Source: Candidatus Zixiibacteriota bacterium
GTDB taxonomy: Bacteria; Zixibacteria; MSB-5A5; GN15; FEB-12
Assembly (NCBI GenBank): GCA_021163775.1
Contig: JAGGTI010000009.1
Span: forward strand, 12,897-76,896
DNA: 64,000 nucleotides
Direction: 5' to 3'
Numbering within the stretch: position 1 is the first letter of the stretch; each line of letters starts with the position of its first letter. The notes beneath the pieces were generated by a model, which was not told the origin of the DNA, did no database searches, and worked only from the letters and a program-made list of their open reading frames with translations. The translations under genes and the position numbers were made by a program. Positions 1-64,000 of this stretch are shown here, in pieces.

Positions 1-2262
1 TATGTGACACTGATCGACAGCACCGAACAGATTTCGGCCAACGACTCATTTACGGCCACACCAGAACTGTATTGTCGGTTGCTCAACACTCTGGGGCAGG
101 CACTTGCCGAATACAGTGAGTTTGAAACAGCACTGGACGCCTTTGAGCGCGCCATTGTAATGGACGAAGGTAATCAGCAACCGTACCTGAACCTGGCCTC
201 TCTGCTGGTCCGACAGAATCGCCGAGTGGAAGCTATCGAAGTCATTGAGCGAGGCGAATCATGTTGTCGTGAAAGCCAGGAACTGCGCCTCTTGCGCGAA
301 ACAACGATTAGACAGCCCACAATATCCGCCTGCCTGATTGTTAAAAACGAGGAAGAACTTCTGCCCGAATGTCTCGAGTCGATTCGGGACTGGGTTACTG
401 AGATCGTTGTTGTCGATACCGGCTCCACTGATCGCACAGTCGAAATCGCTAAAGAATATGGCGCTAGAGTTTATCATCAGAAATGGGAGAATAATTTCTC
501 CAAGCATCGCAATTATTCTATTGAGCTGGCCGAATGTGACTGGGTGTTCATAATTGATGCTGACGAACGATTTGTTCTCGATGATGTCCAACTCATAAAG
601 GATGTTATCAGGCGCGGCGAATTCGAGATGATCTCGGTGTCAGTCTACAATGAATACCGCTATAATAAAGATCTCTTAACGTATTCCAACTCGACCAGAT
701 TCTTCAAGCGTGATCTGAATTTGCGTTATAGCGGCATCGTGCATAATGAACTCCAACTGGCTAAAGGTAAGCAGGTTTTGGCAACGCCCGCACGACTCAG
801 GCACCTGGGTTACGGTCTGTCAACCGAGCAGATGGCCAGGAAATTCAAGCGCACCAGGGGACTCCTTCAACAGCAACTCAAGGAAAATCCGGACAATGTC
901 TTTGCCCTGTTTAACTATGCCCAGCTTCTAAGGGGTGCGTCCAATGAGTACGTTAAAGAAAATGCGGCCGAGATAATCAACGCCGCCGCACGTGTGGTTG
1001 AACTGACTTCACCCGATGAAAAAAACACTCGGCACTTGCATATAATGTGTCTTAACCATCTTGCCGCAGTGTATCTAATACAGAAAAAATACGAAGACGC
1101 ACGCAAAAGTGCTCAGGCGGCTCTGGATATTCACCCCAATTATCTTGATGCCCTGATTTACCTCGGTTTTGCGTATTATGAGTTGAAAGACTATCCTGCG
1201 GGGATAGTGCAGTTTGAGAAATATCTTGAGGCGCAAGCCGATTTTGATGGCTGGAAAGAAAACTCGCCGATTATCCTGGCTTGTCCTCAATCACGCGATC
1301 TGGCCTATACTCATATTGGCATCTTATCTGAATTAAGCGGCGAGACCGAGATCGCTCGTCAGAATTACCTGAAGGCTCTTGAGATCACCCCCGGTTACAA
1401 AGAAACCGCAACCTGGTTAGGCCGCTCATATTTGGCCGAAGGCGATCTCAAAAATGCCGAGAAATACTTCCAACACCAGTTGGATCATTCTAACGCCACA
1501 GTCGAGGCGTTGTTGGGGCTGGCCTCGATTTATGAAGAACGGCGGGAAATGACAAAGGCCGAGAGCCTGCTTACTAAGGCGACCGAATGTTTTCCTGATA
1601 ACTCCACAGTTTTTCTGGTTGCGGGAAAATTCCAGTTAAAATCAGATGATGACACAAGAGCGATTGCTCTTTTTGATCGAGCAATCGAAATTGGTGATGA
1701 TACCAGACATCTGGCTGTGAAAATTGCCAATACCTGCTTTGAGTATGCTCAATACGAACAAGCCGCTCACTACTATCAACAAGCGATTGAGGCCGGGGAA
1801 CCGTCTTCGGAGCTGTATAGCGATCTGGGCAATTGCTATTACAAGCAAAAGGAGTTTTCCCAGGCTGAGATTCAGTATTTGAAAGCCTGTGATATAACTC
1901 CCACAATACCTCAAGCGTATCGCAATCTGGGCCTGACTCAGACCCGTTTGAGCAAGCCAGAACAGGCGATATCAGCCCTGTCGCGCTATTTGGATGTCAG
2001 CCCAGACGAGCCGGAAATCCGCTTGTTATTGGCTGACCAGTATCGAACGGTCGGTGATTTCGAACCGGCCATCAAGCAATATGAAAATCTCCTGACCACC
2101 GCTCCCAATAACGCGGCCGCCCTAATTGGGTTGTCGGAGAGCTATCACCTTATGGGACATGGGGATGCGGCCCGACTCGGGTTTGAGCGACTCTTGGCGA
2201 TTGCCCCTGAATGCCAATTAGCCCGTGAGCGACTCCAACAGCTTTTGGGCGCTCCTCAATAG
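1..2262 (+). CDS. TPR / family-2 glycosyltransferase / TPR fusion protein; 5' end probably outside the window
   Basis: The frame is open back to base 1, so the track start (GTG at 4) is not compelling. The GT2 core is readable: ISACLIVKNEEELLPECLESI..VVVDTGSTDRTVEIA..FIIDADE. It is flanked by N-terminal and many C-terminal 34-aa TPR-like repeats. Stop TAG at 2260-2262. Confidence 0.75.
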   Translation, partial: YVTLIDSTEQISANDSFTATPELYCRLLNTLGQALAEYSEFETALDAFERAIVMDEGNQQPYLNLASLLVRQNRRVEAIEVIERGESCCRESQELRLLRETTIRQPTISACLIVKNEEELLPECLESIRDWVTEIVVVDTGSTDRTVEIAKEYGARVYHQKWENNFSKHRNYSIELAECDWVFIIDADERFVLDDVQLIKDVIRRGEFEMISVSVYNEYRYNKDLLTYSNSTRFFKRDLNLRYSGIVHNELQLAKGKQVLATPARLRHLGYGLSTEQMARKFKRTRGLLQQQLKENPDNVFALFNYAQLLRGASNEYVKENAAEIINAAARVVELTSPDEKNTRHLHIMCLNHLAAVYLIQKKYEDARKSAQAALDIHPNYLDALIYLGFAYYELKDYPAGIVQFEKYLEAQADFDGWKENSPIILACPQSRDLAYTHIGILSELSGETEIARQNYLKALEITPGYKETATWLGRSYLAEGDLKNAEKYFQHQLDHSNATVEALLGLASIYEERREMTKAESLLTKATECFPDNSTVFLVAGKFQLKSDDDTRAIALFDRAIEIGDDTRHLAVKIANTCFEYAQYEQAAHYYQQAIEAGEPSSELYSDLGNCYYKQKEFSQAEIQYLKACDITPTIPQAYRNLGLTQTRLSKPEQAISALSRYLDVSPDEPEIRLLLADQYRTVGDFEPAIKQYENLLTTAPNNAAALIGLSESYHLMGHGDAARLGFERLLAIAPECQLARERLQQLLGAPQ

Positions 2263-2329
2263 ACTTAAAAGACCCAAAAAAGACCTGAGAAAAGTTAAAG
2301 GAATTGGGGAATTTTTGTCTTATGAGCAG

Positions 2330-2356
2330 TTAAGTCAACCCAATATGTGCCGACTT
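2330..2356 (+). promoter_or_regulatory. candidate sigma-28 (FliA) type promoter upstream of flagellin
   Basis: TTAAGTCA-N11-GCCGACTT compared with the remembered consensus TAAAGTTT-N11-GCCGATAA. The GCCGA core and the spacing fit and the rest is partial. It would give a 5' UTR of about 215 nt. Confidence 0.35.
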
Positions 2357-2577
2357 AAGATATAAGAAAATATGAGATCTAAAAAAGGCCAAACAATTGG
2401 AAGGATTGAAAAACATACAAGGAGGGATAACAAAGCAATTAAGATCTCAGGGTGTTTATAGGAAACAGTACACCTTAGTACGACCACTACACATAGGAAG
2501 TGCAGGTCAACTTGATAATGACAATAAAAAAAAGGTAAGGAAACCTAATTTAATAATGTCACGGAGGAGATTGACTC

Positions 2578-4758
2578 ATGGCACTTCGCATTAATCACAA
2601 CATCGCGTCGTTGAACGCGAACCGGAACCTGGGATTGACTTCGGTCAACATGGAAAAATCCATGCAGAAGCTGTCTTCTGGTTATCGTATTAACGTTGCG
2701 GCTGATGATCCAGCCGGTTTGGTAATTTCGGAACAGTTCCGCGCACAGGTTGCGGGTCTGAACCGCGCTATCCAGAACTCGGAAGGATCCATCACAATGA
2801 TTCAAACGGCTGAAGGAGCCCTCACTGAGATCAACAACCTGCTGATCTCCATGAGAGAGCTGGCCATTCACGCCGGTAACGAAGGTTTTAACGATGCCGA
2901 TCAGTTGGCTGCTGACCAGGCGGAGATCGAGAATGCGATCAAGACTATCGATCGTATTGCGGCCACCACCCAGTTTGGTACCAAGAAATTGCTGGACGGT
3001 TCCAAGGAGAATGTTGCCAGCATTACTTCGAACGACAGTACTGGACTGACTATCAAGAATTCCGGTTTATCGTCCGGTACCCATTATGTTACGACAACGA
3101 AGACGGCCGATTCAACGTCCTCGCTCAACGTGCAGAACCTGGGTCTGTCCCTGTCCAATACCGATGGTGACCCCGTCAATTTGACCAGTGGGGTTCATAA
3201 CATCGATGTTGTTCAGTCTTCGGCTGGCGCCGAAAAGATCTCGGGTACCGTAACATCCATTGGCAACGATGCTTTTGGTAATGCTTTTACTGTTGCTGGG
3301 ACGGCCACTCAGGCATCGATTGTTTCCGGTGGTGCTATTGCGGCGGTTACTGCCGGAGTAGCGGGTTCCTACACGTACTACGTGAACTTCCAGGAGAACG
3401 GTGGTAGCGCGACAGGCGTGCAGAGCCTGACTATCGATGCTGTTGTTGATGATGTTACCGCCGACTTTGCCACCAAGCTCACTACCGCCATTGGCAATAA
3501 CGCTGCCTTGGCTGGCAAGGTTCAGGCTGTCGACGGTGGTGCCGGTGTAGGCCTCAAACTGCAGGCTGTTAATGAAGGTACCCAGTACTCTATTCAGACT
3601 CTGGCTACTACGACTACCGCCACTGCGGCGGCGGCTAACTCCACTTTGGCCGCGGCCGATGCTCGTGGTGTTTCTCTTAACGTCCTAAACTTTGACTGGA
3701 ATACTTCGGCTGGTGCTAACGTGGGTACGGCTGTAACTTTGGCGGCCGCAAGCTATGCCGACATGGACGCATTGGTGGCTGCGCTGAACGTGGGGATCGT
3801 CGCCGCGGCTGATGTCGCCGTTGGTGGTACCGACGAAGAGTTGTACGCCGAAGTCTACGATACCAACAAGATCAGGTTTGCCACTCGCGACGAGGGTTCG
3901 CTTTACACGCTGACCACGAATGCTGGTACCGCAGGAACTTCTAACCTGCGCTCGGCATTGAATCTGTCGACCGATGTGGCCGCTAATACTGGCACCGACG
4001 CGGTTTTGACTCTTGATGGATATACCAACACCATCAATCGTGTTGACTGGGCGCAGTCAACGACTACCAAAACATTGGAAAATGCCGCTCTCACCGACTC
4101 GGATCGTGGTACTGTAACAATGTCTGTTGGCAATGCTCAGACAGGTATTAACGCCGGTAGTATGTTACTCTCTGTCACAGCGGCTCAATTCGATGTGCGC
4201 CTTGATGGTGGTCCGGCGACTTCGGTTAGTGGTGGTACGTTCGGATCGGTCTTTAATTCAGATCGTTCTGAGTCACTACAGTTAATGATCGATTTGACTT
4301 CAAGCGGTGGCACTGAGACCATCAACAGTACTGATCAGTCGCTGGTTTTCCAGATTGGTGCTAACGTTGGTCAGACCGAGAGTATCTCGTTGCGGAATAT
4401 GTCTGCTACGGCGCTGGGTAAGAACATAGTTGATAACCTGTTTAACGATCTTTCCAAGATCGATGTTACCACGACTCAGGGTGCCCAGGATTCTCAATCG
4501 GTTATCGATGCCGCTATCAATGAGGTTTCCACTACTCGTGGTACCTTGGGTAGTTTCCAGAAGAACACTCTGGAATCCAACCTGAGAAACCTCCGGATCG
4601 CCTCTCAGAACCTACAGGCTTCTGAGTCACAGATTCGTGATACTGATATGGCTATGGAGATGTCAAACTTTACCCAGGCTCAAATCCTGATGCAGGCTGG
4701 TGTTGCCATGATTAGTCAGGCTAACCAGGCCCCGCAGGTAGTGTTGTCACTCTTCTAG
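2578..4758 (+). CDS. fliC: flagellin with a very large central variable domain (726 aa)
   Basis: N terminus MALRINHNIASLNANRNLG..LSSGYRINVAADDPAGL and C terminus TRGTLGSFQKNTLESNLRNLR..MSNFTQAQILMQAGVAMISQANQAPQVVLSLF are classic flagellin D0/D1 helices. SD GGAGGAG lies 5-6 nt before the ATG. Confidence 0.95.
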   Translation: MALRINHNIASLNANRNLGLTSVNMEKSMQKLSSGYRINVAADDPAGLVISEQFRAQVAGLNRAIQNSEGSITMIQTAEGALTEINNLLISMRELAIHAGNEGFNDADQLAADQAEIENAIKTIDRIAATTQFGTKKLLDGSKENVASITSNDSTGLTIKNSGLSSGTHYVTTTKTADSTSSLNVQNLGLSLSNTDGDPVNLTSGVHNIDVVQSSAGAEKISGTVTSIGNDAFGNAFTVAGTATQASIVSGGAIAAVTAGVAGSYTYYVNFQENGGSATGVQSLTIDAVVDDVTADFATKLTTAIGNNAALAGKVQAVDGGAGVGLKLQAVNEGTQYSIQTLATTTTATAAAANSTLAAADARGVSLNVLNFDWNTSAGANVGTAVTLAAASYADMDALVAALNVGIVAAADVAVGGTDEELYAEVYDTNKIRFATRDEGSLYTLTTNAGTAGTSNLRSALNLSTDVAANTGTDAVLTLDGYTNTINRVDWAQSTTTKTLENAALTDSDRGTVTMSVGNAQTGINAGSMLLSVTAAQFDVRLDGGPATSVSGGTFGSVFNSDRSESLQLMIDLTSSGGTETINSTDQSLVFQIGANVGQTESISLRNMSATALGKNIVDNLFNDLSKIDVTTTQGAQDSQSVIDAAINEVSTTRGTLGSFQKNTLESNLRNLRIASQNLQASESQIRDTDMAMEMSNFTQAQILMQAGVAMISQANQAPQVVLSLF

Positions 4759-4784
4759 AACGATTGTATTATTAGTTGAGAGTT

Positions 4785-4804
4785 GGGAGAGAGTAATCTC
4801 TCCC
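4785..4804 (+). terminator. GC-rich hairpin after flagellin (possible partial terminator, no U tract)
   Basis: GGGAGAGA-gtaa-TCTCTCCC, a perfect 8-bp stem 27 nt after the flagellin stop. It is followed by atctcctcaaaac, which is not U-rich. Confidence 0.3.
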
Positions 4805-4864
4805 ATCTCCTCAAAACTTAAACAAGGTAGATGACAGTGATGTCGAGCTGTTGATAGGAAAAAC

Positions 4865-7207
4865 ATGCCAGGCACCAATTCCATCGACGGATTAGTCTCC
4901 GGTTTAGATACCACAAGTATTGTAGACGCCATGATCGAATTCGAACGGCGTCCCGCTCTATTTATGGAGGTTGACCAGGCCCAGAAGACTAATATCATAT
5001 CTACCTTAAAAGCGCTTCAGGCCAAAGTATTTGCATTCCAGTCCAAGTCTCAGCAACTCACCTACAAATCCAGCTTTGAAAAAGCATCGGTTGCTGTTAC
5101 TGATGAATCATATCTGACCGCCACCGCCTCTGGACGGGTCGGGGTCGGATCGTACGATCTGCGGGTCAACTCGGTTGCTCGCAACCACCAAATAGCATCT
5201 CAGGGTTTCTCGGCCGATGAGCTTAACGCCTTCGGCACCGGCACTATTGAAGTCGGCGTGGGTAGCGCCTCGGCACAGACAATCACGATTGACGCTTCCA
5301 ACAACAACATGACGGCCATCAAAGACGCCATCAACGATGCCAAGGTTGGGATCACCGCTTCAATTATCAACGACGGATCCTCATCCAATCCGTATCGACT
5401 CATTCTGAGTGCCAATGAGACCGGGTTAAGCAACGATATTTCGATCACTTCCAATTTGACCGGTGGGGCCAACTTCAATTATTCGACGGCTTCGTTTGAT
5501 GTCCCGGAAAACCTGGTAATGGATTCCGGCTCAAGTTCTCAAATCTCGCTGGGTGCTTCGGCCGTATATACCGGTAGCGTGAACAAGGCTTATACTTTCA
5601 CCGTGCAGGGTACCGGTAGTCAGACAATTGGAACCGACAACATCACGATCGACTGGACTGATGGCACCAACTCCGGCTCGATAGTGGTTACTCAGGCAGA
5701 CCTTGAAATGGATTTAGTCGGTGTTGGTGCCGATGGTCTGAAACTATCGTTTTCCGCAGGTGAACTGAATGCCGGAGATGTTTTCCAAGTCCAGACATTT
5801 GCTTCTCTTTTGCAGGAATCATCCAATGCTGAAATCCAGTTTGGCTCGACCGGTGGCTCAGGTTCACCGATAACAGTAGTCAGCGAAAATAACAAGTTTA
5901 GCGATGTCATCGCCGGTGTGGTGCTTGATGTTAAAGACGAAACTCCGACCGGTGAATGGGTTACCGTTACAACCGATGTTGATGTCAGTGGAATAAAACA
6001 GGCGCTCAAGGGTTTCATTGATGCTTATAATGACATCAACACATTTATTGATAACCAAAACAAATATACCGAAGAGACTGGCGAGTCTGGTGTGTTGCTG
6101 GGTGACAACATTGTGCAGACCGTGCAATCGCGACTGCGCAGTTTGTTCAGCACCGCGGTCAACACCGAGACAGATCAATTTCAGTATCTTTCGTCAATTG
6201 GCATACGAACTGGTTCCGATGGCAAGTTGTCGATCAAAGACAGTGGTCGACTTGAGGACGCCTTACGGGATAACCTCGATGATGTGATCGCACTTTTTAC
6301 CGACTCAGGTTATGCTTCTACCAGTGCCATTGAACTTGTCTCAGCCTCGACCGACTCCCGTGAAGGTGAGAACTATGCAGTAGACATTACGCAAGCGGCG
6401 GCACGGGGATATTACACGGGGGCTGACATCACCGACCCGGGTTCGTCTTCGCTGGTACTTGACTCCACCAATAACCGCCTTAAAATTACAATCAATGGTC
6501 GTGAGTCGGAAGAAATTGTCCTGACGGCCAAATCATACGACAGCAGTGCCGAGCTTGTCAATGAGCTGCAGTTGCGAATAGATAATGATAGAACAGTTGG
6601 TGCTACCGGGTTGACCGTTTCCTGGATGGACGATGGAGGTGGCGGTGGTCATCTGGTATTGACCAGCTCCGCCTATGGTAAAACCTCTACTGTTGGCATC
6701 AGCACTTCTCAGGATAATAACGCCGCTGTATTGCTTGGTCTGGGGACTGGTGTGGCTACCGCTGGCCTTGATGTTGAAGGTACAATTAACGGCGAAGAAG
6801 CCTCCGGTTCGGGGCAGTATTTGAGCGGCAACGGTGACAACGAGACCACCGCCAGCCTTAAACTGAAAATTACTCTTGATGCCTCCCAGGTTGGTTCGGG
6901 TACTGAAGGTACAATTACGCTGGCCAAGGGTGTAGCTTCGAAGATGAATGTTCTTTTAACCGGACTGACTGAATCGCAGACCGGATTGTTAGACAGCAGG
7001 ATCGCTTCTTACCAGGGTCAGGTTGACAATTTGGCCGACCGGATTGCCGATTTTGATGAACGTATGGTCTTGCGCCGGAAACGCCTGATGTTGCGGTTCC
7101 AACGAATGGAAGAAGTTCTGGGTCAATTAGGAGCACAGGGCGACTACATCGCCTCACAGGTTAGTAGCTTAAATGCCAATTGGGCACAGATATCCAGTAA
7201 TCGTTAA
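4865..7207 (+). CDS. fliD: flagellar filament cap protein FliD (hook-associated protein 2), 780 aa
   Basis: N terminus IDGLVSGLDTTSIVDAMIEFERRP and C-terminal coiled coil LDSRIASYQGQVDNLADRIADFDERMVLRRKRLMLRFQRME are typical of FliD. It sits between the flagellin gene and fliS. Confidence 0.9.
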   Translation: MPGTNSIDGLVSGLDTTSIVDAMIEFERRPALFMEVDQAQKTNIISTLKALQAKVFAFQSKSQQLTYKSSFEKASVAVTDESYLTATASGRVGVGSYDLRVNSVARNHQIASQGFSADELNAFGTGTIEVGVGSASAQTITIDASNNNMTAIKDAINDAKVGITASIINDGSSSNPYRLILSANETGLSNDISITSNLTGGANFNYSTASFDVPENLVMDSGSSSQISLGASAVYTGSVNKAYTFTVQGTGSQTIGTDNITIDWTDGTNSGSIVVTQADLEMDLVGVGADGLKLSFSAGELNAGDVFQVQTFASLLQESSNAEIQFGSTGGSGSPITVVSENNKFSDVIAGVVLDVKDETPTGEWVTVTTDVDVSGIKQALKGFIDAYNDINTFIDNQNKYTEETGESGVLLGDNIVQTVQSRLRSLFSTAVNTETDQFQYLSSIGIRTGSDGKLSIKDSGRLEDALRDNLDDVIALFTDSGYASTSAIELVSASTDSREGENYAVDITQAAARGYYTGADITDPGSSSLVLDSTNNRLKITINGRESEEIVLTAKSYDSSAELVNELQLRIDNDRTVGATGLTVSWMDDGGGGGHLVLTSSAYGKTSTVGISTSQDNNAAVLLGLGTGVATAGLDVEGTINGEEASGSGQYLSGNGDNETTASLKLKITLDASQVGSGTEGTITLAKGVASKMNVLLTGLTESQTGLLDSRIASYQGQVDNLADRIADFDERMVLRRKRLMLRFQRMEEVLGQLGAQGDYIASQVSSLNANWAQISSNR

Positions 7208-7246
7208 GTCTGAATTGATTAAATATACGTCATAATAGGAGAAGTT

Positions 7247-7696
7247 ATGGACGGGAAAATTGCCGCGTACAGGCACGCCGACACAATGGGAAAGTCACAG
7301 ATTGATCTGATACTAATGGTCTATGATGGAGCGATCAAAGCTCTAAGGGATGCGACCAATCATTATAGCAAGAACGAAAATGATGCCGGATACGAACAGC
7401 TTCAGCACGCCAAACGGTTTATCACGCATCTTTATACCACGCTCGATATGTCCAGGGGTGGTGAGGTCGCAGAGAATCTGAGCAAAATGTACGTATGGAC
7501 CATCAGTCAGTTATTTGTTGTTGAAGCCTCCAAGGATGTCGATGAACTCGGGTCGGTGACCAAGGTGATGGAGAACCTTCGGTTCGCCTGGGCCGAAATT
7601 AAGGAGCAACAGGACGGCGATGTTCCCGTAGTCAGTCAGACTGACGAGGTTACCGAAATTCCTGAACTGAATGAAGAATTTGTCACTACAGGCTGA
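7247..7696 (+). CDS. fliS: flagellin-specific chaperone FliS
   Basis: 149 aa with LILMVYDGAIKALRDA..HAKRFITHLYTTLD, a FliS-like four-helix pattern. SD AGGAG upstream. Synteny fliD-fliS. Confidence 0.85.
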   Translation: MDGKIAAYRHADTMGKSQIDLILMVYDGAIKALRDATNHYSKNENDAGYEQLQHAKRFITHLYTTLDMSRGGEVAENLSKMYVWTISQLFVVEASKDVDELGSVTKVMENLRFAWAEIKEQQDGDVPVVSQTDEVTEIPELNEEFVTTG

Positions 7697-7699
7697 GCT

Positions 7700-8161
7700 A
7701 TGAAAAAAAACAGCAACAACGCTATCACACAACTGGAACAGAAGCTTCTGAAGATTTTGAAGGAAGAGTATTCTTTTTATCAGTCACTCTATATTCTGCT
7801 GGACAAACAACGTGATATTATCAAATATGATCGCGATGACAACCTGCTTGATCTCTACGCTGAAATAGAGAGGTGTCAGCGGCGCATCCAGGAATCGGAG
7901 ACTAAAGTGACGTCGATTCGTGAGAGCGATCCGAGGCTGTTTCGCCTGGCTTCGATTTACCCCGAAATTCGCAAAACGGTCAACAGCATTATCACATTGG
8001 TGAAAAAGAATCTGGCGCTGATCGAAGATAATAAGGAATATGCGACCAATCGTCATGATAGGATCAAGAGTGAGATGAATGATCTGCGCAGTAGTGGTAA
8101 GATATTACAGTACATTGCAGATATGGATCCGTCGCCACAATTTGTGAATGGCAAGAGATAG
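7700..8161 (+). CDS. FlgN-family flagellar export chaperone (tentative)
   Basis: 153-aa helical protein with LEQKLLKILKEEYSFYQSLYILLDKQRDIIKYD, resembling the FlgN family. It lies 3 nt after the fliS stop and before flgM. Confidence 0.5.
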   Translation: MKKNSNNAITQLEQKLLKILKEEYSFYQSLYILLDKQRDIIKYDRDDNLLDLYAEIERCQRRIQESETKVTSIRESDPRLFRLASIYPEIRKTVNSIITLVKKNLALIEDNKEYATNRHDRIKSEMNDLRSSGKILQYIADMDPSPQFVNGKR

Positions 8162-8232
8162 TAACCGGAGGAGACCGGAAGCTACTCCTAAAGAAGAAAC
8201 AGGACTCCACCGATAGGATAGGTAGAGGTGAA

Positions 8233-8562
8233 ATGATGGAAATAGGACCTTTGTCAAACCATCAGTCAGGACAGCAGTCAGAAAGGCCAGAGAAGCCGGC
8301 ACCGAAATGTATGAATTCGGAACCAAATCGGGAAATAGTCGATCGGATTGATATTTCGCTCGATGCTCGGGCCCGTCTGTCAGAGTTGGCAGACCAGGAA
8401 CTAAAAAAGGAGCGTTCGGTCCCAACCCTCGTCGACCCCAGCCAGTTGAAGGGAGCCGCTCGAATCGATGCTATACGCCGCCGAGTCGAGACCGGATTCT
8501 ACGACAAGCCGGAAGTACGGGCCAGGATCGCCGACAATTTGATTGATGACTGGAACAGTTGA
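8233..8562 (+). CDS. flgM: anti-sigma-28 factor FlgM
   Basis: 109 aa with a disordered N terminus and C terminus RIDAIRRRVETGFYDKPEVRARIADNLID, which matches the FlgM C-terminal helix pattern. SD GAGGTG upstream. Confidence 0.75.
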   Translation: MMEIGPLSNHQSGQQSERPEKPAPKCMNSEPNREIVDRIDISLDARARLSELADQELKKERSVPTLVDPSQLKGAARIDAIRRRVETGFYDKPEVRARIADNLIDDWNS

Positions 8563-9466
8563 AGCCACTGAAGGACAAAGTTTGATAGAGTCTGCTATTG
8601 ACAACAAAGCCAAGCAAGTCGTCTCAAACATTCGCAACTTGCCAACGCCACCGATTGTTTTTCACCAGATTCAAAAGGTGATCAATGATCCTATGGTTTC
8701 GGCCGGCCAGATAGCCAAGATTCTCCAGGAGGATCCGGCTATGTCGGTCAAGGTGCTCAAACTCACTAACTCGGCTTTTTACGGCCTCTCGCGTGAAATT
8801 GAATCAGTTAAGCAGGCAGTTGTTATTGTCGGACTTGAAGCGATCAAGAACCTGGTGCTATCCGCCTCTGTCCTCGATATGTTCAAGGGCAAGGATATTG
8901 ATCAAGAGTTCCAGGATAAATTCTGGCGCCATTCGCTCGCAGTTGGGTTCTGTGCTCGGCTGTTAGCACGGAGAGCCAGGGCGCGGGGGATGATTGACCC
9001 TGATTCAGCTTTCTCAGGAGGTTTGCTTCATGATATCGGTAAAGTAATCCTCTGTTGTTTCCTACCGAAAGAACACGCCGCGGTCAAGGAAGCGCGGGAA
9101 ACCAACGCTGAAATGGAGTCTTTCCTATTGGAAGAACAGGTTATTGGTTACAATCATTCTCAGATTGGAAATATCCTCGCAAAACAGTGGAAACTTCCGT
9201 CTCGACTGTCGGATGCCATATCTTACCACCACTTTCCAGAGGCTTGTGAGAGCGACGATTTGATTCCATATATTATCAATGTGGCAAACTATGTAGCGAA
9301 AGATACGTTCTATGATGATGACGATCGACCGATGGTCGGCTCGGTCGGTGAGGGTGTACTGGAGTTTTTACAGATAGACGAAGCCGCGTTGGAAGTATTA
9401 TCTGAAGACCTGCGTGAGGAATACCTCAAATCGGAAACCTTCATGCAAATGGCTGGATTGGCTTGA
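8543..9466 (+). CDS. HDOD domain signalling protein
   Basis: LPTPPIVFHQIQKVINDPMVSAGQIAKILQEDPAMSVKVLKLTNSAFYGL..GGLLHDIGKVIL..SYHH. The start overlaps the flgM 3' end by 20 nt. Confidence 0.85.
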   Translation: MMTGTVEATEGQSLIESAIDNKAKQVVSNIRNLPTPPIVFHQIQKVINDPMVSAGQIAKILQEDPAMSVKVLKLTNSAFYGLSREIESVKQAVVIVGLEAIKNLVLSASVLDMFKGKDIDQEFQDKFWRHSLAVGFCARLLARRARARGMIDPDSAFSGGLLHDIGKVILCCFLPKEHAAVKEARETNAEMESFLLEEQVIGYNHSQIGNILAKQWKLPSRLSDAISYHHFPEACESDDLIPYIINVANYVAKDTFYDDDDRPMVGSVGEGVLEFLQIDEAALEVLSEDLREEYLKSETFMQMAGLA

Positions 9467-9495
9467 CATACAGAGACTTACGGGAATGACTACGG

Positions 9496-9524
9496 CCCCG
9501 CATTCGCCATGCGGGGTTTTGTCT
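9496..9524 (+). terminator. Rho-independent terminator of the flagellar/HDOD unit
   Basis: CCCCGCAT-tcgcc-ATGCGGGG followed by TTTTGTCTT, 30 nt after the HDOD stop. Confidence 0.7.
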
Positions 9525-9679
9525 TGGCTTTCAACAGATGATCTCTCGGAACAGTAATCCGTGGTTTTTAGGTGGGCTTGTTTCTACTGAAGAACAAGAA
9601 CTTTACAGACTTGTTGTAACCCGAGAGTTAAGACCTTTTCCTGCATAGAGTTTGAGCTTTTACAGGCTCAAGAATTCTG

Positions 9680-9708
9680 TTGACAAATTCGATATTACTG
9701 TATAGTAT
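9680..9708 (+). promoter_or_regulatory. sigma-70 type promoter for tRNA-Val (and possibly thrS)
   Basis: TTGACA (9680-9685), 17 nt, TAGTAT (9703-9708). Confidence 0.5.
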
Positions 9709-9719
9709 GGCCTTTCCCT

Positions 9720-9742
9720 CGAAACCGACTCGGTTTCGTTTT
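9720..9742 (+). other. perfect hairpin plus T4 between the promoter and the tRNA (leader structure or attenuator, function unknown)
   Basis: CGAAACCG-act-CGGTTTCG followed by TTTT, then GGGGG. The flanking CCC/GGG could extend the stem. Confidence 0.3.
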
Positions 9743-9754
9743 GGGGGCAGGTGT

Positions 9755-9831
9755 GGGCGATTAGCTCAGTTGGTTAGAGTGCTTGCTTGACATGCAAGAG
9801 GTCACTGGTTCAATTCCAGTATCGCCCACCA
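9755..9831 (+). tRNA. tRNA-Val (anticodon GAC), CCA encoded
   Basis: Manual cloverleaf: acceptor GGGCGAT/ATCGCCC, D arm GCTC-AGTTGGTTA-GAGT, anticodon arm CTTGC-TTGACAT-GCAAG, T arm ACTGG-TTCAATT-CCAGT, then ACCA. Confidence 0.9.
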
Positions 9832-9904
9832 TTGATTTGACTTGACGGGATGTTTGGTTGGCATTCCAAACAGCCCGTTTTAGGTATTGGTGTAGATTTG
9901 AGAA

Positions 9905-11827
9905 ATGGCACAAGTAGAGATAAAATTTCCTGACGACTCGACAAAGCCGTTTGATGTTGGAACCACCGGGTTGGAAATCGCCAAGTCGATTTCGCCCCGT
10001 TTGGCCAAGGTAGCTCTGGCTATTGAGATCAATGGACAAGTGTGTGATCTCGGTCATGCAGTAACTCAAGATGCCTCGGTGCGAATTTTTACTTTCGACG
10101 ATGTCGAGGGGCGTCAGGTTTTCTGGCATTCCTGTTCGCATATTATGGCTCAGGCGGTGCAGGAGTTATTCCCCGGTACAAAGCTCGCTATTGGTCCATC
10201 AATCGAAGAAGGCTGGTATTACGACTTTGATGTCGAGAAACCATTCTCACCCGAAGATCTAGGGAAGATCGAAAAGCGGATGAAGGAGATCATTGCCGAG
10301 AATGCTCCTTTTCGATGCGAATCAATGAATCGTGACGATGCTATCAAGCATTATCGCGACAAAAGCGAAACTTACAAGGTTGAGCTGATTGAGGATTTGA
10401 AAGACGAGACGGTTTCATTTTATTATCATTCGCGCTTTGAGGATCTGTGTCTCGGTCCGCATGTGCCATCGACCGGTGTGGTTAAAGCGTTCAAGTTGAT
10501 ATCATCTTCTGGCGCCTATTGGCGTGGTGATGAGCACCGTCCAATGTTGCAACGTATTTACGGCGTGGCTTATCCCAAGAAGAACCTGTTGGATGATTAC
10601 CTCAAAAGGCTTGAAGAGGCGAAGAAGCGCGACCATCGGGTTATCGGCAAGCAACTGGAGCTGTTCCATTTTTCCGACGAAGTCGGTGCTGGATTGGTTT
10701 TGTGGATGCCACGCGGCGCGCGTATCCGCCAGATTATCGAGGACTATTGGCGGCAACAGCATCTGGACAACGACTACGACATCGTATTTACGCCTCATAT
10801 CGCGAAACAGGAGCTTTGGGATCAGAGCGGACACACCGGTTTTTACGCCGAGAATATGTATAAGCCAATTGATATTGATGGGCGCAAATTCCAACTCAAA
10901 CCGATGAACTGCCCGTTCCATATGCAGATGTATAAATCACGGCTCTGGTCCTATCGGGATCTGCCGTTACGTTGGGCCGAACTCGGCACGGTTTACAGAT
11001 ATGAGCGTCCGGGGGTGCTACATGGCCTCATGCGCGTACGCGGTTTCACCCAAGATGATGCCCACCATTTTGTCGCCCGCGATCGTATTGACGAAGAACT
11101 CTCCTGGACCCTCGATTTCTGCATTCATATGCTCCGGTCATTCGGTTTTGACAGCTATGATATTTACCTCTCGACCCGTCCAGAGAAAGCTATTGGGGAC
11201 GACGCCGACTGGGACAAGGCCGAGGGTGCTTTGCGCACGGCTCTGAAAAAGGCTGGCTTGCCGTTTGAGGTTGATCCTGGCGAAGGAGTATTTTACGGAC
11301 CCAAGATTGATATCAAGATCAAGGATTCTATCGGTCGCTCGTGGCAATGTTCTACGATTCAGTTTGATTTCTCGCTACCGGAACGGTTCGATCTTCATTA
11401 TACTGATCGTGACGGCGAGCGGCGGCGGCCATATATGGTCCACCGCGCGTTACTGGGATCAATCGAGCGATTCTTCGGTGTGCTGATTGAGCATTACGCT
11501 GGTAATTTCCCGCTGTGGCTGGCACCGGTGCAGGTGGCTGTGTTGCCGATATCTGATGACCTGAACGACTATTGCGGGCGGGTTGTCAAACGTTTGAAAG
11601 AGGCTGGGCTTCGTGCCGAGATTGACGACCGATCAGAGAAAATCGGCGCTAAGATTCGGGCGGCTGAAATAATGAAGACCCCGTATATGTTTGTTGTGGG
11701 CGCTCGTGAGGCTGAGGCTGATTCGGTGTCTGTTCGCAAGCATGGTACCGGAGATATTGGTGTAAAAACAATCGACGAGGCTTTGGCTTCGTTGCAGGCC
11801 GAAGTGGCAAGCAAAGGACTTGAGTAG
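9905..11827 (+). CDS. thrS: threonine--tRNA ligase
   Basis: 640 aa with a TGS-like N terminus, class II core (FQLKPMNCPFHMQMY, RVRGFTQDDAHHF) and anticodon-binding C terminus. Conserved thrS-infC-rpmI-rplT order. Confidence 0.97.
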   Translation: MAQVEIKFPDDSTKPFDVGTTGLEIAKSISPRLAKVALAIEINGQVCDLGHAVTQDASVRIFTFDDVEGRQVFWHSCSHIMAQAVQELFPGTKLAIGPSIEEGWYYDFDVEKPFSPEDLGKIEKRMKEIIAENAPFRCESMNRDDAIKHYRDKSETYKVELIEDLKDETVSFYYHSRFEDLCLGPHVPSTGVVKAFKLISSSGAYWRGDEHRPMLQRIYGVAYPKKNLLDDYLKRLEEAKKRDHRVIGKQLELFHFSDEVGAGLVLWMPRGARIRQIIEDYWRQQHLDNDYDIVFTPHIAKQELWDQSGHTGFYAENMYKPIDIDGRKFQLKPMNCPFHMQMYKSRLWSYRDLPLRWAELGTVYRYERPGVLHGLMRVRGFTQDDAHHFVARDRIDEELSWTLDFCIHMLRSFGFDSYDIYLSTRPEKAIGDDADWDKAEGALRTALKKAGLPFEVDPGEGVFYGPKIDIKIKDSIGRSWQCSTIQFDFSLPERFDLHYTDRDGERRRPYMVHRALLGSIERFFGVLIEHYAGNFPLWLAPVQVAVLPISDDLNDYCGRVVKRLKEAGLRAEIDDRSEKIGAKIRAAEIMKTPYMFVVGAREAEADSVSVRKHGTGDIGVKTIDEALASLQAEVASKGLE

Positions 11828-11858
11828 CTGTTCCGCGCGAACAGCCAAGGAGGCATTC

Positions 11859-12470
11859 ATAAGTAAGAAGCACGTTCGGATTAACGACCGTATACGGATT
11901 TCGCCGGTACGTCTGATCGCAGAGGATGGCGAGCAGTTGGGCATTGTGCCGATTAAAGAAGCCTTGGATCGGGCCCGTGCGTCCGGTTTGGATGTGGTCG
12001 AGGTGGCACCTAATAGTCGCCCTCCGGTGTGTCGCATAATGGACTACGGTAAGTTCAAGTATGAGCTTGCCAAGAAAGATAAACTGGCCCGCAAGAAAAC
12101 GCATTCTTTCCAATTGAAGGAAATGCGGTTCCGGCCCAAGATCGACGAGCACGATTATCAGTTTAAGATGAAGCATGTGCGCGAATTCTTGTCGGCGGGT
12201 AGTAAGGTCAGAGCTTTTGTGCTGTTTCGCGGACGGGAAATGACCCGAATCGAGTTTGGTCGCAAGATTCTGTCTAGATTGGAAACCGACCTGACTGATA
12301 TTGCTACTGTTGATTCCCCGGCCAAGATGGAAGGACGGTCAATGAGTATGGTTGTTTCGCCGAGACCTGAAGTTATCAAGCAGGCTCAGGCGACAAAGAC
12401 CGAAAAAGCGCACGCCAAAGAAGAAGCGAAGGAAGAAGCCAAAGAAGAACTAAAAGAAGAAGCTCGCTGA
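11859..12470 (+). CDS. infC: translation initiation factor IF-3, probable non-canonical ATA start
   Basis: ISKKHVRINDRIRISPVRLIAEDGEQLGIV..PPVCRIMDYGKFKYE aligns from residue 1 with known IF-3 N termini. AAGGAGG (11847-11853) lies 5 nt before ATA 11859. The track start TTG 11820 lies inside thrS and has no SD. Confidence 0.9.
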   Translation: MSKKHVRINDRIRISPVRLIAEDGEQLGIVPIKEALDRARASGLDVVEVAPNSRPPVCRIMDYGKFKYELAKKDKLARKKTHSFQLKEMRFRPKIDEHDYQFKMKHVREFLSAGSKVRAFVLFRGREMTRIEFGRKILSRLETDLTDIATVDSPAKMEGRSMSMVVSPRPEVIKQAQATKTEKAHAKEEAKEEAKEELKEEAR

Positions 12471-12543
12471 GATTAAAAAGTTAACCGGGATGTCCGGGGT
12501 CACTGAAAAAGATATATAGAGTACTTGATATAAGAGGTTTGTA

Positions 12544-12738
12544 ATGCCGAAGATGAAAACGAAACGGGCGGCCGCCAAACGGTTCAAACGAACCGGTACC
12601 GGTAAGGTTAAGCGGCACCATAACTATAAGGATCATATCCTTACGAAGAAAACGCCCAAACGGAAACGAAAACTACGCAAGGCCGGATTGATTGCCAAAG
12701 CCGACCTGGGTCGTATTGATCGCGCCATGCCGTACTAA
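12544..12738 (+). CDS. rpmI: 50S ribosomal protein L35
   Basis: [26 protein letters not shown].., 64 aa, between infC and rplT. Confidence 0.95.
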
Positions 12739-12773
12739 ACGGATGGAATTTCGGTCTATAGGAGACAATAGCA

Positions 12774-13124
12774 ATGCCACGTGCAAAAAATAATGTTGCG
12801 GCTAAACAGCGCCATAAGAAGGTTCTGAAGAAAGCTCGCGGTAACTACGGTGCCCGAAGTCGTCTATATCGCACAGCGATAGAGACTGTCCACAAGGGTT
12901 TGACTTATGCCTACCGGGATCGTCGTAACAAGAAGCGTACTTTTCGCGCTCTTTGGATCACCCGTATATCAGCGGCGGCCAAGATGTGTGATACAAATTA
13001 CTCTTCCTTTATACATGGTCTGAAACAGGCTGGGGTTAATCTCAATCGTAAAGCGCTGGCCGATATCGCGGCCCGCGATATGACCACCTTTGCCCAATTG
13101 GCGAAGATGGCGGAGAGCAAGTAA
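12774..13124 (+). CDS. rplT: 50S ribosomal protein L20
   Basis: MPRAKNNVAAKQRHKKVLKKARGNYGARSRLYRTA..AYRDRRNKKRTFRALWITRI. Confidence 0.95.
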   Translation: MPRAKNNVAAKQRHKKVLKKARGNYGARSRLYRTAIETVHKGLTYAYRDRRNKKRTFRALWITRISAAAKMCDTNYSSFIHGLKQAGVNLNRKALADIAARDMTTFAQLAKMAESK

Positions 13125-13138
13125 GCCTACGGCGGAAC

Positions 13139-14152
13139 ATGTCGCTTGTTGAAGAGATCACCCGATTAGAATCCGAAGCCCTCGAGCGAATTGGCCAGGC
13201 CGATTCGCTCGAATCGGTTGGGGAACTCCACGTCCAATATCTGGGGCGCAAGGGTTCGCTGGTGGCTATTCTGCGCCAACTTGGTAAACTCCCACCCGAA
13301 GAAAAGAAAATAGTCGGTGCGCGTGCCAATCAGGCTCGTGTCAGGTTGGAATCCGAATTTAAGACCGCCCAGGCAAGATTTGAAACCGATGAGGGTGGTT
13401 CGGTGTTCGATCCCACTCTACCGGGAACAGCCCAAAGGGCTGGTACCGTGCATATTATCAATCAGGTGATGGGGGAGATATGCCAGACGTTCTATGGCAT
13501 GGGTTTCCAGATTTCCCAGGGTCCTCACGTTGAAACTGACTATTTCAATTTTGAATCACTGAATTTCCCACCGGATCATCCGGCCCGGGATATGCAGGAT
13601 ACGTTTTTCGTAGAAGGTGGGCGACTGCTTCGTACGCATACAACTCCGGTTCAGACACGCGAATTAGCGAACAGCAAGCCTCCAATCAAGATTCTCGCAC
13701 CGGGCAAGACCTTCCGCAACGAAGCGATTTCTACCCGTGCTCACGTGTCGTTTCATCAGGTTGATGGCTTTTTGGTGGATGAAGGTGTCACTATGGCCGA
13801 CTTGAAAGGTTGCTTAGTCGCTTTTTGTCGATCATTCTTTGGCGAAGAACTCAAGCTCAAATGGCGACCATCGTATTTTCCGTTCACAGAACCATCGGCG
13901 GAAGTTGATATCTCATGTTTCCTTTGCAAGGGGAAGGGCTGTCAGCTCTGCAAATACTCGGGTTGGCTGGAAATTCTTGGTTGTGGGATGATTGATCCTG
14001 CTGTTCTCGAGATGGCTGGACACGATCCCGAAAAATATACCGGATATGCTTTTGGTATTGGGGTCGAACGGGTGGCTATGTTGAAATACAAGATAAACGA
14101 TATCAGGCTCTTCTTTAATAACAACGTTCGTTTTCTCAGGCAGTTCTTTTAG
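13139..14152 (+). CDS. pheS: phenylalanine--tRNA ligase alpha subunit
   Basis: 337 aa with HPARDMQDTFF, FRNEAISTRAHVSFHQVDG and FPFTEPSAEVD class II motifs. Confidence 0.97.
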   Translation: MSLVEEITRLESEALERIGQADSLESVGELHVQYLGRKGSLVAILRQLGKLPPEEKKIVGARANQARVRLESEFKTAQARFETDEGGSVFDPTLPGTAQRAGTVHIINQVMGEICQTFYGMGFQISQGPHVETDYFNFESLNFPPDHPARDMQDTFFVEGGRLLRTHTTPVQTRELANSKPPIKILAPGKTFRNEAISTRAHVSFHQVDGFLVDEGVTMADLKGCLVAFCRSFFGEELKLKWRPSYFPFTEPSAEVDISCFLCKGKGCQLCKYSGWLEILGCGMIDPAVLEMAGHDPEKYTGYAFGIGVERVAMLKYKINDIRLFFNNNVRFLRQFF

Positions 14153-14154
14153 AT

Positions 14155-16539
14155 ATGAAGGTTTCGTATCAGTGGCTTATTGAATTGACCGGTCTGGATT
14201 GGCCGGTGGAAGAGGTCTCCGACCGCCTCACGCTGTGTGGCACGGCATGCGAAGATATTATTGCTACTGATCGATATTTCGATAAGGTTGTAGTCGGAGA
14301 AGTAACCGATCTGAATCCGATCAAGGGTGCCGACAAGATCAGATTGGCCACAGTCAATATTGGATCTGAGGCTCTCGAACTGGTGTGTGGTGCGCCGAAT
14401 GTGGCCGTGGGACAGAAAGTTCCCGTTGCGCTTCTCGGAGCCAAATTAGCCGGTGATATCAAGATCAAAAAAGCGAAGATTCGAGGTATCGAATCGTGTG
14501 GCATGATCTGTTCTGAACGTGAGTTGGGTCTGTCGGACGATCACTCCGGTATCCTGGTTTTGGATCCCTCAGCTACGCCCGGAACACAGATGGGAGACCA
14601 TCTCGATTATCATGACTATATTTTGGATTTTGAGTTGACCCCCAACCGGGGTGACTCAATGTCGGCTATTGGCATTGCCCGTGATTTGGCTGCCCTGGCA
14701 TTGACCAAAATACGTTACCCTCAATATGAACTAAAAACCACGAGCGATAAGATTGCCGATTGCTTTAGTGCAACCTCCGATGATCTTCAGGCTTGCCCAC
14801 GCTTCACAGCGCGGATCATTCGGAATGTGAAAATTGGCTCTTCACCGTGGTGGGTGCAAAAGAAGCTGATCGCTTCCGGTATGCGACCGATCTCCAACGT
14901 GGTTGATATAACCAACCTGATTATGTTAGAGACCGGTAACCCGATTCACGCCTTTGACCTTGATCGTTTTGGTTCTGATAAAATTGTTGTACGACGCGCG
15001 CGTGCTGGCGAAAAACTGACCACCCTTGATGGTCAGGATCACGAACTGACTCCCGATGTTCTCCTGATTACCGATGGTGAACGGGCACGAGCCGCGGCTG
15101 GTGTTATGGGGGGTATTGATTCCGAGGTTGAGGATGATACCCGTAACATTCTTTTGGAAGTCGCCTATTTTGACCCCTCGGTGATTCGCAGGAGTCGCAA
15201 GCAACTCGGTATCGTTTCTGAGGCATCGTCACGATTTGAAAAAGGGGTTGATCCGAATAATCTCGAAACAGCATCGGCGCGGGCGGCCTGTTTATTTGCT
15301 GAGTTATGCGGCGGCGAGGTTCTTGATGGCTTGATCGATTTTTATCCTGAGCCGATCAAACCGGCTGTTGTCCCACTCAGACCGAAGCGTTGCAATGATC
15401 TTCTCGGTACAAGTCTTTCTACTGAACGGATGATCGAGATACTGGAACATCTCGAATACGAAGTCAAACCGGGTGATCCGATACAGGTCACGGTACCAAC
15501 TTATCGTACCGACATTATACGCGAAGTTGACCTGATCGAAGAGGTTGCACGGACTGATGGCTACAATTCGATTCCCGATGCCACCGAAAATATCGGGCCG
15601 CTTTTTGCGCCGCCCAATCCTAAGGAACAATTCGATAACGCCATCCGCACGGTGCTGACCGGTGCTGGTTTTGACGAGATGCTGGGGCACGGTCTGGCGC
15701 ACAGCAAGTTGGCTGGTCTGCTCAATCCGGATATCCCCAGGCTTAATATTGTTAACCCGGTATCAGAAGACCTCGACATCATGCGCAACGACCTGGTTCA
15801 GACGGCGTTGAGTGTTGTCGGGCATAATATTGCGCACCGCAATCTTGATTTGCGGTTATTTGAGATTGGGAAAGCTTATCATCCTCCGGACAGCGATGGG
15901 AATTGGATTGAGGAAGACCGCTTGATATTGACTGTTACGGGCAGTACCGCTTCCAATTGGCGCGAGAAACCGAGATTAGCGGACTTCTACGATTTGACCG
16001 GTGGCTTGGAGCGTTTGACCGAGCATTTTCATTGGCCGAAAATACAGGTTGATCCGGCCGAAATTTCGTACCTTGATTCGGAGCAATCATATTCTCTCAA
16101 TCTTGGCGGCAAATTGATAGGTACGGCTGGTTTGGTTCGGGCTAAGATTGCCCGAAGATTTGATGTCAAGCAACCGGTATATGTTCTGCAAATCCAATTG
16201 GCTCCACTGACTAAACTCAACAGTGAGCTGGCCGAATTTACCCCCCTCCCAGTCTATCCGGCTGTGAAGCGCGATTTAGCGATGGTAGTTGGCGAGACTG
16301 TTCAGGTGGGAGAGTTGATCAAAACGATTCGATCACAAGCCGGTGAATTGGCTGAACAGATCGAGGTTTTTGATGTTTATATTGGAAAGCAGATTGGTGA
16401 GCATAAGAAATCTGTGGCGATCGCCATGAGTTTTCGCTCATCTGAGCGAAGTCTGTCAAATACGGAAATTGACGAATTACTTGCACGTATAGTATTGCGG
16501 TTGAAGAAGGATTTCAAGGCTGAGATCAGGGATTGGTAA
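14155..16539 (+). CDS. pheT: phenylalanine--tRNA ligase beta subunit
   Basis: 794 aa with MKVSYQWL.., a tRNA-binding OB domain, B3/4, B5 and a ferredoxin-fold anticodon-binding end. It starts 2 nt after pheS. Confidence 0.97.
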   Translation: MKVSYQWLIELTGLDWPVEEVSDRLTLCGTACEDIIATDRYFDKVVVGEVTDLNPIKGADKIRLATVNIGSEALELVCGAPNVAVGQKVPVALLGAKLAGDIKIKKAKIRGIESCGMICSERELGLSDDHSGILVLDPSATPGTQMGDHLDYHDYILDFELTPNRGDSMSAIGIARDLAALALTKIRYPQYELKTTSDKIADCFSATSDDLQACPRFTARIIRNVKIGSSPWWVQKKLIASGMRPISNVVDITNLIMLETGNPIHAFDLDRFGSDKIVVRRARAGEKLTTLDGQDHELTPDVLLITDGERARAAAGVMGGIDSEVEDDTRNILLEVAYFDPSVIRRSRKQLGIVSEASSRFEKGVDPNNLETASARAACLFAELCGGEVLDGLIDFYPEPIKPAVVPLRPKRCNDLLGTSLSTERMIEILEHLEYEVKPGDPIQVTVPTYRTDIIREVDLIEEVARTDGYNSIPDATENIGPLFAPPNPKEQFDNAIRTVLTGAGFDEMLGHGLAHSKLAGLLNPDIPRLNIVNPVSEDLDIMRNDLVQTALSVVGHNIAHRNLDLRLFEIGKAYHPPDSDGNWIEEDRLILTVTGSTASNWREKPRLADFYDLTGGLERLTEHFHWPKIQVDPAEISYLDSEQSYSLNLGGKLIGTAGLVRAKIARRFDVKQPVYVLQIQLAPLTKLNSELAEFTPLPVYPAVKRDLAMVVGETVQVGELIKTIRSQAGELAEQIEVFDVYIGKQIGEHKKSVAIAMSFRSSERSLSNTEIDELLARIVLRLKKDFKAEIRDW

Positions 16540-16541
16540 GT

Positions 16542-16784
16542 ATGACTGATAAAATAAAATTACTCGAAGATAAGGTCGGCCAGGTTCTGGGCAGATTGGA
16601 TGAACTTCAGGGCGAAAATGTGTCGCTGAAAGAGCAAAACACCGGCCTCAAGAGCGAACTTGTTGAGCTTCAACAGACCTTCAAGCAGTTTAAGCTTGAG
16701 AATAACGACCGAGCGGAACAAGTTAAATCAAAGTTGGCCACCCTGTTGGCGCGAATTGAAGAATTAGAACAAATTGGACTATAG
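16542..16784 (+). CDS. small coiled-coil protein, ZapB-like (tentative)
   Basis: 80 aa, heptad-rich (LEDKVGQVLGRLDELQGENVSLKEQNTGLKSELVELQ). Sits directly before zapA. ATG 16542 is preferred over track start TTG 16533. Confidence 0.45.
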   Translation: MTDKIKLLEDKVGQVLGRLDELQGENVSLKEQNTGLKSELVELQQTFKQFKLENNDRAEQVKSKLATLLARIEELEQIGL

Positions 16785-16793
16785 AAGTTTTTA

Positions 16794-16822
16794 TTGACAT
16801 CCTTTAGCAGGGTATGTATAAG
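16794..16822 (+). promoter_or_regulatory. sigma-70 type promoter upstream of zapA
   Basis: TTGACA (16794-16799), 17 nt, TATAAG (16817-16822). Confidence 0.5.
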
Positions 16823-16876
16823 ATATTATGCTGTAGAGGGATACGAGTTTACAGCCGAGTTTGAAAGGTCAGAGTT

Positions 16877-17179
16877 GTGTCTGGTTTGCCAGTAGAAAAC
16901 AAAGTTGTCGTGAGAATATTCGGGGAAGAGTACCCCATAACAGGAGTTGATGATTCAACCTATATTTCTCGAGTGGCCGATTTGGTCGATTCGAGAATGC
17001 AGGAGGTGGCTCATCAAAGTCGTTCAAAAGCGCGCGACAAAATTGCCATATTGACTGCTTTGTCATTAGCGTCCGAACTTTTGGATCAGTCGGACAAACT
17101 TCAGCAGGTAACAGGTAAGTCTGAATCATCGTTGGACAACATGTTAGACCGGTTGGATGATGCACTTAGCAGTAGCTGA
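16877..17179 (+). CDS. zapA: cell division protein ZapA
   Basis: VVVRIFGEEYPITGVDDSTYISRVADLVDSRMQEV..KIAILTALSLASELLD matches the ZapA fold pattern. GTG start. Confidence 0.8.
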   Translation: MSGLPVENKVVVRIFGEEYPITGVDDSTYISRVADLVDSRMQEVAHQSRSKARDKIAILTALSLASELLDQSDKLQQVTGKSESSLDNMLDRLDDALSSS

Positions 17180-17282
17180 CACACCAGTTTTTGGATCAGT
17201 TTCAATCGGATAGTAATCTCCATCCCAGCTTGACATATGTATATATATTCATCTGGATCGCAGATCCGGATGGGAGGCTACA

Positions 17283-18845
17283 ATGGAATACCTGAGCTTC
17301 GTACTTGTTGCGGTGGTTGGGCTGGTGCTTGGATTCGGACTGGCGTGGGTGATCTCACGTCGGATCGGTGACAAGAGTCTGGTGAAAATCGAATCCCAGG
17401 CCGAGCGGATTATTCGTGAGGCCAAGAAAGATGCCGCAATCCGTAAGAAAGAGGCCACCCTTGAGATTAGGGAGAAATCCCTTAAGGAGAGAGCTGATCT
17501 CAATCGTGAGGTTATGGAGAAACGAGGCGAAATTGATGCGATTGAAAAAGAAGTAGTAGAAAGCGCCGCCTCGTTACAGAAAAAAATAGATGTTATAGAG
17601 AGCAAGGAAAAGGAACTCATCGGGCGGGTCAGTACTATGCAGACCCGGGAGAAAGGTATTGAACTGGCCGAAGACAAGTTGCAGAAAACTCTCACGGCTC
17701 AGAACGAAAAACTTCAGAAGATTGCCCAGATGACGCCCGAAGAGGCCAAACAGCAATTGGTTGATAATATGACCAACGAAGCCAAGCTGGAGGCCGCCGC
17801 ACATATAAAAGAAATCAGGGAGCAGGCGGAAGCCGATGCCGAGAAAGAAGCCCGCGAGGTAATACTTCAATCAATCTATCGCTGTGCCGCAGACCACACG
17901 GTTGAGACTACAGTTTCGGTTGTTACCCTGCCGGGTGACGAGATGAAAGGTCGGATCATCGGGCGTGAAGGACGGAATATCCGGGCGTTTGAAACCGCTA
18001 CCGGGATTGATGTGATTGTTGATGATACCCCCGAAGCTGTGATCCTGTCGGGGTACGATCCGGTAAGGCGCGAAATTGCCCGGATGGCACTGGAAAAGTT
18101 GATCACGGATGGTCGAATACACCCGACTCGGATTGAGGAAGTAGTCGAGAAATCCGAAGCTGAGATGGAAGTCATTGTGCGCGAATTCGGCGAACAAGCT
18201 TGTTTCGAGTTAGGTGTTCACGGTGCCCATACTGATTTGGTTAAGATGTTGGGTAAGCTGAATTACCGTACCTCGTACGGGCAAAATGTCCTGGCTCACT
18301 CTAAAGAGGTCGCTATATTGTGTGGCCTGATGGCATCGCAGTTGGGTCTTGATGATCTGATGGCCAAACGGTGCGGTTTGATGCATGATATTGGCAAGGC
18401 TATTGACCGGGTCACCGAGGGCACCCACACGCAGATTGGGGCCGATTTCCTGACTCGCTACAAAGAGCATGAGTTTGTCGTCAATTCGGCAGAGTCTCAT
18501 CATGGTGATGTCGAGATGATCAGCCCGTATCCGGTTTTGGTTCAGACCGCTGACGCTATCTCTGGTGCCCGCCCTGGCGCGCGCCGCGAGCCGCTTGAGG
18601 CGTACGTCAAACGTCTGACTCAATTAGAGGAATTGGCGGGTAGTTTCAAGGGTGTGTCCAAGGCGTATGCTATTCAGGCCGGTCGTGAGATTCGAGTTGT
18701 TGTTGAGCATGATAAAGTCAATGATTTAGCTTCAACTATTCTGGCTGGTGATATTGCCGCCCGCATTGAATCGGAAATGCAGTACCCCGGTCAGATCAAG
18801 GTAACTGTGATTCGAGAATTAAGAACTACTGAATACGCCAAGTAG
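17283..18845 (+). CDS. rny: ribonuclease Y
   Basis: N-terminal TM helix, long coiled coil, KH domain (GRIIGREGRNIRAFE) and HD domain (GLMHDIGKA..ESHHGD), 520 aa. Confidence 0.95.
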   Translation: MEYLSFVLVAVVGLVLGFGLAWVISRRIGDKSLVKIESQAERIIREAKKDAAIRKKEATLEIREKSLKERADLNREVMEKRGEIDAIEKEVVESAASLQKKIDVIESKEKELIGRVSTMQTREKGIELAEDKLQKTLTAQNEKLQKIAQMTPEEAKQQLVDNMTNEAKLEAAAHIKEIREQAEADAEKEAREVILQSIYRCAADHTVETTVSVVTLPGDEMKGRIIGREGRNIRAFETATGIDVIVDDTPEAVILSGYDPVRREIARMALEKLITDGRIHPTRIEEVVEKSEAEMEVIVREFGEQACFELGVHGAHTDLVKMLGKLNYRTSYGQNVLAHSKEVAILCGLMASQLGLDDLMAKRCGLMHDIGKAIDRVTEGTHTQIGADFLTRYKEHEFVVNSAESHHGDVEMISPYPVLVQTADAISGARPGARREPLEAYVKRLTQLEELAGSFKGVSKAYAIQAGREIRVVVEHDKVNDLASTILAGDIAARIESEMQYPGQIKVTVIRELRTTEYAK

Positions 18846-18966
18846 TTGAAAATAGACAATCATAGAGCGAGACTGACTCGTCTGTTGTTTGGTGTTGACC
18901 TGTTGAAGATCATGAAGTCAGGCGGAGACTTCGTAGAATAATTGATCCGCCTTAGAAAGTAACCAG

Positions 18967-19809
18967 ATGTCGTCCTTTTCCATTTTGTTTATCTCCGATG
19001 TGTGTGGCCGTCCCGGTCGACAGGCGTGTGCGCACATGATCAAAGAATTGCGGGAGGAGCTGGCTGTTGATTATGTGGTGGCCAACGTAGAAAATGCCGC
19101 TGGCGGTTTTGGTATCACGCCGGAAATGTCACGCAAGATGTTCACTTACGGAATCAACGTTCAGACATCCGGCAATCATATCTGGGACCGGGTACAGATA
19201 TTGGAATATCTGAATGAAACCCCGCGTTTGCTTCGTCCGGCAAACTATCCCGATCCTGTCTCTGGCTATGGTCGATATGTTGACACTATTGGGATTCACA
19301 AGGTCGGGGTGATAAACCTCCAGGGTCGGGTCTTTATGGCCAACATTGACTGTCCGTTTCGTACTGCTGACCGGATTGTCAGAGAGGTGCGAAAAGAGAC
19401 GCCGATCATCCTGGTCGATTTCCATGCGGAGGCGACATCGGAAAAACAGGCTCTTGCCGCTTACCTTGATGGTAAAGTGTCTGCAGTAGTTGGGACACAC
19501 ACCCACGTTCAAACAGCCGATGAAAAAGTCAGCTCGCTGGGGACGGCTTACATTACTGATGTCGGGATGACCGGGCCACATGAGTCGATTATAGGTATGG
19601 AAAAATCCCCTTCGCTGGGACGTTTCCTGACCGGTACGCCCAAGCGATTTTCTCCCGCCACTGGTGATGTGAAACTACAAGCGGTTGTGATCAGAATCGA
19701 TGCCGGTAGTGGTGAAGCGACGCACATTGAACGTATCTCAAGAGATTTTGACCTCGTCGATTACCAGAACAGAGGTAATTCCAATTACAATGATATAGAT
19801 GTGGATTGA
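18967..19809 (+). CDS. ymdB: YmdB-like metallophosphoesterase (2',3'-cyclic-nucleotide phosphodiesterase family)
   Basis: ILFISDVCGRPGR..VVANVENAAGGFGIT..SGNHIWD..VDFHAEATSEK..GTHTHVQTADE. The rny-ymdB pairing matches Bacillus. Confidence 0.85.
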   Translation: MSSFSILFISDVCGRPGRQACAHMIKELREELAVDYVVANVENAAGGFGITPEMSRKMFTYGINVQTSGNHIWDRVQILEYLNETPRLLRPANYPDPVSGYGRYVDTIGIHKVGVINLQGRVFMANIDCPFRTADRIVREVRKETPIILVDFHAEATSEKQALAAYLDGKVSAVVGTHTHVQTADEKVSSLGTAYITDVGMTGPHESIIGMEKSPSLGRFLTGTPKRFSPATGDVKLQAVVIRIDAGSGEATHIERISRDFDLVDYQNRGNSNYNDIDVD

Positions 19810-19810
19810 A

Positions 19811-20701
19811 ATGACAGCGACTCTAATTGATGGTAAAATGGTGGCCAAGCAGATTCGCATGGAGGCCAAGAAACGGACTAAAGTGCTCAAGGAGTTCGGC
19901 GTGACTCCTGGTCTGGCGGCTGTTTTAGTTGGCGAGGATCCGGCTTCAATGGTCTATGTCAACAGCAAGGCCAAGACATGTAAGAGATTGGGTCTGTATT
20001 CCGAAGTTATTTCCCGCTCACTTGATATTTCTCAGGATGAATTGATTGGTATCGTGAACGATCTCAACAACAATGATCGAATTCACGGCATTCTGGTGCA
20101 GTCGCCATTACCGAAGCATATTGATGAGTTGGCGGTAACGCTGGCAATCAGGCCTGATAAGGACGTGGATGGTTTCCATCCGTACAACGTTGGGATGCTC
20201 CTTATTAACAAGCCGCAGATGATATCTTGTACACCATATGGAATCGTGAAGCTTCTGGAACATTACGAGCTTGATCCCAGCGGCAAGGAAGTGGTTGTAG
20301 TCGGCCGATCTAACATTGTAGGTAAACCGGTCGCCGCTCTATTGATGCAAAAAGCAAAATGGGCTAATGCGACAGTGACGGTAGCACATTCACGGACTGC
20401 TGATTTGGCCGCGGTTTGCCGTCGGGGTGATATTCTAATCGCCGCTATCGGCTCACCGGAAATGATCACCGGCGACATGATCAAAGATGGAGCCGTGGTG
20501 ATTGATGTCGGGATCAATCGGATCGATGACCCCGAAACGGAGAAAGGTTACCGTCTTGTAGGCGATGTGGCTTTCGATGAGGTTGCCGAGAAAGCTTCGT
20601 TTATTACACCAGTTCCGGGTGGTGTGGGACCGATGACGATCGCTATGCTTATTTCCAACACCGTAACCGCCGCCGAACGGCTGAGCGGCGCAGTCAAATA
20701 G
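19811..20701 (+). CDS. folD: bifunctional methylenetetrahydrofolate dehydrogenase/cyclohydrolase
   Basis: MTATLIDGKMVAKQIR..LAAVLVGEDPASMVYV..HGILVQSPLP..VVVGRSNIVGKPVA..PVPGGVGPMTIAML. ATG 19811 is preferred over track start 19799. Confidence 0.95.
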   Translation: MTATLIDGKMVAKQIRMEAKKRTKVLKEFGVTPGLAAVLVGEDPASMVYVNSKAKTCKRLGLYSEVISRSLDISQDELIGIVNDLNNNDRIHGILVQSPLPKHIDELAVTLAIRPDKDVDGFHPYNVGMLLINKPQMISCTPYGIVKLLEHYELDPSGKEVVVVGRSNIVGKPVAALLMQKAKWANATVTVAHSRTADLAAVCRRGDILIAAIGSPEMITGDMIKDGAVVIDVGINRIDDPETEKGYRLVGDVAFDEVAEKASFITPVPGGVGPMTIAMLISNTVTAAERLSGAVK

Positions 20702-20927
20702 CTATCCGCACCGGACTTGCCGTTGCGCAATTTTTGCACAGGCGTGCATAAGCTGTTTCGCTGAGGCTGTTTTGCCTTGAACGGCATTCTTGTTAATTTA
20801 GAATCGCGGATCAGACAGTCCTTCTAATTGCCATTAACCTGTTTATATGAAACTGCTTAGCTTAACCATCATGGTTGTGTCTGGGTGGAAGTATTTTCCG
20901 CTATAGATTTGGGGCGCAAGGAGTTGG

Positions 20928-20943
20928 GGGCACAAAGTTTGCT
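20928..20943 (+). promoter_or_regulatory. sigma-54 (-24/-12) promoter candidate for the 21006 operon
   Basis: gGGCACaaagtTTGCT matches TGGCAC-N5-TTGCW at GG, CAC, TTGC and W with exact spacing. Predicted +1 is near 20954, 52 nt before ATG 21006. Confidence 0.55.
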
Positions 20944-21005
20944 TTAGACTAGGTCAATATCTGTCATGTCTGTGGTAACCCATAGAGAGACTGACTCGTC
21001 TGTAA

Positions 21006-23984
21006 ATGAAACGTGTGATGAAGCTTTTCAGATTCTGCGCCTTGTTGGCGCTGTTTTCTCTTTTATTGGGGAGTGGTGTTGCCGAATTGAGAGCTGAAAC
21101 CGAATCCCCTTCGGCCTTGGATAAGATAGTCCTGAGCATTCCTTCTCAGCAGGTTGTTGGGCGTCCATGGACAGGTCCGGTTCAGTTACTGCTCCTTGAC
21201 GAAAATCTTGATCTTGTTACTAACTACGATCTAAGTGTTGATCCTATCACGCTCACGGTTTCCGATGGTTCGGTTAGCCCGGCTGTGATCAGTGACCCAT
21301 CGCTTTTCTCGGGTGGAATTGTTGATCTGACAGCTTTGGGATTGGTGTACAGTGGGCATACTGGACCGGTGACGATCATCGCCTCCAACTCTACCGTAAT
21401 ATCAAGCGGCATCTTAGTGTTCAATGGCTATGACTTATCTAAAGTAATCGGTCTGGCTAACGACACAGTTTCTACTGTCTATCCTGAGGTAGAAACTTCA
21501 GTGGTCGCCATTGTTGGCAACGATGGCAACCTGCTTGCAATCGAACCACCATCGCTAAAAGCGTATTTTAAATCGGGCGGTGGATCTGTAAAGATAAATT
21601 TTGCGGCTGGGAGTTCAGGACAAGTGGACACTTTGGTGATCAGCTTGCCAACTACTGGGCTTGCCCCAGGAACCGATACCCTTATGCTGGTCACGGAAAG
21701 TACGTATCACCTGGGAAGCGATGATCTCATAACAGGTGATACCATTCGCATCCCGGTCCAGGTATTACCTTCCGCAGGATTGACAGTTGTCTCGGGATCA
21801 CTCAAGCCGGATTCGGTTTATGGCGGGGTTCTATTCGATTTTGCATTGGCTGTTGTCGCCGATGGTATGCAAATCCCGTTTGATAGTGCGGTAACATCGG
21901 TAAGTGTACTTTCCGACACAGATTCGGTATTGGCCGTTATTTTCGATGGTGTCCTTCAGCCTGATATGATCGTAGCCGATACCCTCTTCTATTATAATAT
22001 CCCGGCCGAGATCAGCACTGTGCCTGATATACCGGTTGGTCGCTATGCGCTTCGTACCGACTACTGTTTGCAAATTGGTGGGTTGTCTCTAAGAGCTGTT
22101 GAACCAAGCTGTGATTCTCTCACCATAATTGCACCGGCCGTTTTGACCTATCTGACCTCGACGCTTGTTCCGGATGAGATTGCTTCGGGTGCGGAAACCA
22201 TGTTTCAATTTGAGATTCAATTGGACGACCCTGTTCCGATATATCTGTCTCACAATTATTCGTCATTTGATTTGTCCTGTTCTGGTTTTTCAGTTGAAGC
22301 TCAACTAAGCGTGCCGGGTGATTCTCTGATTCCGGGCAACAATTTGATCCGTACCGAATCGTTGTATATACCTGAAGAACTGCTCGACAGCACACTTTTG
22401 GCACACGTTTCGATAGTGTATAGTCATGCTGGAGTTGGTAACCAGCTTTTGATTGAGACTAATTTTGACGATGAAATTGTCGTTGTTCAAGAATTTCCAC
22501 TCATAAAAATTGTCGAAACGTACATCGATGCGCTGAATACACCCAAGGTTAACACCAGCCAGGCATTTAAGATCGCCTGCCGAGTGGCCAATATCTCCAC
22601 CACCGATTCAAATCCATTCGAACTAATTCTGGCAACTGATGGTAACTCCCAGTTTGATTCCCTGCTCCAGGTTGATGGGATTGCCAGCGGTGGTGATACT
22701 CTTGTCTATTTTGATGTGGTAGCTTCCAGCGATAGTAACCATGCCGAGGTTTTTCGAGTGGAGGTAGCACCGTTTTCTGTTAATCACACTCTGCCAGACG
22801 ACAATGTTGCGATGGCCATTGTACAGCGACCCGCGGAGTTGGCTGTCTCTCATTTGCTTGTAGGGACCGATAAGGGACATGTCAACGTGGGGGAGGAGTT
22901 TGATCTCATTATTGGTCTCGTCAATACTGGTGATGGCGATGCTACTCATGGGCGTTTTCGATTTAATACCAATGGTGTCTGTGTCTATCTTGGTTTGCCG
23001 GGTGATTCTATGATTATCGAGGAAGTAATTCCGGTCGGCAGTATTCGAGGTGTTTCATTTATAGCACCTGATTTTGATACGATGTTCTCAATCGACGTGG
23101 ATTTGATAGAGCTACCGATTGATATTAACAGCGGTCAGACAGCTCTGATAGGGGATACTACTTTCCAATTCAACTTGGAAGTCACGTCACCGGACCTGTC
23201 TCTAAACATTGAACTCGCGGAAGTATCCTCCAATCTGGTAGTAGCGGGAGAGTCCAAGGATCTATTTTTGTTGCGGGCGACCAACCCCGGAATATCTTCG
23301 TTGTCAGATATCGAATTGGAGTCAATGACGTTTCGTTTCAAGGGGGGCGACAACGAGTCCGCCCGTGTTTGGTCATTGGTGGAGGTCGGTTCAACCGGGC
23401 TGTTTTATGGTGACCGGAAAGTAACCAGTTCCACTGCCGGTGAAGATCGTCTTAAGCTGTTGTTCGACAACTTTATGGTGGTTGCCGGGCAAACTATCGA
23501 ACTGAGTTTTCGAATAAAGTCTCTGGCTGATATCAATAGTGAATTTACAATTGTTCTTAATGCGGATGATATCGTTGCAAGGTATGCCACCGGACCACTG
23601 GCTGACCAAACTGTGACGGCAACTGCTCCAGGTGATGAACAGATAGTTGTGGAAGAGGTATACACTGCTGTTCTGGGCAATCTTGAGAATTCATTTGCAG
23701 TTCGCACCAACCCATTTGATCCGATAGCCGGTCCCGCCGAGTTCCGGTACTACCTGGAACAGTCTCAACAAATTCGATTCCTCGTCCTGACTCTATCTGG
23801 TGAACTTGTATATGAGAGGTTGTTTGAGGCTGACGAGATGGGTGGTCAGGCTGGTGAGAATACGCTATTTTGGGATGGTCGCAACGATAAGGGCCAGGTG
23901 GTTCTCAACGGTGTCTACGTGGTTGTGGTTAGTAGCGAAAATAATCGCGAACAAGCCATTTTGAAACTGGCGGTGCTGAAATGA
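21006..23984 (+). CDS. large secreted adhesin-like protein with Ig/CARDB-like modules and a FlgD-Ig/T9SS-type C-terminal domain
   Basis: Signal peptide MKRVMKLFRFCALLALFSLLLGSGVAELRA. Beta-rich repetitive body. C terminus NPFDPIAGPAEFRYYLEQSQQIRFLVLTLSGELVYE..LFWDGRNDKGQVVLNGVYVVVV..LKLAVLK. Confidence 0.7.
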   Translation: MKRVMKLFRFCALLALFSLLLGSGVAELRAETESPSALDKIVLSIPSQQVVGRPWTGPVQLLLLDENLDLVTNYDLSVDPITLTVSDGSVSPAVISDPSLFSGGIVDLTALGLVYSGHTGPVTIIASNSTVISSGILVFNGYDLSKVIGLANDTVSTVYPEVETSVVAIVGNDGNLLAIEPPSLKAYFKSGGGSVKINFAAGSSGQVDTLVISLPTTGLAPGTDTLMLVTESTYHLGSDDLITGDTIRIPVQVLPSAGLTVVSGSLKPDSVYGGVLFDFALAVVADGMQIPFDSAVTSVSVLSDTDSVLAVIFDGVLQPDMIVADTLFYYNIPAEISTVPDIPVGRYALRTDYCLQIGGLSLRAVEPSCDSLTIIAPAVLTYLTSTLVPDEIASGAETMFQFEIQLDDPVPIYLSHNYSSFDLSCSGFSVEAQLSVPGDSLIPGNNLIRTESLYIPEELLDSTLLAHVSIVYSHAGVGNQLLIETNFDDEIVVVQEFPLIKIVETYIDALNTPKVNTSQAFKIACRVANISTTDSNPFELILATDGNSQFDSLLQVDGIASGGDTLVYFDVVASSDSNHAEVFRVEVAPFSVNHTLPDDNVAMAIVQRPAELAVSHLLVGTDKGHVNVGEEFDLIIGLVNTGDGDATHGRFRFNTNGVCVYLGLPGDSMIIEEVIPVGSIRGVSFIAPDFDTMFSIDVDLIELPIDINSGQTALIGDTTFQFNLEVTSPDLSLNIELAEVSSNLVVAGESKDLFLLRATNPGISSLSDIELESMTFRFKGGDNESARVWSLVEVGSTGLFYGDRKVTSSTAGEDRLKLLFDNFMVVAGQTIELSFRIKSLADINSEFTIVLNADDIVARYATGPLADQTVTATAPGDEQIVVEEVYTAVLGNLENSFAVRTNPFDPIAGPAEFRYYLEQSQQIRFLVLTLSGELVYERLFEADEMGGQAGENTLFWDGRNDKGQVVLNGVYVVVVSSENNREQAILKLAVLK

Positions 23985-25825
23985 TTCGCTCCAGTTTCAT
24001 AGTTGTTGTTATTGCTCTAACACTTTTTCCGTGTACTATAATTTGGGGGGGTGATGCCGGTCGTGAAACACCATTTAGTTCGATTGGTGCTGGTGCGCGG
24101 TCAATCGGTATGGGCGGTGGATTTACTTCGTTGGCGACTGATGCCACCGCTATTCACTACAACCCGGCCGGGTTGGCTGATCTTGAGTACCGAGAAGTTG
24201 CCTTCATGCACTCGCTGCTATTCGAGGGCAGTACTTATGATTTTGCGGCCTTGGTCTATCCAATTACCGAGAACCACGGTATCGGATGTGGTATGATGCG
24301 GATAGGTACTGATGATATTATCCGCCGTGAGGATTTCGCTGATCGTGGTCGATTCAACTTCGCCCATACCCAATTGATGCTTGCTTATGGCAGAAACTTC
24401 AGCGACCGGTTGGCTATTGGAATGACCTTGAAAATTATTCACCAGTCGCTGGATAACTACTCTGATTTCGGTGTTGGGGTCGATGCCGGACTTAATATCA
24501 AATTATATCGCAATTTGCATTTGGGAGCGGTAGGCCGCGAACTGTTGCAATCTGAATTGAAACTTGTGACTCTGTCGGAGAAGACACCGCGAGCCGCCAG
24601 TGTTGGCTTGTCGTTGCATGATTTCGCCTTGTCCGAACCAACCAGGGTATCGCTCAATGTTGACCTGGAGAAGAATGATGGGCGGGATATTCAGATGCAC
24701 GCTGGTGTCGAAGTACTATTTCATAAACACTTTGCGCTACGTGTCGGTTATGATCGGGATGAACTCGCCTTTGGAACCGGCTTACAACATGGTCGATTGA
24801 AACTCGACTACGCTTACAAGTTGGTCGACTACGTGCGCGACCTGCATCACGTTTCGATCTCTTTCCTGATTGGCAAATCGACCACCGAATTGATACGGCT
24901 CAGAGAACTGGCCCTTCTACCACCGGAACCGACCGAGGAGGAGAAACAGTTTGCGGCACTGACAACTCAGGCTAATCGTTTTTTTCACCGTTTTCAACTT
25001 GATTCGGCGCGGGTCTATTTCCTGGCCGCTCTTGACATGCAACCTGACAATCAGGAGATCATCGGCACGCTGGCGGCGATTGAGGAATCACGTCGTATTC
25101 AGCGGGAGCAGGAAGAATCCCTTCGGACCGCTCGTGACGATATCACCCAGACACTCAATAGTTTCATTGCACAATCTGAACGCCTCCTGGCCCTTAAATT
25201 GTACCATGCGGCATTAGATATGTTAGGTCTGATCTTTGATATCGACCCGGGTCATGTAATTGCTAACGAACTGCGAGACCGGATTAAACGTGCCCGTGAG
25301 GCTGATATATACAATAGTTTCGAGCAGGCTCGTACAGCCGCCGATGCTGGACAGTGGGGCGAAGCAATGGAAGCGTACAATAGAGTGCTTGAGATTGATA
25401 CGGAGAATCAGGCGGTCCGTACTGCCAAACAGCAGTTGTTGGCTCGTATGGATCTGCCCGAAAGAATCAGGTTTGCTGTCCAGATGTACGAGCAAGGCAA
25501 CCTGATCGAAGCACGAACACGCTTTGAGGCCATCCTGGAAGTGAACCCCAATGAACCGTTAGCCCTCGAATACCTGCGCCGAATCAACACACCCAGGACA
25601 GCACCCGCCCCAAAGCCTACGATCAGCACACTTGAAGATTTGCAGGCGGATCACGAATACTGGGATATGTACCTGGAAGGTTTGCGTTATATGCGCAACA
25701 AGGAGTATCACCAGGCCATTCAGGTGTGGGAGCGGGTGCTCAAAGTTTATCCCAACAACACCAGCACGCTGGAGAACATTCGACAGGCTCGACTGCGTCT
25801 GGGGACTGAGGATAGCGCTAACTGA
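23981..25825 (+). CDS. PorV/PorQ-like outer-membrane beta-barrel fused to a C-terminal TPR domain
   Basis: The N-terminal roughly 300 aa carry GAGARSIGMGGGFTSLATDATAIHYNPAGLADL and alternating beta-strand patterning that ends HHVSISFLIG. The C-terminal roughly 300 aa are TPR-like. The ATGA start overlaps the upstream stop. Confidence 0.6.
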   Translation: MIRSSFIVVVIALTLFPCTIIWGGDAGRETPFSSIGAGARSIGMGGGFTSLATDATAIHYNPAGLADLEYREVAFMHSLLFEGSTYDFAALVYPITENHGIGCGMMRIGTDDIIRREDFADRGRFNFAHTQLMLAYGRNFSDRLAIGMTLKIIHQSLDNYSDFGVGVDAGLNIKLYRNLHLGAVGRELLQSELKLVTLSEKTPRAASVGLSLHDFALSEPTRVSLNVDLEKNDGRDIQMHAGVEVLFHKHFALRVGYDRDELAFGTGLQHGRLKLDYAYKLVDYVRDLHHVSISFLIGKSTTELIRLRELALLPPEPTEEEKQFAALTTQANRFFHRFQLDSARVYFLAALDMQPDNQEIIGTLAAIEESRRIQREQEESLRTARDDITQTLNSFIAQSERLLALKLYHAALDMLGLIFDIDPGHVIANELRDRIKRAREADIYNSFEQARTAADAGQWGEAMEAYNRVLEIDTENQAVRTAKQQLLARMDLPERIRFAVQMYEQGNLIEARTRFEAILEVNPNEPLALEYLRRINTPRTAPAPKPTISTLEDLQADHEYWDMYLEGLRYMRNKEYHQAIQVWERVLKVYPNNTSTLENIRQARLRLGTEDSAN

Positions 25826-25877
25826 TCTCACCTTTTTTAACTGGTTTTTTCTATAGTACGGGGAGAACTTGCAAGCG

Positions 25878-27923
25878 ATGTTTCGTAGCCCAATAAAGGA
25901 GATCAACTCCGAGTTTCCGGCCGAGGAGAAGTATCTCGATAGCATAATGCGGATTGTTCGGGAGGCGTGTGCCTCGGCGGGTGTGCGGCGCAAGGATACA
26001 CAGGCGATCCTGCTGGCTATTGAAGAGGGTGCTACTAATATCATTCGCCACGCCTACCTGTACGACAAGGGTACGCTCCGATTGCGCATCACCATCTATC
26101 GCAAAATGATCGCATTCTCCCTAATCGATTTTGGTCGTTCGTTCAAACCGGAAGGAACCGGTAAGCTCGACCTGGAACGTTTGGTCGATTCCGGCCGACG
26201 TGGCGGGCTTGGCTTCTATATGATCCGGAAAATAATGGATTCGGTGGAGTATGTCTCATGGGCCGGTCAAAACGAACTGCGCATGACGAAACATATCAAG
26301 CGTAATCATAATGAGACGAACCCGCCCTTGTTCCGCCGTATGGTAACTCTGCGGTTCAAGTTCTCGCTCTGGACTTTCCTTATTGTCAGTTTGGTTATTA
26401 CCGGGGCGTTCTCTCTCGTTCAATGGCGCACCACCGATGAGATATATCGACACCTTGACGGTCTGGCACTTGCCCTTGGTGAGACAATTGCTGAACAAGC
26501 GGTACTGGTGATAATAAATGATCGCACTTATATCGAATTCGATGAGTTGGTGGTCAGTTACCAGAAATCCAACGAGTTTTTGCAACAGATTGTTCTGACT
26601 GACTTGTCCGGTATTGTTCTGGCACACTCCGATGATATTCGTAATATTCGCAAGCCGTACCAACTGCCGGATAATGTATCTTCGCTTTTGGGGCAACCTC
26701 AACGCAGTCAGGTGGATGGTCATGATATTAACTTCCTGGCGGTACCGATAACATCGGGCGAACGGCGCTTGGGTACGGTTTATCTGACCTATACTTCCGA
26801 TTTGATTAATCAACACTTGAATGATTCCCGCCGCATTATCCTCATAGCCACTACCGGTCTGATATTGATGGGTGTGATTGGTATCTATTTGCTGTCAAAT
26901 TACTTTGTCCGTCCGATTGTTAATATCACTCGTCGAGTGCGACGCTTCACCCGCGGCGACCTTGAGAGTCAACTGCCGTTGGAGGGAGCCGCCGAGTTTT
27001 TTGAGATTTCCAAGGCATTCAACGAGATGATGACCCGTCTCAAACGCGATCAGGAAAGTGCTGTTGAACGCGAACGTTTAGCCAAAGAAATCGAGGTCGC
27101 CTCTCAAATTCAGAAAACGCTTCTGCCGCAGAACTTGCCTAAGTTACCGGGTTTGGAAATTGATGCCTTTTATCGAGCGGCATCGGTTATCGGTGGGGAC
27201 CTTTATGACGTTTTCGAAATCAGTCCTGGGCGGTGTTGTTTCATTGTGGCTGACGTCTCAGGCAAAGGTGTTCCGGCATCCCTGGTGATGTCCATGCTAC
27301 GGACAGTGATCAAGATTCATGCTGGTCGTGCCGAATCGGCGAAGGATACCCTGATTCTTGTCAACGATTATCTTACGGAGAACATCCCACGCGGCATGTT
27401 TATTACCGTTTTGATGGGTATCTACAATATCAAAGACCGAAAGGTGCGACTGGTATCCGCGGGTCATAATCCGATGTTGTTGTACCGGGCTGAATCGCGG
27501 CGTATTAGTCGTCTCAATCCTTCTGGTATGCCGCTGGGGGTACCGGCAATGCCCGATACGCAGTTTGGAGATACCGTTGAGGAAGTTGAATGCCAACTTG
27601 CGGACGGTGATGCTTTCATACTTTACACCGACGGCATTACCGAGGCGGTCAACCGCGATGGGGCCCAATACGGTCTTGATCGGTTGGAGCAGTTTCTGCA
27701 CGAACGGTGGAGCGCTAAACCGAGCCAGGATATAACTGCACTGACGGCCGATTTGATCAATGAGATTGACACTTTTGCCGGGTTTGCTCATCAGCGTGAT
27801 GACATAACATTCATACTGGGACGAGCTGTGAATCCTGAAGATGCGGTGGCTGAAGCCTCCGATGAAGCGGAAGAATCGGTCGGTAGTCAGACGCTTCTTG
27901 AGGAACCAGACTCCGGTTTGTGA
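25878..27923 (+). CDS. fusion protein: RsbW/SpoIIAB-type serine kinase, 2 TM sensor, HAMP, PP2C/SpoIIE phosphatase
   Basis: N terminus has EEGATNIIRHAY, IDFGRSF and GGLGFYMIRK (HATPase_c anti-sigma kinase boxes). TM helices LWTFLIVSLVITGAFSLV and IILIATTGLILMGVIGIYLL. A HAMP-like linker follows. The phosphatase part has GGDLYDVFE..FIVADVSGKGVPASLVMS..AGHNPMLL..LYTDGITEA. ATG 25878 is preferred over TTG 25869. Confidence 0.85.
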   Translation: MFRSPIKEINSEFPAEEKYLDSIMRIVREACASAGVRRKDTQAILLAIEEGATNIIRHAYLYDKGTLRLRITIYRKMIAFSLIDFGRSFKPEGTGKLDLERLVDSGRRGGLGFYMIRKIMDSVEYVSWAGQNELRMTKHIKRNHNETNPPLFRRMVTLRFKFSLWTFLIVSLVITGAFSLVQWRTTDEIYRHLDGLALALGETIAEQAVLVIINDRTYIEFDELVVSYQKSNEFLQQIVLTDLSGIVLAHSDDIRNIRKPYQLPDNVSSLLGQPQRSQVDGHDINFLAVPITSGERRLGTVYLTYTSDLINQHLNDSRRIILIATTGLILMGVIGIYLLSNYFVRPIVNITRRVRRFTRGDLESQLPLEGAAEFFEISKAFNEMMTRLKRDQESAVERERLAKEIEVASQIQKTLLPQNLPKLPGLEIDAFYRAASVIGGDLYDVFEISPGRCCFIVADVSGKGVPASLVMSMLRTVIKIHAGRAESAKDTLILVNDYLTENIPRGMFITVLMGIYNIKDRKVRLVSAGHNPMLLYRAESRRISRLNPSGMPLGVPAMPDTQFGDTVEEVECQLADGDAFILYTDGITEAVNRDGAQYGLDRLEQFLHERWSAKPSQDITALTADLINEIDTFAGFAHQRDDITFILGRAVNPEDAVAEASDEAEESVGSQTLLEEPDSGL

Positions 27924-27996
27924 TCTAAGTTTTTGTTGCCTGAGGTGGAGCACATCTCCAGTTTTAAGAGTACTTAAAATAGCAGGTGTATTTGGC

Positions 27997-28662
27997 ATGG
28001 AAAATATAAGCATTTCACTCTCTGAAGGTGGACGAGATCGTGAGGTCTCCGAGGTTCGAATCGATGGTGTTATTGACACTTTGACAGCATCGGAATTGGA
28101 GCAGGTGTTTGATTCCCTCTTGGGGAGAAATCGTTATCGTATTGTCGTAGATTTAGCCGGGGTTGATTATATCTCATCGGCCGGTTGGGGTATTTTTATC
28201 TCACACATCAAGGATGTTCGCGACAACGACGGTGATGTCAAACTGGCCGGTATGGTGCCGGATGTACGCGAGATATTCGAACTTCTTGAGTTTGACAAGG
28301 TTCTTCAGTCCTTTGCCTCGGTTGACGAGGCGGCGTCTAAATTCTCCAATACTGGGCCAGGCGGGTCTTCAAAAAAAAAAGAGGCCACCAAAGTTGAGAT
28401 CATAGAAGATCTCGACTCCTCCTCTGACCAGCGTCACAGTGATCCTCCGGCTGATATGTTCGGTCCTGAGACCAATCTCGAAATGTTCGCTCTCAAAATG
28501 CTCAAGGGCGATCCATTTGTGACTATTGGCGAAATTAGGCGCGAATTTGCTACCCAGACTTTGGGTCTAAAAGCGGGTTGGTGGGCGGTGTTCAAGGTTC
28601 TGAAGCGTCACCGTTTACTGAGGCAACGCTCCCGTTTCCAGTATGCCTGGGGTCGGGCCTGA
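27997..28662 (+). CDS. STAS-domain anti-sigma-factor antagonist with a C-terminal extension of about 100 aa
   Basis: MENISISL..VRIDGVIDTLTASELEQVFDSLL..VVDLAGVDYISSAGWGIFI..AGMVPDVREIFELLEFDKVL. The conserved Ser context is present. The track start 27841 lies inside the upstream gene. Confidence 0.85.
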   Translation: MENISISLSEGGRDREVSEVRIDGVIDTLTASELEQVFDSLLGRNRYRIVVDLAGVDYISSAGWGIFISHIKDVRDNDGDVKLAGMVPDVREIFELLEFDKVLQSFASVDEAASKFSNTGPGGSSKKKEATKVEIIEDLDSSSDQRHSDPPADMFGPETNLEMFALKMLKGDPFVTIGEIRREFATQTLGLKAGWWAVFKVLKRHRLLRQRSRFQYAWGRA

Positions 28663-28673
28663 TCTGGTTTTAG

Positions 28674-28702
28674 TTGACATACATCCCTAATCTATTATAC
28701 TA
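28674..28702 (+). promoter_or_regulatory. sigma-70 type promoter upstream of the GGDEF gene
   Basis: TTGACA (28674-28679), 17 nt, TATACT (28697-28702). Confidence 0.4.
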
Positions 28703-28744
28703 CAATAGTATAGAACTCTTAATCGCTCTGAGGTAAGCTTGGTC

Positions 28745-30364
28745 ATGATGCCGGCCGTCCTTATTATAGCTCTGATCATATTTGTAACTGTTCTCGCTGT
28801 TTTGTTGCTAATACGAATGTCCCGAGAGAAACGAGAAAAAGAGGCTCTGGAACAGTTATCTCCAGCCCGGTTGTCAGGTTTGGTTGGGGATTCGCTAAAG
28901 AAGGGCGGGTTGATTGATGTCACCACGCGAATTTCCCAGATTTTGATAGAATCGCTCAGTTGTAAGCGACTTATCTTTCTCCGTCTTAATAATAGCAATC
29001 TCGAATATGAATACGGCTATGGTGTCGCCGAGACCCGACACACTTGGCTTACCCACTGTCCTGATGGTCTGGAAGACAAACTGGACAAAACAGCTTCTCC
29101 GATGCCGGTGTCAGAGTTGGCTGGTATTCTACCCGTACGGCTTTTGGATGCTATCAGGAAATCTATCTGCGATTTATATTTCCCGATCTACTGGGGCGAG
29201 CAACTGTATGGTCTATACTTCCTGGCGGGTAACGATCGGTTGCGACTGCCAGCTCTAAATTTGGCGGTGGCTTCCATCGGTCAGACCTTGTCAGCTATGT
29301 ACCATCTTGATTGGTATCGGGGTCAGCATCAAAAATTGCAGGAACGAGTGAATGAATTACAGAAAGAAGCCCCGGTCAGGTCATCAGAAACGATGTCAAC
29401 CACGTTTGGACTTCTCAAGTTGATCCGACATCATGATTCAGAGACCCTGGTGGGCAGAATTATAGATGAGGTTGGCAGAGATGTTGGGCTGGCTCGGTAT
29501 TCGTTTTTTGTTCCACCGAATAACAACCAGTCCTCGGTGCGAGTGCTTGAGCAGGGTGTTCAGTTTCCGGTGGCTGTACCTCGCAAGGAGCTGATTGAGA
29601 AGATTTTGACCCGTCTGGATCCCGAAAGGGCTACGGAGATATCGACACTGACTGGGAAAGATGACTCGTTGGATACGTTTCGGGACGGCTTGCAACAAGC
29701 CGGGTTGAAGTATTTGACTGCTTTTCCTCTGTTGGATGAGCAGGTGGGAATATTGGCCTGGGATCATAATCAGCCAGCGGAGAAGGTTCTGACGCAGTTA
29801 CAGCGACATTGCGGTCCGGTGTCGGAACTGATGGCTAACGCGGCATCTTTCGAGGAGGTCCTGGGCTTGTCGTACACCGATGGTCTCACCGGTCTGGCCA
29901 ACCATAGGTTTTTCACTCAACGCCTTGATGAAGAAATTGATCGCGCTCGCCGGTATGGTCGATCTTTAGCTCTGATTATTTTTGACATTGATGAATTGAA
30001 AATGGTCAATGACAACTATGGTCATCAGGCTGGTGATTCCGTGATACGGCAAATGGGCCAAATGTTACGAGCATCGGTTCGTTCAAACGATGTAGTAGCC
30101 AGGTACGGTGGCGACGAGTTCTGTATTATTATGCCGGAATCCGATCAAGTCACCTGTGGCCGCTTTATCCGCCGCTTTCAGCAAAAAATCGCCGATACCA
30201 AGTTCAAAATTGACACCGACAACAAGGAATTGATCTGTACCGTTTCTCAAGGGGGGGCAATTTTTCCTGACAATGGTGAGGACTCTAAGCAGTTGATTTA
30301 CGCCGCTGATATGGCCCTTCTTGAGGCCAAAAACGATGGTCGCAACGGGTATCAACTGGCTTGA
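28745..30364 (+). CDS. membrane-anchored diguanylate cyclase (GGDEF) with an uncharacterised N-terminal sensor region
   Basis: N-terminal TM helix. C terminus YTDGLTGLANHRFF..ALIIFDIDELKMVNDNYGHQAGD..RSNDVVARYGGDEFCIIM. GGDEF is intact, with an RxxD I-site 5 residues upstream. Confidence 0.9.
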   Translation: MMPAVLIIALIIFVTVLAVLLLIRMSREKREKEALEQLSPARLSGLVGDSLKKGGLIDVTTRISQILIESLSCKRLIFLRLNNSNLEYEYGYGVAETRHTWLTHCPDGLEDKLDKTASPMPVSELAGILPVRLLDAIRKSICDLYFPIYWGEQLYGLYFLAGNDRLRLPALNLAVASIGQTLSAMYHLDWYRGQHQKLQERVNELQKEAPVRSSETMSTTFGLLKLIRHHDSETLVGRIIDEVGRDVGLARYSFFVPPNNNQSSVRVLEQGVQFPVAVPRKELIEKILTRLDPERATEISTLTGKDDSLDTFRDGLQQAGLKYLTAFPLLDEQVGILAWDHNQPAEKVLTQLQRHCGPVSELMANAASFEEVLGLSYTDGLTGLANHRFFTQRLDEEIDRARRYGRSLALIIFDIDELKMVNDNYGHQAGDSVIRQMGQMLRASVRSNDVVARYGGDEFCIIMPESDQVTCGRFIRRFQQKIADTKFKIDTDNKELICTVSQGGAIFPDNGEDSKQLIYAADMALLEAKNDGRNGYQLA

Positions 30365-30386
30365 TCGCCTCTACCGTCTCGATTGT

Positions 30387-30409
30387 GATAGAAAACCACT
30401 ATCTTTTTT
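30387..30409 (+). terminator. weak Rho-independent terminator after the GGDEF gene
   Basis: GATAG-aaaacca-CTATC followed by TTTTTTG. The stem is short and AT-rich. Confidence 0.35.
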
Positions 30410-30511
30410 GTACTTTACACCAAAATAACGGTCATCTATATTTTGTACTCTAACCATATTGGAAAAGATGCCGATTCTTTGGTATAACACGTTTTTCGGA
30501 GGCTTACACGG

Positions 30512-31483
30512 ATGGAGAGCCGAAACTTGAAACAGATTCTAATTAGTCTTACGGTCATAGTGGTCGGAATGGCCTTGGTGCCACCCACCCAGAGTGCCGA
30601 TTACCTTATTGGGGCAGAGGACGAGCTCCAGATATCGTACTGGCAAGGTCCGGAACGGAACATCCAGGTTCGAGTTGGTCTGGATGGCAAGATTAGTCTC
30701 GACATTGTTGGTCGGATCGAGGCGGCTGGAAAAACAACTACCCAACTCGAGAACGATATTGTCCGACTTATCTCCCGACTCGACAAGAGGATATCCCAGG
30801 CGAGTGTTCGCGTGGTCGAGTTCAATTACAATTACGTGTTTGTGATAGGGCAGATTAATGTTCCGGGGAAGATGACTTTTGAAGAAATACCGGATCTGTG
30901 GACTGTAATCAACGAGTCTGGCGGTGTTACAGATCTCGGCGACTTGAGTCGGGTTAGTATCATTCGAGGTGGTGACCAGGCTGGTCGGGTTGAAGTGGTC
31001 AACCTTCGTGAGGCTCTGGCGTTTGGCAATCTCGAACAATTGCCACGGCTTCGCCGGGGTGACACGATTGAAATCGGACGTACGCCGGGACAAGTATTAG
31101 CCGGTGAGATCGGACGGTTAGCCGAAAAAAAGAGTTTGTTTTATGTTATAGGTGCTGTCGGAAATCCAGGGCCAATCACTTATGAAGAGAATCTTGATGT
31201 TCTCGAAGTGATAGCTCTCGCGGGCGGACCGGGCGAATCGGCCGATCTCAAGCGTACCCAACTAGTAATTAAAGATGGTAACTACGCCCAGACCATCAAT
31301 CTGAATCTTGAGAAGTACATACAGGTCGGAAAACCTGCTCGATACATAATGAAGAAAGAAGACATGGTCATCGTACCGGTTCGCCGCCCTGGTTTTTTCG
31401 ATTCCCGATTGGGTCAGATCGCGGGTTTATTGACTGCGGTTTCAACGGCGTACCTGTTAATTGACCGGATTCAAAATGATTAG
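30512..31483 (+). CDS. polysaccharide export protein (Wza-like; Poly_export plus SLBB domains)
   Basis: Signal/TM segment, then YLIGAEDELQISYWQGPE..VRVGLDGKISLDIVGRIEAAGKTTTQLENDI and SLBB-like repeats (GDTIEIGR.., VIGAVGNPG). Confidence 0.85.
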   Translation: MESRNLKQILISLTVIVVGMALVPPTQSADYLIGAEDELQISYWQGPERNIQVRVGLDGKISLDIVGRIEAAGKTTTQLENDIVRLISRLDKRISQASVRVVEFNYNYVFVIGQINVPGKMTFEEIPDLWTVINESGGVTDLGDLSRVSIIRGGDQAGRVEVVNLREALAFGNLEQLPRLRRGDTIEIGRTPGQVLAGEIGRLAEKKSLFYVIGAVGNPGPITYEENLDVLEVIALAGGPGESADLKRTQLVIKDGNYAQTINLNLEKYIQVGKPARYIMKKEDMVIVPVRRPGFFDSRLGQIAGLLTAVSTAYLLIDRIQND

Positions 31484-31525
31484 GCTTATGAGCAAGGATC
31501 AGTCGCCGAACTTCGGTTTGATCTT

Positions 31526-32683
31526 GTGCTCTGTGCTGACAAACCGCTTATAGAGATTATGGAAACCTTTAGACTCAACAGCAAGCTACGCGAAAAAGAT
31601 CGCGAGTATCTAATTCAGACGAGCAATGATGCTTCACTTGGATCGGTGTCGACTATTGTATATGTCGATGGGATGCGAATCGATACGCATAATTGCCCGC
31701 ATCCTGAAAAAGTAACTCCGAAACAACTTCTGGGAATGGTGAAGAAGGCTCACGGCGAAAGGAAGAAGGAACTTGAAGGGTTGCTTCAGGCGTATCAACG
31801 TGCGGGTGCCGAAAGTGATTCGGATAAGATGTTCTTGCTTTCCAGCGTGCTCTTTCATAAGCGGTTATATTATGAGGCACTCGACCTCCTAAAAGGTGTC
31901 ATTAGTCTGCGAACGGAATATCATCAGGCGTATGACTTGTTGGGACAAACTTATCTGGCTTCGGGACAGGTTGGTCTGGCTGTGGAGTCCGGGCTACGAG
32001 CGGTCGAGCTGTGTCCCAATTACGCTGATTATCGCAACCATCTGGGTGAAGCGTATTTGTCGTCCGGTTCTGCTGGTAAGGCTATTGCCGAATTCGAGGC
32101 GGCGATTGGCGTGAATATGTATTACAGCGAAGCTTACTTCAATCTTGGCTTGGCGCATATTCTGGAAGTATCCAACGCTACCGAACGTTTGCATATTCAA
32201 CAGGGTATAATACGGATTCAGGAATACTTGTCCAAGGCGGGTTTGGTGTATCCTGAGTACCTGAGTCATCGCAATTACCAAGAAGGTCTTAAGGCACTGG
32301 AGATTCAAGATTTTGGGCGGGCACTCAGCTTGCTCCGCAGTGTTGCCGAAGCGCGTAAGGAACTCCGACGCCAGGAGTTTATCTCCATGAACGGGCGCTT
32401 GTTGGCGCATCCTGACACGTGGACAGTCGAAAACCTTGGGAAACAAATCAAGTCGTTACGCACTCAGCTTGAGAAGCACCCCAACTACCTGGATATGCAA
32501 ACCGAGTTGGTATACTGTTATATGGAGCAGGCGGGTATGATCTGGGATCAAGGTCTGGAAATTTGTCAGATAATCATGGAAACACATCCCAACCAGGAAC
32601 GTATTTCCGGAATACTGGAAGGCGCTCTTGATGTCCGTGCCTCGATGTTGGAAACCATAAAAGGCATAAGTAAGGAAGGCTGA
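31526..32683 (+). CDS. TPR repeat protein of the EPS cluster (start uncertain: GTG 31526 or ATG 31559)
   Basis: TPR-like units include YYEALDLLKGVISLRTEYHQAYDLLGQTYLASGQ and AVELCPNYADYRNHLGEAYLSSG. I see no TM helix. Confidence 0.7.
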   Translation: MLCADKPLIEIMETFRLNSKLREKDREYLIQTSNDASLGSVSTIVYVDGMRIDTHNCPHPEKVTPKQLLGMVKKAHGERKKELEGLLQAYQRAGAESDSDKMFLLSSVLFHKRLYYEALDLLKGVISLRTEYHQAYDLLGQTYLASGQVGLAVESGLRAVELCPNYADYRNHLGEAYLSSGSAGKAIAEFEAAIGVNMYYSEAYFNLGLAHILEVSNATERLHIQQGIIRIQEYLSKAGLVYPEYLSHRNYQEGLKALEIQDFGRALSLLRSVAEARKELRRQEFISMNGRLLAHPDTWTVENLGKQIKSLRTQLEKHPNYLDMQTELVYCYMEQAGMIWDQGLEICQIIMETHPNQERISGILEGALDVRASMLETIKGISKEG

Positions 32684-32689
32684 AGCCTT

Positions 32690-33481
32690 ATGACTCGCGC
32701 CAGAATACCGATAACCGAATTCTTCAGTCAGGAATCGCCAATTGCTACCGAATACCGCCGGCTCTTTCAGAACCTGTGTAAGGCTGGGGAAAAGGCTGAA
32801 CTGAAATCAATCCTGATTACATCGGCAGTTACCGGCGAAGGCAAGTCTACCATATCATCGCTCCTGTCGATCACTGCCGCACGTAAAGGAAATCGAACCT
32901 TGTTGATTGACTGCGACATTCGGCGTCCGGCGATTCACGGTTTGTTCCAATTGGAGAGACGTTACGGTCTGGTTGATGTTTTACTCGATGGGGAACCATC
33001 CAAGGATGTCATCAAGAAGACAGCGATTGACCATTTGGATGTCATTACTGCGGGCAAGGTTACACCGCATCCGAGTGAACTGTTTAACACCCGGACAATT
33101 GATGGCATGATCCAGGAACTCAAATTCTACTATGACTACTTGATTCTCGATTCTCCACCGGTCATTCCAGTCTCTGACCCGATGCTTTTGGCCCAAGCTA
33201 TTGATGGTGTACTGATGGTGGTCAAGGCCGGGGAGACCGCTCGTCAGGTGGCACAACGGGCGGTGAATATTATGACAACTAACCGTGCTAATGTGTTGGG
33301 CGTGGTGCTCAATAATGCCCGCAACAGCCTGCCGTACTATTATGACTATTCCAACTACCACTATAATTACAGCCAGACTGGGGATGTGAATGATAACGGC
33401 GGAAAGACTTCCGGTTCGAGTAATTCACAACAGAAAAACAGCAATAAGTTTCCACGTGATGGCAAACACCTTACACGCTAA
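32690..33481 (+). CDS. CpsD/CapB-type bacterial tyrosine kinase (BY-kinase) catalytic protein
   Basis: Walker A ITSAVTGEGKSTISS, LLIDCDIRRP, Walker B YLILDSPP and a C-terminal Tyr cluster LPYYYDYSNYHYNYS. Confidence 0.85.
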   Translation: MTRARIPITEFFSQESPIATEYRRLFQNLCKAGEKAELKSILITSAVTGEGKSTISSLLSITAARKGNRTLLIDCDIRRPAIHGLFQLERRYGLVDVLLDGEPSKDVIKKTAIDHLDVITAGKVTPHPSELFNTRTIDGMIQELKFYYDYLILDSPPVIPVSDPMLLAQAIDGVLMVVKAGETARQVAQRAVNIMTTNRANVLGVVLNNARNSLPYYYDYSNYHYNYSQTGDVNDNGGKTSGSSNSQQKNSNKFPRDGKHLTR

Positions 33482-33499
33482 TCCGACAGGCTGGCCAGC

Positions 33500-34369
33500 A
33501 TGTCGCAGAATCTGCTAACGGTTGATTTAGAAGAGTGGTTCATAGTTGAATCTTTGCAAAACCGCTTCGGTTTTGATGATTGGCTGGGATTGCCTTCCAC
33601 AGTTGAAACTAACTGTAATCGTCTATTGCACCTTATGCACACCCATAACGTGCGGGCGACCTGGTTTGTGGTTGGCTGGTGTGCCGAGCATCACCCGCAC
33701 CTGATTCGGCGTATAGCTGAAGCTGGGCATGAAATTGCCTGTCACAGCTATCGACATCAACGGGTTGACCTGCTTACGCCAGAGGAATTTCGCGAGGATA
33801 CACAACGCGCCAATCGGGCAATTTTTGAGGCTTGTGGAGTCAAACCTGTAGGATATAGGGCACCCAGCTGGTCGCTGTCTGAGCAAGTGAGCTGGGCCTT
33901 TGAAATTCTGGCCGAACTTGGTTTTGAGTATGATAGTTCGATTTTCCCGATCAAGCACGATCTTTATGGAATGCCTGCCGGCCCGAGACAGCTCTTTCGC
34001 ATGAGCTTTGAACACGATCGTTTTTTATATGAACTACCGGCATCGACCGTTCATCGCTGGGGTCAGAATATTCCATTTGGTGGCGGTGGTTACTTGCGCC
34101 ACTCACCCTATTGGTATACTCGACGGCAGGTACGCAGGGCCAATGCGGTCGGAGAATCGGTGGTTGTTTATATCCATCCCTGGGAAATCGATCCGGAACC
34201 TCCACGGATCGACAACTTGTCCTGGCTACAACGCTTTCGAACCTACGGCTCTACCGGGACTTTGCTTGAGAAGCTAAATCGCCTTCTGGCTGATTTTGAG
34301 TTCATAGCGGTAACAGATTATATCCGCCAGACCACCCGAAGTCATATTGGTTTTGAGCGGACAGATTAA
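33500..34369 (+). CDS. polysaccharide deacetylase family protein (DUF3473-type, as found in exosortase/EPS loci)
   Basis: LLTVDLEEWF..ATWFVVGW..GHEIACHSYRH..GYRAPSWS..PFGGGGYLR..VVYIHPWEID. Confidence 0.85.
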   Translation: MSQNLLTVDLEEWFIVESLQNRFGFDDWLGLPSTVETNCNRLLHLMHTHNVRATWFVVGWCAEHHPHLIRRIAEAGHEIACHSYRHQRVDLLTPEEFREDTQRANRAIFEACGVKPVGYRAPSWSLSEQVSWAFEILAELGFEYDSSIFPIKHDLYGMPAGPRQLFRMSFEHDRFLYELPASTVHRWGQNIPFGGGGYLRHSPYWYTRRQVRRANAVGESVVVYIHPWEIDPEPPRIDNLSWLQRFRTYGSTGTLLEKLNRLLADFEFIAVTDYIRQTTRSHIGFERTD

Positions 34370-34561
34370 CCCTAACCAGGGCTTCTTCAAGTCCTTATTG
34401 GTACTAACCTGACAAACAAACAGGTTTTTAGCGCAGAACTTCGCTTTTTAACGGATCGAATACCTGAGAATCCCATTAAATCCTTGACTAATATGTGTAT
34501 AAGGTTTTACCGTAAAACTGATGGTAATGCACTCTGGATTAGGGAAGCAAAGGACTCTAAC

Positions 34562-35230
34562 ATGAAGCGATTTATTATTCTCTGTTTGATGCTGTTGATG
34601 TGTGCTCCGGCGGTTGATGCTCGCAAGAAGCAGAAGAAGGCTGGCACGATTACAGACAGCGTTTATCACGATAACAAGTACGGTTTTGATCTGACCATTC
34701 ATGATAACTGGAAAGTGAAAATCAGCAAGGATAAGGAGAATGTGCGACTCTTGCTGACTCAGAAGAACTTCGCTATTCCATCTGACTACATTAATGCGCC
34801 GAACTATACGTATACGCCGCAGATGATTCTGTATGTTGATACAACGACTTTGGGGGTCCATCCATTCATCGATTCATTGACCAGCGATGATTACAAGTCA
34901 ACACAGAAAAAGGAAATCCTCAAAGAGTTTGAATTCCTCAACGAACCCGACCAGATTCCCAGACGGCGCAGTCGGATGGAAATTGCGGGTGAGTCTGCAT
35001 TGTTGTGGAAAGCCCAGGCCAGGTACGAGAAGGAAGTTGTGGAATCGGCTTCGTCGACATCGGGCAGGATGGTGCACAGAGAATACGGTGGTGCCATAGC
35101 GGCTGTCAAAATAGGCAATAATATTATTCTCTTCCATGTGATGACGGAATGGGAGTTCTTTGAGCCGGTACTATTTGAGGTGTTGCCGATGATTAAGAGT
35201 TTGGTAGTGCCACAGGAAGACGAGGGCTGA
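34562..35230 (+). CDS. secreted hypothetical protein
   Basis: Start moved to ATG 34562, which gives the signal peptide MKRFIILCLMLLMCAPAVDA. I recognise no motif. Confidence 0.5.
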   Translation: MKRFIILCLMLLMCAPAVDARKKQKKAGTITDSVYHDNKYGFDLTIHDNWKVKISKDKENVRLLLTQKNFAIPSDYINAPNYTYTPQMILYVDTTTLGVHPFIDSLTSDDYKSTQKKEILKEFEFLNEPDQIPRRRSRMEIAGESALLWKAQARYEKEVVESASSTSGRMVHREYGGAIAAVKIGNNIILFHVMTEWEFFEPVLFEVLPMIKSLVVPQEDEG

Positions 35231-35287
35231 CGGTTTTCAGGTTGAGTTAGTGGTTCGGGAGTATGACGAAAGGATTCGGGATATCCC

Positions 35288-35656
35288 ATGTGGATAATTA
35301 GAACAGTATTAGTACTGCTACTACTGATTTTGGTAGTAGGTTTTGCCTATAACAACATAGGGCCAGACCAAAAAGTGGCGGTCCATCTTGAACCGCTTTT
35401 TGTCAACTATGTTGATGTGCCTCTGGTGACAGTGGTATTTTGGGCGTTTGTGGCCGGGGCGGCCCTTTCCTTGCTCCTGTTTGTCTCGATATATGTCAAA
35501 CTTTCGGTTCAGGGGCATACTGCTCGGAAGCGGATTCGGTCGCTGGAAGGCGAAGTGACGATCCTTCGCAATCGTCCAATTGAAGAATCAGCGGAACTAC
35601 TCAAGGGCGCGGATCGCAAGATGGACGAGCAAGAATCGCCCTTCGCGGAGAATTAG
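35288..35656 (+). CDS. LapA-domain inner-membrane protein (lipopolysaccharide assembly protein A-like)
   Basis: Two TM helices (IIRTVLVLLLLILVVGF and VVFWAFVAGAALSLLLFV) followed by a charged helix RKRIRSLEGEV. It precedes a LapB-like TPR gene. Confidence 0.65.
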   Translation: MWIIRTVLVLLLLILVVGFAYNNIGPDQKVAVHLEPLFVNYVDVPLVTVVFWAFVAGAALSLLLFVSIYVKLSVQGHTARKRIRSLEGEVTILRNRPIEESAELLKGADRKMDEQESPFAEN

Positions 35657-35661
35657 GCGCC

Positions 35662-36762
35662 ATGCTGGAATACACAATATCTTTTCTAATCGCCCTGTTG
35701 ATAGCGGTGGCTGGATACCTGCTCTATGAGCGTTTCGTGCGCAAGAGTCACAAACCAACATCGTCGGCTTATGTCGAAGCCCTTTGCGATCTGCTTGACG
35801 GTCGCCAGGAATCAGCGTTTACAAAGTTGCGGCAGGTAGTGGCTGAAGATGCCACCAATCTTGATGCTTACATTCGTCTGGGGCGTATCCTTCGCGAACA
35901 CAATCAAGCTGAACGGGCATTACAGGTACACAAAGACCTGACCCTGCGGCCGGACCTGACACGTGATGATCGAGTGGCTATTCTTCATGAAATCGCGGCT
36001 GACTGTCTGGCGTTAGACGATGTCAAGACGGCTGAATCAGCGCTCAGTGAACAGATAGCCTTGAACTCATCGGATTACTGGGCCTTCACCCGCCTGTTGG
36101 CTATCCAGGAGAAAGCTCGCAAGTGGAATGATGCCTATGACACAGCGGTGGAGATTCTGAAGTTAGAGTCCAACAAATCGAAGAAACCACTGGCTCGCTA
36201 CAAGTATCAGTCCGGACGACAACTTTTCGGGAAACGTGAGTACCACAAGGCCCGTGTGCTTTATAAAGAAGCGATAGGCTTGGATCCATCGTTTGTCTCT
36301 GCCTATTTGGCGATTGGTGACTCCTACTATGAGGAAAAACGCTACGAGGATGCCGTTACGTTCTGGAAGAAGTTGATCACGTCAGTGCCGGATCAGGGTC
36401 ATCGGGTTATCAGTCGACTCAAGAAAACGCTGTTTGAGTTGGGACGGTTCGGTGATATCCAATCTATCTGTGAGACAATTTTGGAACATGCGCCTAAAAA
36501 TGTTGAAGCCCGTCGTGCTCTGGCTGAGTTCTACGAAAAGAAAGGCGATGTTGATCTGGCGGTTGAACTTTTGGAGCAAGTGCGGGACGATCACCCCGAT
36601 GATAATGCTGTGGCATACGACCTGATCCGGATCTATCTCGAGCGGGATGACCATACGAGAATAAAGAAGCTGATCAGGAATCTTGGGCAGAGGCACGACG
36701 AGGCCGCGAACAGCGCCCCCGATGGGCAACCGGAGTCGTCATCTTCGGCCGCAAGTGCCTGA
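35662..36762 (+). CDS. LapB/YciM-like TPR protein, lacking the C-terminal rubredoxin-type Cys motifs
   Basis: N-terminal TM helix, then TPR repeats throughout. The C-terminal 40 aa are Ser/Ala/Pro-rich and contain no Cys. Confidence 0.6.
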   Translation: MLEYTISFLIALLIAVAGYLLYERFVRKSHKPTSSAYVEALCDLLDGRQESAFTKLRQVVAEDATNLDAYIRLGRILREHNQAERALQVHKDLTLRPDLTRDDRVAILHEIAADCLALDDVKTAESALSEQIALNSSDYWAFTRLLAIQEKARKWNDAYDTAVEILKLESNKSKKPLARYKYQSGRQLFGKREYHKARVLYKEAIGLDPSFVSAYLAIGDSYYEEKRYEDAVTFWKKLITSVPDQGHRVISRLKKTLFELGRFGDIQSICETILEHAPKNVEARRALAEFYEKKGDVDLAVELLEQVRDDHPDDNAVAYDLIRIYLERDDHTRIKKLIRNLGQRHDEAANSAPDGQPESSSSAASA

Positions 36763-36802
36763 ATTGATACGAACCTGCGTCTGTTACCTCGCTTGTAATA
36801 TT

Positions 36803-37801
36803 ATGCGGTGCCTGCTGATTACATCGTTAACTCTGATATTGAGTCTGGTGACCTCCGCACAATCGGAGACGATATATACACTCATCCTCAAGGGGCGTTT
36901 GGTTGAAGCTCGCGATTCCCTGTCGTTACAAACTAGTGCCGCCACTCGTGATGGAAACACATTGTTTTATCAGAGTTTGCTCGAACCGGATGCCGAGCAG
37001 TCGGTTAGGTTGATGAAAGCCGCCCTGAAGGCTACCCTGCAATCGCACCACCGTGAAGAAATTATGTATCGTTTGGCACAGTACAACCTGTTGCAGGGCA
37101 ATTATGGAGAGCTATCACAATTAGTCGCTGAGTACCAGTCGCGATGGGAGACGGGCCGCTACAGTGCCGCCATGCGACGGCTCTCGGTTTTGGTTGATGA
37201 ATTACAGCAGGGTTACGAATCGGCTCTCCGACAATGTGACCGCTTTTTGGTGCGGTACACCGATCGCGACTATCAGCACTGGGGTCTGATTGACAAGGCA
37301 CGGATCCTCGCCGGCTACGGCAAACGGATTGGCGCCGATAAAACCCTCCGGCAGTTATCACGGGCACGAAAAGGGGTTGGGGTGTCGCCAGCTCTTTATC
37401 TATTGTGCCGGGATGCCATCAAGCGGAACCGGGCTGACGATGCTATATTTTACTATAACATTCTGCGCGAGGGTTATCCTTCGGCTGTAGGAATTGATTA
37501 CCTAATGTCCGGTTTGGGTGATATGTCGTCACGAACTCCATCGAATAACAAGGCCGAAAAACTGACGGGCACGTTCTATTCTGTAAAAGTAGGGGTGTTC
37601 TCTGAGCCGGGCAATGCGCGTCGCCAGGCCGATAAGTTCCGAGGTTATGATAAGCATGTGGAGATCAAGGCCAGGGATATCTCTGGTCGCAAGTATCGGG
37701 TTGTCTATGTTGGCCACTTCGATGACTATGAAGAGGCTCTCCGATTCCGGCTCCAATTGGAGGATACGCACCAGGAAGCTTATCAGGTTGTAGCTCGATG
37801 A
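36803..37801 (+). CDS. secreted TPR-like protein with a C-terminal SPOR (peptidoglycan-binding) domain
   Basis: Signal peptide MRCLLITSLTLILSLVTSAQS from ATG 36803. C terminus FYSVKVGVFSEPGNARRQADKF..YRVVYVGHFDDYEEALRFRLQLE is SPOR-like. The stop overlaps the mutS ATG (ATGA). Confidence 0.75.
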   Translation: MRCLLITSLTLILSLVTSAQSETIYTLILKGRLVEARDSLSLQTSAATRDGNTLFYQSLLEPDAEQSVRLMKAALKATLQSHHREEIMYRLAQYNLLQGNYGELSQLVAEYQSRWETGRYSAAMRRLSVLVDELQQGYESALRQCDRFLVRYTDRDYQHWGLIDKARILAGYGKRIGADKTLRQLSRARKGVGVSPALYLLCRDAIKRNRADDAIFYYNILREGYPSAVGIDYLMSGLGDMSSRTPSNNKAEKLTGTFYSVKVGVFSEPGNARRQADKFRGYDKHVEIKARDISGRKYRVVYVGHFDDYEEALRFRLQLEDTHQEAYQVVAR

Positions 37802-40416
37802 CTCCCAAGGAGAACCTGACCAATGGTATCTCTCCGCTCATGCGGCAGTTTCATGCTGTAAAAGAAAAACACCCAGGCAAAATACTCTTCTTTCGCATGG
37901 GCGATTTCTATGAGATGTTCGGCGATGATGCTGTCTTGGCCGCGCCGATTCTTGGTATAGCTCTGACCTCGCGTTCGCACGGTAAGGGTGAGCGCATCCC
38001 ATTGGCCGGAGTACCCTACCATGCGGCTGATCGCTATCTAGCTCGACTGTTGGCCGCCGGTCATAAAGTGGTAGTTGTTGAGCAGGTTGAAGATCCCCGC
38101 ACTGCCAAAGGTTTGGTCAAGCGGGAAGTTGTGGAGATCCTTACGCCGGGAACATCGACAGTCGAGGCATCGGAAGACTCACAGGTTCAGTCAAGTTTGG
38201 CGGCGGTCTATTCCGATGGTGGTAAAAATCTTGGGTTGGCTCTATTGGACATCAATACCGGTGTGTTCCTACTCGATCAGGGACCGAGTACGTTGTTGCT
38301 CGAAAAACTCAAAGTTCTCGACCCGACCGAAATCATTCATTCGTCTGATTTTCCCGCTGACCACTTGGAGGTCATTTTCGGGAGTGTCAACGGTGCCAAC
38401 AGAGCCAATCGCCTGACCGAATACGAACCGTGGAATTTTGACTTCAAGACAGCCCAGCGTGAACTCAATGATCACTTTGGAACATCGACGCTTGATGGTT
38501 TCGGTGTTGGACAAGATCGCTTAGCGGTGACTGCGGCCGGGGCAGTGTTCCGCTACCTGCGTGACAATCACCGTGATCGTCTATCGCACATCAGTCGTCT
38601 TACGAGGATCGACGATGCCGAGCATATGCTCCTTGACTACACCAGTGTGCGCAATCTCGAACTGGTACGGAGTGTGACTAATGCTTCTGAGGAGAATACG
38701 CTGTACTCGGTGGCTAATCGGTGTTGCACTACGTCCGGGGCACGCCGACTGCGAAATTCGCTGGTGCGTCCGTTCAAGACTCGAAACAAAATCGAACTTC
38801 GCCTTGGTGCGGTGGCCGAGCTGGTGCGTAATCGTGAAACAAGTTTTCAGGTTCGAGATGAGTTGAAAGCCGCCCCCGATCTGGAACGGTTAGCCGGTCG
38901 ACTCGGTATTGGCAAACTCAGCCCGCGCCAGTTAGCCGCTCTTGGTCATGGACTTCAGGTAGCCGATCGCCTAAGAAATACGCTACAGAATACCGGCTGT
39001 GAGCATCTTACGAATATCCGTCAGGCGTTGCCGGAGTTGAATGATCTCATTCGCACGATCACCGAGGCGCTGGTCGAAGAACCACCGCTGGTGTCAAACA
39101 AAGGCAACATTTTTAAGCGCGGCTATTCTGATAGTCTGGATAATCTGAACGACTCTATCCGTTCGGCGAGGGACTATATCGGGTCGTTGCAGAAAACCGA
39201 ACGCGAGCGTACCGGGATCAGTAGTTTGAAGGTTGGTTTTAACAAAATCTTCGGCTATTACATTGAAGTCACCAAGGCCAATCTTGACGGTGTGCCCGAT
39301 CACTATATTCGCAAGCAAACGCTGGTCAATGCCGAGCGGTACATCACGCCCGAACTGAAGGAAAAAGAAGAACTGATCCTGGCCGCCGAGGAAAAGATCT
39401 TCCATTTGGAAACCGAGCTATACGAGTCGTTTGTTTTGACTGTGAACGACAGAATAGGCAGTATTCAACTAACTGCCGAGCTGTTAGCCGAGATCGATTT
39501 GATTGCCGCACTTTCGGAGTTGGCGGTTGAAAAGAACTACTGCCGCCCGGAGATTTTCGAGGACACTCGCCTAAACATTGTCAACGGTCGCCACCCGGTG
39601 GTGGAAGCGGTACTGCCCATAGGTTCGTTTGTGGCCAATGACCTGACGCTGGCATCCGATGATGGCCAGATCATTATTCTCACCGGACCGAACATGTCCG
39701 GCAAATCAACTTACCTGCGCCAGATCGGTTTGATTGTTATTCTGGCCCAGATCGGGTCATTCGTCCCGGCTGATAAGGCGGAGATCGGGCTGGTTGATAG
39801 AGTCTTTACACGTGTTGGGGCGCTCGACAACCTTGCGGGTGGCCAGTCTACGTTTTTGGTAGAGATGGTCGAAACGGCCAACATTCTCAATAACGCTACT
39901 GAGCGTTCACTGGTTTTGCTCGATGAAGTTGGACGGGGAACATCGACGTTCGATGGCTTGTCGGTTGCCTGGTCGGTGGTGGAGCGAATCAATGAAGCCT
40001 GTCGCTGTCGCACCGTATTCGCCACTCACTATCATGAATTGACCGGGATGGCCGAGTTGTATCCGCGCGTTCGTAATTTTCAGGTGGCGGTTAAGAAGTG
40101 GGAAGAAAAGGTTATCTTTATGCACAAGATAATAGCCGGTGGGTGCGATGATTCTTACGGTATCGAAGTTGCTCGTTTGGCCGGTTTACCGCGCGCTACA
40201 ATCAGCCGAGCTAAACAGATTTTGAAATTACTCGAATCGGGGAAATTTAACCAGAGCGAGCTTGGCGCCGGGATTTACAAAGAGAAAGTGCAGACGAGCC
40301 TATTTGATCCGAAGTCGTCTGTGGTCGAGGATGAACTCAGGGGCGCGGATATTGAAAATATGACTCCGGTCGAAGCCTTCGATTTCCTGCGCCGTCTCAA
40401 GGATATACTATCGTGA
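37798..40416 (+). CDS. mutS: DNA mismatch repair protein MutS
   Basis: PLMRQFHAVKEKHPGKILFFRMGDFYEMF, Walker A GPNMSGKSTYLRQ, LLDEVGRGTSTFDG and THYHEL. Confidence 0.97.
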   Translation: MTPKENLTNGISPLMRQFHAVKEKHPGKILFFRMGDFYEMFGDDAVLAAPILGIALTSRSHGKGERIPLAGVPYHAADRYLARLLAAGHKVVVVEQVEDPRTAKGLVKREVVEILTPGTSTVEASEDSQVQSSLAAVYSDGGKNLGLALLDINTGVFLLDQGPSTLLLEKLKVLDPTEIIHSSDFPADHLEVIFGSVNGANRANRLTEYEPWNFDFKTAQRELNDHFGTSTLDGFGVGQDRLAVTAAGAVFRYLRDNHRDRLSHISRLTRIDDAEHMLLDYTSVRNLELVRSVTNASEENTLYSVANRCCTTSGARRLRNSLVRPFKTRNKIELRLGAVAELVRNRETSFQVRDELKAAPDLERLAGRLGIGKLSPRQLAALGHGLQVADRLRNTLQNTGCEHLTNIRQALPELNDLIRTITEALVEEPPLVSNKGNIFKRGYSDSLDNLNDSIRSARDYIGSLQKTERERTGISSLKVGFNKIFGYYIEVTKANLDGVPDHYIRKQTLVNAERYITPELKEKEELILAAEEKIFHLETELYESFVLTVNDRIGSIQLTAELLAEIDLIAALSELAVEKNYCRPEIFEDTRLNIVNGRHPVVEAVLPIGSFVANDLTLASDDGQIIILTGPNMSGKSTYLRQIGLIVILAQIGSFVPADKAEIGLVDRVFTRVGALDNLAGGQSTFLVEMVETANILNNATERSLVLLDEVGRGTSTFDGLSVAWSVVERINEACRCRTVFATHYHELTGMAELYPRVRNFQVAVKKWEEKVIFMHKIIAGGCDDSYGIEVARLAGLPRATISRAKQILKLLESGKFNQSELGAGIYKEKVQTSLFDPKSSVVEDELRGADIENMTPVEAFDFLRRLKDILS

Positions 40417-42257
40417 AATCACCTACCGACAAAAAACGCTGGATCCGCCCGTTACCCGAGCGATTGATCAACAAGATCGCCGCCGGGGAAGTGGTTGAAC
40501 GACCGGCATCGGTTGTCAAAGAGATGGTTGAAAACTCAATTGATGCCGGCGCTGACCGGATTGAAATAATTGTCGAGAAGTCTGGTACCCGTTTGATCAA
40601 GATTGTCGACAACGGTTGTGGCATTGGGGAAGACCAGATTGAGATTGCGTTCTCTCGCCATGCCACGTCCAAGATATCCGAGTTTGATGATCTTGATCGG
40701 ATCATGTCATACGGCTTTCGTGGTGAAGCGCTTCCCTCAATTGCTTCGGTATCTCGCTTGCGCATGGTTTCGCGGCCCGCCGATGCTGATACCGGCATTG
40801 AGATTATCTTTGAAGGTGGAGTGTTGCAAACGAAGAATCCGATCGCGGCGCCGGTGGGTACATCGATTGAAGTGGAGAACCTGTTTTTCAATACGCCGGC
40901 TCGACGCAAATTCCTTAAGGCGGAGACCACCGAAGCACGTCATGTTACTCGCACATCAATGGCATTGGCGATGGGGCGATATAAAATCGGTTTTTCGGCT
41001 CGGGTCAATGGTCGTAAAGTCTTTTCACTCCCCTCGGGTCTTGGTTTAGGTGAACGGGTGGCCGGACTGCTGGCTCCGGGTAAGAAATTTGTGGAAGTAT
41101 CCGGTGCGATGGGGCCGATTCAGGTTGAGGGTTTCATCTCGCCGCCTGATTTAGCCCGCTCGAATCGCAACGGTCAGTTTATCTTCATCAACGGTCGCTA
41201 TATTCAGTCGCCAACGCTGGCCCATGCTTTCGCCGCTGGTTATGGTGAACTCCTGCCGCGCGGGAATTTTCCGGTTGGGGCTTTACTTCTGACGGTTGAT
41301 CCGACTGAAGTCGACGTTAACGTGCACCCGGCCAAAACCGAGGTTCGGCTATCGCGTGAGCGGGAGATCCACGATGCTCTCTATCGCCTGGTGAAAGAAA
41401 GCCTTCGGCAACAGGGTGTTATTCCGCACCTGCAGGTACCGTCATCGTTACCGACATCAACTGCCTCCACAACTGCTATTTCGCAAGGTAGTCACCCACC
41501 GGGCGATAATCAGAATGTTATTCCCGGCATCACTCGTCCAATGCCGACCAGTGCGGGGCAGATGAAAGAAATATATGAGCGCACCCCGCCGGTTACAGTT
41601 TCGGATACCCCAGCCATAGTTCAGGTTGATACTTCGACTGGTGAGATTATCGATGAGAGCCAACCGTTTGAGCCGACCGGTGCTCCGGTGTCACTGCAAT
41701 TTATCGGTAGCTTCAATAATTTGTATTTGTTGTTTCAATCGGGAAGTGACCTGTTGATTATCGATCAGCATACCGCCCACGAGCGGGTACTGTTTGAAGA
41801 TATATTGCGTCAGATGGATAACGAAGGCGGACTTGCTCAACATCTCTTGTTGCCGGTTCAGGTTGATCTCGGTGCCGATCAAATGACGTTGTTTGATGAA
41901 GCGTTGGCTACTCTCAATAAATCAGGGTTCGAGGTGGCCCCTTTTGGAGGCCAAACCGTACGGATTGAGGCTACTCCGGCTGTGCTGTCACGCAAGTCAC
42001 CCGAGAAATCGTTCCTGGCGGTTCTGAATGATATCGCATCGCTGAAGAAATCCGGCTATGATTTGAACAAAGCGATAGCGCAGTCAATTGCCTGTCGTTC
42101 GGCAGTTATGGCGGGAGACAAATTGAGCGATAGGGAAGCGATCGGTTTAGTGGACAGTCTGCTCAAATGCGAGAATCGGTATTCTTGTCCGCATGGCCGA
42201 CCGACTTTCATCAAGATGTCACGCGAGGACCTCGACAAGCAGTTTGGCCGTGGTTAA
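40413..42257 (+). CDS. mutL: DNA mismatch repair protein MutL
   Basis: IRPLPERLINKIAAGEVVERPASVVKEMVENSIDAG, DNGCGI and GFRGEALPSI. The C-terminal dimerisation domain carries a CPHGRP motif. Confidence 0.97.
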   Translation: MKSPTDKKRWIRPLPERLINKIAAGEVVERPASVVKEMVENSIDAGADRIEIIVEKSGTRLIKIVDNGCGIGEDQIEIAFSRHATSKISEFDDLDRIMSYGFRGEALPSIASVSRLRMVSRPADADTGIEIIFEGGVLQTKNPIAAPVGTSIEVENLFFNTPARRKFLKAETTEARHVTRTSMALAMGRYKIGFSARVNGRKVFSLPSGLGLGERVAGLLAPGKKFVEVSGAMGPIQVEGFISPPDLARSNRNGQFIFINGRYIQSPTLAHAFAAGYGELLPRGNFPVGALLLTVDPTEVDVNVHPAKTEVRLSREREIHDALYRLVKESLRQQGVIPHLQVPSSLPTSTASTTAISQGSHPPGDNQNVIPGITRPMPTSAGQMKEIYERTPPVTVSDTPAIVQVDTSTGEIIDESQPFEPTGAPVSLQFIGSFNNLYLLFQSGSDLLIIDQHTAHERVLFEDILRQMDNEGGLAQHLLLPVQVDLGADQMTLFDEALATLNKSGFEVAPFGGQTVRIEATPAVLSRKSPEKSFLAVLNDIASLKKSGYDLNKAIAQSIACRSAVMAGDKLSDREAIGLVDSLLKCENRYSCPHGRPTFIKMSREDLDKQFGRG

Positions 42258-43188
42258 ATATCCACCCATACCTGTTGTCTGCGGATCGACCGGTTCCGGC
42301 AAAACCGCTGTTGCCGTTACTTTGGCGGCCGAACTACCGATTGAAGTTATCTCAGCCGATTCGAGACAACTTTTGAAACAACTTGATATTGGAACCGCCA
42401 AACCTACTGCGGAAGAGCGGGCGGCTGTTCGCACTCACCTGATTGATCTGATTGAACCGGGGACCCGCTACACTGCTTATCGGTTCATTGAGGACTGCGA
42501 TACCGCTATCGATGACATTCTCAATCGGGGGGCGATACCGGTCGTGGTGGGTGGTACCGGGTTATATTTGCGAGCGATTACTGATGGGGTAGTCAAAATA
42601 GAACAGGACCGACCGGAAATAAGACAACAACTGGAGAGAGATCTTGAGCGACTGGGATCGGAAGCGATGTTTCATCGTTTGACTGAATTGGACCCGGTTG
42701 AAGCGGAGCGGATTCACCCGAACAATTTGGTGCGTATGATGCGCGCCCTGGAGATTTGTGTGCTTACCAGTCAACCAAAGTCGAAACTTATAGCCGATGG
42801 TGCGTACAAGAGAAGTAAATACACTTATTCGTTTTTCTGCCTTCTGCCTGAAAGGGGAGAGTTGTACGATAGGATCAACGAACGGGTTGAGGTTATGATG
42901 GAGGCTGGCCTTCTGGAGGAAGTTGAGCATTTGGTCGCACAGGGTTGGAAAGACCGACTCCGTCGCGCTAATGTGATTGGGTATGAAAAACTCCTGGACT
43001 ATCTTGACGGACAGTGCTCACTTGAGGAAGCGGTGGCGATGATCAAGCAGAACAGTCGGCGCTACGCCAAGCGACAGATGACGTGGTTTCGCCATCAGAC
43101 CGAATGTATTGATTTCAGTGATCGCAAGTCGTTGCTGGTTGCTCTCCGAGATGAACTAACTGGAGGTTGGGGGCGGGTAAAAGCTTGA
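42250..43188 (+). CDS. miaA: tRNA dimethylallyltransferase
   Basis: P-loop CGSTGSGKTAV, DSRQLLKQLDIGTAKPT, VGGTGLY and YAKRQMTWFR. GTG 42250 overlaps the mutL stop and is preferred over track start 42193. Confidence 0.93.
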   Translation: MVKYPPIPVVCGSTGSGKTAVAVTLAAELPIEVISADSRQLLKQLDIGTAKPTAEERAAVRTHLIDLIEPGTRYTAYRFIEDCDTAIDDILNRGAIPVVVGGTGLYLRAITDGVVKIEQDRPEIRQQLERDLERLGSEAMFHRLTELDPVEAERIHPNNLVRMMRALEICVLTSQPKSKLIADGAYKRSKYTYSFFCLLPERGELYDRINERVEVMMEAGLLEEVEHLVAQGWKDRLRRANVIGYEKLLDYLDGQCSLEEAVAMIKQNSRRYAKRQMTWFRHQTECIDFSDRKSLLVALRDELTGGWGRVKA

Positions 43189-43306
43189 CACACCTGTACG
43201 CTATATGATATATGATAATCTCTTAACTGGGCGACCCCTAAAGCGGTCGTCCAGTTGAGTCGATAATATGAAAATATCTGAAACCTGGTGATTTTGGAAG
43301 GAATGG

Positions 43307-45631
43307 ATGCCTCTTAACCATATTTCTGCAAACCGAACGAGTACTCTTATTCTTGTATCCCTGATTGTGGCGCTGGTCATGATTTCATGTGGTGGTAAGA
43401 ACAGTCTTGGCAAGCCTCAAACTTACGGCACTCGCCAAACCGAGACCACTCCCGTTAATGTTACGCCTTCTGAGGGAAGCGATAACGAGACCTCTGCTTC
43501 CGGCCCGATGACATATGCTAATCCCAGCGATGTTGACTCACTGCCGGCTGAAGGGGCATCGGAAGAACCGGTCGTTGAACCGCCCACAGTTGTCACTGAG
43601 TCCAAAGAAGAACCTAAAGAGACCGTTGCCGACAAGGCACCGCCTAAGCCGAGTGGTGATTGGTCAGTTACCCCCGGATCACCCGGTCGCGATGAAATTG
43701 AGACGCTGGTTTATTATGGTAAGGTGGACAACGAAGATTCTGCATCGGCGGTTGATGATGCCATCTGGCGTATGTTGGATCTGGCCGACGAGTATCATTC
43801 GATGGGCGTGGTGGCAAACAGGGACGCCAGTTGGGAAGAGGCTCAGTACTATTTTGAGAAAGCGATCAAAATTATGGCAGGGCTGGATATTGAGGCTGAC
43901 TCTATTCCGACGCCAGAGGCCACCAAGTACGAGATTATCCTCAGCAATGTTATCTCTGAGTATAGAGTAACGCTTCGATCTCTGGGTCAACTCCAGGGGG
44001 ATATCACCCCGTCGGTGCTGGTTGAGCGGTTTGGCGATATGGGGGATCGTCTTGCCCATGATACTCTCTTGGTGTACGGTCGGCGGGAACGGGAGGTAAC
44101 CTACGATCTCCCGGTCAAGATGAACGATCGGGTCAAGAACTCAATCGTATATTTCCAGACCGTGGCTCACGATGCGTTTACCAAGTATCTAACCCGGTCA
44201 AAACGTTACGACCGAATGTTCAAGGAAATTCTGACCAAGCATGGCATGCCGCTCGATTTTGTCTACCTGTCGCTGGTTGAATCGGGTTACAATCCGAAAG
44301 CGTATTCGTGGGCGAGAGCGTCGGGGCTGTGGCAGTTTATCGCCTCGACCGGAAGGATGTATGGCCTTGAGCGCAGTTGGTGGGTTGACGAACGACGTGA
44401 CCCGGTCAAAGCAACCGAGGCGGCGGCACGTTTCCTGAAAGACCTGTATAAACAGTTTGGTGATTGGGAACTGGCTATGGCCGCCTACAACGGCGGACCG
44501 GGCCGTGTGCGGGCGACCATTCGCAAACAAAAAACTAATGATTTCTGGAAAATGCGCCTGCGACGGCAGACGATGGACTATGTGCCATTGATTTATGCCG
44601 CGGCGATTATTGCTAAAGAACCGGCCAGGTACGGTTTTCATGATATTGAGCATGAACCGGAAGTGGTTTGGGATGAGGTTATAATCAACCGCTGTCTGGA
44701 ACTCAAAATCGTAGCGCAAGCGGTGGGTTGCACAGTTGAGGAACTCAAGAATCTCAATCCGGAATTGCTCCGCAATTACACCCCGCCGAACGAAAAGAAA
44801 TACAAACTGAAGATTCCCAGGGGAAGTCGCCACAATTTTATGGCCTCGTATTCGACGATGCCTTCCCCCAGGGAAACCAGCTGGGTAAAACACAAGATCA
44901 AGCGGGGGGAGACGGTCAGCACGATTGCGGCCAAGTACGGTGTATCCCAGTACGCTATCTCCGAGTCGAACAACCTCAATCGACGTTCGCGAATCTATGC
45001 CGGCAAGACATTGATTGTGCCAGTTCCTCTTGATCGCGATTACTCGTCGTCAAAGTCTAAGAAGAAAGAAACCTATGCCTCTGATGGGTCGGTTTATACT
45101 GTCAGGGCGGGCGACACTATGTGGGATATCGCAAGAGCTTTTGGCACGACTGTAAACTCGCTTCGGCGGATAAACTACATTGGGCGTGGTTCTCGTATCT
45201 ATGTCGGTCAGAAATTGAAAATCCCCTCGAACGCAAAGAACCTCGCCAAATTGAATCATCCATCGGGGGGGCGGGTGAAGGTTGCCAGTAACGACAACAG
45301 TTCGGAGTCGGGATCACCAAACGTTCAGACCCACAAGGTACGCGCTGGTGACACTCTCTGGGACATTGCTCGACTATATGCCACTACCAGTTCCAGTTTA
45401 CGCCGACTGAACGGACTTGGCCGCTCAAGCCGTATCTATCCGGGTCAGGTTCTCAAGGTGAGCGGTTCAGGTAGCACCGAGTATATAACTTACAAAGTCA
45501 AGCGTGGTGACTCTTTGGATCGTATTGCCAGGAAATACCGTACCTCGATCTCGAGAATTCTCGCTCTAAACTACTTGGACGATCCGGACAATATCCGTAT
45601 CGGTCAGAAATTAAGAATCAAGATTCGATGA
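43307..45631 (+). CDS. lipoprotein lytic transglycosylase (MltD-like: SLT domain plus four LysM repeats)
   Basis: Lipobox LVMISCGG. SLT motifs LSLVESGYNP, GLWQFIASTG and AYNGGPG. Four LysM units begin HKIKRGETVSTIA, YTVRAGDTMWDIA, HKVRAGDTLWDIA and YKVKRGDSLDRIA. Confidence 0.9.
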   Translation: MPLNHISANRTSTLILVSLIVALVMISCGGKNSLGKPQTYGTRQTETTPVNVTPSEGSDNETSASGPMTYANPSDVDSLPAEGASEEPVVEPPTVVTESKEEPKETVADKAPPKPSGDWSVTPGSPGRDEIETLVYYGKVDNEDSASAVDDAIWRMLDLADEYHSMGVVANRDASWEEAQYYFEKAIKIMAGLDIEADSIPTPEATKYEIILSNVISEYRVTLRSLGQLQGDITPSVLVERFGDMGDRLAHDTLLVYGRREREVTYDLPVKMNDRVKNSIVYFQTVAHDAFTKYLTRSKRYDRMFKEILTKHGMPLDFVYLSLVESGYNPKAYSWARASGLWQFIASTGRMYGLERSWWVDERRDPVKATEAAARFLKDLYKQFGDWELAMAAYNGGPGRVRATIRKQKTNDFWKMRLRRQTMDYVPLIYAAAIIAKEPARYGFHDIEHEPEVVWDEVIINRCLELKIVAQAVGCTVEELKNLNPELLRNYTPPNEKKYKLKIPRGSRHNFMASYSTMPSPRETSWVKHKIKRGETVSTIAAKYGVSQYAISESNNLNRRSRIYAGKTLIVPVPLDRDYSSSKSKKKETYASDGSVYTVRAGDTMWDIARAFGTTVNSLRRINYIGRGSRIYVGQKLKIPSNAKNLAKLNHPSGGRVKVASNDNSSESGSPNVQTHKVRAGDTLWDIARLYATTSSSLRRLNGLGRSSRIYPGQVLKVSGSGSTEYITYKVKRGDSLDRIARKYRTSISRILALNYLDDPDNIRIGQKLRIKIR

Positions 45632-45643
45632 AGGGAAACAGTT

Positions 45644-46546
45644 ATGGCCCGTCGACGTGATATCATTGTGGCTGTAATAATAGCCTGTTCCTTCTTAGTT
45701 GTCTTTGGCTTCGTGGCGATGGTTTTTATTGGTGTGGCTTCATCTGATGGGGACATTTCCTTTGGTTCGCTGGGCGGGTCGGTTGGTGTGATACCGATGT
45801 TTGGCATAATGGAGGAAAGTTCCGGGCGGCCAGTTATTGAATATCTGGACCGCTGGAGGAACAACAGCTCAATTAAGGCAATTGTTGTTCATGTGAACTC
45901 ACCTGGAGGTGGGACGGCTATCTCACAGGAAATCCACGACGCTATCCTGCGGGCACGGGAAGATAAACCGGTGGTGGTGTCAATGGCTGAAGTAGCGGCT
46001 TCGGGAGGCTACTATATTGCTTGTGCCGCAGACCGTATTGTGGCAAATCCGGGAACTGTGACCGGCTCGATTGGGGTCATCATGTCATTCCATACCTACG
46101 AAGAAGTCCTGGATAAGATTGGCATTGGGACCGAAATTATCAAGTCGGGCAAGTTTAAGGATGTTGGCAACTATTCGCGCCAAATGACTGCGCAGGAAGG
46201 GCTTATGCTTCGGGCTGTAGTCATGGATGGCTACGAGCAGTTCGTTGCAGCCATCGCTGAGGGCCGGGATATGGAGCTGGAAGAGGTCTATGCTTTGGCT
46301 GATGGATCGATATTTACTGGCTTACAGGCTCAAAATCTCGGGTTGGTAGATACGTTGGGTGGGCTGAACACGGCGGTTAATCTGGCCGCTACCCTGGCTG
46401 GAATTGATGAGGAACCTGATATTGTCAGGCCTAAACAGCCCCGCCGAAGCTACTTGGTGGATATGCTTACAGGGCTCCTTGGTGATCTTGGGAGTCGGAT
46501 TGAAGGTGGGAGTTCCGGCCCGAGGCTAATGTACCTCTATCAGTGA
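45644..46546 (+). CDS. sppA: signal peptide peptidase SppA (36K type)
   Basis: TM anchor, then IKAIVVHVNSPGGG..VVVSMAEVAASGGYYIACAADRIVANPGTVTGSIGV..GKFKD. Confidence 0.9.
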   Translation: MARRRDIIVAVIIACSFLVVFGFVAMVFIGVASSDGDISFGSLGGSVGVIPMFGIMEESSGRPVIEYLDRWRNNSSIKAIVVHVNSPGGGTAISQEIHDAILRAREDKPVVVSMAEVAASGGYYIACAADRIVANPGTVTGSIGVIMSFHTYEEVLDKIGIGTEIIKSGKFKDVGNYSRQMTAQEGLMLRAVVMDGYEQFVAAIAEGRDMELEEVYALADGSIFTGLQAQNLGLVDTLGGLNTAVNLAATLAGIDEEPDIVRPKQPRRSYLVDMLTGLLGDLGSRIEGGSSGPRLMYLYQ

Positions 46547-46727
46547 ACCGAGTGAAATAATTCGCCAATACCTAAAATTTTCCTTTTTTTGACCGCAGAT
46601 TTTATTATCTTCCGCAGTCCCAAGGGCTTAAGCCAGGGAATGTGGTGATGAGCGGGCCGGTGGTGGCTCGATTGAAATTGGAAAGAAGAACGAATAAATA
46701 GTGTCTGACTTGTGTTGGGAGTGAGCT

Positions 46728-47012
46728 GTGACTAAAGCCGATCTAGTGGAAAAAGTAGCCGAGAGGACTGGGCTTACCAGAACGGATGTTGCTGTTGTTG
46801 TCGATGCCTTTCTGGATACAGTCAAGAAGTCGGTCGAAGCCGGACATAACATCGAGATCCGTGGATTTGGTACTTTTAAAATCAAGTTGCGCAAGGCCCG
46901 TAAGGCTCGCAACCCTCGTACTGGCGAGGTGGTGCCAGTGCCAGATCGCAAAGTGCCGGTGTTCAAGCCCTCGAACGAATTCAAAAACATGATCACCAAA
47001 TTGGCGATCTGA
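46728..47012 (+). CDS. hup: HU/IHF-family DNA-binding protein
   Basis: MTKADLVEKVAERTGLTRTDV..IEIRGFGTFKIKLRKARKARNPRTGEVVPVPDRKVPVFKPS. GTG start with GGGAG 7 nt upstream. Confidence 0.9.
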   Translation: MTKADLVEKVAERTGLTRTDVAVVVDAFLDTVKKSVEAGHNIEIRGFGTFKIKLRKARKARNPRTGEVVPVPDRKVPVFKPSNEFKNMITKLAI

Positions 47013-47038
47013 CAACAAAGAACTGAGACGGAGGCTGA

Positions 47039-47134
47039 ATGCCCAGCGGAAAGAAGCGCAAGCGTCAAAAAATCAAGACGCACAAACGCAAAAAACGCAG
47101 ACGCGCTGACCGGCACAAGAAGAAGAACCGGTAA
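47039..47134 (+). CDS. 31-aa Lys/Arg-rich small protein (bS22-like / AURKAIP1-COX24-like), absent from the ORF track
   Basis: ATG 47039 lies 4 nt after GGAGG (47030-47034). Translation is MPSGKKRKRQKIKTHKRKKRRRADRHKKKNR, stop TAA 47132-47134. It sits 27 nt after the HU gene. Confidence 0.6.
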   Translation: MPSGKKRKRQKIKTHKRKKRRRADRHKKKNR

Positions 47135-47285
47135 GTCAGGACGGCGGAAAATATGATCCGCCAGTTTAGGAATTTGCTTCCTATATTAGTGAAGTAATTC
47201 CAACTGCGATAGGCAGTCAGCACTAACCACTTGTCCTCTAAGACAAGGTGGTTGAGCGGGTTGCCAATAATGCCCAGCAAATCCT

Positions 47286-47305
47286 GCCCACCCTTCGGGG
47301 TGGGC
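47286..47305 (+). terminator. GC-rich TTCG-loop hairpin (possible terminator of the HU/small-ORF unit)
   Basis: GCCCACCC-ttcg-GGGTGGGC, a perfect 8-bp stem, followed by actcttattgccttt (moderately U-rich). Confidence 0.35.
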
Positions 47306-47317
47306 ACTCTTATTGCC
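47302..47317 (+). promoter_or_regulatory. sigma-54 (-24/-12) promoter candidate for the 47330 gene
   Basis: gGGCACtcttaTTGCc has the same GGCAC-N5-TTGC spacing as the site at 20928. The predicted +1 near 47328 is only about 2 nt before ATG 47330. Confidence 0.4.
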
Positions 47318-47329
47318 TTTGCAGGGGAG

Positions 47330-50200
47330 ATGAACTGTGCGAAACCACATATTGTGTGTGTTGTATTGTGGCTGGTAATGTCGATCACACCCTCTGTTTG
47401 GGCTGATCGGACCGATTTCCTGGTGAATGATGATGGCGGTATTACCGAGCAGAACCACCCACGTATCGCCGTAGCTGGTGATGGTGGCTTTGTTATTGCC
47501 TGGGTCGATAAACGGGCTGGTTCATCCGATATTTTTCTTCAACGTTACATGGTCGATGGTACCAAACTCGGTTCTAACATAGTGGTTAACGATGATGGCG
47601 GATATGCCTACCAGTCGGAGCCAGCGATAGCGGTCGATCTCTCCGGTTTGTATTCGGTGGTTTGGAAAGACTATCGCCAGGGTAGCTATCCGTTTGATCC
47701 CGATATCTATTTTCAACGCTACGATACTTCCCTGATTCCGGTAGACACTAATAGGGTGGTCACGGTTGAACAGCCTGATTCGCTCAAGGAGACGCCCGAT
47801 ATTGCACTGTCACCATGGGGGGGCGGTGTGGTAGTATGGGCCGATTACCGTAACCGAAATTGGGATATCTATGGCCAATTAATAGCATCCAACGGAAGTC
47901 CGACTGGTTCCAATTTCCGCGTTAATGATGATATTGGAACTGCTCAGCAACATATGCCCCGGGTGGCGGTGTCGCCCGAAGGCTGGTTTGTGATTGTCTG
48001 GTACGATAATCGCCTTGGCGATGATGATATTTTTGTCCAGCGATTTAATTCGCTCGCGCAACCGCTCGGAATCAATGTGCGGGTTAATTCTGATACCGAG
48101 GATGACCGCCAGGCGTTCCCCGATGTTGCCACCGATGGTGCCGGGCATTTCACAGTAGTATGGGTCGATTGGCGCAATGGTGTGTACCCGTCCAATCCTG
48201 ATATCTACGCTCGTAAGTTTGATACAACTATGGCTCCCGTGACCGATGACGAACAGGTAAACCAGGATAGCACCACACGTGCCCAACGAGAACCGACCAT
48301 TGCCGCCGATCGGCGTGGTAATGTGTCAATAATCTGGTCAGATTCCTCGGGGACTTCCCAATTGTATGATATCGTGGGCCAGATGATTGATGTCGATGGT
48401 GTCATATGTGAAGTTAATTTCCAAGCCAACAGCGAAGCGGACTCGGCTCAATTTCATGCCGATGTAGCACTTGATGGCCGTTACCGCTACATTACCTGGG
48501 CTGATAAACGCAATGGTAATTACGACATTTACGCTTCAATTACCCGTTACAACGATCCTACCCTGGTTCCCAGCCCGACCGCGCTCCGATTTGAGATGCT
48601 TCGGGGTGAAGGGACACCTGTTCCACAGGAATTGACGATAGATCATTATGGCTACAACTCGCTCGACTTTACGTTGCTTGCCTCCCATGACTGGTTCGAG
48701 GTTACCCCATCGGGTGGAATGACCCCAGCGACCATTTCCGTGGCGATTACCACCGATACGCTTCCGTTTGGAACCTACATAGGTGCCCTGACACTATATG
48801 ATATTGATAATGATGATTCTACGGTGCAGATATCGGTGCGTCTTGATGTTATCGCTCCAATTCTTGATGTTGGTAGCGACACTCTCAGTTTTTTAGTGTA
48901 CAGTGGGATGATCGATTCTGCCCAACAGTTGTGTTCAATATCAAATGAGGGAGCAGGTGACCTGAACTGGACGATAGCCGAATCACTCGACTGGCTTACT
49001 GTCGAACCTGTCAGCGGCACTAACAGTGCGACTCTGGCAGTTTGGGTGAACGGTCTGTCTCTGCCATCAGGTAACACTAACGGATATTTCGAGATTATTG
49101 CCCCCGATGCTGTTAACTCGCCCGATACGGTTTGGATTAATGTCGAAGCGGTAGACAATCAACCGTACATTCGGCTGGTTCCGCCAAACCTGTCGATAGC
49201 GACCGAAGACCCGGCCGGTCAGAATTTCTCCCTTCAAGTAACCAACGTTGGAGTGGAACAACTCGCCTGGATTGCTGACCCTGGTGATACCTGGCTCCAG
49301 CTTGACCGTGCGGCTGGTATTGATAATGACCCGATCAATCTGACTTTTGATACCGCCGGGTTCTCACCAGGTTTGCATCTGTCCTGGATAGATATTACTG
49401 ACAGCAGTGCGTTCCATCCAGTCGAACGGTTTGATGTCGTGCTCGATTATCTGATCCCTGGCTCAGACACAGTGACTATCAGCGATATTCTTACTGAACC
49501 TTTGGCAGTTGATTCGTTCGCGGTTCATATTCAGATGACCGACACCGCAGCCGAACTGCACCTGCCTTTGAGCTATGATCCCGATCTGATGACTATTGAT
49601 TCTGTGTGCTTTGTAGATGGATTGGCAAGCTCACTCATGACTGACTACAGTATTGACCCTGTGCGGGGTGTCGTGAACCTGAGTTTAGTCGGGTTCGAAC
49701 CTGACAGTCTCGTTATGCCGGGCAGTGTTGATCTTGGCTGGGTCCATTTCACGGCTGGCTCGAATTATGGCCTGTTCGATGTAGGTGAGCCATCCGATTC
49801 CGATCTTGCTGTGGTGCTGGTGACGCCATCGGGCAGTCGTTTGCACCCGGAGACCATACCGGGGGAGATCCGGGTTGAAGAGGCGACCGCGGTTGATGAC
49901 CTCTCACCGATTCTTCTGCCGCTTGAATACACTCTATCTCAGAATTATCCCAACCCGTTTAACCCTCAAACAACGATTGAGTTCGGTCTGCCGACACGCT
50001 CTGATATCGAGTTGGAAGTTTTCAATATCCTGGGTCAGCGGATTCGCCTGCTACTTAAAGAAACACTTCCAGCAGGCAACCATAAGGTTATGTGGGATGG
50101 TAAGTACGCAAGCGGCGTTTCAGCTCCATCCGGAATCTACTTTTACCGAATACGGACCGGAAATACTTCACTGGTACGAAAAATGATGCTGGTGAAATAG
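47330..50200 (+). CDS. secreted T9SS cargo: 7-repeat propeller-like N domain, three BACON/Ig-like modules, a cohesin-like module and a type A sorting domain
   Basis: Signal peptide MNCAKPHIVCVVLWLVMSITPSVWA. There are seven repeats of about 55 aa. C terminus LSQNYPNPFNPQTTIEFGLPTRSDIELEVFNILGQRI..VMWDGKYASGVSAPSGIYFYRI..MMLVK. Confidence 0.85.
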   Translation: MNCAKPHIVCVVLWLVMSITPSVWADRTDFLVNDDGGITEQNHPRIAVAGDGGFVIAWVDKRAGSSDIFLQRYMVDGTKLGSNIVVNDDGGYAYQSEPAIAVDLSGLYSVVWKDYRQGSYPFDPDIYFQRYDTSLIPVDTNRVVTVEQPDSLKETPDIALSPWGGGVVVWADYRNRNWDIYGQLIASNGSPTGSNFRVNDDIGTAQQHMPRVAVSPEGWFVIVWYDNRLGDDDIFVQRFNSLAQPLGINVRVNSDTEDDRQAFPDVATDGAGHFTVVWVDWRNGVYPSNPDIYARKFDTTMAPVTDDEQVNQDSTTRAQREPTIAADRRGNVSIIWSDSSGTSQLYDIVGQMIDVDGVICEVNFQANSEADSAQFHADVALDGRYRYITWADKRNGNYDIYASITRYNDPTLVPSPTALRFEMLRGEGTPVPQELTIDHYGYNSLDFTLLASHDWFEVTPSGGMTPATISVAITTDTLPFGTYIGALTLYDIDNDDSTVQISVRLDVIAPILDVGSDTLSFLVYSGMIDSAQQLCSISNEGAGDLNWTIAESLDWLTVEPVSGTNSATLAVWVNGLSLPSGNTNGYFEIIAPDAVNSPDTVWINVEAVDNQPYIRLVPPNLSIATEDPAGQNFSLQVTNVGVEQLAWIADPGDTWLQLDRAAGIDNDPINLTFDTAGFSPGLHLSWIDITDSSAFHPVERFDVVLDYLIPGSDTVTISDILTEPLAVDSFAVHIQMTDTAAELHLPLSYDPDLMTIDSVCFVDGLASSLMTDYSIDPVRGVVNLSLVGFEPDSLVMPGSVDLGWVHFTAGSNYGLFDVGEPSDSDLAVVLVTPSGSRLHPETIPGEIRVEEATAVDDLSPILLPLEYTLSQNYPNPFNPQTTIEFGLPTRSDIELEVFNILGQRIRLLLKETLPAGNHKVMWDGKYASGVSAPSGIYFYRIRTGNTSLVRKMMLVK

Positions 50201-50313
50201 TTTTGAAGATCACTGTCTTAACCTGATTTCCCAGAAAACTATAATTCAAGGCAACCCTTTTACGCCTTCTCTCGTAAAGGTAATCAGTGGAAATGCAACG
50301 AGTTGGAGGCTAT

Positions 50314-51561
50314 ATGAAATTGGTAAAAATACTTCTCGGATCGGCGACTTTGATTGTCGCTTTCGCTTTCGCTGTACAGGCTGACAACAGCGGTCGGATC
50401 TATGGGGAGATCGAAACCGTTGACGGTGAAACGTTTGAAGGCCTTATTCGGTGGGACAAGAATGAAGGTTCCTGGGTGGATATCCTTGATGGCACCCGTG
50501 ATCGGGATGATCGTGACACTGATCGCCGTAGATCAAAGCGGCGCAGTTATCGCAGTCAACGGTCTAATATCAATTTGTTTGGAATCAACATAGGTGGTTC
50601 GAGCAATATCTACTTCTCGTCTTCAAATGCCCAGTCGGGTATACGATTTGGTCACATCAGCCGGCTTGAAGTGCTTGATGATGATCGGGCTTTGCTGGTT
50701 CTGAAATCAGGAAACGAGGTTGAGTTCTACAACGGCTCTACTGACATCGGCAGTTCAATTCGCGAAATTGTGATTGAAGACGTTGATGAGGGAGAGATTG
50801 AATTCACCTGGGACGATATCGAAATTATTGAATTCTCCGAGGCCGACAACGATGAACCCTCCAGCTTTGGTGAACGGCTTTACGGCACTCTGACCACGCG
50901 TCGGGGTGATGAGTTTACCGGTTTTGTCTGTTGGGATGTCGACGAGTTGTTCGAGAACGATGTTCTTGACGGTGATGAGAAGCGACGCTCACGGAAAATT
51001 CGATTTGGTAAGATCGCATCAATCGCCCGATACTCTTCCAGCGGTGCCGAAGTAGTCTTGAAGAGCGGTGATAAGATGTTGTTGCGCGGCTCGAATGACG
51101 TTGACGACGATAACCGCGGTATTATTATTTCCGATCCTGCGTTTGGGCAGATTCGGGTAGAGTGGGATGAGTTCGACAAGATTGAGTTTAAGAAAGCACC
51201 GCGATCGGTGCCATATTCGGCTTTCGACGGTGGCAAGAAAATTAAAGGTACTGTTTATACTGAGGATGGCGACAAATACACTGGCGAGATATGCTGGGAC
51301 GACGATGAACAGTACACCTGGGAGATTCTCGACGGTGACCATCGCGATAATGAGTATGAGATAGAATTCGGTTTGATCAAAGAGATCGAAAAGAACTCGC
51401 GGCGGACATGTGATATCACCGTTTCAGACGGTCGTGTTTTTACGCTGGGTGGTTCGAACGATGTGGATGGCGACAATAAAGGTATCATTATTATCGAAGA
51501 TAATGGCGACGACGTATATGTAGATTGGGAAGATTTCGCGCGGGCAGTTTTTGTGAAGTAG
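50314..51561 (+). CDS. secreted hypothetical protein built from three tandem modules of about 125 aa
   Basis: GGAGG lies 4 nt before ATG 50314. Signal peptide MKLVKILLGSATLIVAFAFAVQA. Repeated motifs are YG..T..G..F.G...WD.DE, LKSG.....GSNDVD.DN.GIII and V.W.EF..I.F.K. Confidence 0.6.
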   Translation: MKLVKILLGSATLIVAFAFAVQADNSGRIYGEIETVDGETFEGLIRWDKNEGSWVDILDGTRDRDDRDTDRRRSKRRSYRSQRSNINLFGINIGGSSNIYFSSSNAQSGIRFGHISRLEVLDDDRALLVLKSGNEVEFYNGSTDIGSSIREIVIEDVDEGEIEFTWDDIEIIEFSEADNDEPSSFGERLYGTLTTRRGDEFTGFVCWDVDELFENDVLDGDEKRRSRKIRFGKIASIARYSSSGAEVVLKSGDKMLLRGSNDVDDDNRGIIISDPAFGQIRVEWDEFDKIEFKKAPRSVPYSAFDGGKKIKGTVYTEDGDKYTGEICWDDDEQYTWEILDGDHRDNEYEIEFGLIKEIEKNSRRTCDITVSDGRVFTLGGSNDVDGDNKGIIIIEDNGDDVYVDWEDFARAVFVK

Positions 51562-51590
51562 AATTCCCCTGTAGGTCTTAGTGCCTCAAG

Positions 51591-51626
51591 CCCTGCGGTT
51601 GTTGATTGCCTCCGTGGGGTTTTATT
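51591..51626 (+). terminator. probable Rho-independent terminator after the 50314 gene
   Basis: CCCTGCGG..13-nt loop..CCGTGGGG (8 bp including two G-U pairs) followed by TTTTATTATT. Confidence 0.4.
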
Positions 51627-51715
51627 ATTGCTTATTGTTGAAAGTTCAGTGTCTGGCAGATGTCCTGTCTGTCGTCAGTAAGAGGTGAAACTCAGCCTGC
51701 CCTGAGCTTTCTGTG

Positions 51716-51739
51716 CCGTCAGGCGATTCTGCCTGACGG
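51716..51739 (+). repeat. perfect 9-bp inverted repeat / hairpin followed by TTCTTTC (function unknown)
   Basis: CCGTCAGGC-gattct-GCCTGACGG. It is one of at least four strong hairpins in the 51630-52105 noncoding island. Confidence 0.8.
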
Positions 51740-52105
51740 TTCTTTCGGGGGCAAGGATATCTGCCGCCCACGGAATGTCGAAACCGCCCAAAGCGGCTGG
51801 TTTCAACCTACAATACTTGTCCCAGAGCCTCGTGGCGCACGTGGGCGTACACCACGCACAAAACGCTACAATTAAGTCAGGGTGAGCCTATCAAAGCCTC
51901 TCCTGCTTTATGCGGTCTCACATTTTGACAAGCTCACTGTGACTTATTGGACCCACTTGAGGCCTGACGTTTTATGTGTCACGCCCCGAGTAGGTGTGAC
52001 CTACAAGAATTACCGAGCGTCGGGCAGAGTCGCCCGACGGCACATAGAAGCAACCGTGATCTACTTCAAATATGAATACATCCCCGCCACAATCACACAA
52101 GAACC

Positions 52106-52133
52106 ACAAAAAACCCCGGTCTGAACCAGGGCT
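52106..52133 (-). terminator. Rho-independent terminator of the minus-strand TPR gene
   Basis: On the minus strand: CCCTGG-ttcaga-CCGGGG followed by TTTTTTGTGG, about 30 nt after the stop at 52163. Confidence 0.6.
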
Positions 52134-52162
52134 TTCTGTCTGATATGATCCGTAGCGTGTTA

Positions 52163-53062
52163 CTATTCGTATTGTAGTTTTTCTTTGCGCTCTTGGAGAT
52201 CTTTGACGTGTTGCTGGGCGATGGCGACGCTGTTCTTCTCCTTAACGTCATTCTTCGCCCGCTTAATATAAGCATTCCAATTGCCAATGTTGTCGTCAAT
52301 ATTCTCTGAGTCTTGTGATTCCATAGCGACCGCATAGTTGTAAGCGGCCTTGGGTTTCTTCGGATTGGCCTTCATAGCGGCCTTGAACGATCTTGCCGCT
52401 TTGGAGTATTTCTCCTGTCCCAGATATATCTGACCAAGCGCGAAATGCGCGCCGTAGTAGTTAGAATTTAGTTCCAGTGCCTTCTTGAAAGAAGCAATGG
52501 CATCAGCAAGTTGGTCCATTTTTTGGTAGGCTTTGCCAAGGTAATAGTGGGTCGTCTGATCACCGCCACCGACTTCGTGACATTTTTGCAGATGACCGGC
52601 CGCCTCAGCGTACTTTTTCCTGATGTAACGCACTTTGCCAAGTTCTTTGAGTATCTCGGTGTTCTCCGGTTCAATGGCCAGGGCCGACTCAAAAGCGACC
52701 TCGGCCTCGGCGCGTCGCCTTAGCTTATTCTCTACACGGCCCAAGTTGGCGAAACCATCGACCGATTTAGGGTCAATCTCTACTACTCTTTTGAACTGTT
52801 CCAGTGCTTCGTCATACTGCTTGTTTTGGAAATAGACTACACCGAGGTTCAGGTGGGCATCGACATAGTTCGGATCTCTGTCGATAGCTGTCTTGAACAT
52901 AGTCTCAGCCATCTGAAGGTTTCCCTGTTGCATTTGCGAGAGACCTTCGTTGTAGGCTTCCTTGGTGGCGTTGGTGTCATCCTGGGCAAAGATAGGAACT
53001 GTTCCCAGCGCAAGGATGATAGTCAGTACGAGCATAAGCGAAGTTTGGGCTGAACGAACCAT
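52163..53062 (-). CDS. secreted TPR repeat protein
   Basis: AGGAG lies 5 nt before ATG 53062 and is preferred over 53077. Signal peptide MVRSAQTSLMLVLTIILALGTVPIFAQ. Consecutive TPRs follow (AIDRDPNYVDAHLNLGVVYFQNKQYDEAL..). Confidence 0.75.
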   Translation of the reverse strand: MVRSAQTSLMLVLTIILALGTVPIFAQDDTNATKEAYNEGLSQMQQGNLQMAETMFKTAIDRDPNYVDAHLNLGVVYFQNKQYDEALEQFKRVVEIDPKSVDGFANLGRVENKLRRRAEAEVAFESALAIEPENTEILKELGKVRYIRKKYAEAAGHLQKCHEVGGGDQTTHYYLGKAYQKMDQLADAIASFKKALELNSNYYGAHFALGQIYLGQEKYSKAARSFKAAMKANPKKPKAAYNYAVAMESQDSENIDDNIGNWNAYIKRAKNDVKEKNSVAIAQQHVKDLQERKEKLQYE

Positions 53063-53129
53063 AGCTTCTCCTTTCATCTGTATATCTATAGTATAATACG
53101 TTTCGATTATCAGTTTGATCCAAACAAGT

Positions 53130-53576
53130 CTATAATGATTCGCGATGTTTCTTGAGGGCTGTTTTTACTTCATCATATTTCAAGGCCAGTATTCGGGCGG
53201 CCAAAACTGCGGCGTTTTTGGCACCTGGGGAACCAATCGCTACTGTGGCCACCGGTATACCGGGGGGCATCTGGGCGATTGCCAGCAGAGAGTCCAGTCC
53301 ACCCAAAGCGGCCGGAATTGGGACACCAATAACAGGTAGATTGGTATGAGCCGCGGCAACCCCTGGAAGGGCGGCGGCCAGACCGGCCATAGCAATAACT
53401 ACCTCAAATCCGTTTTTTTCGGCCTCGCGCGCCAATTGGGCGGTCCGTTTTGGGTGCCTGTGCGCCGAGGATATTTCAATAGCAGACTCAATGCCAAGAG
53501 CTTGTAATTGTGAATAGCATTTGTCGGCATAATCCTGATCTGATTTGGAGCCAATAATAATCAGGGTTTTAGGCAT
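53130..53576 (-). CDS. purE: 5-(carboxyamino)imidazole ribonucleotide mutase
   Basis: MPKTLIIIGSKSDQDYA..SAHRHP..VIAMAGLAAALPGVAAAHTNLPVIGVP. ATG 53576 overlaps the purD stop by 8 nt. Confidence 0.93.
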   Translation of the reverse strand: MPKTLIIIGSKSDQDYADKCYSQLQALGIESAIEISSAHRHPKRTAQLAREAEKNGFEVVIAMAGLAAALPGVAAAHTNLPVIGVPIPAALGGLDSLLAIAQMPPGIPVATVAIGSPGAKNAAVLAARILALKYDEVKTALKKHRESL

Positions 53577-54861
53577 GATTCCCTTTCTTCTGCGTATCAA
53601 GAACTCGGAATCCAATATCGCGCCGGTGGTAGGCACCATCGAACCGAATCCGCTTTACTATTCTATATACTTTGGCGAGGGCATCCTTGAGATTGCCACT
53701 CATGCCCATTACGCCTAATACTCGACCTCCAGCAGTGACCCATTGATTATTATCCTTGCGGGTACCAGAATGGAAAACATAGGCGCCGTCTTCGCGGATG
53801 TTCTGAAGTCCGGTAATACGCTGACCAGTCTTGTACTTGCCAGGATATCCTTTTGAGGCAATAATCACACAGGTTGCTGAGCCTTTTCGCCAATCGAGTT
53901 TACGAGCCTTATCAAGCCGTCCATCAACCACCGCACGCATAACCTCAAGCAGGTCTGATTTAAGCATTGGTAGTACCGCCTGAGTTTCAGGGTCGCCAAA
54001 ACGGCAATTGTATTCCAGGACTTTAGGGCCCGATTCGGTCAGCATCAATCCGGCGTAGATTACACCACGATATGGAATGTTCTCTTTTCGCAAACCAGCT
54101 ATAGTTGGTTCCAGGACAAATTGCTTGATCTGGTCCATGACTCGCTCAGTGATGAAATCGACCGGGCAGATAGCCCCCATACCACCAGTATTAGGTCCTT
54201 TGTCCCCTTCGAATATCTGCTTGTGATCCTGACTGGGGAGCAGGGGAGCATAGCTCTTGCCATCGGTGACTATCATAACCGAGACTTCCTGTCCTTCCAG
54301 GCAGGATTCGATCACCACCTGAATACCGGCTTCACCGAATTTCTTTTGAGTGAAAATCTGTTCAAGGTAGCGCGAAGCTTCATCGAGATTACGCGCAATC
54401 ATGACACCTTTGCCGGCCGCGAGGCCATCGACCTTGATAACGGTCGGGAAGTCAATACCTTTGCAGAAACCGACCGCTTCAGTCAGGTTGTCAAAAACCT
54501 TGAAAGCGGCAGTGGGGATATGATATTTCTGCATGAACTGTTTGGCGAAGACTTTGCTACTTTCCAGCTGTGCGCCAAGTTTCTCAGGACCAAAGACTTT
54601 CAGGCGGCGACGCTTGAATTCGTCGGCAATCCCCATTGCCAGTGGTTGTTCCGGCCCAACGATAGTAAGATTGATGTTGGAACTGGAGGCGAAGTCAGCC
54701 AGACTGGCGATATCGGTCGCCTGGATATTGACACATTTGGCAATACGCATCATTCCAGCGTTACCGGGGGCGCAATATACCTTTTGAACCTTCTTGGACT
54801 GCTTTAGTTTCCAGGCCAGTGCGTGCTCACGACCGCCCGAGCCAATAATAAGTATTTTCAT
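53569..54861 (-). CDS. purD: phosphoribosylamine--glycine ligase
   Basis: MKILIIGSGGREHALAWKL.., an ATP-grasp core (VIKVDGLAAGKGV, GGMGAICP) and C terminus YHRRDIG. Confidence 0.97.
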   Translation of the reverse strand: MKILIIGSGGREHALAWKLKQSKKVQKVYCAPGNAGMMRIAKCVNIQATDIASLADFASSSNINLTIVGPEQPLAMGIADEFKRRRLKVFGPEKLGAQLESSKVFAKQFMQKYHIPTAAFKVFDNLTEAVGFCKGIDFPTVIKVDGLAAGKGVMIARNLDEASRYLEQIFTQKKFGEAGIQVVIESCLEGQEVSVMIVTDGKSYAPLLPSQDHKQIFEGDKGPNTGGMGAICPVDFITERVMDQIKQFVLEPTIAGLRKENIPYRGVIYAGLMLTESGPKVLEYNCRFGDPETQAVLPMLKSDLLEVMRAVVDGRLDKARKLDWRKGSATCVIIASKGYPGKYKTGQRITGLQNIREDGAYVFHSGTRKDNNQWVTAGGRVLGVMGMSGNLKDALAKVYRIVKRIRFDGAYHRRDIGFRVLDTQKKGNHA

Positions 54862-54893
54862 AATTCAACAACCATAACTCGTTAAGGTAGACA

Positions 54894-54921
54894 ATTATAT
54901 ACGAATGGGTATGGAATACAA
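54894..54921 (-). promoter_or_regulatory. sigma-70 type promoter for purD-purE
   Basis: On the minus strand: TTGTAT, 16 nt, TATAAT, about 30 nt upstream of the purD ATG. Confidence 0.4.
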
Positions 54922-55210
54922 CCGTTTTTTGGGATTCCTGCCCAATGGCTTGATGAAAGAGCCAAATTTATATCGATATCGCTGTAATAGGTCTCGCAAA
55001 ACAGTTTAGATAGGTTTGTCAGCAGACCAGCCAATCGACCAAATCCAGGAATTGGTGGTCGGGAAGGTAATATCCCGATGGACATAATCTATTGACAAGC
55101 CGTCTTAGCATTGATTATCTTGGCGCTTTATCGGAGCTATGTTGGTCCGGGTGGATCACATGACACGACTAATGAAATGGCAATCTAATTTTGCGTTAGA
55201 GGTTACGGCA

Positions 55211-55909
55211 ATGAAGATGTTCTCCTGGTTTCTGGTTGTATCACTAATATTTGTGATGAGTGCTGGCGTGATGGCACAGGATGACGAAGAAGAGTTCGAG
55301 AAGGACTTCATGGAGTTCGCCATTTACGGCGGTGGGGCGATTCCAATGGGTGGCCTGTCCGATTGGACTATTTCCAACGACATAACTGGCTCTGAAGAAT
55401 TAGGAGCCAAGTCCGGTTGGGATATAGGTTTTGATGTTGGGCATTTCCTTACGAGAAGTCTGGTTGTTGGGCTCAACGTCACTTACGCGCAGTTCGGTAT
55501 TGACAGTGATGAGCCAGCGGTCGCTACGATGAATCATCAGATGATCGGTCCTGCGGCCTACTTGAAATACTATTTTCAGGGTGAGTCCAACCTGATGCCG
55601 TATGTTAAGGGGCAGGTTGGGGTTGATGTTGTCAAGTTCACGACTCGGGTTATGGATCCCAATATTGACAATGGTGCTTTTGAATATCGGGAGTTGTCTT
55701 ATCATCCCGGGTTATCGTTTAGCTTTGGTGGTGGTCTGTTCTATTACACCCATGATTATGGTGGTCTGTATTTGGAGGCCGCGTACCGGACGGCGTTAAC
55801 CAGTGATGTCATCAGTAACTATGAAGGCGAAGAATACACGTTTGGTGAAACAGCCGCGGTGCTTGATATTCATGCCGGGATCAAGGTCTTCTTTGGTTCT
55901 GACGAATAA
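55211..55909 (+). CDS. small outer-membrane beta-barrel protein (porin/OmpW-like, tentative)
   Basis: Signal peptide MKMFSWFLVVSLIFVMSAGVMAQ from ATG 55211. Alternating hydrophobic beta-strand pattern with aromatic girdles. C terminus HAGIKVFFGSDE. Confidence 0.55.
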   Translation: MKMFSWFLVVSLIFVMSAGVMAQDDEEEFEKDFMEFAIYGGGAIPMGGLSDWTISNDITGSEELGAKSGWDIGFDVGHFLTRSLVVGLNVTYAQFGIDSDEPAVATMNHQMIGPAAYLKYYFQGESNLMPYVKGQVGVDVVKFTTRVMDPNIDNGAFEYRELSYHPGLSFSFGGGLFYYTHDYGGLYLEAAYRTALTSDVISNYEGEEYTFGETAAVLDIHAGIKVFFGSDE

Positions 55910-55939
55910 CCGCTGAAACATAATTCAATATGCTTTTAA

Positions 55940-55964
55940 GCCCGTCTATACGATGGGCTTTTTT
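55940..55964 (+). terminator. Rho-independent terminator
   Basis: GCCCGTC-tatac-GATGGGC followed by TTTTTTG, 30 nt after the stop at 55909. Confidence 0.7.
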
Positions 55965-55999
55965 GTTGTTCGATTAGATGCCGCCGAGTAGATTAAATT

Positions 56000-57352
56000 A
56001 TGTCCTGCGAAAAGATTCTACTGGTTGATGACGAGGCCGGACAGCGCGAGCTACTGGCCGGGTTTCTCACTTCGCACGGCTACCAGGTAGCCGAAGCTGA
56101 TAATGGTCAGGCCGCCCTGGATGCATACCTGGAGATTTTCGCGCCTTTGGCTATCGTTGATATGAAAATGCCGGGGATGTCCGGGGTGGAGCTTTTGGAA
56201 AAGCTGAGAGGCATCAATCCGTTCATTCAGGTTATTATGCTGACAGCTTTCGGGTCGGTCGAATCAGCAGTGTCTGCGATGCGCACCGGTGCTTATGACT
56301 ATCTGACCAAGCCAGTCGAAGACCTTGATGAGCTTTTACTCGTGCTGGAAAAAGCGGCGGCCCAGAATCGGTTGGTGGTTGATAATCGCGTGATGAGCGA
56401 GCGACTTGACGATTATTTTCCTGATAATGAGCTGGTCGGTGAATCTCCTGCGATTCAAAAAGTGAAAGAGATGATCTCATTGGTGGCGCCACGTGACGCC
56501 ACTGTCCTGATCACCGGCCCATCGGGTACCGGCAAGGAACTGGTAGCGCGGGCAATTCATTCCTTGTCGCCTCGGGCCGACAAACGATTGGTGGCTATCA
56601 ACTGCGCCGCGTTTCCTGAGACGCTACTGGAGTCGGAACTATTTGGGCATGAAAAAGGCGCATTTACCGGGGCCGATCGTACCCGACAGGGACGGTTCGA
56701 ACTGGCACACGGCGGCACGTTCTTTCTTGATGAAATAGGGGAAATGCCGCTGACGATGCAGGTCAAATTGTTACGGGTGCTGGAGGAACGCAGTGTTGAA
56801 CGACTTGGCTCGGTCAAGGAGATCAAACTGGATATCCGCTTGATTGCCGCTACCAACCGTGACGTGGATAAGATGATCAAAGACGGTAGTCTGCGCGAAG
56901 ATCTATACTATCGCCTCAATGTGGTCAATGTCCACCTGCCGCCACTGACCGAGCGGGCGGGTGACATCCTCCTTCTGGCAGAAAAATTTGTGGAGAAATA
57001 CGCACGCAAGATTGGCAAGAATATCAAGGGTCTGGATAGCAGTGCGGCCGCGACGCTCACGGCTTATCATTGGCCGGGCAATGTGCGAGAGCTGGAAAAT
57101 GTAATTGAACGGGCTATTATTCTGACTCGTGCCGAAGTGTTGACTGTCGCCGATTTTGCTGGTCTGGCCAGTTCCGCGCCTTCGACCGCAATGGGGCAAA
57201 TTCGACCGATCGCCGAGGTAGAGTGTGAGCATATAGAGTTCTGCCTGAATCGGTTGGGTTGGAATATAGGTACCACGGCTGAGAAGTTGGGAATCCACCG
57301 CAATACCCTTCGAGCTAAAATAAAAGAATACGGCCTTACCAGGCCTTTCTGA
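56000..57352 (+). CDS. sigma-54-dependent response regulator (NtrC/AtoC family: REC, AAA+, Fis-type HTH)
   Basis: REC domain (LLVDDEAG..IVDMKMPGMSG), Walker A GPSGTGKE, the GAFTGA motif in HEKGAFTGADRTRQGRFE, and C-terminal HTH TAEKLGIHRNTLRAKIKEYGL. No adjacent histidine kinase. Confidence 0.93.
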   Translation: MSCEKILLVDDEAGQRELLAGFLTSHGYQVAEADNGQAALDAYLEIFAPLAIVDMKMPGMSGVELLEKLRGINPFIQVIMLTAFGSVESAVSAMRTGAYDYLTKPVEDLDELLLVLEKAAAQNRLVVDNRVMSERLDDYFPDNELVGESPAIQKVKEMISLVAPRDATVLITGPSGTGKELVARAIHSLSPRADKRLVAINCAAFPETLLESELFGHEKGAFTGADRTRQGRFELAHGGTFFLDEIGEMPLTMQVKLLRVLEERSVERLGSVKEIKLDIRLIAATNRDVDKMIKDGSLREDLYYRLNVVNVHLPPLTERAGDILLLAEKFVEKYARKIGKNIKGLDSSAAATLTAYHWPGNVRELENVIERAIILTRAEVLTVADFAGLASSAPSTAMGQIRPIAEVECEHIEFCLNRLGWNIGTTAEKLGIHRNTLRAKIKEYGLTRPF

Positions 57353-57383
57353 CTCACCGGTAGCATAGCAGGGCGAATCCGTC

Positions 57384-57413
57384 TTTGAATCCTCCATTTG
57401 AGGAGGATTCAAA
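57384..57413. repeat. perfect 12-bp inverted repeat / hairpin 32 nt after the regulator gene
   Basis: TTTGAATCCTCC-atttga-GGAGGATTCAAA. Confidence 0.85.
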
Positions 57414-57667
57414 ACCACTGGAGTTTGTCTTGTGTTCGGCAGATGTCCGCATTTGCTGGATTGTCATTCCTATTTACCAAGTCATTCCCGAGTAGTCGGG
57501 AATCTATGGCCACCAATCATCGCAGAAAACAAGACTTACCACTCTCGGTTGAAACGCCGAATCATACGAATTTCCCCACTTCAATTTCATTAAACAGCAC
57601 CATACATAATGTGGCTCTACGGTTATTCTGCGAAAGCGAGTAGACATAGGCATCCGCCTACGCGGAT

Positions 57668-57709
57668 GTGACGAAAAGAGGCGGGTGTGACGAAAAGAGG
57701 CGGGTGTGA
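57668..57709. repeat. 19-bp direct tandem repeat, 2.2 copies
   Basis: GTGACGAAAAGAGGCGGGT occurs at 57668-57686 and again at 57687-57705, then GTGA. Confidence 0.95.
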
Positions 57710-57884
57710 TGGAGAAGAAAATTCGTAGGTCACGGTTGCTTGCAACCTGACAATTGCCTGGTAATATCTTGTAACAAAAAATGTGCGCCTGAGTTATGGG
57801 CCGCACAAATATTGTGCATCAATGGTGTCTAATAGTGTTGGCGTATCGGCCGAACTTGTGACGTGACAGGCGCTTAGGGTTATC

Positions 57885-57903
57885 GGCACAGCATTTGTAT
57901 AAT
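57885..57903 (+). promoter_or_regulatory. ambiguous promoter: sigma-54-like GGCAC-N5-TTGT overlapping a perfect sigma-70 -10 TATAAT
   Basis: cGGCACagcatTTGTATAAT. The -24 element and spacing are ideal but the -12 GC is GT. TATAAT (57898-57903) has only a weak -35 (TTAGGG, 18-nt spacer). Confidence 0.3.
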
Positions 57904-57938
57904 ATCAGATAGATGCAAAACGGATTTTGATAATGGAG

Positions 57939-58850
57939 ATGAAGAAAATGACTAAGCTCACGACACAGGTTCTAACGATTCTAGCTTTATTGGCTTTTAT
58001 GGTTTTCGGGCTGTTTGGTTGTGACAATGAAGATACTATCATTGTCGATAGCGACCCGGTGCCCGCCACACCGCAAGGCGTGTTCTCGGTTACTGGTGAC
58101 GGCGTGGTCTGGGTGTATTTCAACGGCATTTACGAGAACGATGTTGATCATTACGTTGTCTACCGTTCGCTTGACGAGCTGACCGGGTATGTTGCTATTT
58201 CTAATGTCAGTGCGGTATCTAATCCGAACCTCGACCTGATTATCTATGAATATGCCGACTACGGTCGGATCAACGGTGTCACTTACTGGTATGCCTTGAC
58301 GGCGATTGATAATGCCGGACAAGAGTCGGAGCTGTCGGCCGAGAATGTTTTCGACACACCGCGTCCGGAAGGACAAGCTACTTTGTTCCCCAACGATTTT
58401 GTGTCCGGATCGGCCGGTTTCAATCTGGCCACCGCTTCGGTGCTCGACTGGACCTCGCCAGCGGCTGACATCTGGATCGACCGGACTTTCGATGTGGACG
58501 GATTTGACACCACTTGGTTCCCCTATATCAATGCTGGTGACGATCTGACTGATATCCAGGATCTCGGCTATACCGAGGATTTCGATGAGATATCTTATGC
58601 TCCTCTCGATGGCTGGTCTCGTTTGGGATATGTAGAGGCGATTGTCGGTCATACCTATGTGGTTTGGACCAACGATGACCATTATGCCAAGATCAGAATA
58701 AATTCTATGACTGTCTCAGGTGCTTTTTCGTTCACCTGGGGATATCAAACCGATGTATCCAACCTGGAACTGGCACCACTGGTGCGTCCTGAGCACGACG
58801 ATGAATATCCGGCTCCGAAACCTGGCAAAACAACGCAGTTGTTGAAATAG
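57939..58850 (+). CDS. lipoprotein with an FN3-like domain, function unknown
   Basis: MKKMTKLTTQVLTILALLAFMVFGLFGC (lipobox LFGC). The FN3-like stretch is PATPQGVFSVTGDGVVWVYFNG..YVVYRS..YWYALTAIDNAGQES. Confidence 0.6.
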   Translation: MKKMTKLTTQVLTILALLAFMVFGLFGCDNEDTIIVDSDPVPATPQGVFSVTGDGVVWVYFNGIYENDVDHYVVYRSLDELTGYVAISNVSAVSNPNLDLIIYEYADYGRINGVTYWYALTAIDNAGQESELSAENVFDTPRPEGQATLFPNDFVSGSAGFNLATASVLDWTSPAADIWIDRTFDVDGFDTTWFPYINAGDDLTDIQDLGYTEDFDEISYAPLDGWSRLGYVEAIVGHTYVVWTNDDHYAKIRINSMTVSGAFSFTWGYQTDVSNLELAPLVRPEHDDEYPAPKPGKTTQLLK

Positions 58851-58877
58851 ATAACTTTTTGTAAGGAGTGTGAAGCG

Positions 58878-60476
58878 ATGTTACGCAAGATGATAATTAC
58901 CGGTTTGGTGTGGAGCCTGATGCTCACTGCCGGCGCGATCGCGGTGTCGGCTCAGTCGATAGCTCCTGCCCGAGACTATGAAAACTACGACATAGCTAAG
59001 ATCGACCGCTACCTGGACATAGAGGTATGGACTGGTCACAGCGATGGTGAATACTACGAAGGTGACAATATTGTCATCCATTTTAGAGCTAACCGGGACG
59101 CTTTTGTGGCACTGTACTCTATCGATACCCGGGGTCGAGTCAATCTGCTGTTTCCGACCCATCCAGGCGAGGATAACTTTGTACACGGCGGGGTGACCTA
59201 TAGTTTGCCGGGTGGCGAAGATGACTATGATTTGGTCGTCTCAGGGCCGGAAGGTTTTGAGCATGTTCAGATCATCGCCTCTCGTGAGCGGTTTCCGATC
59301 CCCGATTGGTACCACGGACCGGAACTGGTCGATGACTGGGATGATAGTAATGAGTTTATGGATTGGATCAACGCTAACTACTTTTTGCGGTACCAGGGTC
59401 AGCGGTTCGCCTATGATCGGGCCGTGATCTACGTTAACGAGTGGGAACAGAATTATTTCCGGCCGATCTATCGACCGATCTATCCCTCCTGGACCGTCTA
59501 TGGCAACTGTTACATCGACTACTCCTGGGGGGCATCGATCTATGTCAACGGTATCTATTGGGGTTGTGCGCCGCTGTATGTCCCACGGATAGCCGTCGGC
59601 TGGCATACGATCACAATCTACGATCGCTATGGTTATGGTTGGGAGCACGATTTCCATGTCAGTCGCTACAATACGGTCGTGTTTAACAAGACTATTATTC
59701 AGACTAGTCCAACCGTGAAGTCGAAATACAAGGAAGTGCGCACTGTCGGCTACCGTAATCCAGTCCGGTCCGGCTACCCGAATTTTGAGTCTCGGAGGCA
59801 GTCGATAGCAACCGCTATTGCTAAAAGTGGCACCACCATGACCAAGGGTACTCGTTCGGGTTCGAGCAAAGTGAAGGTGAACGAGACAATATTCGAGTCG
59901 ATCCCCAAGAAGTACGTGCGTGGATCTACCAAGATTGTCAAAACCCAACGGGGTTACGAAACCGATGCTTCTACTGCTGTATTTCCAACCAAGAAACGGA
60001 GTCGTCAAGGCAGTACCGATCGGACCAACTCGAGCACCAATTACGAATCGAGTCGGCGCAGTTCCAAGGGCAAGACTTCAACCGGCAGTACCCGGATTGA
60101 GCAGTCCGGCTCAAGCCGGAAGTCGACCAAGTCTTCCGGGTCGAGCGGCTCGATCGGTCAGGATCGCAGTGGTAGCAAGAAATCCAGTTCCACAACAATG
60201 ACTCGCAAGAAATCGGGTAATACTTCATCGCAACGCAAAACCAGCGGAAGTGTCAAATCGGGCAAGAGTAGCTCCTCCTCGAAGAAAGCGCCAAAAGTTG
60301 AGAAGCGCAAATCTTCGGGTAAAACCAGCTCAAGCAAGGCGAAAGTGAGTAGCAAGAAGTCTAAGCCGGCCTCAAAGAGTGACAGCAAGCAGGTTGAAAA
60401 GAAATCACAGCCTTCATCCAAGAAGAAGGCCAACCCCTCAAAGAGTAAGAAAAACGATAAGAGTGGAAAACGATAG
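58878..60476 (+). CDS. secreted DUF4384-like plus PEGA-like protein with a Ser/Lys-rich tail of about 230 aa
   Basis: AAGGAG lies 9 nt before the ATG. A signal peptide is present. YYEGDNIVIHFRANRDAFVALYSIDTRGRVNLLFP is DUF4384-like. SIYVNGIYWGCAPLYVPRIAVGWHTITIYDRYGYGWEHDFHV is PEGA-like. A low-complexity S/K/T/G tail follows. Confidence 0.65.
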   Translation: MLRKMIITGLVWSLMLTAGAIAVSAQSIAPARDYENYDIAKIDRYLDIEVWTGHSDGEYYEGDNIVIHFRANRDAFVALYSIDTRGRVNLLFPTHPGEDNFVHGGVTYSLPGGEDDYDLVVSGPEGFEHVQIIASRERFPIPDWYHGPELVDDWDDSNEFMDWINANYFLRYQGQRFAYDRAVIYVNEWEQNYFRPIYRPIYPSWTVYGNCYIDYSWGASIYVNGIYWGCAPLYVPRIAVGWHTITIYDRYGYGWEHDFHVSRYNTVVFNKTIIQTSPTVKSKYKEVRTVGYRNPVRSGYPNFESRRQSIATAIAKSGTTMTKGTRSGSSKVKVNETIFESIPKKYVRGSTKIVKTQRGYETDASTAVFPTKKRSRQGSTDRTNSSTNYESSRRSSKGKTSTGSTRIEQSGSSRKSTKSSGSSGSIGQDRSGSKKSSSTTMTRKKSGNTSSQRKTSGSVKSGKSSSSSKKAPKVEKRKSSGKTSSSKAKVSSKKSKPASKSDSKQVEKKSQPSSKKKANPSKSKKNDKSGKR

Positions 60477-60513
60477 GTTCATTTTTTAGCAAATCCTCTG
60501 TAGTTCTTCCTAT

Positions 60514-60542
60514 GGGCCGGTCGTGAAATTCGCGATCGGCCC
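60514..60542 (+). terminator. long hairpin after the 58878 gene (probable terminator)
   Basis: GGGCCGGTCG..loop..CGATCGGCCC (10 bp with one G-U, extendable inward) followed by GTGTCCTTTACGG. Confidence 0.5.
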
Positions 60543-60676
60543 GTGTCCTTTACGGCAAATTCAGCCAATCTTCAGGCGTAAAAAAATCTTCCGAACTGGC
60601 TATTAAGGAACCATTTAGACTTGACGAATGTTAAAGTATGTGTTACATATACGCAGACATGGCAGAATGACTGCCA

Positions 60677-61756
60677 ATGTGGCAGTTTGCGAGAAAGGTG
60701 GCAGAAGTCGTTGTGGCGTTTGAAAGTCTGACGGAACGTGAAAAACAGGTTCTCGCGAATCTCATCAATCACTATATCACAACCGCCGGTCCGGTTGGTT
60801 CTCGTGCAATCGCCAACAAGTTCGATATGGGGTTGTCGTCGGCTACCATTCGTAATACGCTACAGGACCTTGAAGAACTCGGACTTGTTGAGCAACCGTA
60901 TACATCGGCCGGACGGGTGCCGACTGATATTGGTTACCGAGTCTATGTCGATCTTCTTCTCAGGCCAGAAACGTTATCTGCTGAAGAGAAACAAGTAATC
61001 CGTCAGGGAATGCTTCGTGATGGCAGTGGAATTCGGGAGATTCTTGGTCAGACCGCTCGGGTTCTTGGTGATATTACCAGCCAACTCGGTTTGACCATTG
61101 CACCGAGATTCGAAGTGGGTATTCTCAAAGACCTGCGTCTGATCCCTGTGGCTGATGGGCGTTTGATGGTCGTGGTGGTTGTGCGGTCAGGCTTGGTTCG
61201 CTCGCTGATTTTGGAGGTGGAAACCTCGCTACGTGATGACTCAGTACTTCAGGTTGAGGCTCTTCTAAACGAACGGCTACGTGGTTTGTCGCTATCCGAT
61301 ATCCGTGATACTCTGTCAGAACGTTTGGCGGATGTCACTAGCCACGGGCGTTTGCTTAAAGTAGTGATTGATTCCAAGGATAAGATTTGGACTGAAGACA
61401 GTTCCGAGGATATCACGATTGCCGGTACCGACAATCTGTTTACTAAGCCGGAGTTCAGTGACCTGACACGTTTATCTTCGATGCTCAAGATTATAGAAGA
61501 TGGAAAGGTTCTCTCCGACTTTATCAGTCAGGCGCACGATGAGGGGTTGATTATTACGATAGGGCACGAGCATTCGATCAACGAGATAATCAACTGTTCG
61601 TTGGTGACCGCTTCGTATCGAGTCGGGAATATCTCTGGTTCGGTTGGTATTATTGGTCCAACCAGACTGCCGTATGGCAAGGCGGTTTCAATTGTAAAAT
61701 ATGCGGCCCGGTCAATCACTGACCTGTTGGCCGGTATCAATAGAACAGAAGAATGA
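60677..61756 (+). CDS. hrcA: heat-inducible transcription repressor HrcA (start uncertain; GTG 60713 is an alternative)
   Basis: LTEREKQVLANLINHYITTAGPVGSRAIANKF..SSATIRNTLQDLEELGLVEQPYTSAGRVPTDIGYRVYVD. Operon order hrcA-grpE-dnaK. Confidence 0.9.
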   Translation: MWQFARKVAEVVVAFESLTEREKQVLANLINHYITTAGPVGSRAIANKFDMGLSSATIRNTLQDLEELGLVEQPYTSAGRVPTDIGYRVYVDLLLRPETLSAEEKQVIRQGMLRDGSGIREILGQTARVLGDITSQLGLTIAPRFEVGILKDLRLIPVADGRLMVVVVVRSGLVRSLILEVETSLRDDSVLQVEALLNERLRGLSLSDIRDTLSERLADVTSHGRLLKVVIDSKDKIWTEDSSEDITIAGTDNLFTKPEFSDLTRLSSMLKIIEDGKVLSDFISQAHDEGLIITIGHEHSINEIINCSLVTASYRVGNISGSVGIIGPTRLPYGKAVSIVKYAARSITDLLAGINRTEE

Positions 61757-61763
61757 ATTTGTG

Positions 61764-62480
61764 ATGACTAAGGTGAAAAAAGAAAAAAAAGAAAAAAAAG
61801 AGAACGAGACGCCGGAAGTGTCGGTGACTGAGAACGAATCTGATGCCTCTAACTCAATTGAGATAGAGATTCCAGTCGGCGATGGCGAGGCTGACGAATC
61901 TGTTGAGTCTGACGAATCTGTTGAGTCTGACGAATCTGTTGAGCCTGATGAATCTGTTGAGCCTGTGGTCGAGGAAGAAATCGATCCGGTGCAACAGTTG
62001 CAGGCTCAAATTACCGAGCTGGAAGACCAAAAGTTGCGGGTGCTGGCCGATATGGACAATCACCGCAAGCGGATGGCGCGTCAGTTTGAGACTGTGGTTC
62101 GGACGGCGAATGATCGGTTGTTGGGCGAGTTCCTTGATGTACTTGATAACCTGGAGCGCGCTCTTGAACACGTCCCCGGAGGCAATGCTGAGGAAGATAA
62201 CCCCAAGGCGGCATTGCAGGAAGGCACGACGCTAATATATCAGCAGATGCTTGACTTGTTGGCCCGCTATGAAGTCAAGCCGATTGAAGCGGTAGGTCAT
62301 CCGTTTGACGCCGCTTATCACGAAGCCCTGATGCAGGTTGCTTCGGACAAATATGATGAAGGTATTGTAGTAACTGAAATACGCAAAGGGTATATGATTG
62401 GCGACCGAGTGTTGCGTCACGCCCGGGTGGCGGTCAGTCAACCGCAAACCACTGATGACTCGGTGACTGAAGACAATTAG
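61764..62480 (+). CDS. grpE: nucleotide exchange factor GrpE
   Basis: Acidic/basic N-terminal tail, then LRVLADMDNHRKRMARQ..FLDVLDNLERAL..GHPFDAAYHEALMQV..GYMIGDRVLRHARVAV. ATG 61764 is preferred over track start 61701. Confidence 0.93.
   Translation: MTKVKKEKKEKKENETPEVSVTENESDASNSIEIEIPVGDGEADESVESDESVESDESVEPDESVEPVVEEEIDPVQQLQAQITELEDQKLRVLADMDNHRKRMARQFETVVRTANDRLLGEFLDVLDNLERALEHVPGGNAEEDNPKAALQEGTTLIYQQMLDLLARYEVKPIEAVGHPFDAAYHEALMQVASDKYDEGIVVTEIRKGYMIGDRVLRHARVAVSQPQTTDDSVTEDN
61893..61964 (+). repeat. four tandem 18-bp repeats inside grpE, encoding (DESVE[S/P])x4
   Basis: GACGAATCTGTTGAGTCT x2, then GACGAATCTGTTGAGCCT, then GATGAATCTGTTGAGCCT. Confidence 0.95.
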
Positions 62481-62552
62481 CCAAACGTAATTTGGTTAGA
62501 TTGATAACAGCAATTATGATAGTTGTAATTAGATAAGAAGGAGAGATGAAAA

Positions 62553-64000
62553 ATGGGTAAAGTAATTGGAATCGACCTCGGAACGACCAACTCATGTGTG
62601 GCCGTCCTGGAGGGTAAGGAACCGGTTGTTATCCCCAACCTTGAAGGTGCCCGCACGACCCCATCGGTGGCGGCGTTTACCAAGGAAGGCGAGCGACTGG
62701 TTGGAGCACCGGCCAAACGGCAGGCGGTGACCAATCCGGAGAATACTATTTTCTCAATCAAACGGTTCATGGGACGGCGACATGATGAGGTATCGTCCGA
62801 AGAGAAAATTGTACCGTATGCTGTGGTCAGCGATAACTCCGGTAATGTAGTAGTAGATGTCGCGGGCAAGAAAATGACTCCGCCGGAAATTTCCGGTATG
62901 ATTCTTCAGTATCTGAAGAAAGCGGCTGAGAGTTACTTAGGTGAAGAAGTCACCCAGGCGGTGATTACAGTTCCTGCTTATTTTAACGATTCCCAGCGTC
63001 AGGCCACCAAGGATGCTGGTCGTATCGCCGGGCTGGACGTACTGCGTATCATCAACGAACCAACCGCGGCCTCGCTGTCTTACGGGCTTCAAAAGAAAGA
63101 TAGCCAGAAGATCGCAGTCTATGATTTGGGTGGTGGTACTTTTGACATCTCTATTCTTGAAATCGGTGATGGTGTCTTTGAAGTTCGTTCCACCAACGGT
63201 GATACTCATCTGGGCGGCGATGATTTCGATCAGGCTGTTATTGATTGGATGGCCGACGAGTTCCTCAAGGCGCAGGGTATCGACCTCAGGAAGGATAAGA
63301 TGGCTCTACAGCGCTTGAAGGAAGCGGCAGAGAAAGCCAAGATTGAACTGTCATCGTCGATGCAGACCAATATCAATCTGCCCTTTATCACGGCCGATCA
63401 AGCTGGTCCGAAGCATCTTGATCTGACTCTTACTCGTGCGGCTTTTGAACAGTTGACCGATGATCTAATTCAGCGGACGGTAGAACCGTGTCGCGCGGCT
63501 CTATCTGATGCCAAACTCTCCGCCGGTGAGATTGATGAAGTTGTGTTGGTAGGCGGGATGACCCGTATGCCCAAGGTCACAGAAATTGTCAAAGAGCTGT
63601 TTGGCAAAGACCCACACAAGGGTGTTAATCCGGATGAAGTGGTCGCCATTGGTGCCGCTATTCAGGGTGGAGTCTTGGCTGGTGATGTAGAAGATGTGGT
63701 GTTGCTTGATGTGACTCCGCTGTCACTCGGAATTGAGACGCTGGGCGGTGTTATGACCAAACTAATCGAGCGTAACACAACTATCCCGACCAAGAAGTCA
63801 CAGATATTCTCGACCGCCTCCGACAATCAACCATCGGTGAGTATTCATGTCCTTCAGGGTGAAAGGACTGAGGCACTGCACAATCGCACGCTGGGTAAGT
63901 TTGATCTGGTTGGTATTTCGCCGGCACCACGCGGCCTGCCTCAGATTGAGGTAACGTTTAATATCGATGCCAACGGTATTGTGAATGTCTCAGCCAAGGA
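62553..64000 (+). CDS. dnaK: molecular chaperone DnaK, 3' end beyond the window (missing from the ORF track because no stop is reached)
   Basis: AAGGAGAG lies 7 nt before ATG 62553. Translation begins [21 protein letters not shown]... Later motifs include [13 protein letters not shown] and [17 protein letters not shown]. Confidence 0.97.

Follow-up and report, generated by a model that had tools for sequence, protein, structure and literature searches.

Why should the gene for a protein with a T9SS-type C-terminal domain (CTD) overlap the gene for an outer-membrane barrel that carries a TPR domain, and what might the resulting pair do? We addressed this question for a locus within a 64-kb stretch of Zixibacteria DNA (the window), where an earlier note had read the two genes as a cargo protein and its dedicated shuttle. 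To our knowledge, PorV-family barrels and T9SS-type CTDs have been described almost solely from the Bacteroidota secretion machine. Zixibacteria are members of the FCB group.

Organization of the gene pair

The gene of the 992 AA partner protein (the 'cargo' of the earlier note) occupies 21006..23984 of the forward strand and is followed on the same strand by the barrel-TPR gene (614 AA, 23981..25825). The junction reads ...CTGAAATGATTCGC, so that the TGA stop of the partner overlaps the ATG of the barrel-TPR gene, and both reading frames and their ATGA overlap are as previously described. A K-stop/ATG junction (AAATGA, or GTGA) was found again at orthologous loci in other genomes, where partner orthologues with 42% and 36% identity occupy the same position.

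The partner protein and its C-terminal domain

The partner begins with a putative signal peptide (residues 1 to about 30) containing a hydrophobic, signal-peptide-like segment at residues 4-22. An AF2 model (pLDDT 75.7) predicted an all-β chain of roughly nine β-sandwich domains between residues 38 and 890, approximately, and Foldseek searches with this model returned generic Ig/macroglobulin-domain arrays and no other type of match. Thus, of the earlier description of a secreted, Ig/CARDB-like repetitive protein, the signal peptide and the Ig-like array were retained, but no CARDB match was obtained for the 992 AA protein itself. The partner is presumably exposed at the cell surface.

The CTD (residues 893-992; 23682..23981, forward strand) is a predicted T9SS type-A/FlgD-Ig-like β-sandwich with the motifs NPFDP...WDGRN..G..V.NGVY...LKLAVLK. 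Its individual scores were below the curated thresholds: it matched Pfam FlgD_ig with 23 bits (gathering score 27) and the C-terminus of the NCBIfam PorZ model, and a TIGR04183 search with the 992 AA protein gave no match at E<=0.01. An iterated CTD HMM recovered it with an E-value of 1.7e-21, and the same HMM also recovered a bona fide TIGR04183 protein (40.8 bits, cut-off 23) encoded elsewhere in the window, at 47231-50200. Taken singly, the CTDs of proteins paired with such barrels matched the PorU C-terminus in 16 of 18 cases, PorZ in 13 and TIGR04183 in 13 (best E-value 4.5e-11). A profile built from all 18 partnered CTDs and compared with the T9SS CTDs in the PDB aligned with the whole length of the CTDs of PorU (6za2_A, E 3.6e-8) and PorZ (5m11_A, E 1.8e-6), whereas cleaved cargo CTDs gave E-values of only 0.05-0.9. 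As a group, the partnered CTDs clearly belong, judged by their joint profile, to the T9SS CTD family, in agreement with the FlgD-Ig/T9SS-style reading of the earlier note, although this CTD alone falls short of the curated models.

PorU and PorZ keep their CTDs, by which they bind PorV and PorQ, respectively. The resemblance of the partnered CTDs to these retained domains therefore favors a stable anchor of the PorZ-PorQ kind over a shuttle, and the shuttle originally suggested for this pair fits the data less well. That proposal holds that a T9SS cargo is passed to a dedicated PorV-like shuttle, that the TPR domain is a periplasmic scaffold docking the barrel to T9SS parts or the cell wall, in the way of PorE with PorP, and that the neighboring signalling genes are unrelated. 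It draws on the T9SS type of the CTD, the TIGR04183 protein in the same window, the FCB affiliation of the host, the membership of the barrel in the PorV/PorQ family with PorV as its best structural match (below), and the precedent of the complex of PorE (with its TPR), PorP and a type B CTD protein (PMC9143113). Weighed against the distance from cleaved cargo CTDs, and against further points given below, we consider it unlikely.

The barrel and its TPR domain

The N-terminal half of the 614 AA protein consists of a hatch, or plug, segment (residues 27-67; 24059..24181, forward strand) and a β-barrel of the PorV/FadL type (residues 71-297; 24191..24871, forward strand) that was assigned by profile and by Foldseek. 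Residues 30-295 matched the PorV/PorQ family model NF033709 with 113.7 bits (cut-off 90), and the N-terminal 70 residues, the only part that aligned, matched Pfam UPF0164 (PF03687) with 27.7 bits (gathering score 21.4). The scores were far from the equivalog cut-offs for PorV (NF033710, 35.4 of 250 bits), PorQ (NF033711, 66.7 of 220) and PorV2 (96.6 of 325), and the PorP/SprF family (TIGR03519) was rejected with 21.6 bits against 90.55. In the AF2 model (pLDDT 85.4), a FadL-like barrel with an N-terminal hatch was predicted, for which the best PDB matches were PorV chains 8gl6_F (E 1.4e-12, TMt 0.63) and 6h3i_F (E 1e-10), followed by TodX, CymD and FadL (E ~1e-8). The earlier view that the first 300 residues or so form a PorV/PorQ-like barrel and not a member of an unrelated family was therefore borne out by both sequence profiles and the predicted structure.

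Within the hatch lies the motif that shows the strongest conservation in the family, GAGARxxGMGG...YNPAGL, in which Y60, N61 and P62 are invariant alignment columns, and the model places short helices ahead of the first barrel strand. Mutants of the FadL NPA motif figure among the structural matches of the barrel, and the YNPAGL motif corresponds to the NPA motif of FadL-type proteins and may play the same role here.

The remainder of the protein is a TPR domain (residues 301-611; 24881..25813, forward strand), as had been proposed for its last 300 residues: TPR_2 matched with 55 bits (cut-off 27) and TPR_14 with 47 bits, and the AF2 model is helical from residue 301 to 611. Conservation within this tail is highest in the last repeat (residues ~551-611, W561...R606), with invariant residues clustered towards the C-terminus. 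The tail leaves an even-stranded barrel on its periplasmic side, a topology which would place it in the periplasm. Zixibacteria, GN15 and FCB MAGs yielded no fewer than 392 homologues of full length (about 605-615 AA), a number that puts the architecture far beyond chance. It is not rare, and hundreds of entries already bear the NCBI name 'PorV/PorQ family protein'.

Distribution of the pair

The partner/barrel pair with its 4-bp overlap is kept across Zixibacteria, down to about 36-42% identity of the cargo, and pairs of a CTD protein and a PorV-family barrel are frequent in many phyla, as the reading in the note required. When barrels with an extension were surveyed for adjacent CTD proteins, a CTD ORF lay directly upstream of 26 of 27, compared with 23 of 50 barrel-only relatives and a background of 87 CTD matches among 688 ORFs of >=300 AA in the examined loci. 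Several paralogous barrels with different partners can occur in one genome (P0110 and L064 on one chromosome, L008 and L060 in one MAG), and some other barrels of the family pair with TonB-dependent receptors.

The CTD presumably binds the barrel, the assessment covering the adjacency and overlap of the two genes. A mirror-tree comparison of CTD and barrel over 13 Zixibacteria loci gave no excess co-variation (r 0.43, partial 0.08). Some relatives have FlgD_ig fused at the periplasmic C-terminus of the barrel, and barrel+FlgD_ig+OmpA fusions also exist; the C-terminal fusions hint that contact between CTD and barrel could be periplasmic.

Pairs of the same kind were present in Spirochaetia, Elusimicrobia, WOR-3 and Goldbacteria MAGs, phyla not known for T9SS. 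The T9SS core genes looked for (gldK/L/M/N, sprA/sov, sprE, sprT and porU) were not found in the 64-kb window or in the flanks of about 10 kb on related contigs, and nothing on them emerged from the literature. The pair may depend on a T9SS, but its occurrence in Spirochaetia, Elusimicrobia and Goldbacteria suggests that the CTD-barrel unit may also work without one. Both this distribution of the pair and the barrel-TPR protein and the failure to find core genes in the window and flanks argue against a shuttle.

A second alternative takes the barrel for a FadL-like channel admitting a small hydrophobic or amphipathic ligand, with the TPR domain docking a Cache domain beneath it (see below) for direct sensing of what is imported. 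The CTD protein would be an accessory at the surface that captures the ligand or generates it, carbohydrate-binding modules being one possible means. Cache domains are typically small-ligand binders. The strong matches to FadL, TodX and CymD and the retention of a hatch of the FadL type, in which the NPA motif is invariant, agree with a channel, as do the pairing of other family members with TonB-dependent receptors and a Spirochaetia partner that bears Malectin and CBM9 domains and lies beside LacI and GH30/GH43 genes. In addition, UPF0164/FadL-like proteins of T. pallidum with TPR-bearing tails have been interpreted as nutrient importers (PMC8407342). The fold cannot separate a channel from an anchor because PorV shares both fold and hatch, but the near-universal CTD partner (26 of 27) is unexpected for a simple channel, and we judge this alternative to be improbable.

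The Cache-HAMP transducer

The most informative feature of the locus is one absent from the earlier note, a conserved inner-membrane transducer with an sCache_3_2-HAMP core, encoded directly downstream of the barrel-TPR gene (25869..27923, forward strand; the TTG start codon is uncertain). Pfam and NCBIfam matches together with TM prediction gave the order HATPase_c_2 (residues 16-141, an RsbW/SiaB-like kinase domain), TM helix (159-177), sCache_3_2 (~178-322; 26.6 bits, just below the cut-off of 28.4), TM helix (323-341), HAMP (341-392) and a C-terminal SpoIIE/PP2C phosphatase (453-650). The two predicted TM helices flanking the Cache domain place it in the periplasm.

An sCache_3_2-HAMP transducer adjoined barrel-TPR genes in 23 of 29 loci and barrel-only genes in 0 of 50, and the 23 strong Cache-HAMP matches in about 1.6 Mb of loci all lay beside barrel-TPR genes; since most of the positive loci are Zixibacteria orthologues within a 20-kb syntenic block, independent support amounts to about 6-7 lineages. 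The Cache-HAMP regions of the Zixibacteria protein and of its counterpart beside a Spirochaetia barrel are homologous (29% identity, E 1e-17), as are the TPR tails of the two groups (E 2e-7). A shuttle leaves this exclusive association between TPR-tailed barrels and Cache-HAMP proteins unexplained.

With the sCache_3_2-HAMP region constant, the output domain swaps by lineage. PP2C with STAS was found in Zixibacteria, in Spirochaetia (L022/L088) and at L085 and L086, a Guanylate_cyc domain in Elusimicrobia (L021) and also in Goldbacteria (L089), where it is encoded two genes upstream, and HisKA-HATPase_c in Endomicrobia (L035). Two barrel-TPR loci (L087 and L090) had no transducer, and in three Elusimicrobia loci (L040, L050 and L055) it is replaced by a FliF_C-FliG-like protein.

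When distance matrices were compared over the 13 Zixibacteria loci, the TPR tail correlated best with the Cache domain and vice versa (r 0.78, partial 0.44), with the OPX protein described below correlating nearly as strongly with the tail (0.76/0.43). This is weak support for a link between TPR tail and Cache domain, which we infer to be in contact.

Partner-switch, c-di-GMP and exopolysaccharide genes

The next gene (27841..28662, forward strand; translation probably begins at the ATG at 27997) encodes a STAS-domain protein (STAS 61 bits, TIGR00377 61 bits) that is conserved in position and is, by sequence, a candidate anti-sigma antagonist or SiaC-like partner-switch substrate. It is followed by a gene for a membrane-anchored, SiaD-like GGDEF diguanylate cyclase (28739..30364, forward strand; GGDEF 159 bits), which succeeds PP2C and STAS in Zixibacteria loci only. 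This gene may have its own promoter; a promoter-like site at 28674-28701 agrees with the sigma-70 consensus at 11 of 12 positions, a fit not above chance overall.

Exopolysaccharide export and modification genes, assigned by Pfam and NCBIfam matches, occupy 30512..34369 of the same strand and encode a short OPX (Poly_export+SLBB, 323 AA, 30512-31483), a TPR protein (31526-32683), a BY-kinase (32690-33481; TIGR01007, 171 bits) and an XrtA-type polysaccharide deacetylase (33500-34369; TIGR03006, 307.8 bits, cut-off 276). Their order is conserved in Zixibacteria but is not kept with barrel-TPR genes outside the phylum.

These neighbors raise a third alternative, that the barrel-TPR protein is an outer-membrane exopolysaccharide porin, either an analogue of PelB, BcsC or PgaA in reversed order or the barrel partner of the short OPX. 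Short OPX proteins do need a barrel partner (PMC9601211), and in Zixibacteria the barrel-TPR gene lies 4.7 kb upstream of the short OPX, BY-kinase and deacetylase genes, with the OPX/TPR correlation noted above (r 0.76). Known polysaccharide porins, however, have an AlgE-like barrel of 16-18 strands preceded by a TPR domain (PMC9601211), whereas the protein here is a plugged barrel of the PorV/FadL type with its TPR at the C-terminus, and outside Zixibacteria it keeps the CTD partner and the transducer and not the exopolysaccharide genes. With the domain order reversed and a barrel of another type, both the PelB/BcsC/PgaA class and the class of OPX-partner barrels (EpsX) were rejected, and we regard a porin as highly improbable.

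Proposed function

The reading that we prefer is a module of surface protein, anchor barrel and transducer, here feeding the c-di-GMP and exopolysaccharide genes, and in weighing it we are evenly divided between acceptance and doubt. The β-sandwich partner with its T9SS-type CTD and the PorV/PorQ-family outer-membrane barrel would form a dedicated pair, in which the partner most likely stays bound to the barrel for good by its uncleaved CTD, as in PorQ-PorZ and PorV-PorU, instead of being shuttled. The fused TPR domain would hang in the periplasm and link the pair to the sCache_3_2 domain of the transducer, the direction of signalling presumably being from the surface to the cytoplasm. In the Zixibacterium the transducer would be a kinase/PP2C partner-switch enzyme acting on the STAS protein, with the SiaD-like cyclase and exopolysaccharide export genes downstream. 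Given this gene order, the module would tie c-di-GMP and the making of matrix to what happens at the surface protein. In other lineages the cytoplasmic output might instead be a nucleotide cyclase or a histidine kinase.

More generally, and only tentatively, the combination of CTD protein, barrel-TPR and sCache_3_2-HAMP transducer could represent an undescribed trans-envelope sensory device present in at least four phyla, with a swappable output and a CTD-barrel unit that may work without a T9SS; the TPR arm would then relay occupancy or the mechanical state of the surface protein to the Cache domain. The PorV family contains many paralogues, each beside its own CTD protein, and a TPR domain in the periplasm has been acquired by one branch, which is widespread; this branch alone is accompanied by an inner-membrane Cache-HAMP transducer, the output of which can be exchanged. 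If the proposed contacts are true, this would be a new way in which diderm bacteria connect signalling in the cytoplasm, here c-di-GMP and matrix production, with a protein at the surface, and recognition between CTD and barrel would reach beyond secretion. If they are not real, the pair would still be a well-conserved, ordinary dedicated anchor pair.

Comparison with known systems

Among the nearest known systems are the PorQ-PorZ and PorV-PorU pairs, the attachment complex of the P. gingivalis T9SS having been named in the literature (PMC9143113). Here, too, a PorV/PorQ-family barrel of the 14-strand type is paired with a large protein, and the partnered CTD profile fits PorU and PorZ best among the T9SS CTDs in the PDB. 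The barrel differs from PorV and PorQ in falling far under their equivalog cut-offs and in its TPR domain of about 310 AA, which they lack, and the partner is neither a C25 sortase nor a β-propeller protein. Furthermore, the genes here overlap, and the pair is tied to a Cache-HAMP transducer.

Precedents for a CTD protein that goes with a barrel of its own and with a TPR protein in the periplasm are PorE-PorP-PG1035 and SprF-SprB, in which a type B CTD protein sits beside its own anchoring barrel with a periplasmic TPR component attached (PMC9143113). The present barrel family is not PorP/SprF, however, and the CTD is type A/FlgD-Ig-like, not type B; the barrel itself carries the TPR domain as a fusion, whereas that of PorE is on a separate lipoprotein, and there is no OmpA_C domain here.

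For the cytoplasmic part, SiaA and SiaD gave the best-named NCBIfam matches, and the SiaABCD system of P. aeruginosa likewise combines a HAMP-bearing PP2C phosphatase and an RsbW-like kinase with a substrate of the STAS type and a GGDEF cyclase. In our locus the kinase is fused to the phosphatase, and the scores are far under the equivalog cut-offs (SiaA 71.9 bits against 700, SiaD 147.2 bits against 290); membership in SiaABCD was therefore rejected, the domain logic alone being common to both. We know of no coupling of SiaABCD to an outer-membrane barrel. In cell-surface signalling of the FecA-FecR type, which uses TonB-dependent transducers, an outer-membrane barrel with a periplasmic extension lies beside an inner-membrane signalling protein, but the likeness is one of logic only, the 22-stranded TBDT barrel, N-terminal signalling domain, TonB dependence and ECF sigma factor output being lacking here.

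A further parallel in architecture is provided by the T. pallidum proteins TP0548, TP0859 and TP0865, which belong to the same Pfam family (UPF0164) and were modelled as barrels with a C-terminal periplasmic α-helical extension bearing a TPR motif (PMC8407342). Their tails are three-helix bundles, they are understood as importers, and a CTD partner or transducer has not been reported for them. If the contacts proposed here are real, the module also provides a hypothesis, open to testing, on the TPR tails of treponemal FadL-like vaccine candidates, which have lacked an explanation.

The CTD protein and the barrel-TPR protein

The ORF at 21006..23984 (+ strand) encodes a 992 aa protein that was 100% identical to the NCBI entry 'hypothetical protein J7J98_00610 [candidate division Zixibacteria bacterium]', and the window itself comes from a Zixibacteria MAG. 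The N-terminus of this protein is predicted to be signal-peptide-like, and an AF2 model (pLDDT 75.7) gave an all-beta fold with approximately nine beta-sandwich domains in a chain, for which Foldseek returned generic Ig/macroglobulin-domain arrays only and no functional lead. The last ~100 residues contain the motifs NPFDP...WDGRN..G..V.NGVY...LKLAVLK, scored 23 bits against Pfam FlgD_ig (gathering score 27), and also matched the C-terminus of the PorZ model. The C-terminal domain (CTD) is classed as a member of the T9SS type-A/FlgD-Ig superfamily, though this copy is sub-threshold.

An ATGA overlap joins this ORF to that of the 614 aa barrel-TPR protein (23981..25825, + strand). Following a signal peptide, the latter consists of a hatch segment (GAGARSIGMGG...YNPAGL, with Y60, N61 and P62 invariant in 40 homologues), a barrel at residues 71-297 and helices at residues 301-611 (AF2 model, pLDDT 85.4), and the tail contains TPR matches (TPR_2, 55 bits) and an invariant repeat, W561...R606. 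The barrel scored 113.7 bits against the NCBIfam model of the PorV/PorQ family (NF033709, cut-off 90) and stayed under the NCBIfam cut-offs for PorV (35.4/250 bits), PorQ (66.7/220) and PorP/SprF (21.6/90.55). Among solved structures it matched PorV from the F. johnsoniae translocon best (chains 8gl6_F, E 1.4e-12, and 6h3i_F, E 1e-10), followed by TodX, CymD and FadL. The barrel is a PorV/PorQ family member, but neither PorV nor PorQ. The earlier note's description of a secreted repetitive CTD protein overlapping by ATGA a PorV/PorQ-like barrel with a TPR tail was therefore accurate.

The barrel-plus-TPR architecture is already abundant in databases, with at least 392 full-length homologues (~605-615 aa, 42-93% identity), and those that are named are called 'PorV/PorQ family protein', their sources being MAGs of Zixibacteria, GN15 or FCB. 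The family as a whole numbers ~12,000 members. In other Zixibacteria genomes, four loci share the order pheST-zapBA-rny-ymdB-folD, CTD protein of ~1000 aa and barrel-TPR, followed by transducer, STAS, GGDEF, OPX, TPR protein, BY-kinase and XrtA-type deacetylase. In the Zixibacteria loci, orthologues of the CTD protein aligned from end to end at 42% and 36% identity, and the K-stop/ATG junction between the two genes was kept as AAATGA or GTGA. Two 'short cargo' forms were rejected as artefacts: a stretch of N masks the 5' end of the 337 aa form in L002 (CP070824.1), and the ORF in L005 begins 37 nt from the contig end.

CTD-barrel pairs across phyla

A scan of a genome collection with alignment A1 yielded 80 loci (alignment A2 was too divergent for that scan), in which ORFs were called and searched with a CTD HMM built by iteration from the CTD of the 992 aa protein. 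This HMM found 100-102 ORFs, with the domain at the extreme C-terminus in ~95. Among barrels extended C-terminally by 170 aa or more (extended barrels, n=29), a CTD ORF lay directly upstream on the same strand in 26 of the 27 testable cases, and among barrels without such an extension (barrel-only, n=52) in 23 of 50 testable cases; for comparison, the loci contain 688 ORFs of 300 aa or more, of which only 87 carry the CTD. In other Zixibacteria the pairing is conserved in both gene order and junction. CTD-barrel pairs were seen in MAGs labelled Zixibacteria, Ignavibacteria, Elusimicrobia, Spirochaetia, WOR-3, Delongbacteria, Goldbacteria and Bacteroidota. Several barrel paralogues with different partners can occur within one genome (CP070756.1 has both P0110 and L064; L008 and L060 are paralogues of one MAG), which fits dedicated barrels. 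Across all loci, every barrel scored below the PorV and PorQ equivalog cut-offs, and neither PorU nor PorZ was found.

A second barrel-only class, in Zixibacteria and Ignavibacteria, follows a TonB-dependent/SusC-like receptor of ~1110 aa rather than a CTD protein; PorU was considered for this upstream protein and rejected. The receptor (~1110-1170 aa) recurrently lies 80-120 bp upstream of a ~310 aa PorV/PorQ-family barrel (195 bits), and the set, which in L064 (6471-13063, CP070756.1) has a 732 aa unannotated protein in third place, is also present in L024, L036, L041, L042, L047, L049, L051, L060, L062, L076, L082 and L083. We know of no description of a TBDT as the partner of a PorV-family barrel.

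Other PorV-family barrels (P0325, P0326, P0245 and P0330, ~410 aa; P0370, 534 aa; P0353 and P0382; L058, 5243-6703) are fused at the C-terminus to FlgD_ig (residues ~315-380), FlgD_ig plus OmpA_C (one case), fn3 or SH3_3. The FlgD_ig fusions join a barrel to the Ig type that makes up the partner CTDs, a Rosetta-stone hint that barrel and CTD are in contact, and the position of FlgD_ig at the periplasmic C-terminus means that such contact could be periplasmic.

The Cache-HAMP transducer

The neighbour overlooked in the earlier note is a transducer encoded directly after the barrel-TPR gene (25869..27923). It starts with HATPase_c_2, continues with a TM helix, sCache_3_2 and a second TM helix, and ends with HAMP and SpoIIE/PP2C. 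The Cache domain (residues 178-322) lies between the two TM helices and is thus predicted to be periplasmic. Next come a STAS protein (27841-28662) and a GGDEF cyclase that resembles SiaD. The STAS protein has a ~100 aa C-terminal extension here and in L003, L013 and L020 (~227-273 aa in total), is ~130 aa long in L001 and L002, and has the extension as a separate small ORF in L006, L008 and L009.

Adjacency of barrel-TPR and transducer extends outside Zixibacteria, with differing outputs. Carriers of the module include Zixibacteria CP070824.1, CP070756.1 and CP070839.1, the Spirochaetia contig ERZ25039548:contig_12779, Elusimicrobia JACRDM010000077 and Goldbacteria GCA_026414685.1. In Spirochaetia (L022, L088), sCache_3_2-HAMP-SpoIIE overlaps the barrel gene by 4 bp and is followed by STAS and HATPase_c_2, with a Malectin+CBM9+CTD partner. 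An sCache_3_2-HAMP-Guanylate_cyc protein adjoins barrel-TPR in Elusimicrobia (L021, partner Kelch+CTD), and Endomicrobia (L035) have sCache_3_2-HAMP-HisKA-HATPase_c with a partner CTD protein that runs off the locus end and measures 3089 aa or more, then a 123 aa CTD ORF. Two unclassified loci with giant CTD partners encode kinase-Cache-HAMP-PP2C (L085) and kinase-HAMP-PP2C (L086) fusions, each followed by STAS; in the L086 fusion sCache_3_2 was not among the Pfam matches, and the Cache-HAMP HMM matched. In Goldbacteria (L089), HAMP-Guanylate_cyc lies two genes upstream on the same strand, and the partner is a 1488 aa Por_Secre_tail protein. After the Spirochaetia module of L088 (5115-15506, 1.23-Mb contig) come a LacI-family regulator and GH30/GH43/GH59-type glycoside hydrolases, which together with the Malectin/CBM9 partner suggests a polysaccharide-sensing role in this lineage.

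All 23 strong matches of the Cache-HAMP HMM in the loci (~1.6 Mb) adjoin a barrel-TPR gene. This neighbour accompanied 23/29 extended barrels vs 0/50 barrel-only relatives, most positive loci being Zixibacteria orthologues in a long syntenic block, such that independent support amounts to ~6-7 lineages. The transducer was absent beside the barrels of L087 and L090. Elusimicrobia L040 (11413-13098), L050 (10492-11214) and L055 (11550-14009) have barrels with ~220 aa TPR tails, preceded by giant CTD proteins (at least 2700-3280 aa) and followed by a protein with FliF_C (YscJ_FliF_C), FliG_M and FliG_C domains, to which L055 adds an N-terminal HisKA-HATPase_c.

Between Zixibacteria and Spirochaetia, both the Cache-HAMP regions (29% identity, E 1e-17) and the TPR tails (E 2e-7) were homologous. 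A conserved periplasmic sensor with swapped outputs is a classical signature of a conserved interaction through the periplasmic part, and the TPR tail is the sole element specific to the extended barrel branch that is predicted to be periplasmic. In a mirror-tree analysis of 13 Zixibacteria loci, TPR tail and Cache domain were reciprocal best correlates (r 0.78; partial 0.44) with OPX nearly tied, a weak and non-exclusive signal, and there was no excess CTD-barrel co-variation.

T9SS and exopolysaccharide genes

None of the T9SS core genes was seen in the window, in its flanking DNA or in the loci retrieved, and a literature search for T9SS in candidate phyla, among them Zixibacteria and Elusimicrobia, found nothing useful. 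A genuine TIGR04183 protein is, however, encoded in the window at 47231-50200 (40.8 bits, cut-off 23). This second secreted protein, of 989 aa, combines BACON_2 with a bona fide CTD of T9SS type A (Por_Secre_tail, 34 bits), and is followed by a 424 aa ORF (50287-51561) that matched no family and gave no match in the barrel search. This FCB-group organism with T9SS-type CTD proteins also encodes an unusually long flagellin (726 aa, of which ~500 aa separate the two terminal helical domains) and a likewise unusually long FliD (780 aa) at 2578-7207, downstream of a glycosyltransferase-TPR fusion gene (4-2262). A promoter/terminator scan gave nothing above chance.

The OPX protein (30512-31483) is short, at 323 aa with Poly_export and two SLBB domains, and, following the reasoning of PMC9601211, may depend on another protein as its barrel in the outer membrane; the same cluster contains a 248 aa ORF (34484-35230) without family match. 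The barrel-TPR protein is unlikely to be an EPS porin, as known EPS porins are 16-18-stranded with N-terminal TPRs (PMC9601211), whereas its own tail lies C-terminal to a PorV-like barrel, and EPS genes do not accompany the module outside Zixibacteria.

Anchor or shuttle

A profile of 18 barrel-partnered CTDs (A4) was searched against all PDB sequences. Matches covered nearly the whole domain for the CTDs of PorU (6za2_A, 1056-1154, E 3.6e-8) and PorZ (5m11_A, 672-758, E 1.8e-6), and were partial for FlgD Ig domains (E 2.6e-8) and for cleaved cargo CTDs (RgpB 5hfs_A, 8glj_D, 8glk_D; E 0.05-0.9). Searched singly, 16/18 of these CTDs matched the PorU C-terminus, 13/18 PorZ (best 3.5e-16) and 13/18 TIGR04183. 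The T9SS proteins PorU and PorZ keep their CTDs and are bound to PorV and PorQ as parts of the attachment complex. That complex is named in PMC9143113. Resemblance of the partnered CTDs to those of PorU and PorZ thus favours a stable anchor over a shuttle, and of the 'dedicated cargo/shuttle pair' proposed earlier, 'dedicated' agrees with the paralogues and their different partners, while 'shuttle' fits less well with CTDs that match cleaved cargo more weakly.

We propose that the CTD protein and its PorV-family barrel form a dedicated anchor pair, which the fused periplasmic TPR arm appears to connect to the Cache-HAMP transducer; in this genome the transducer would act through a partner switch on c-di-GMP synthesis and on exopolysaccharide genes. 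The analysis shows family membership and gene association, and all mechanistic steps of this model are inferred from these. The PorE (TPR...OmpA)-PorP-PG1035 and SprF-SprB complexes are known examples of a CTD protein anchored by a dedicated barrel next to it, with a TPR protein of the periplasm bound to that barrel (PMC9143113).
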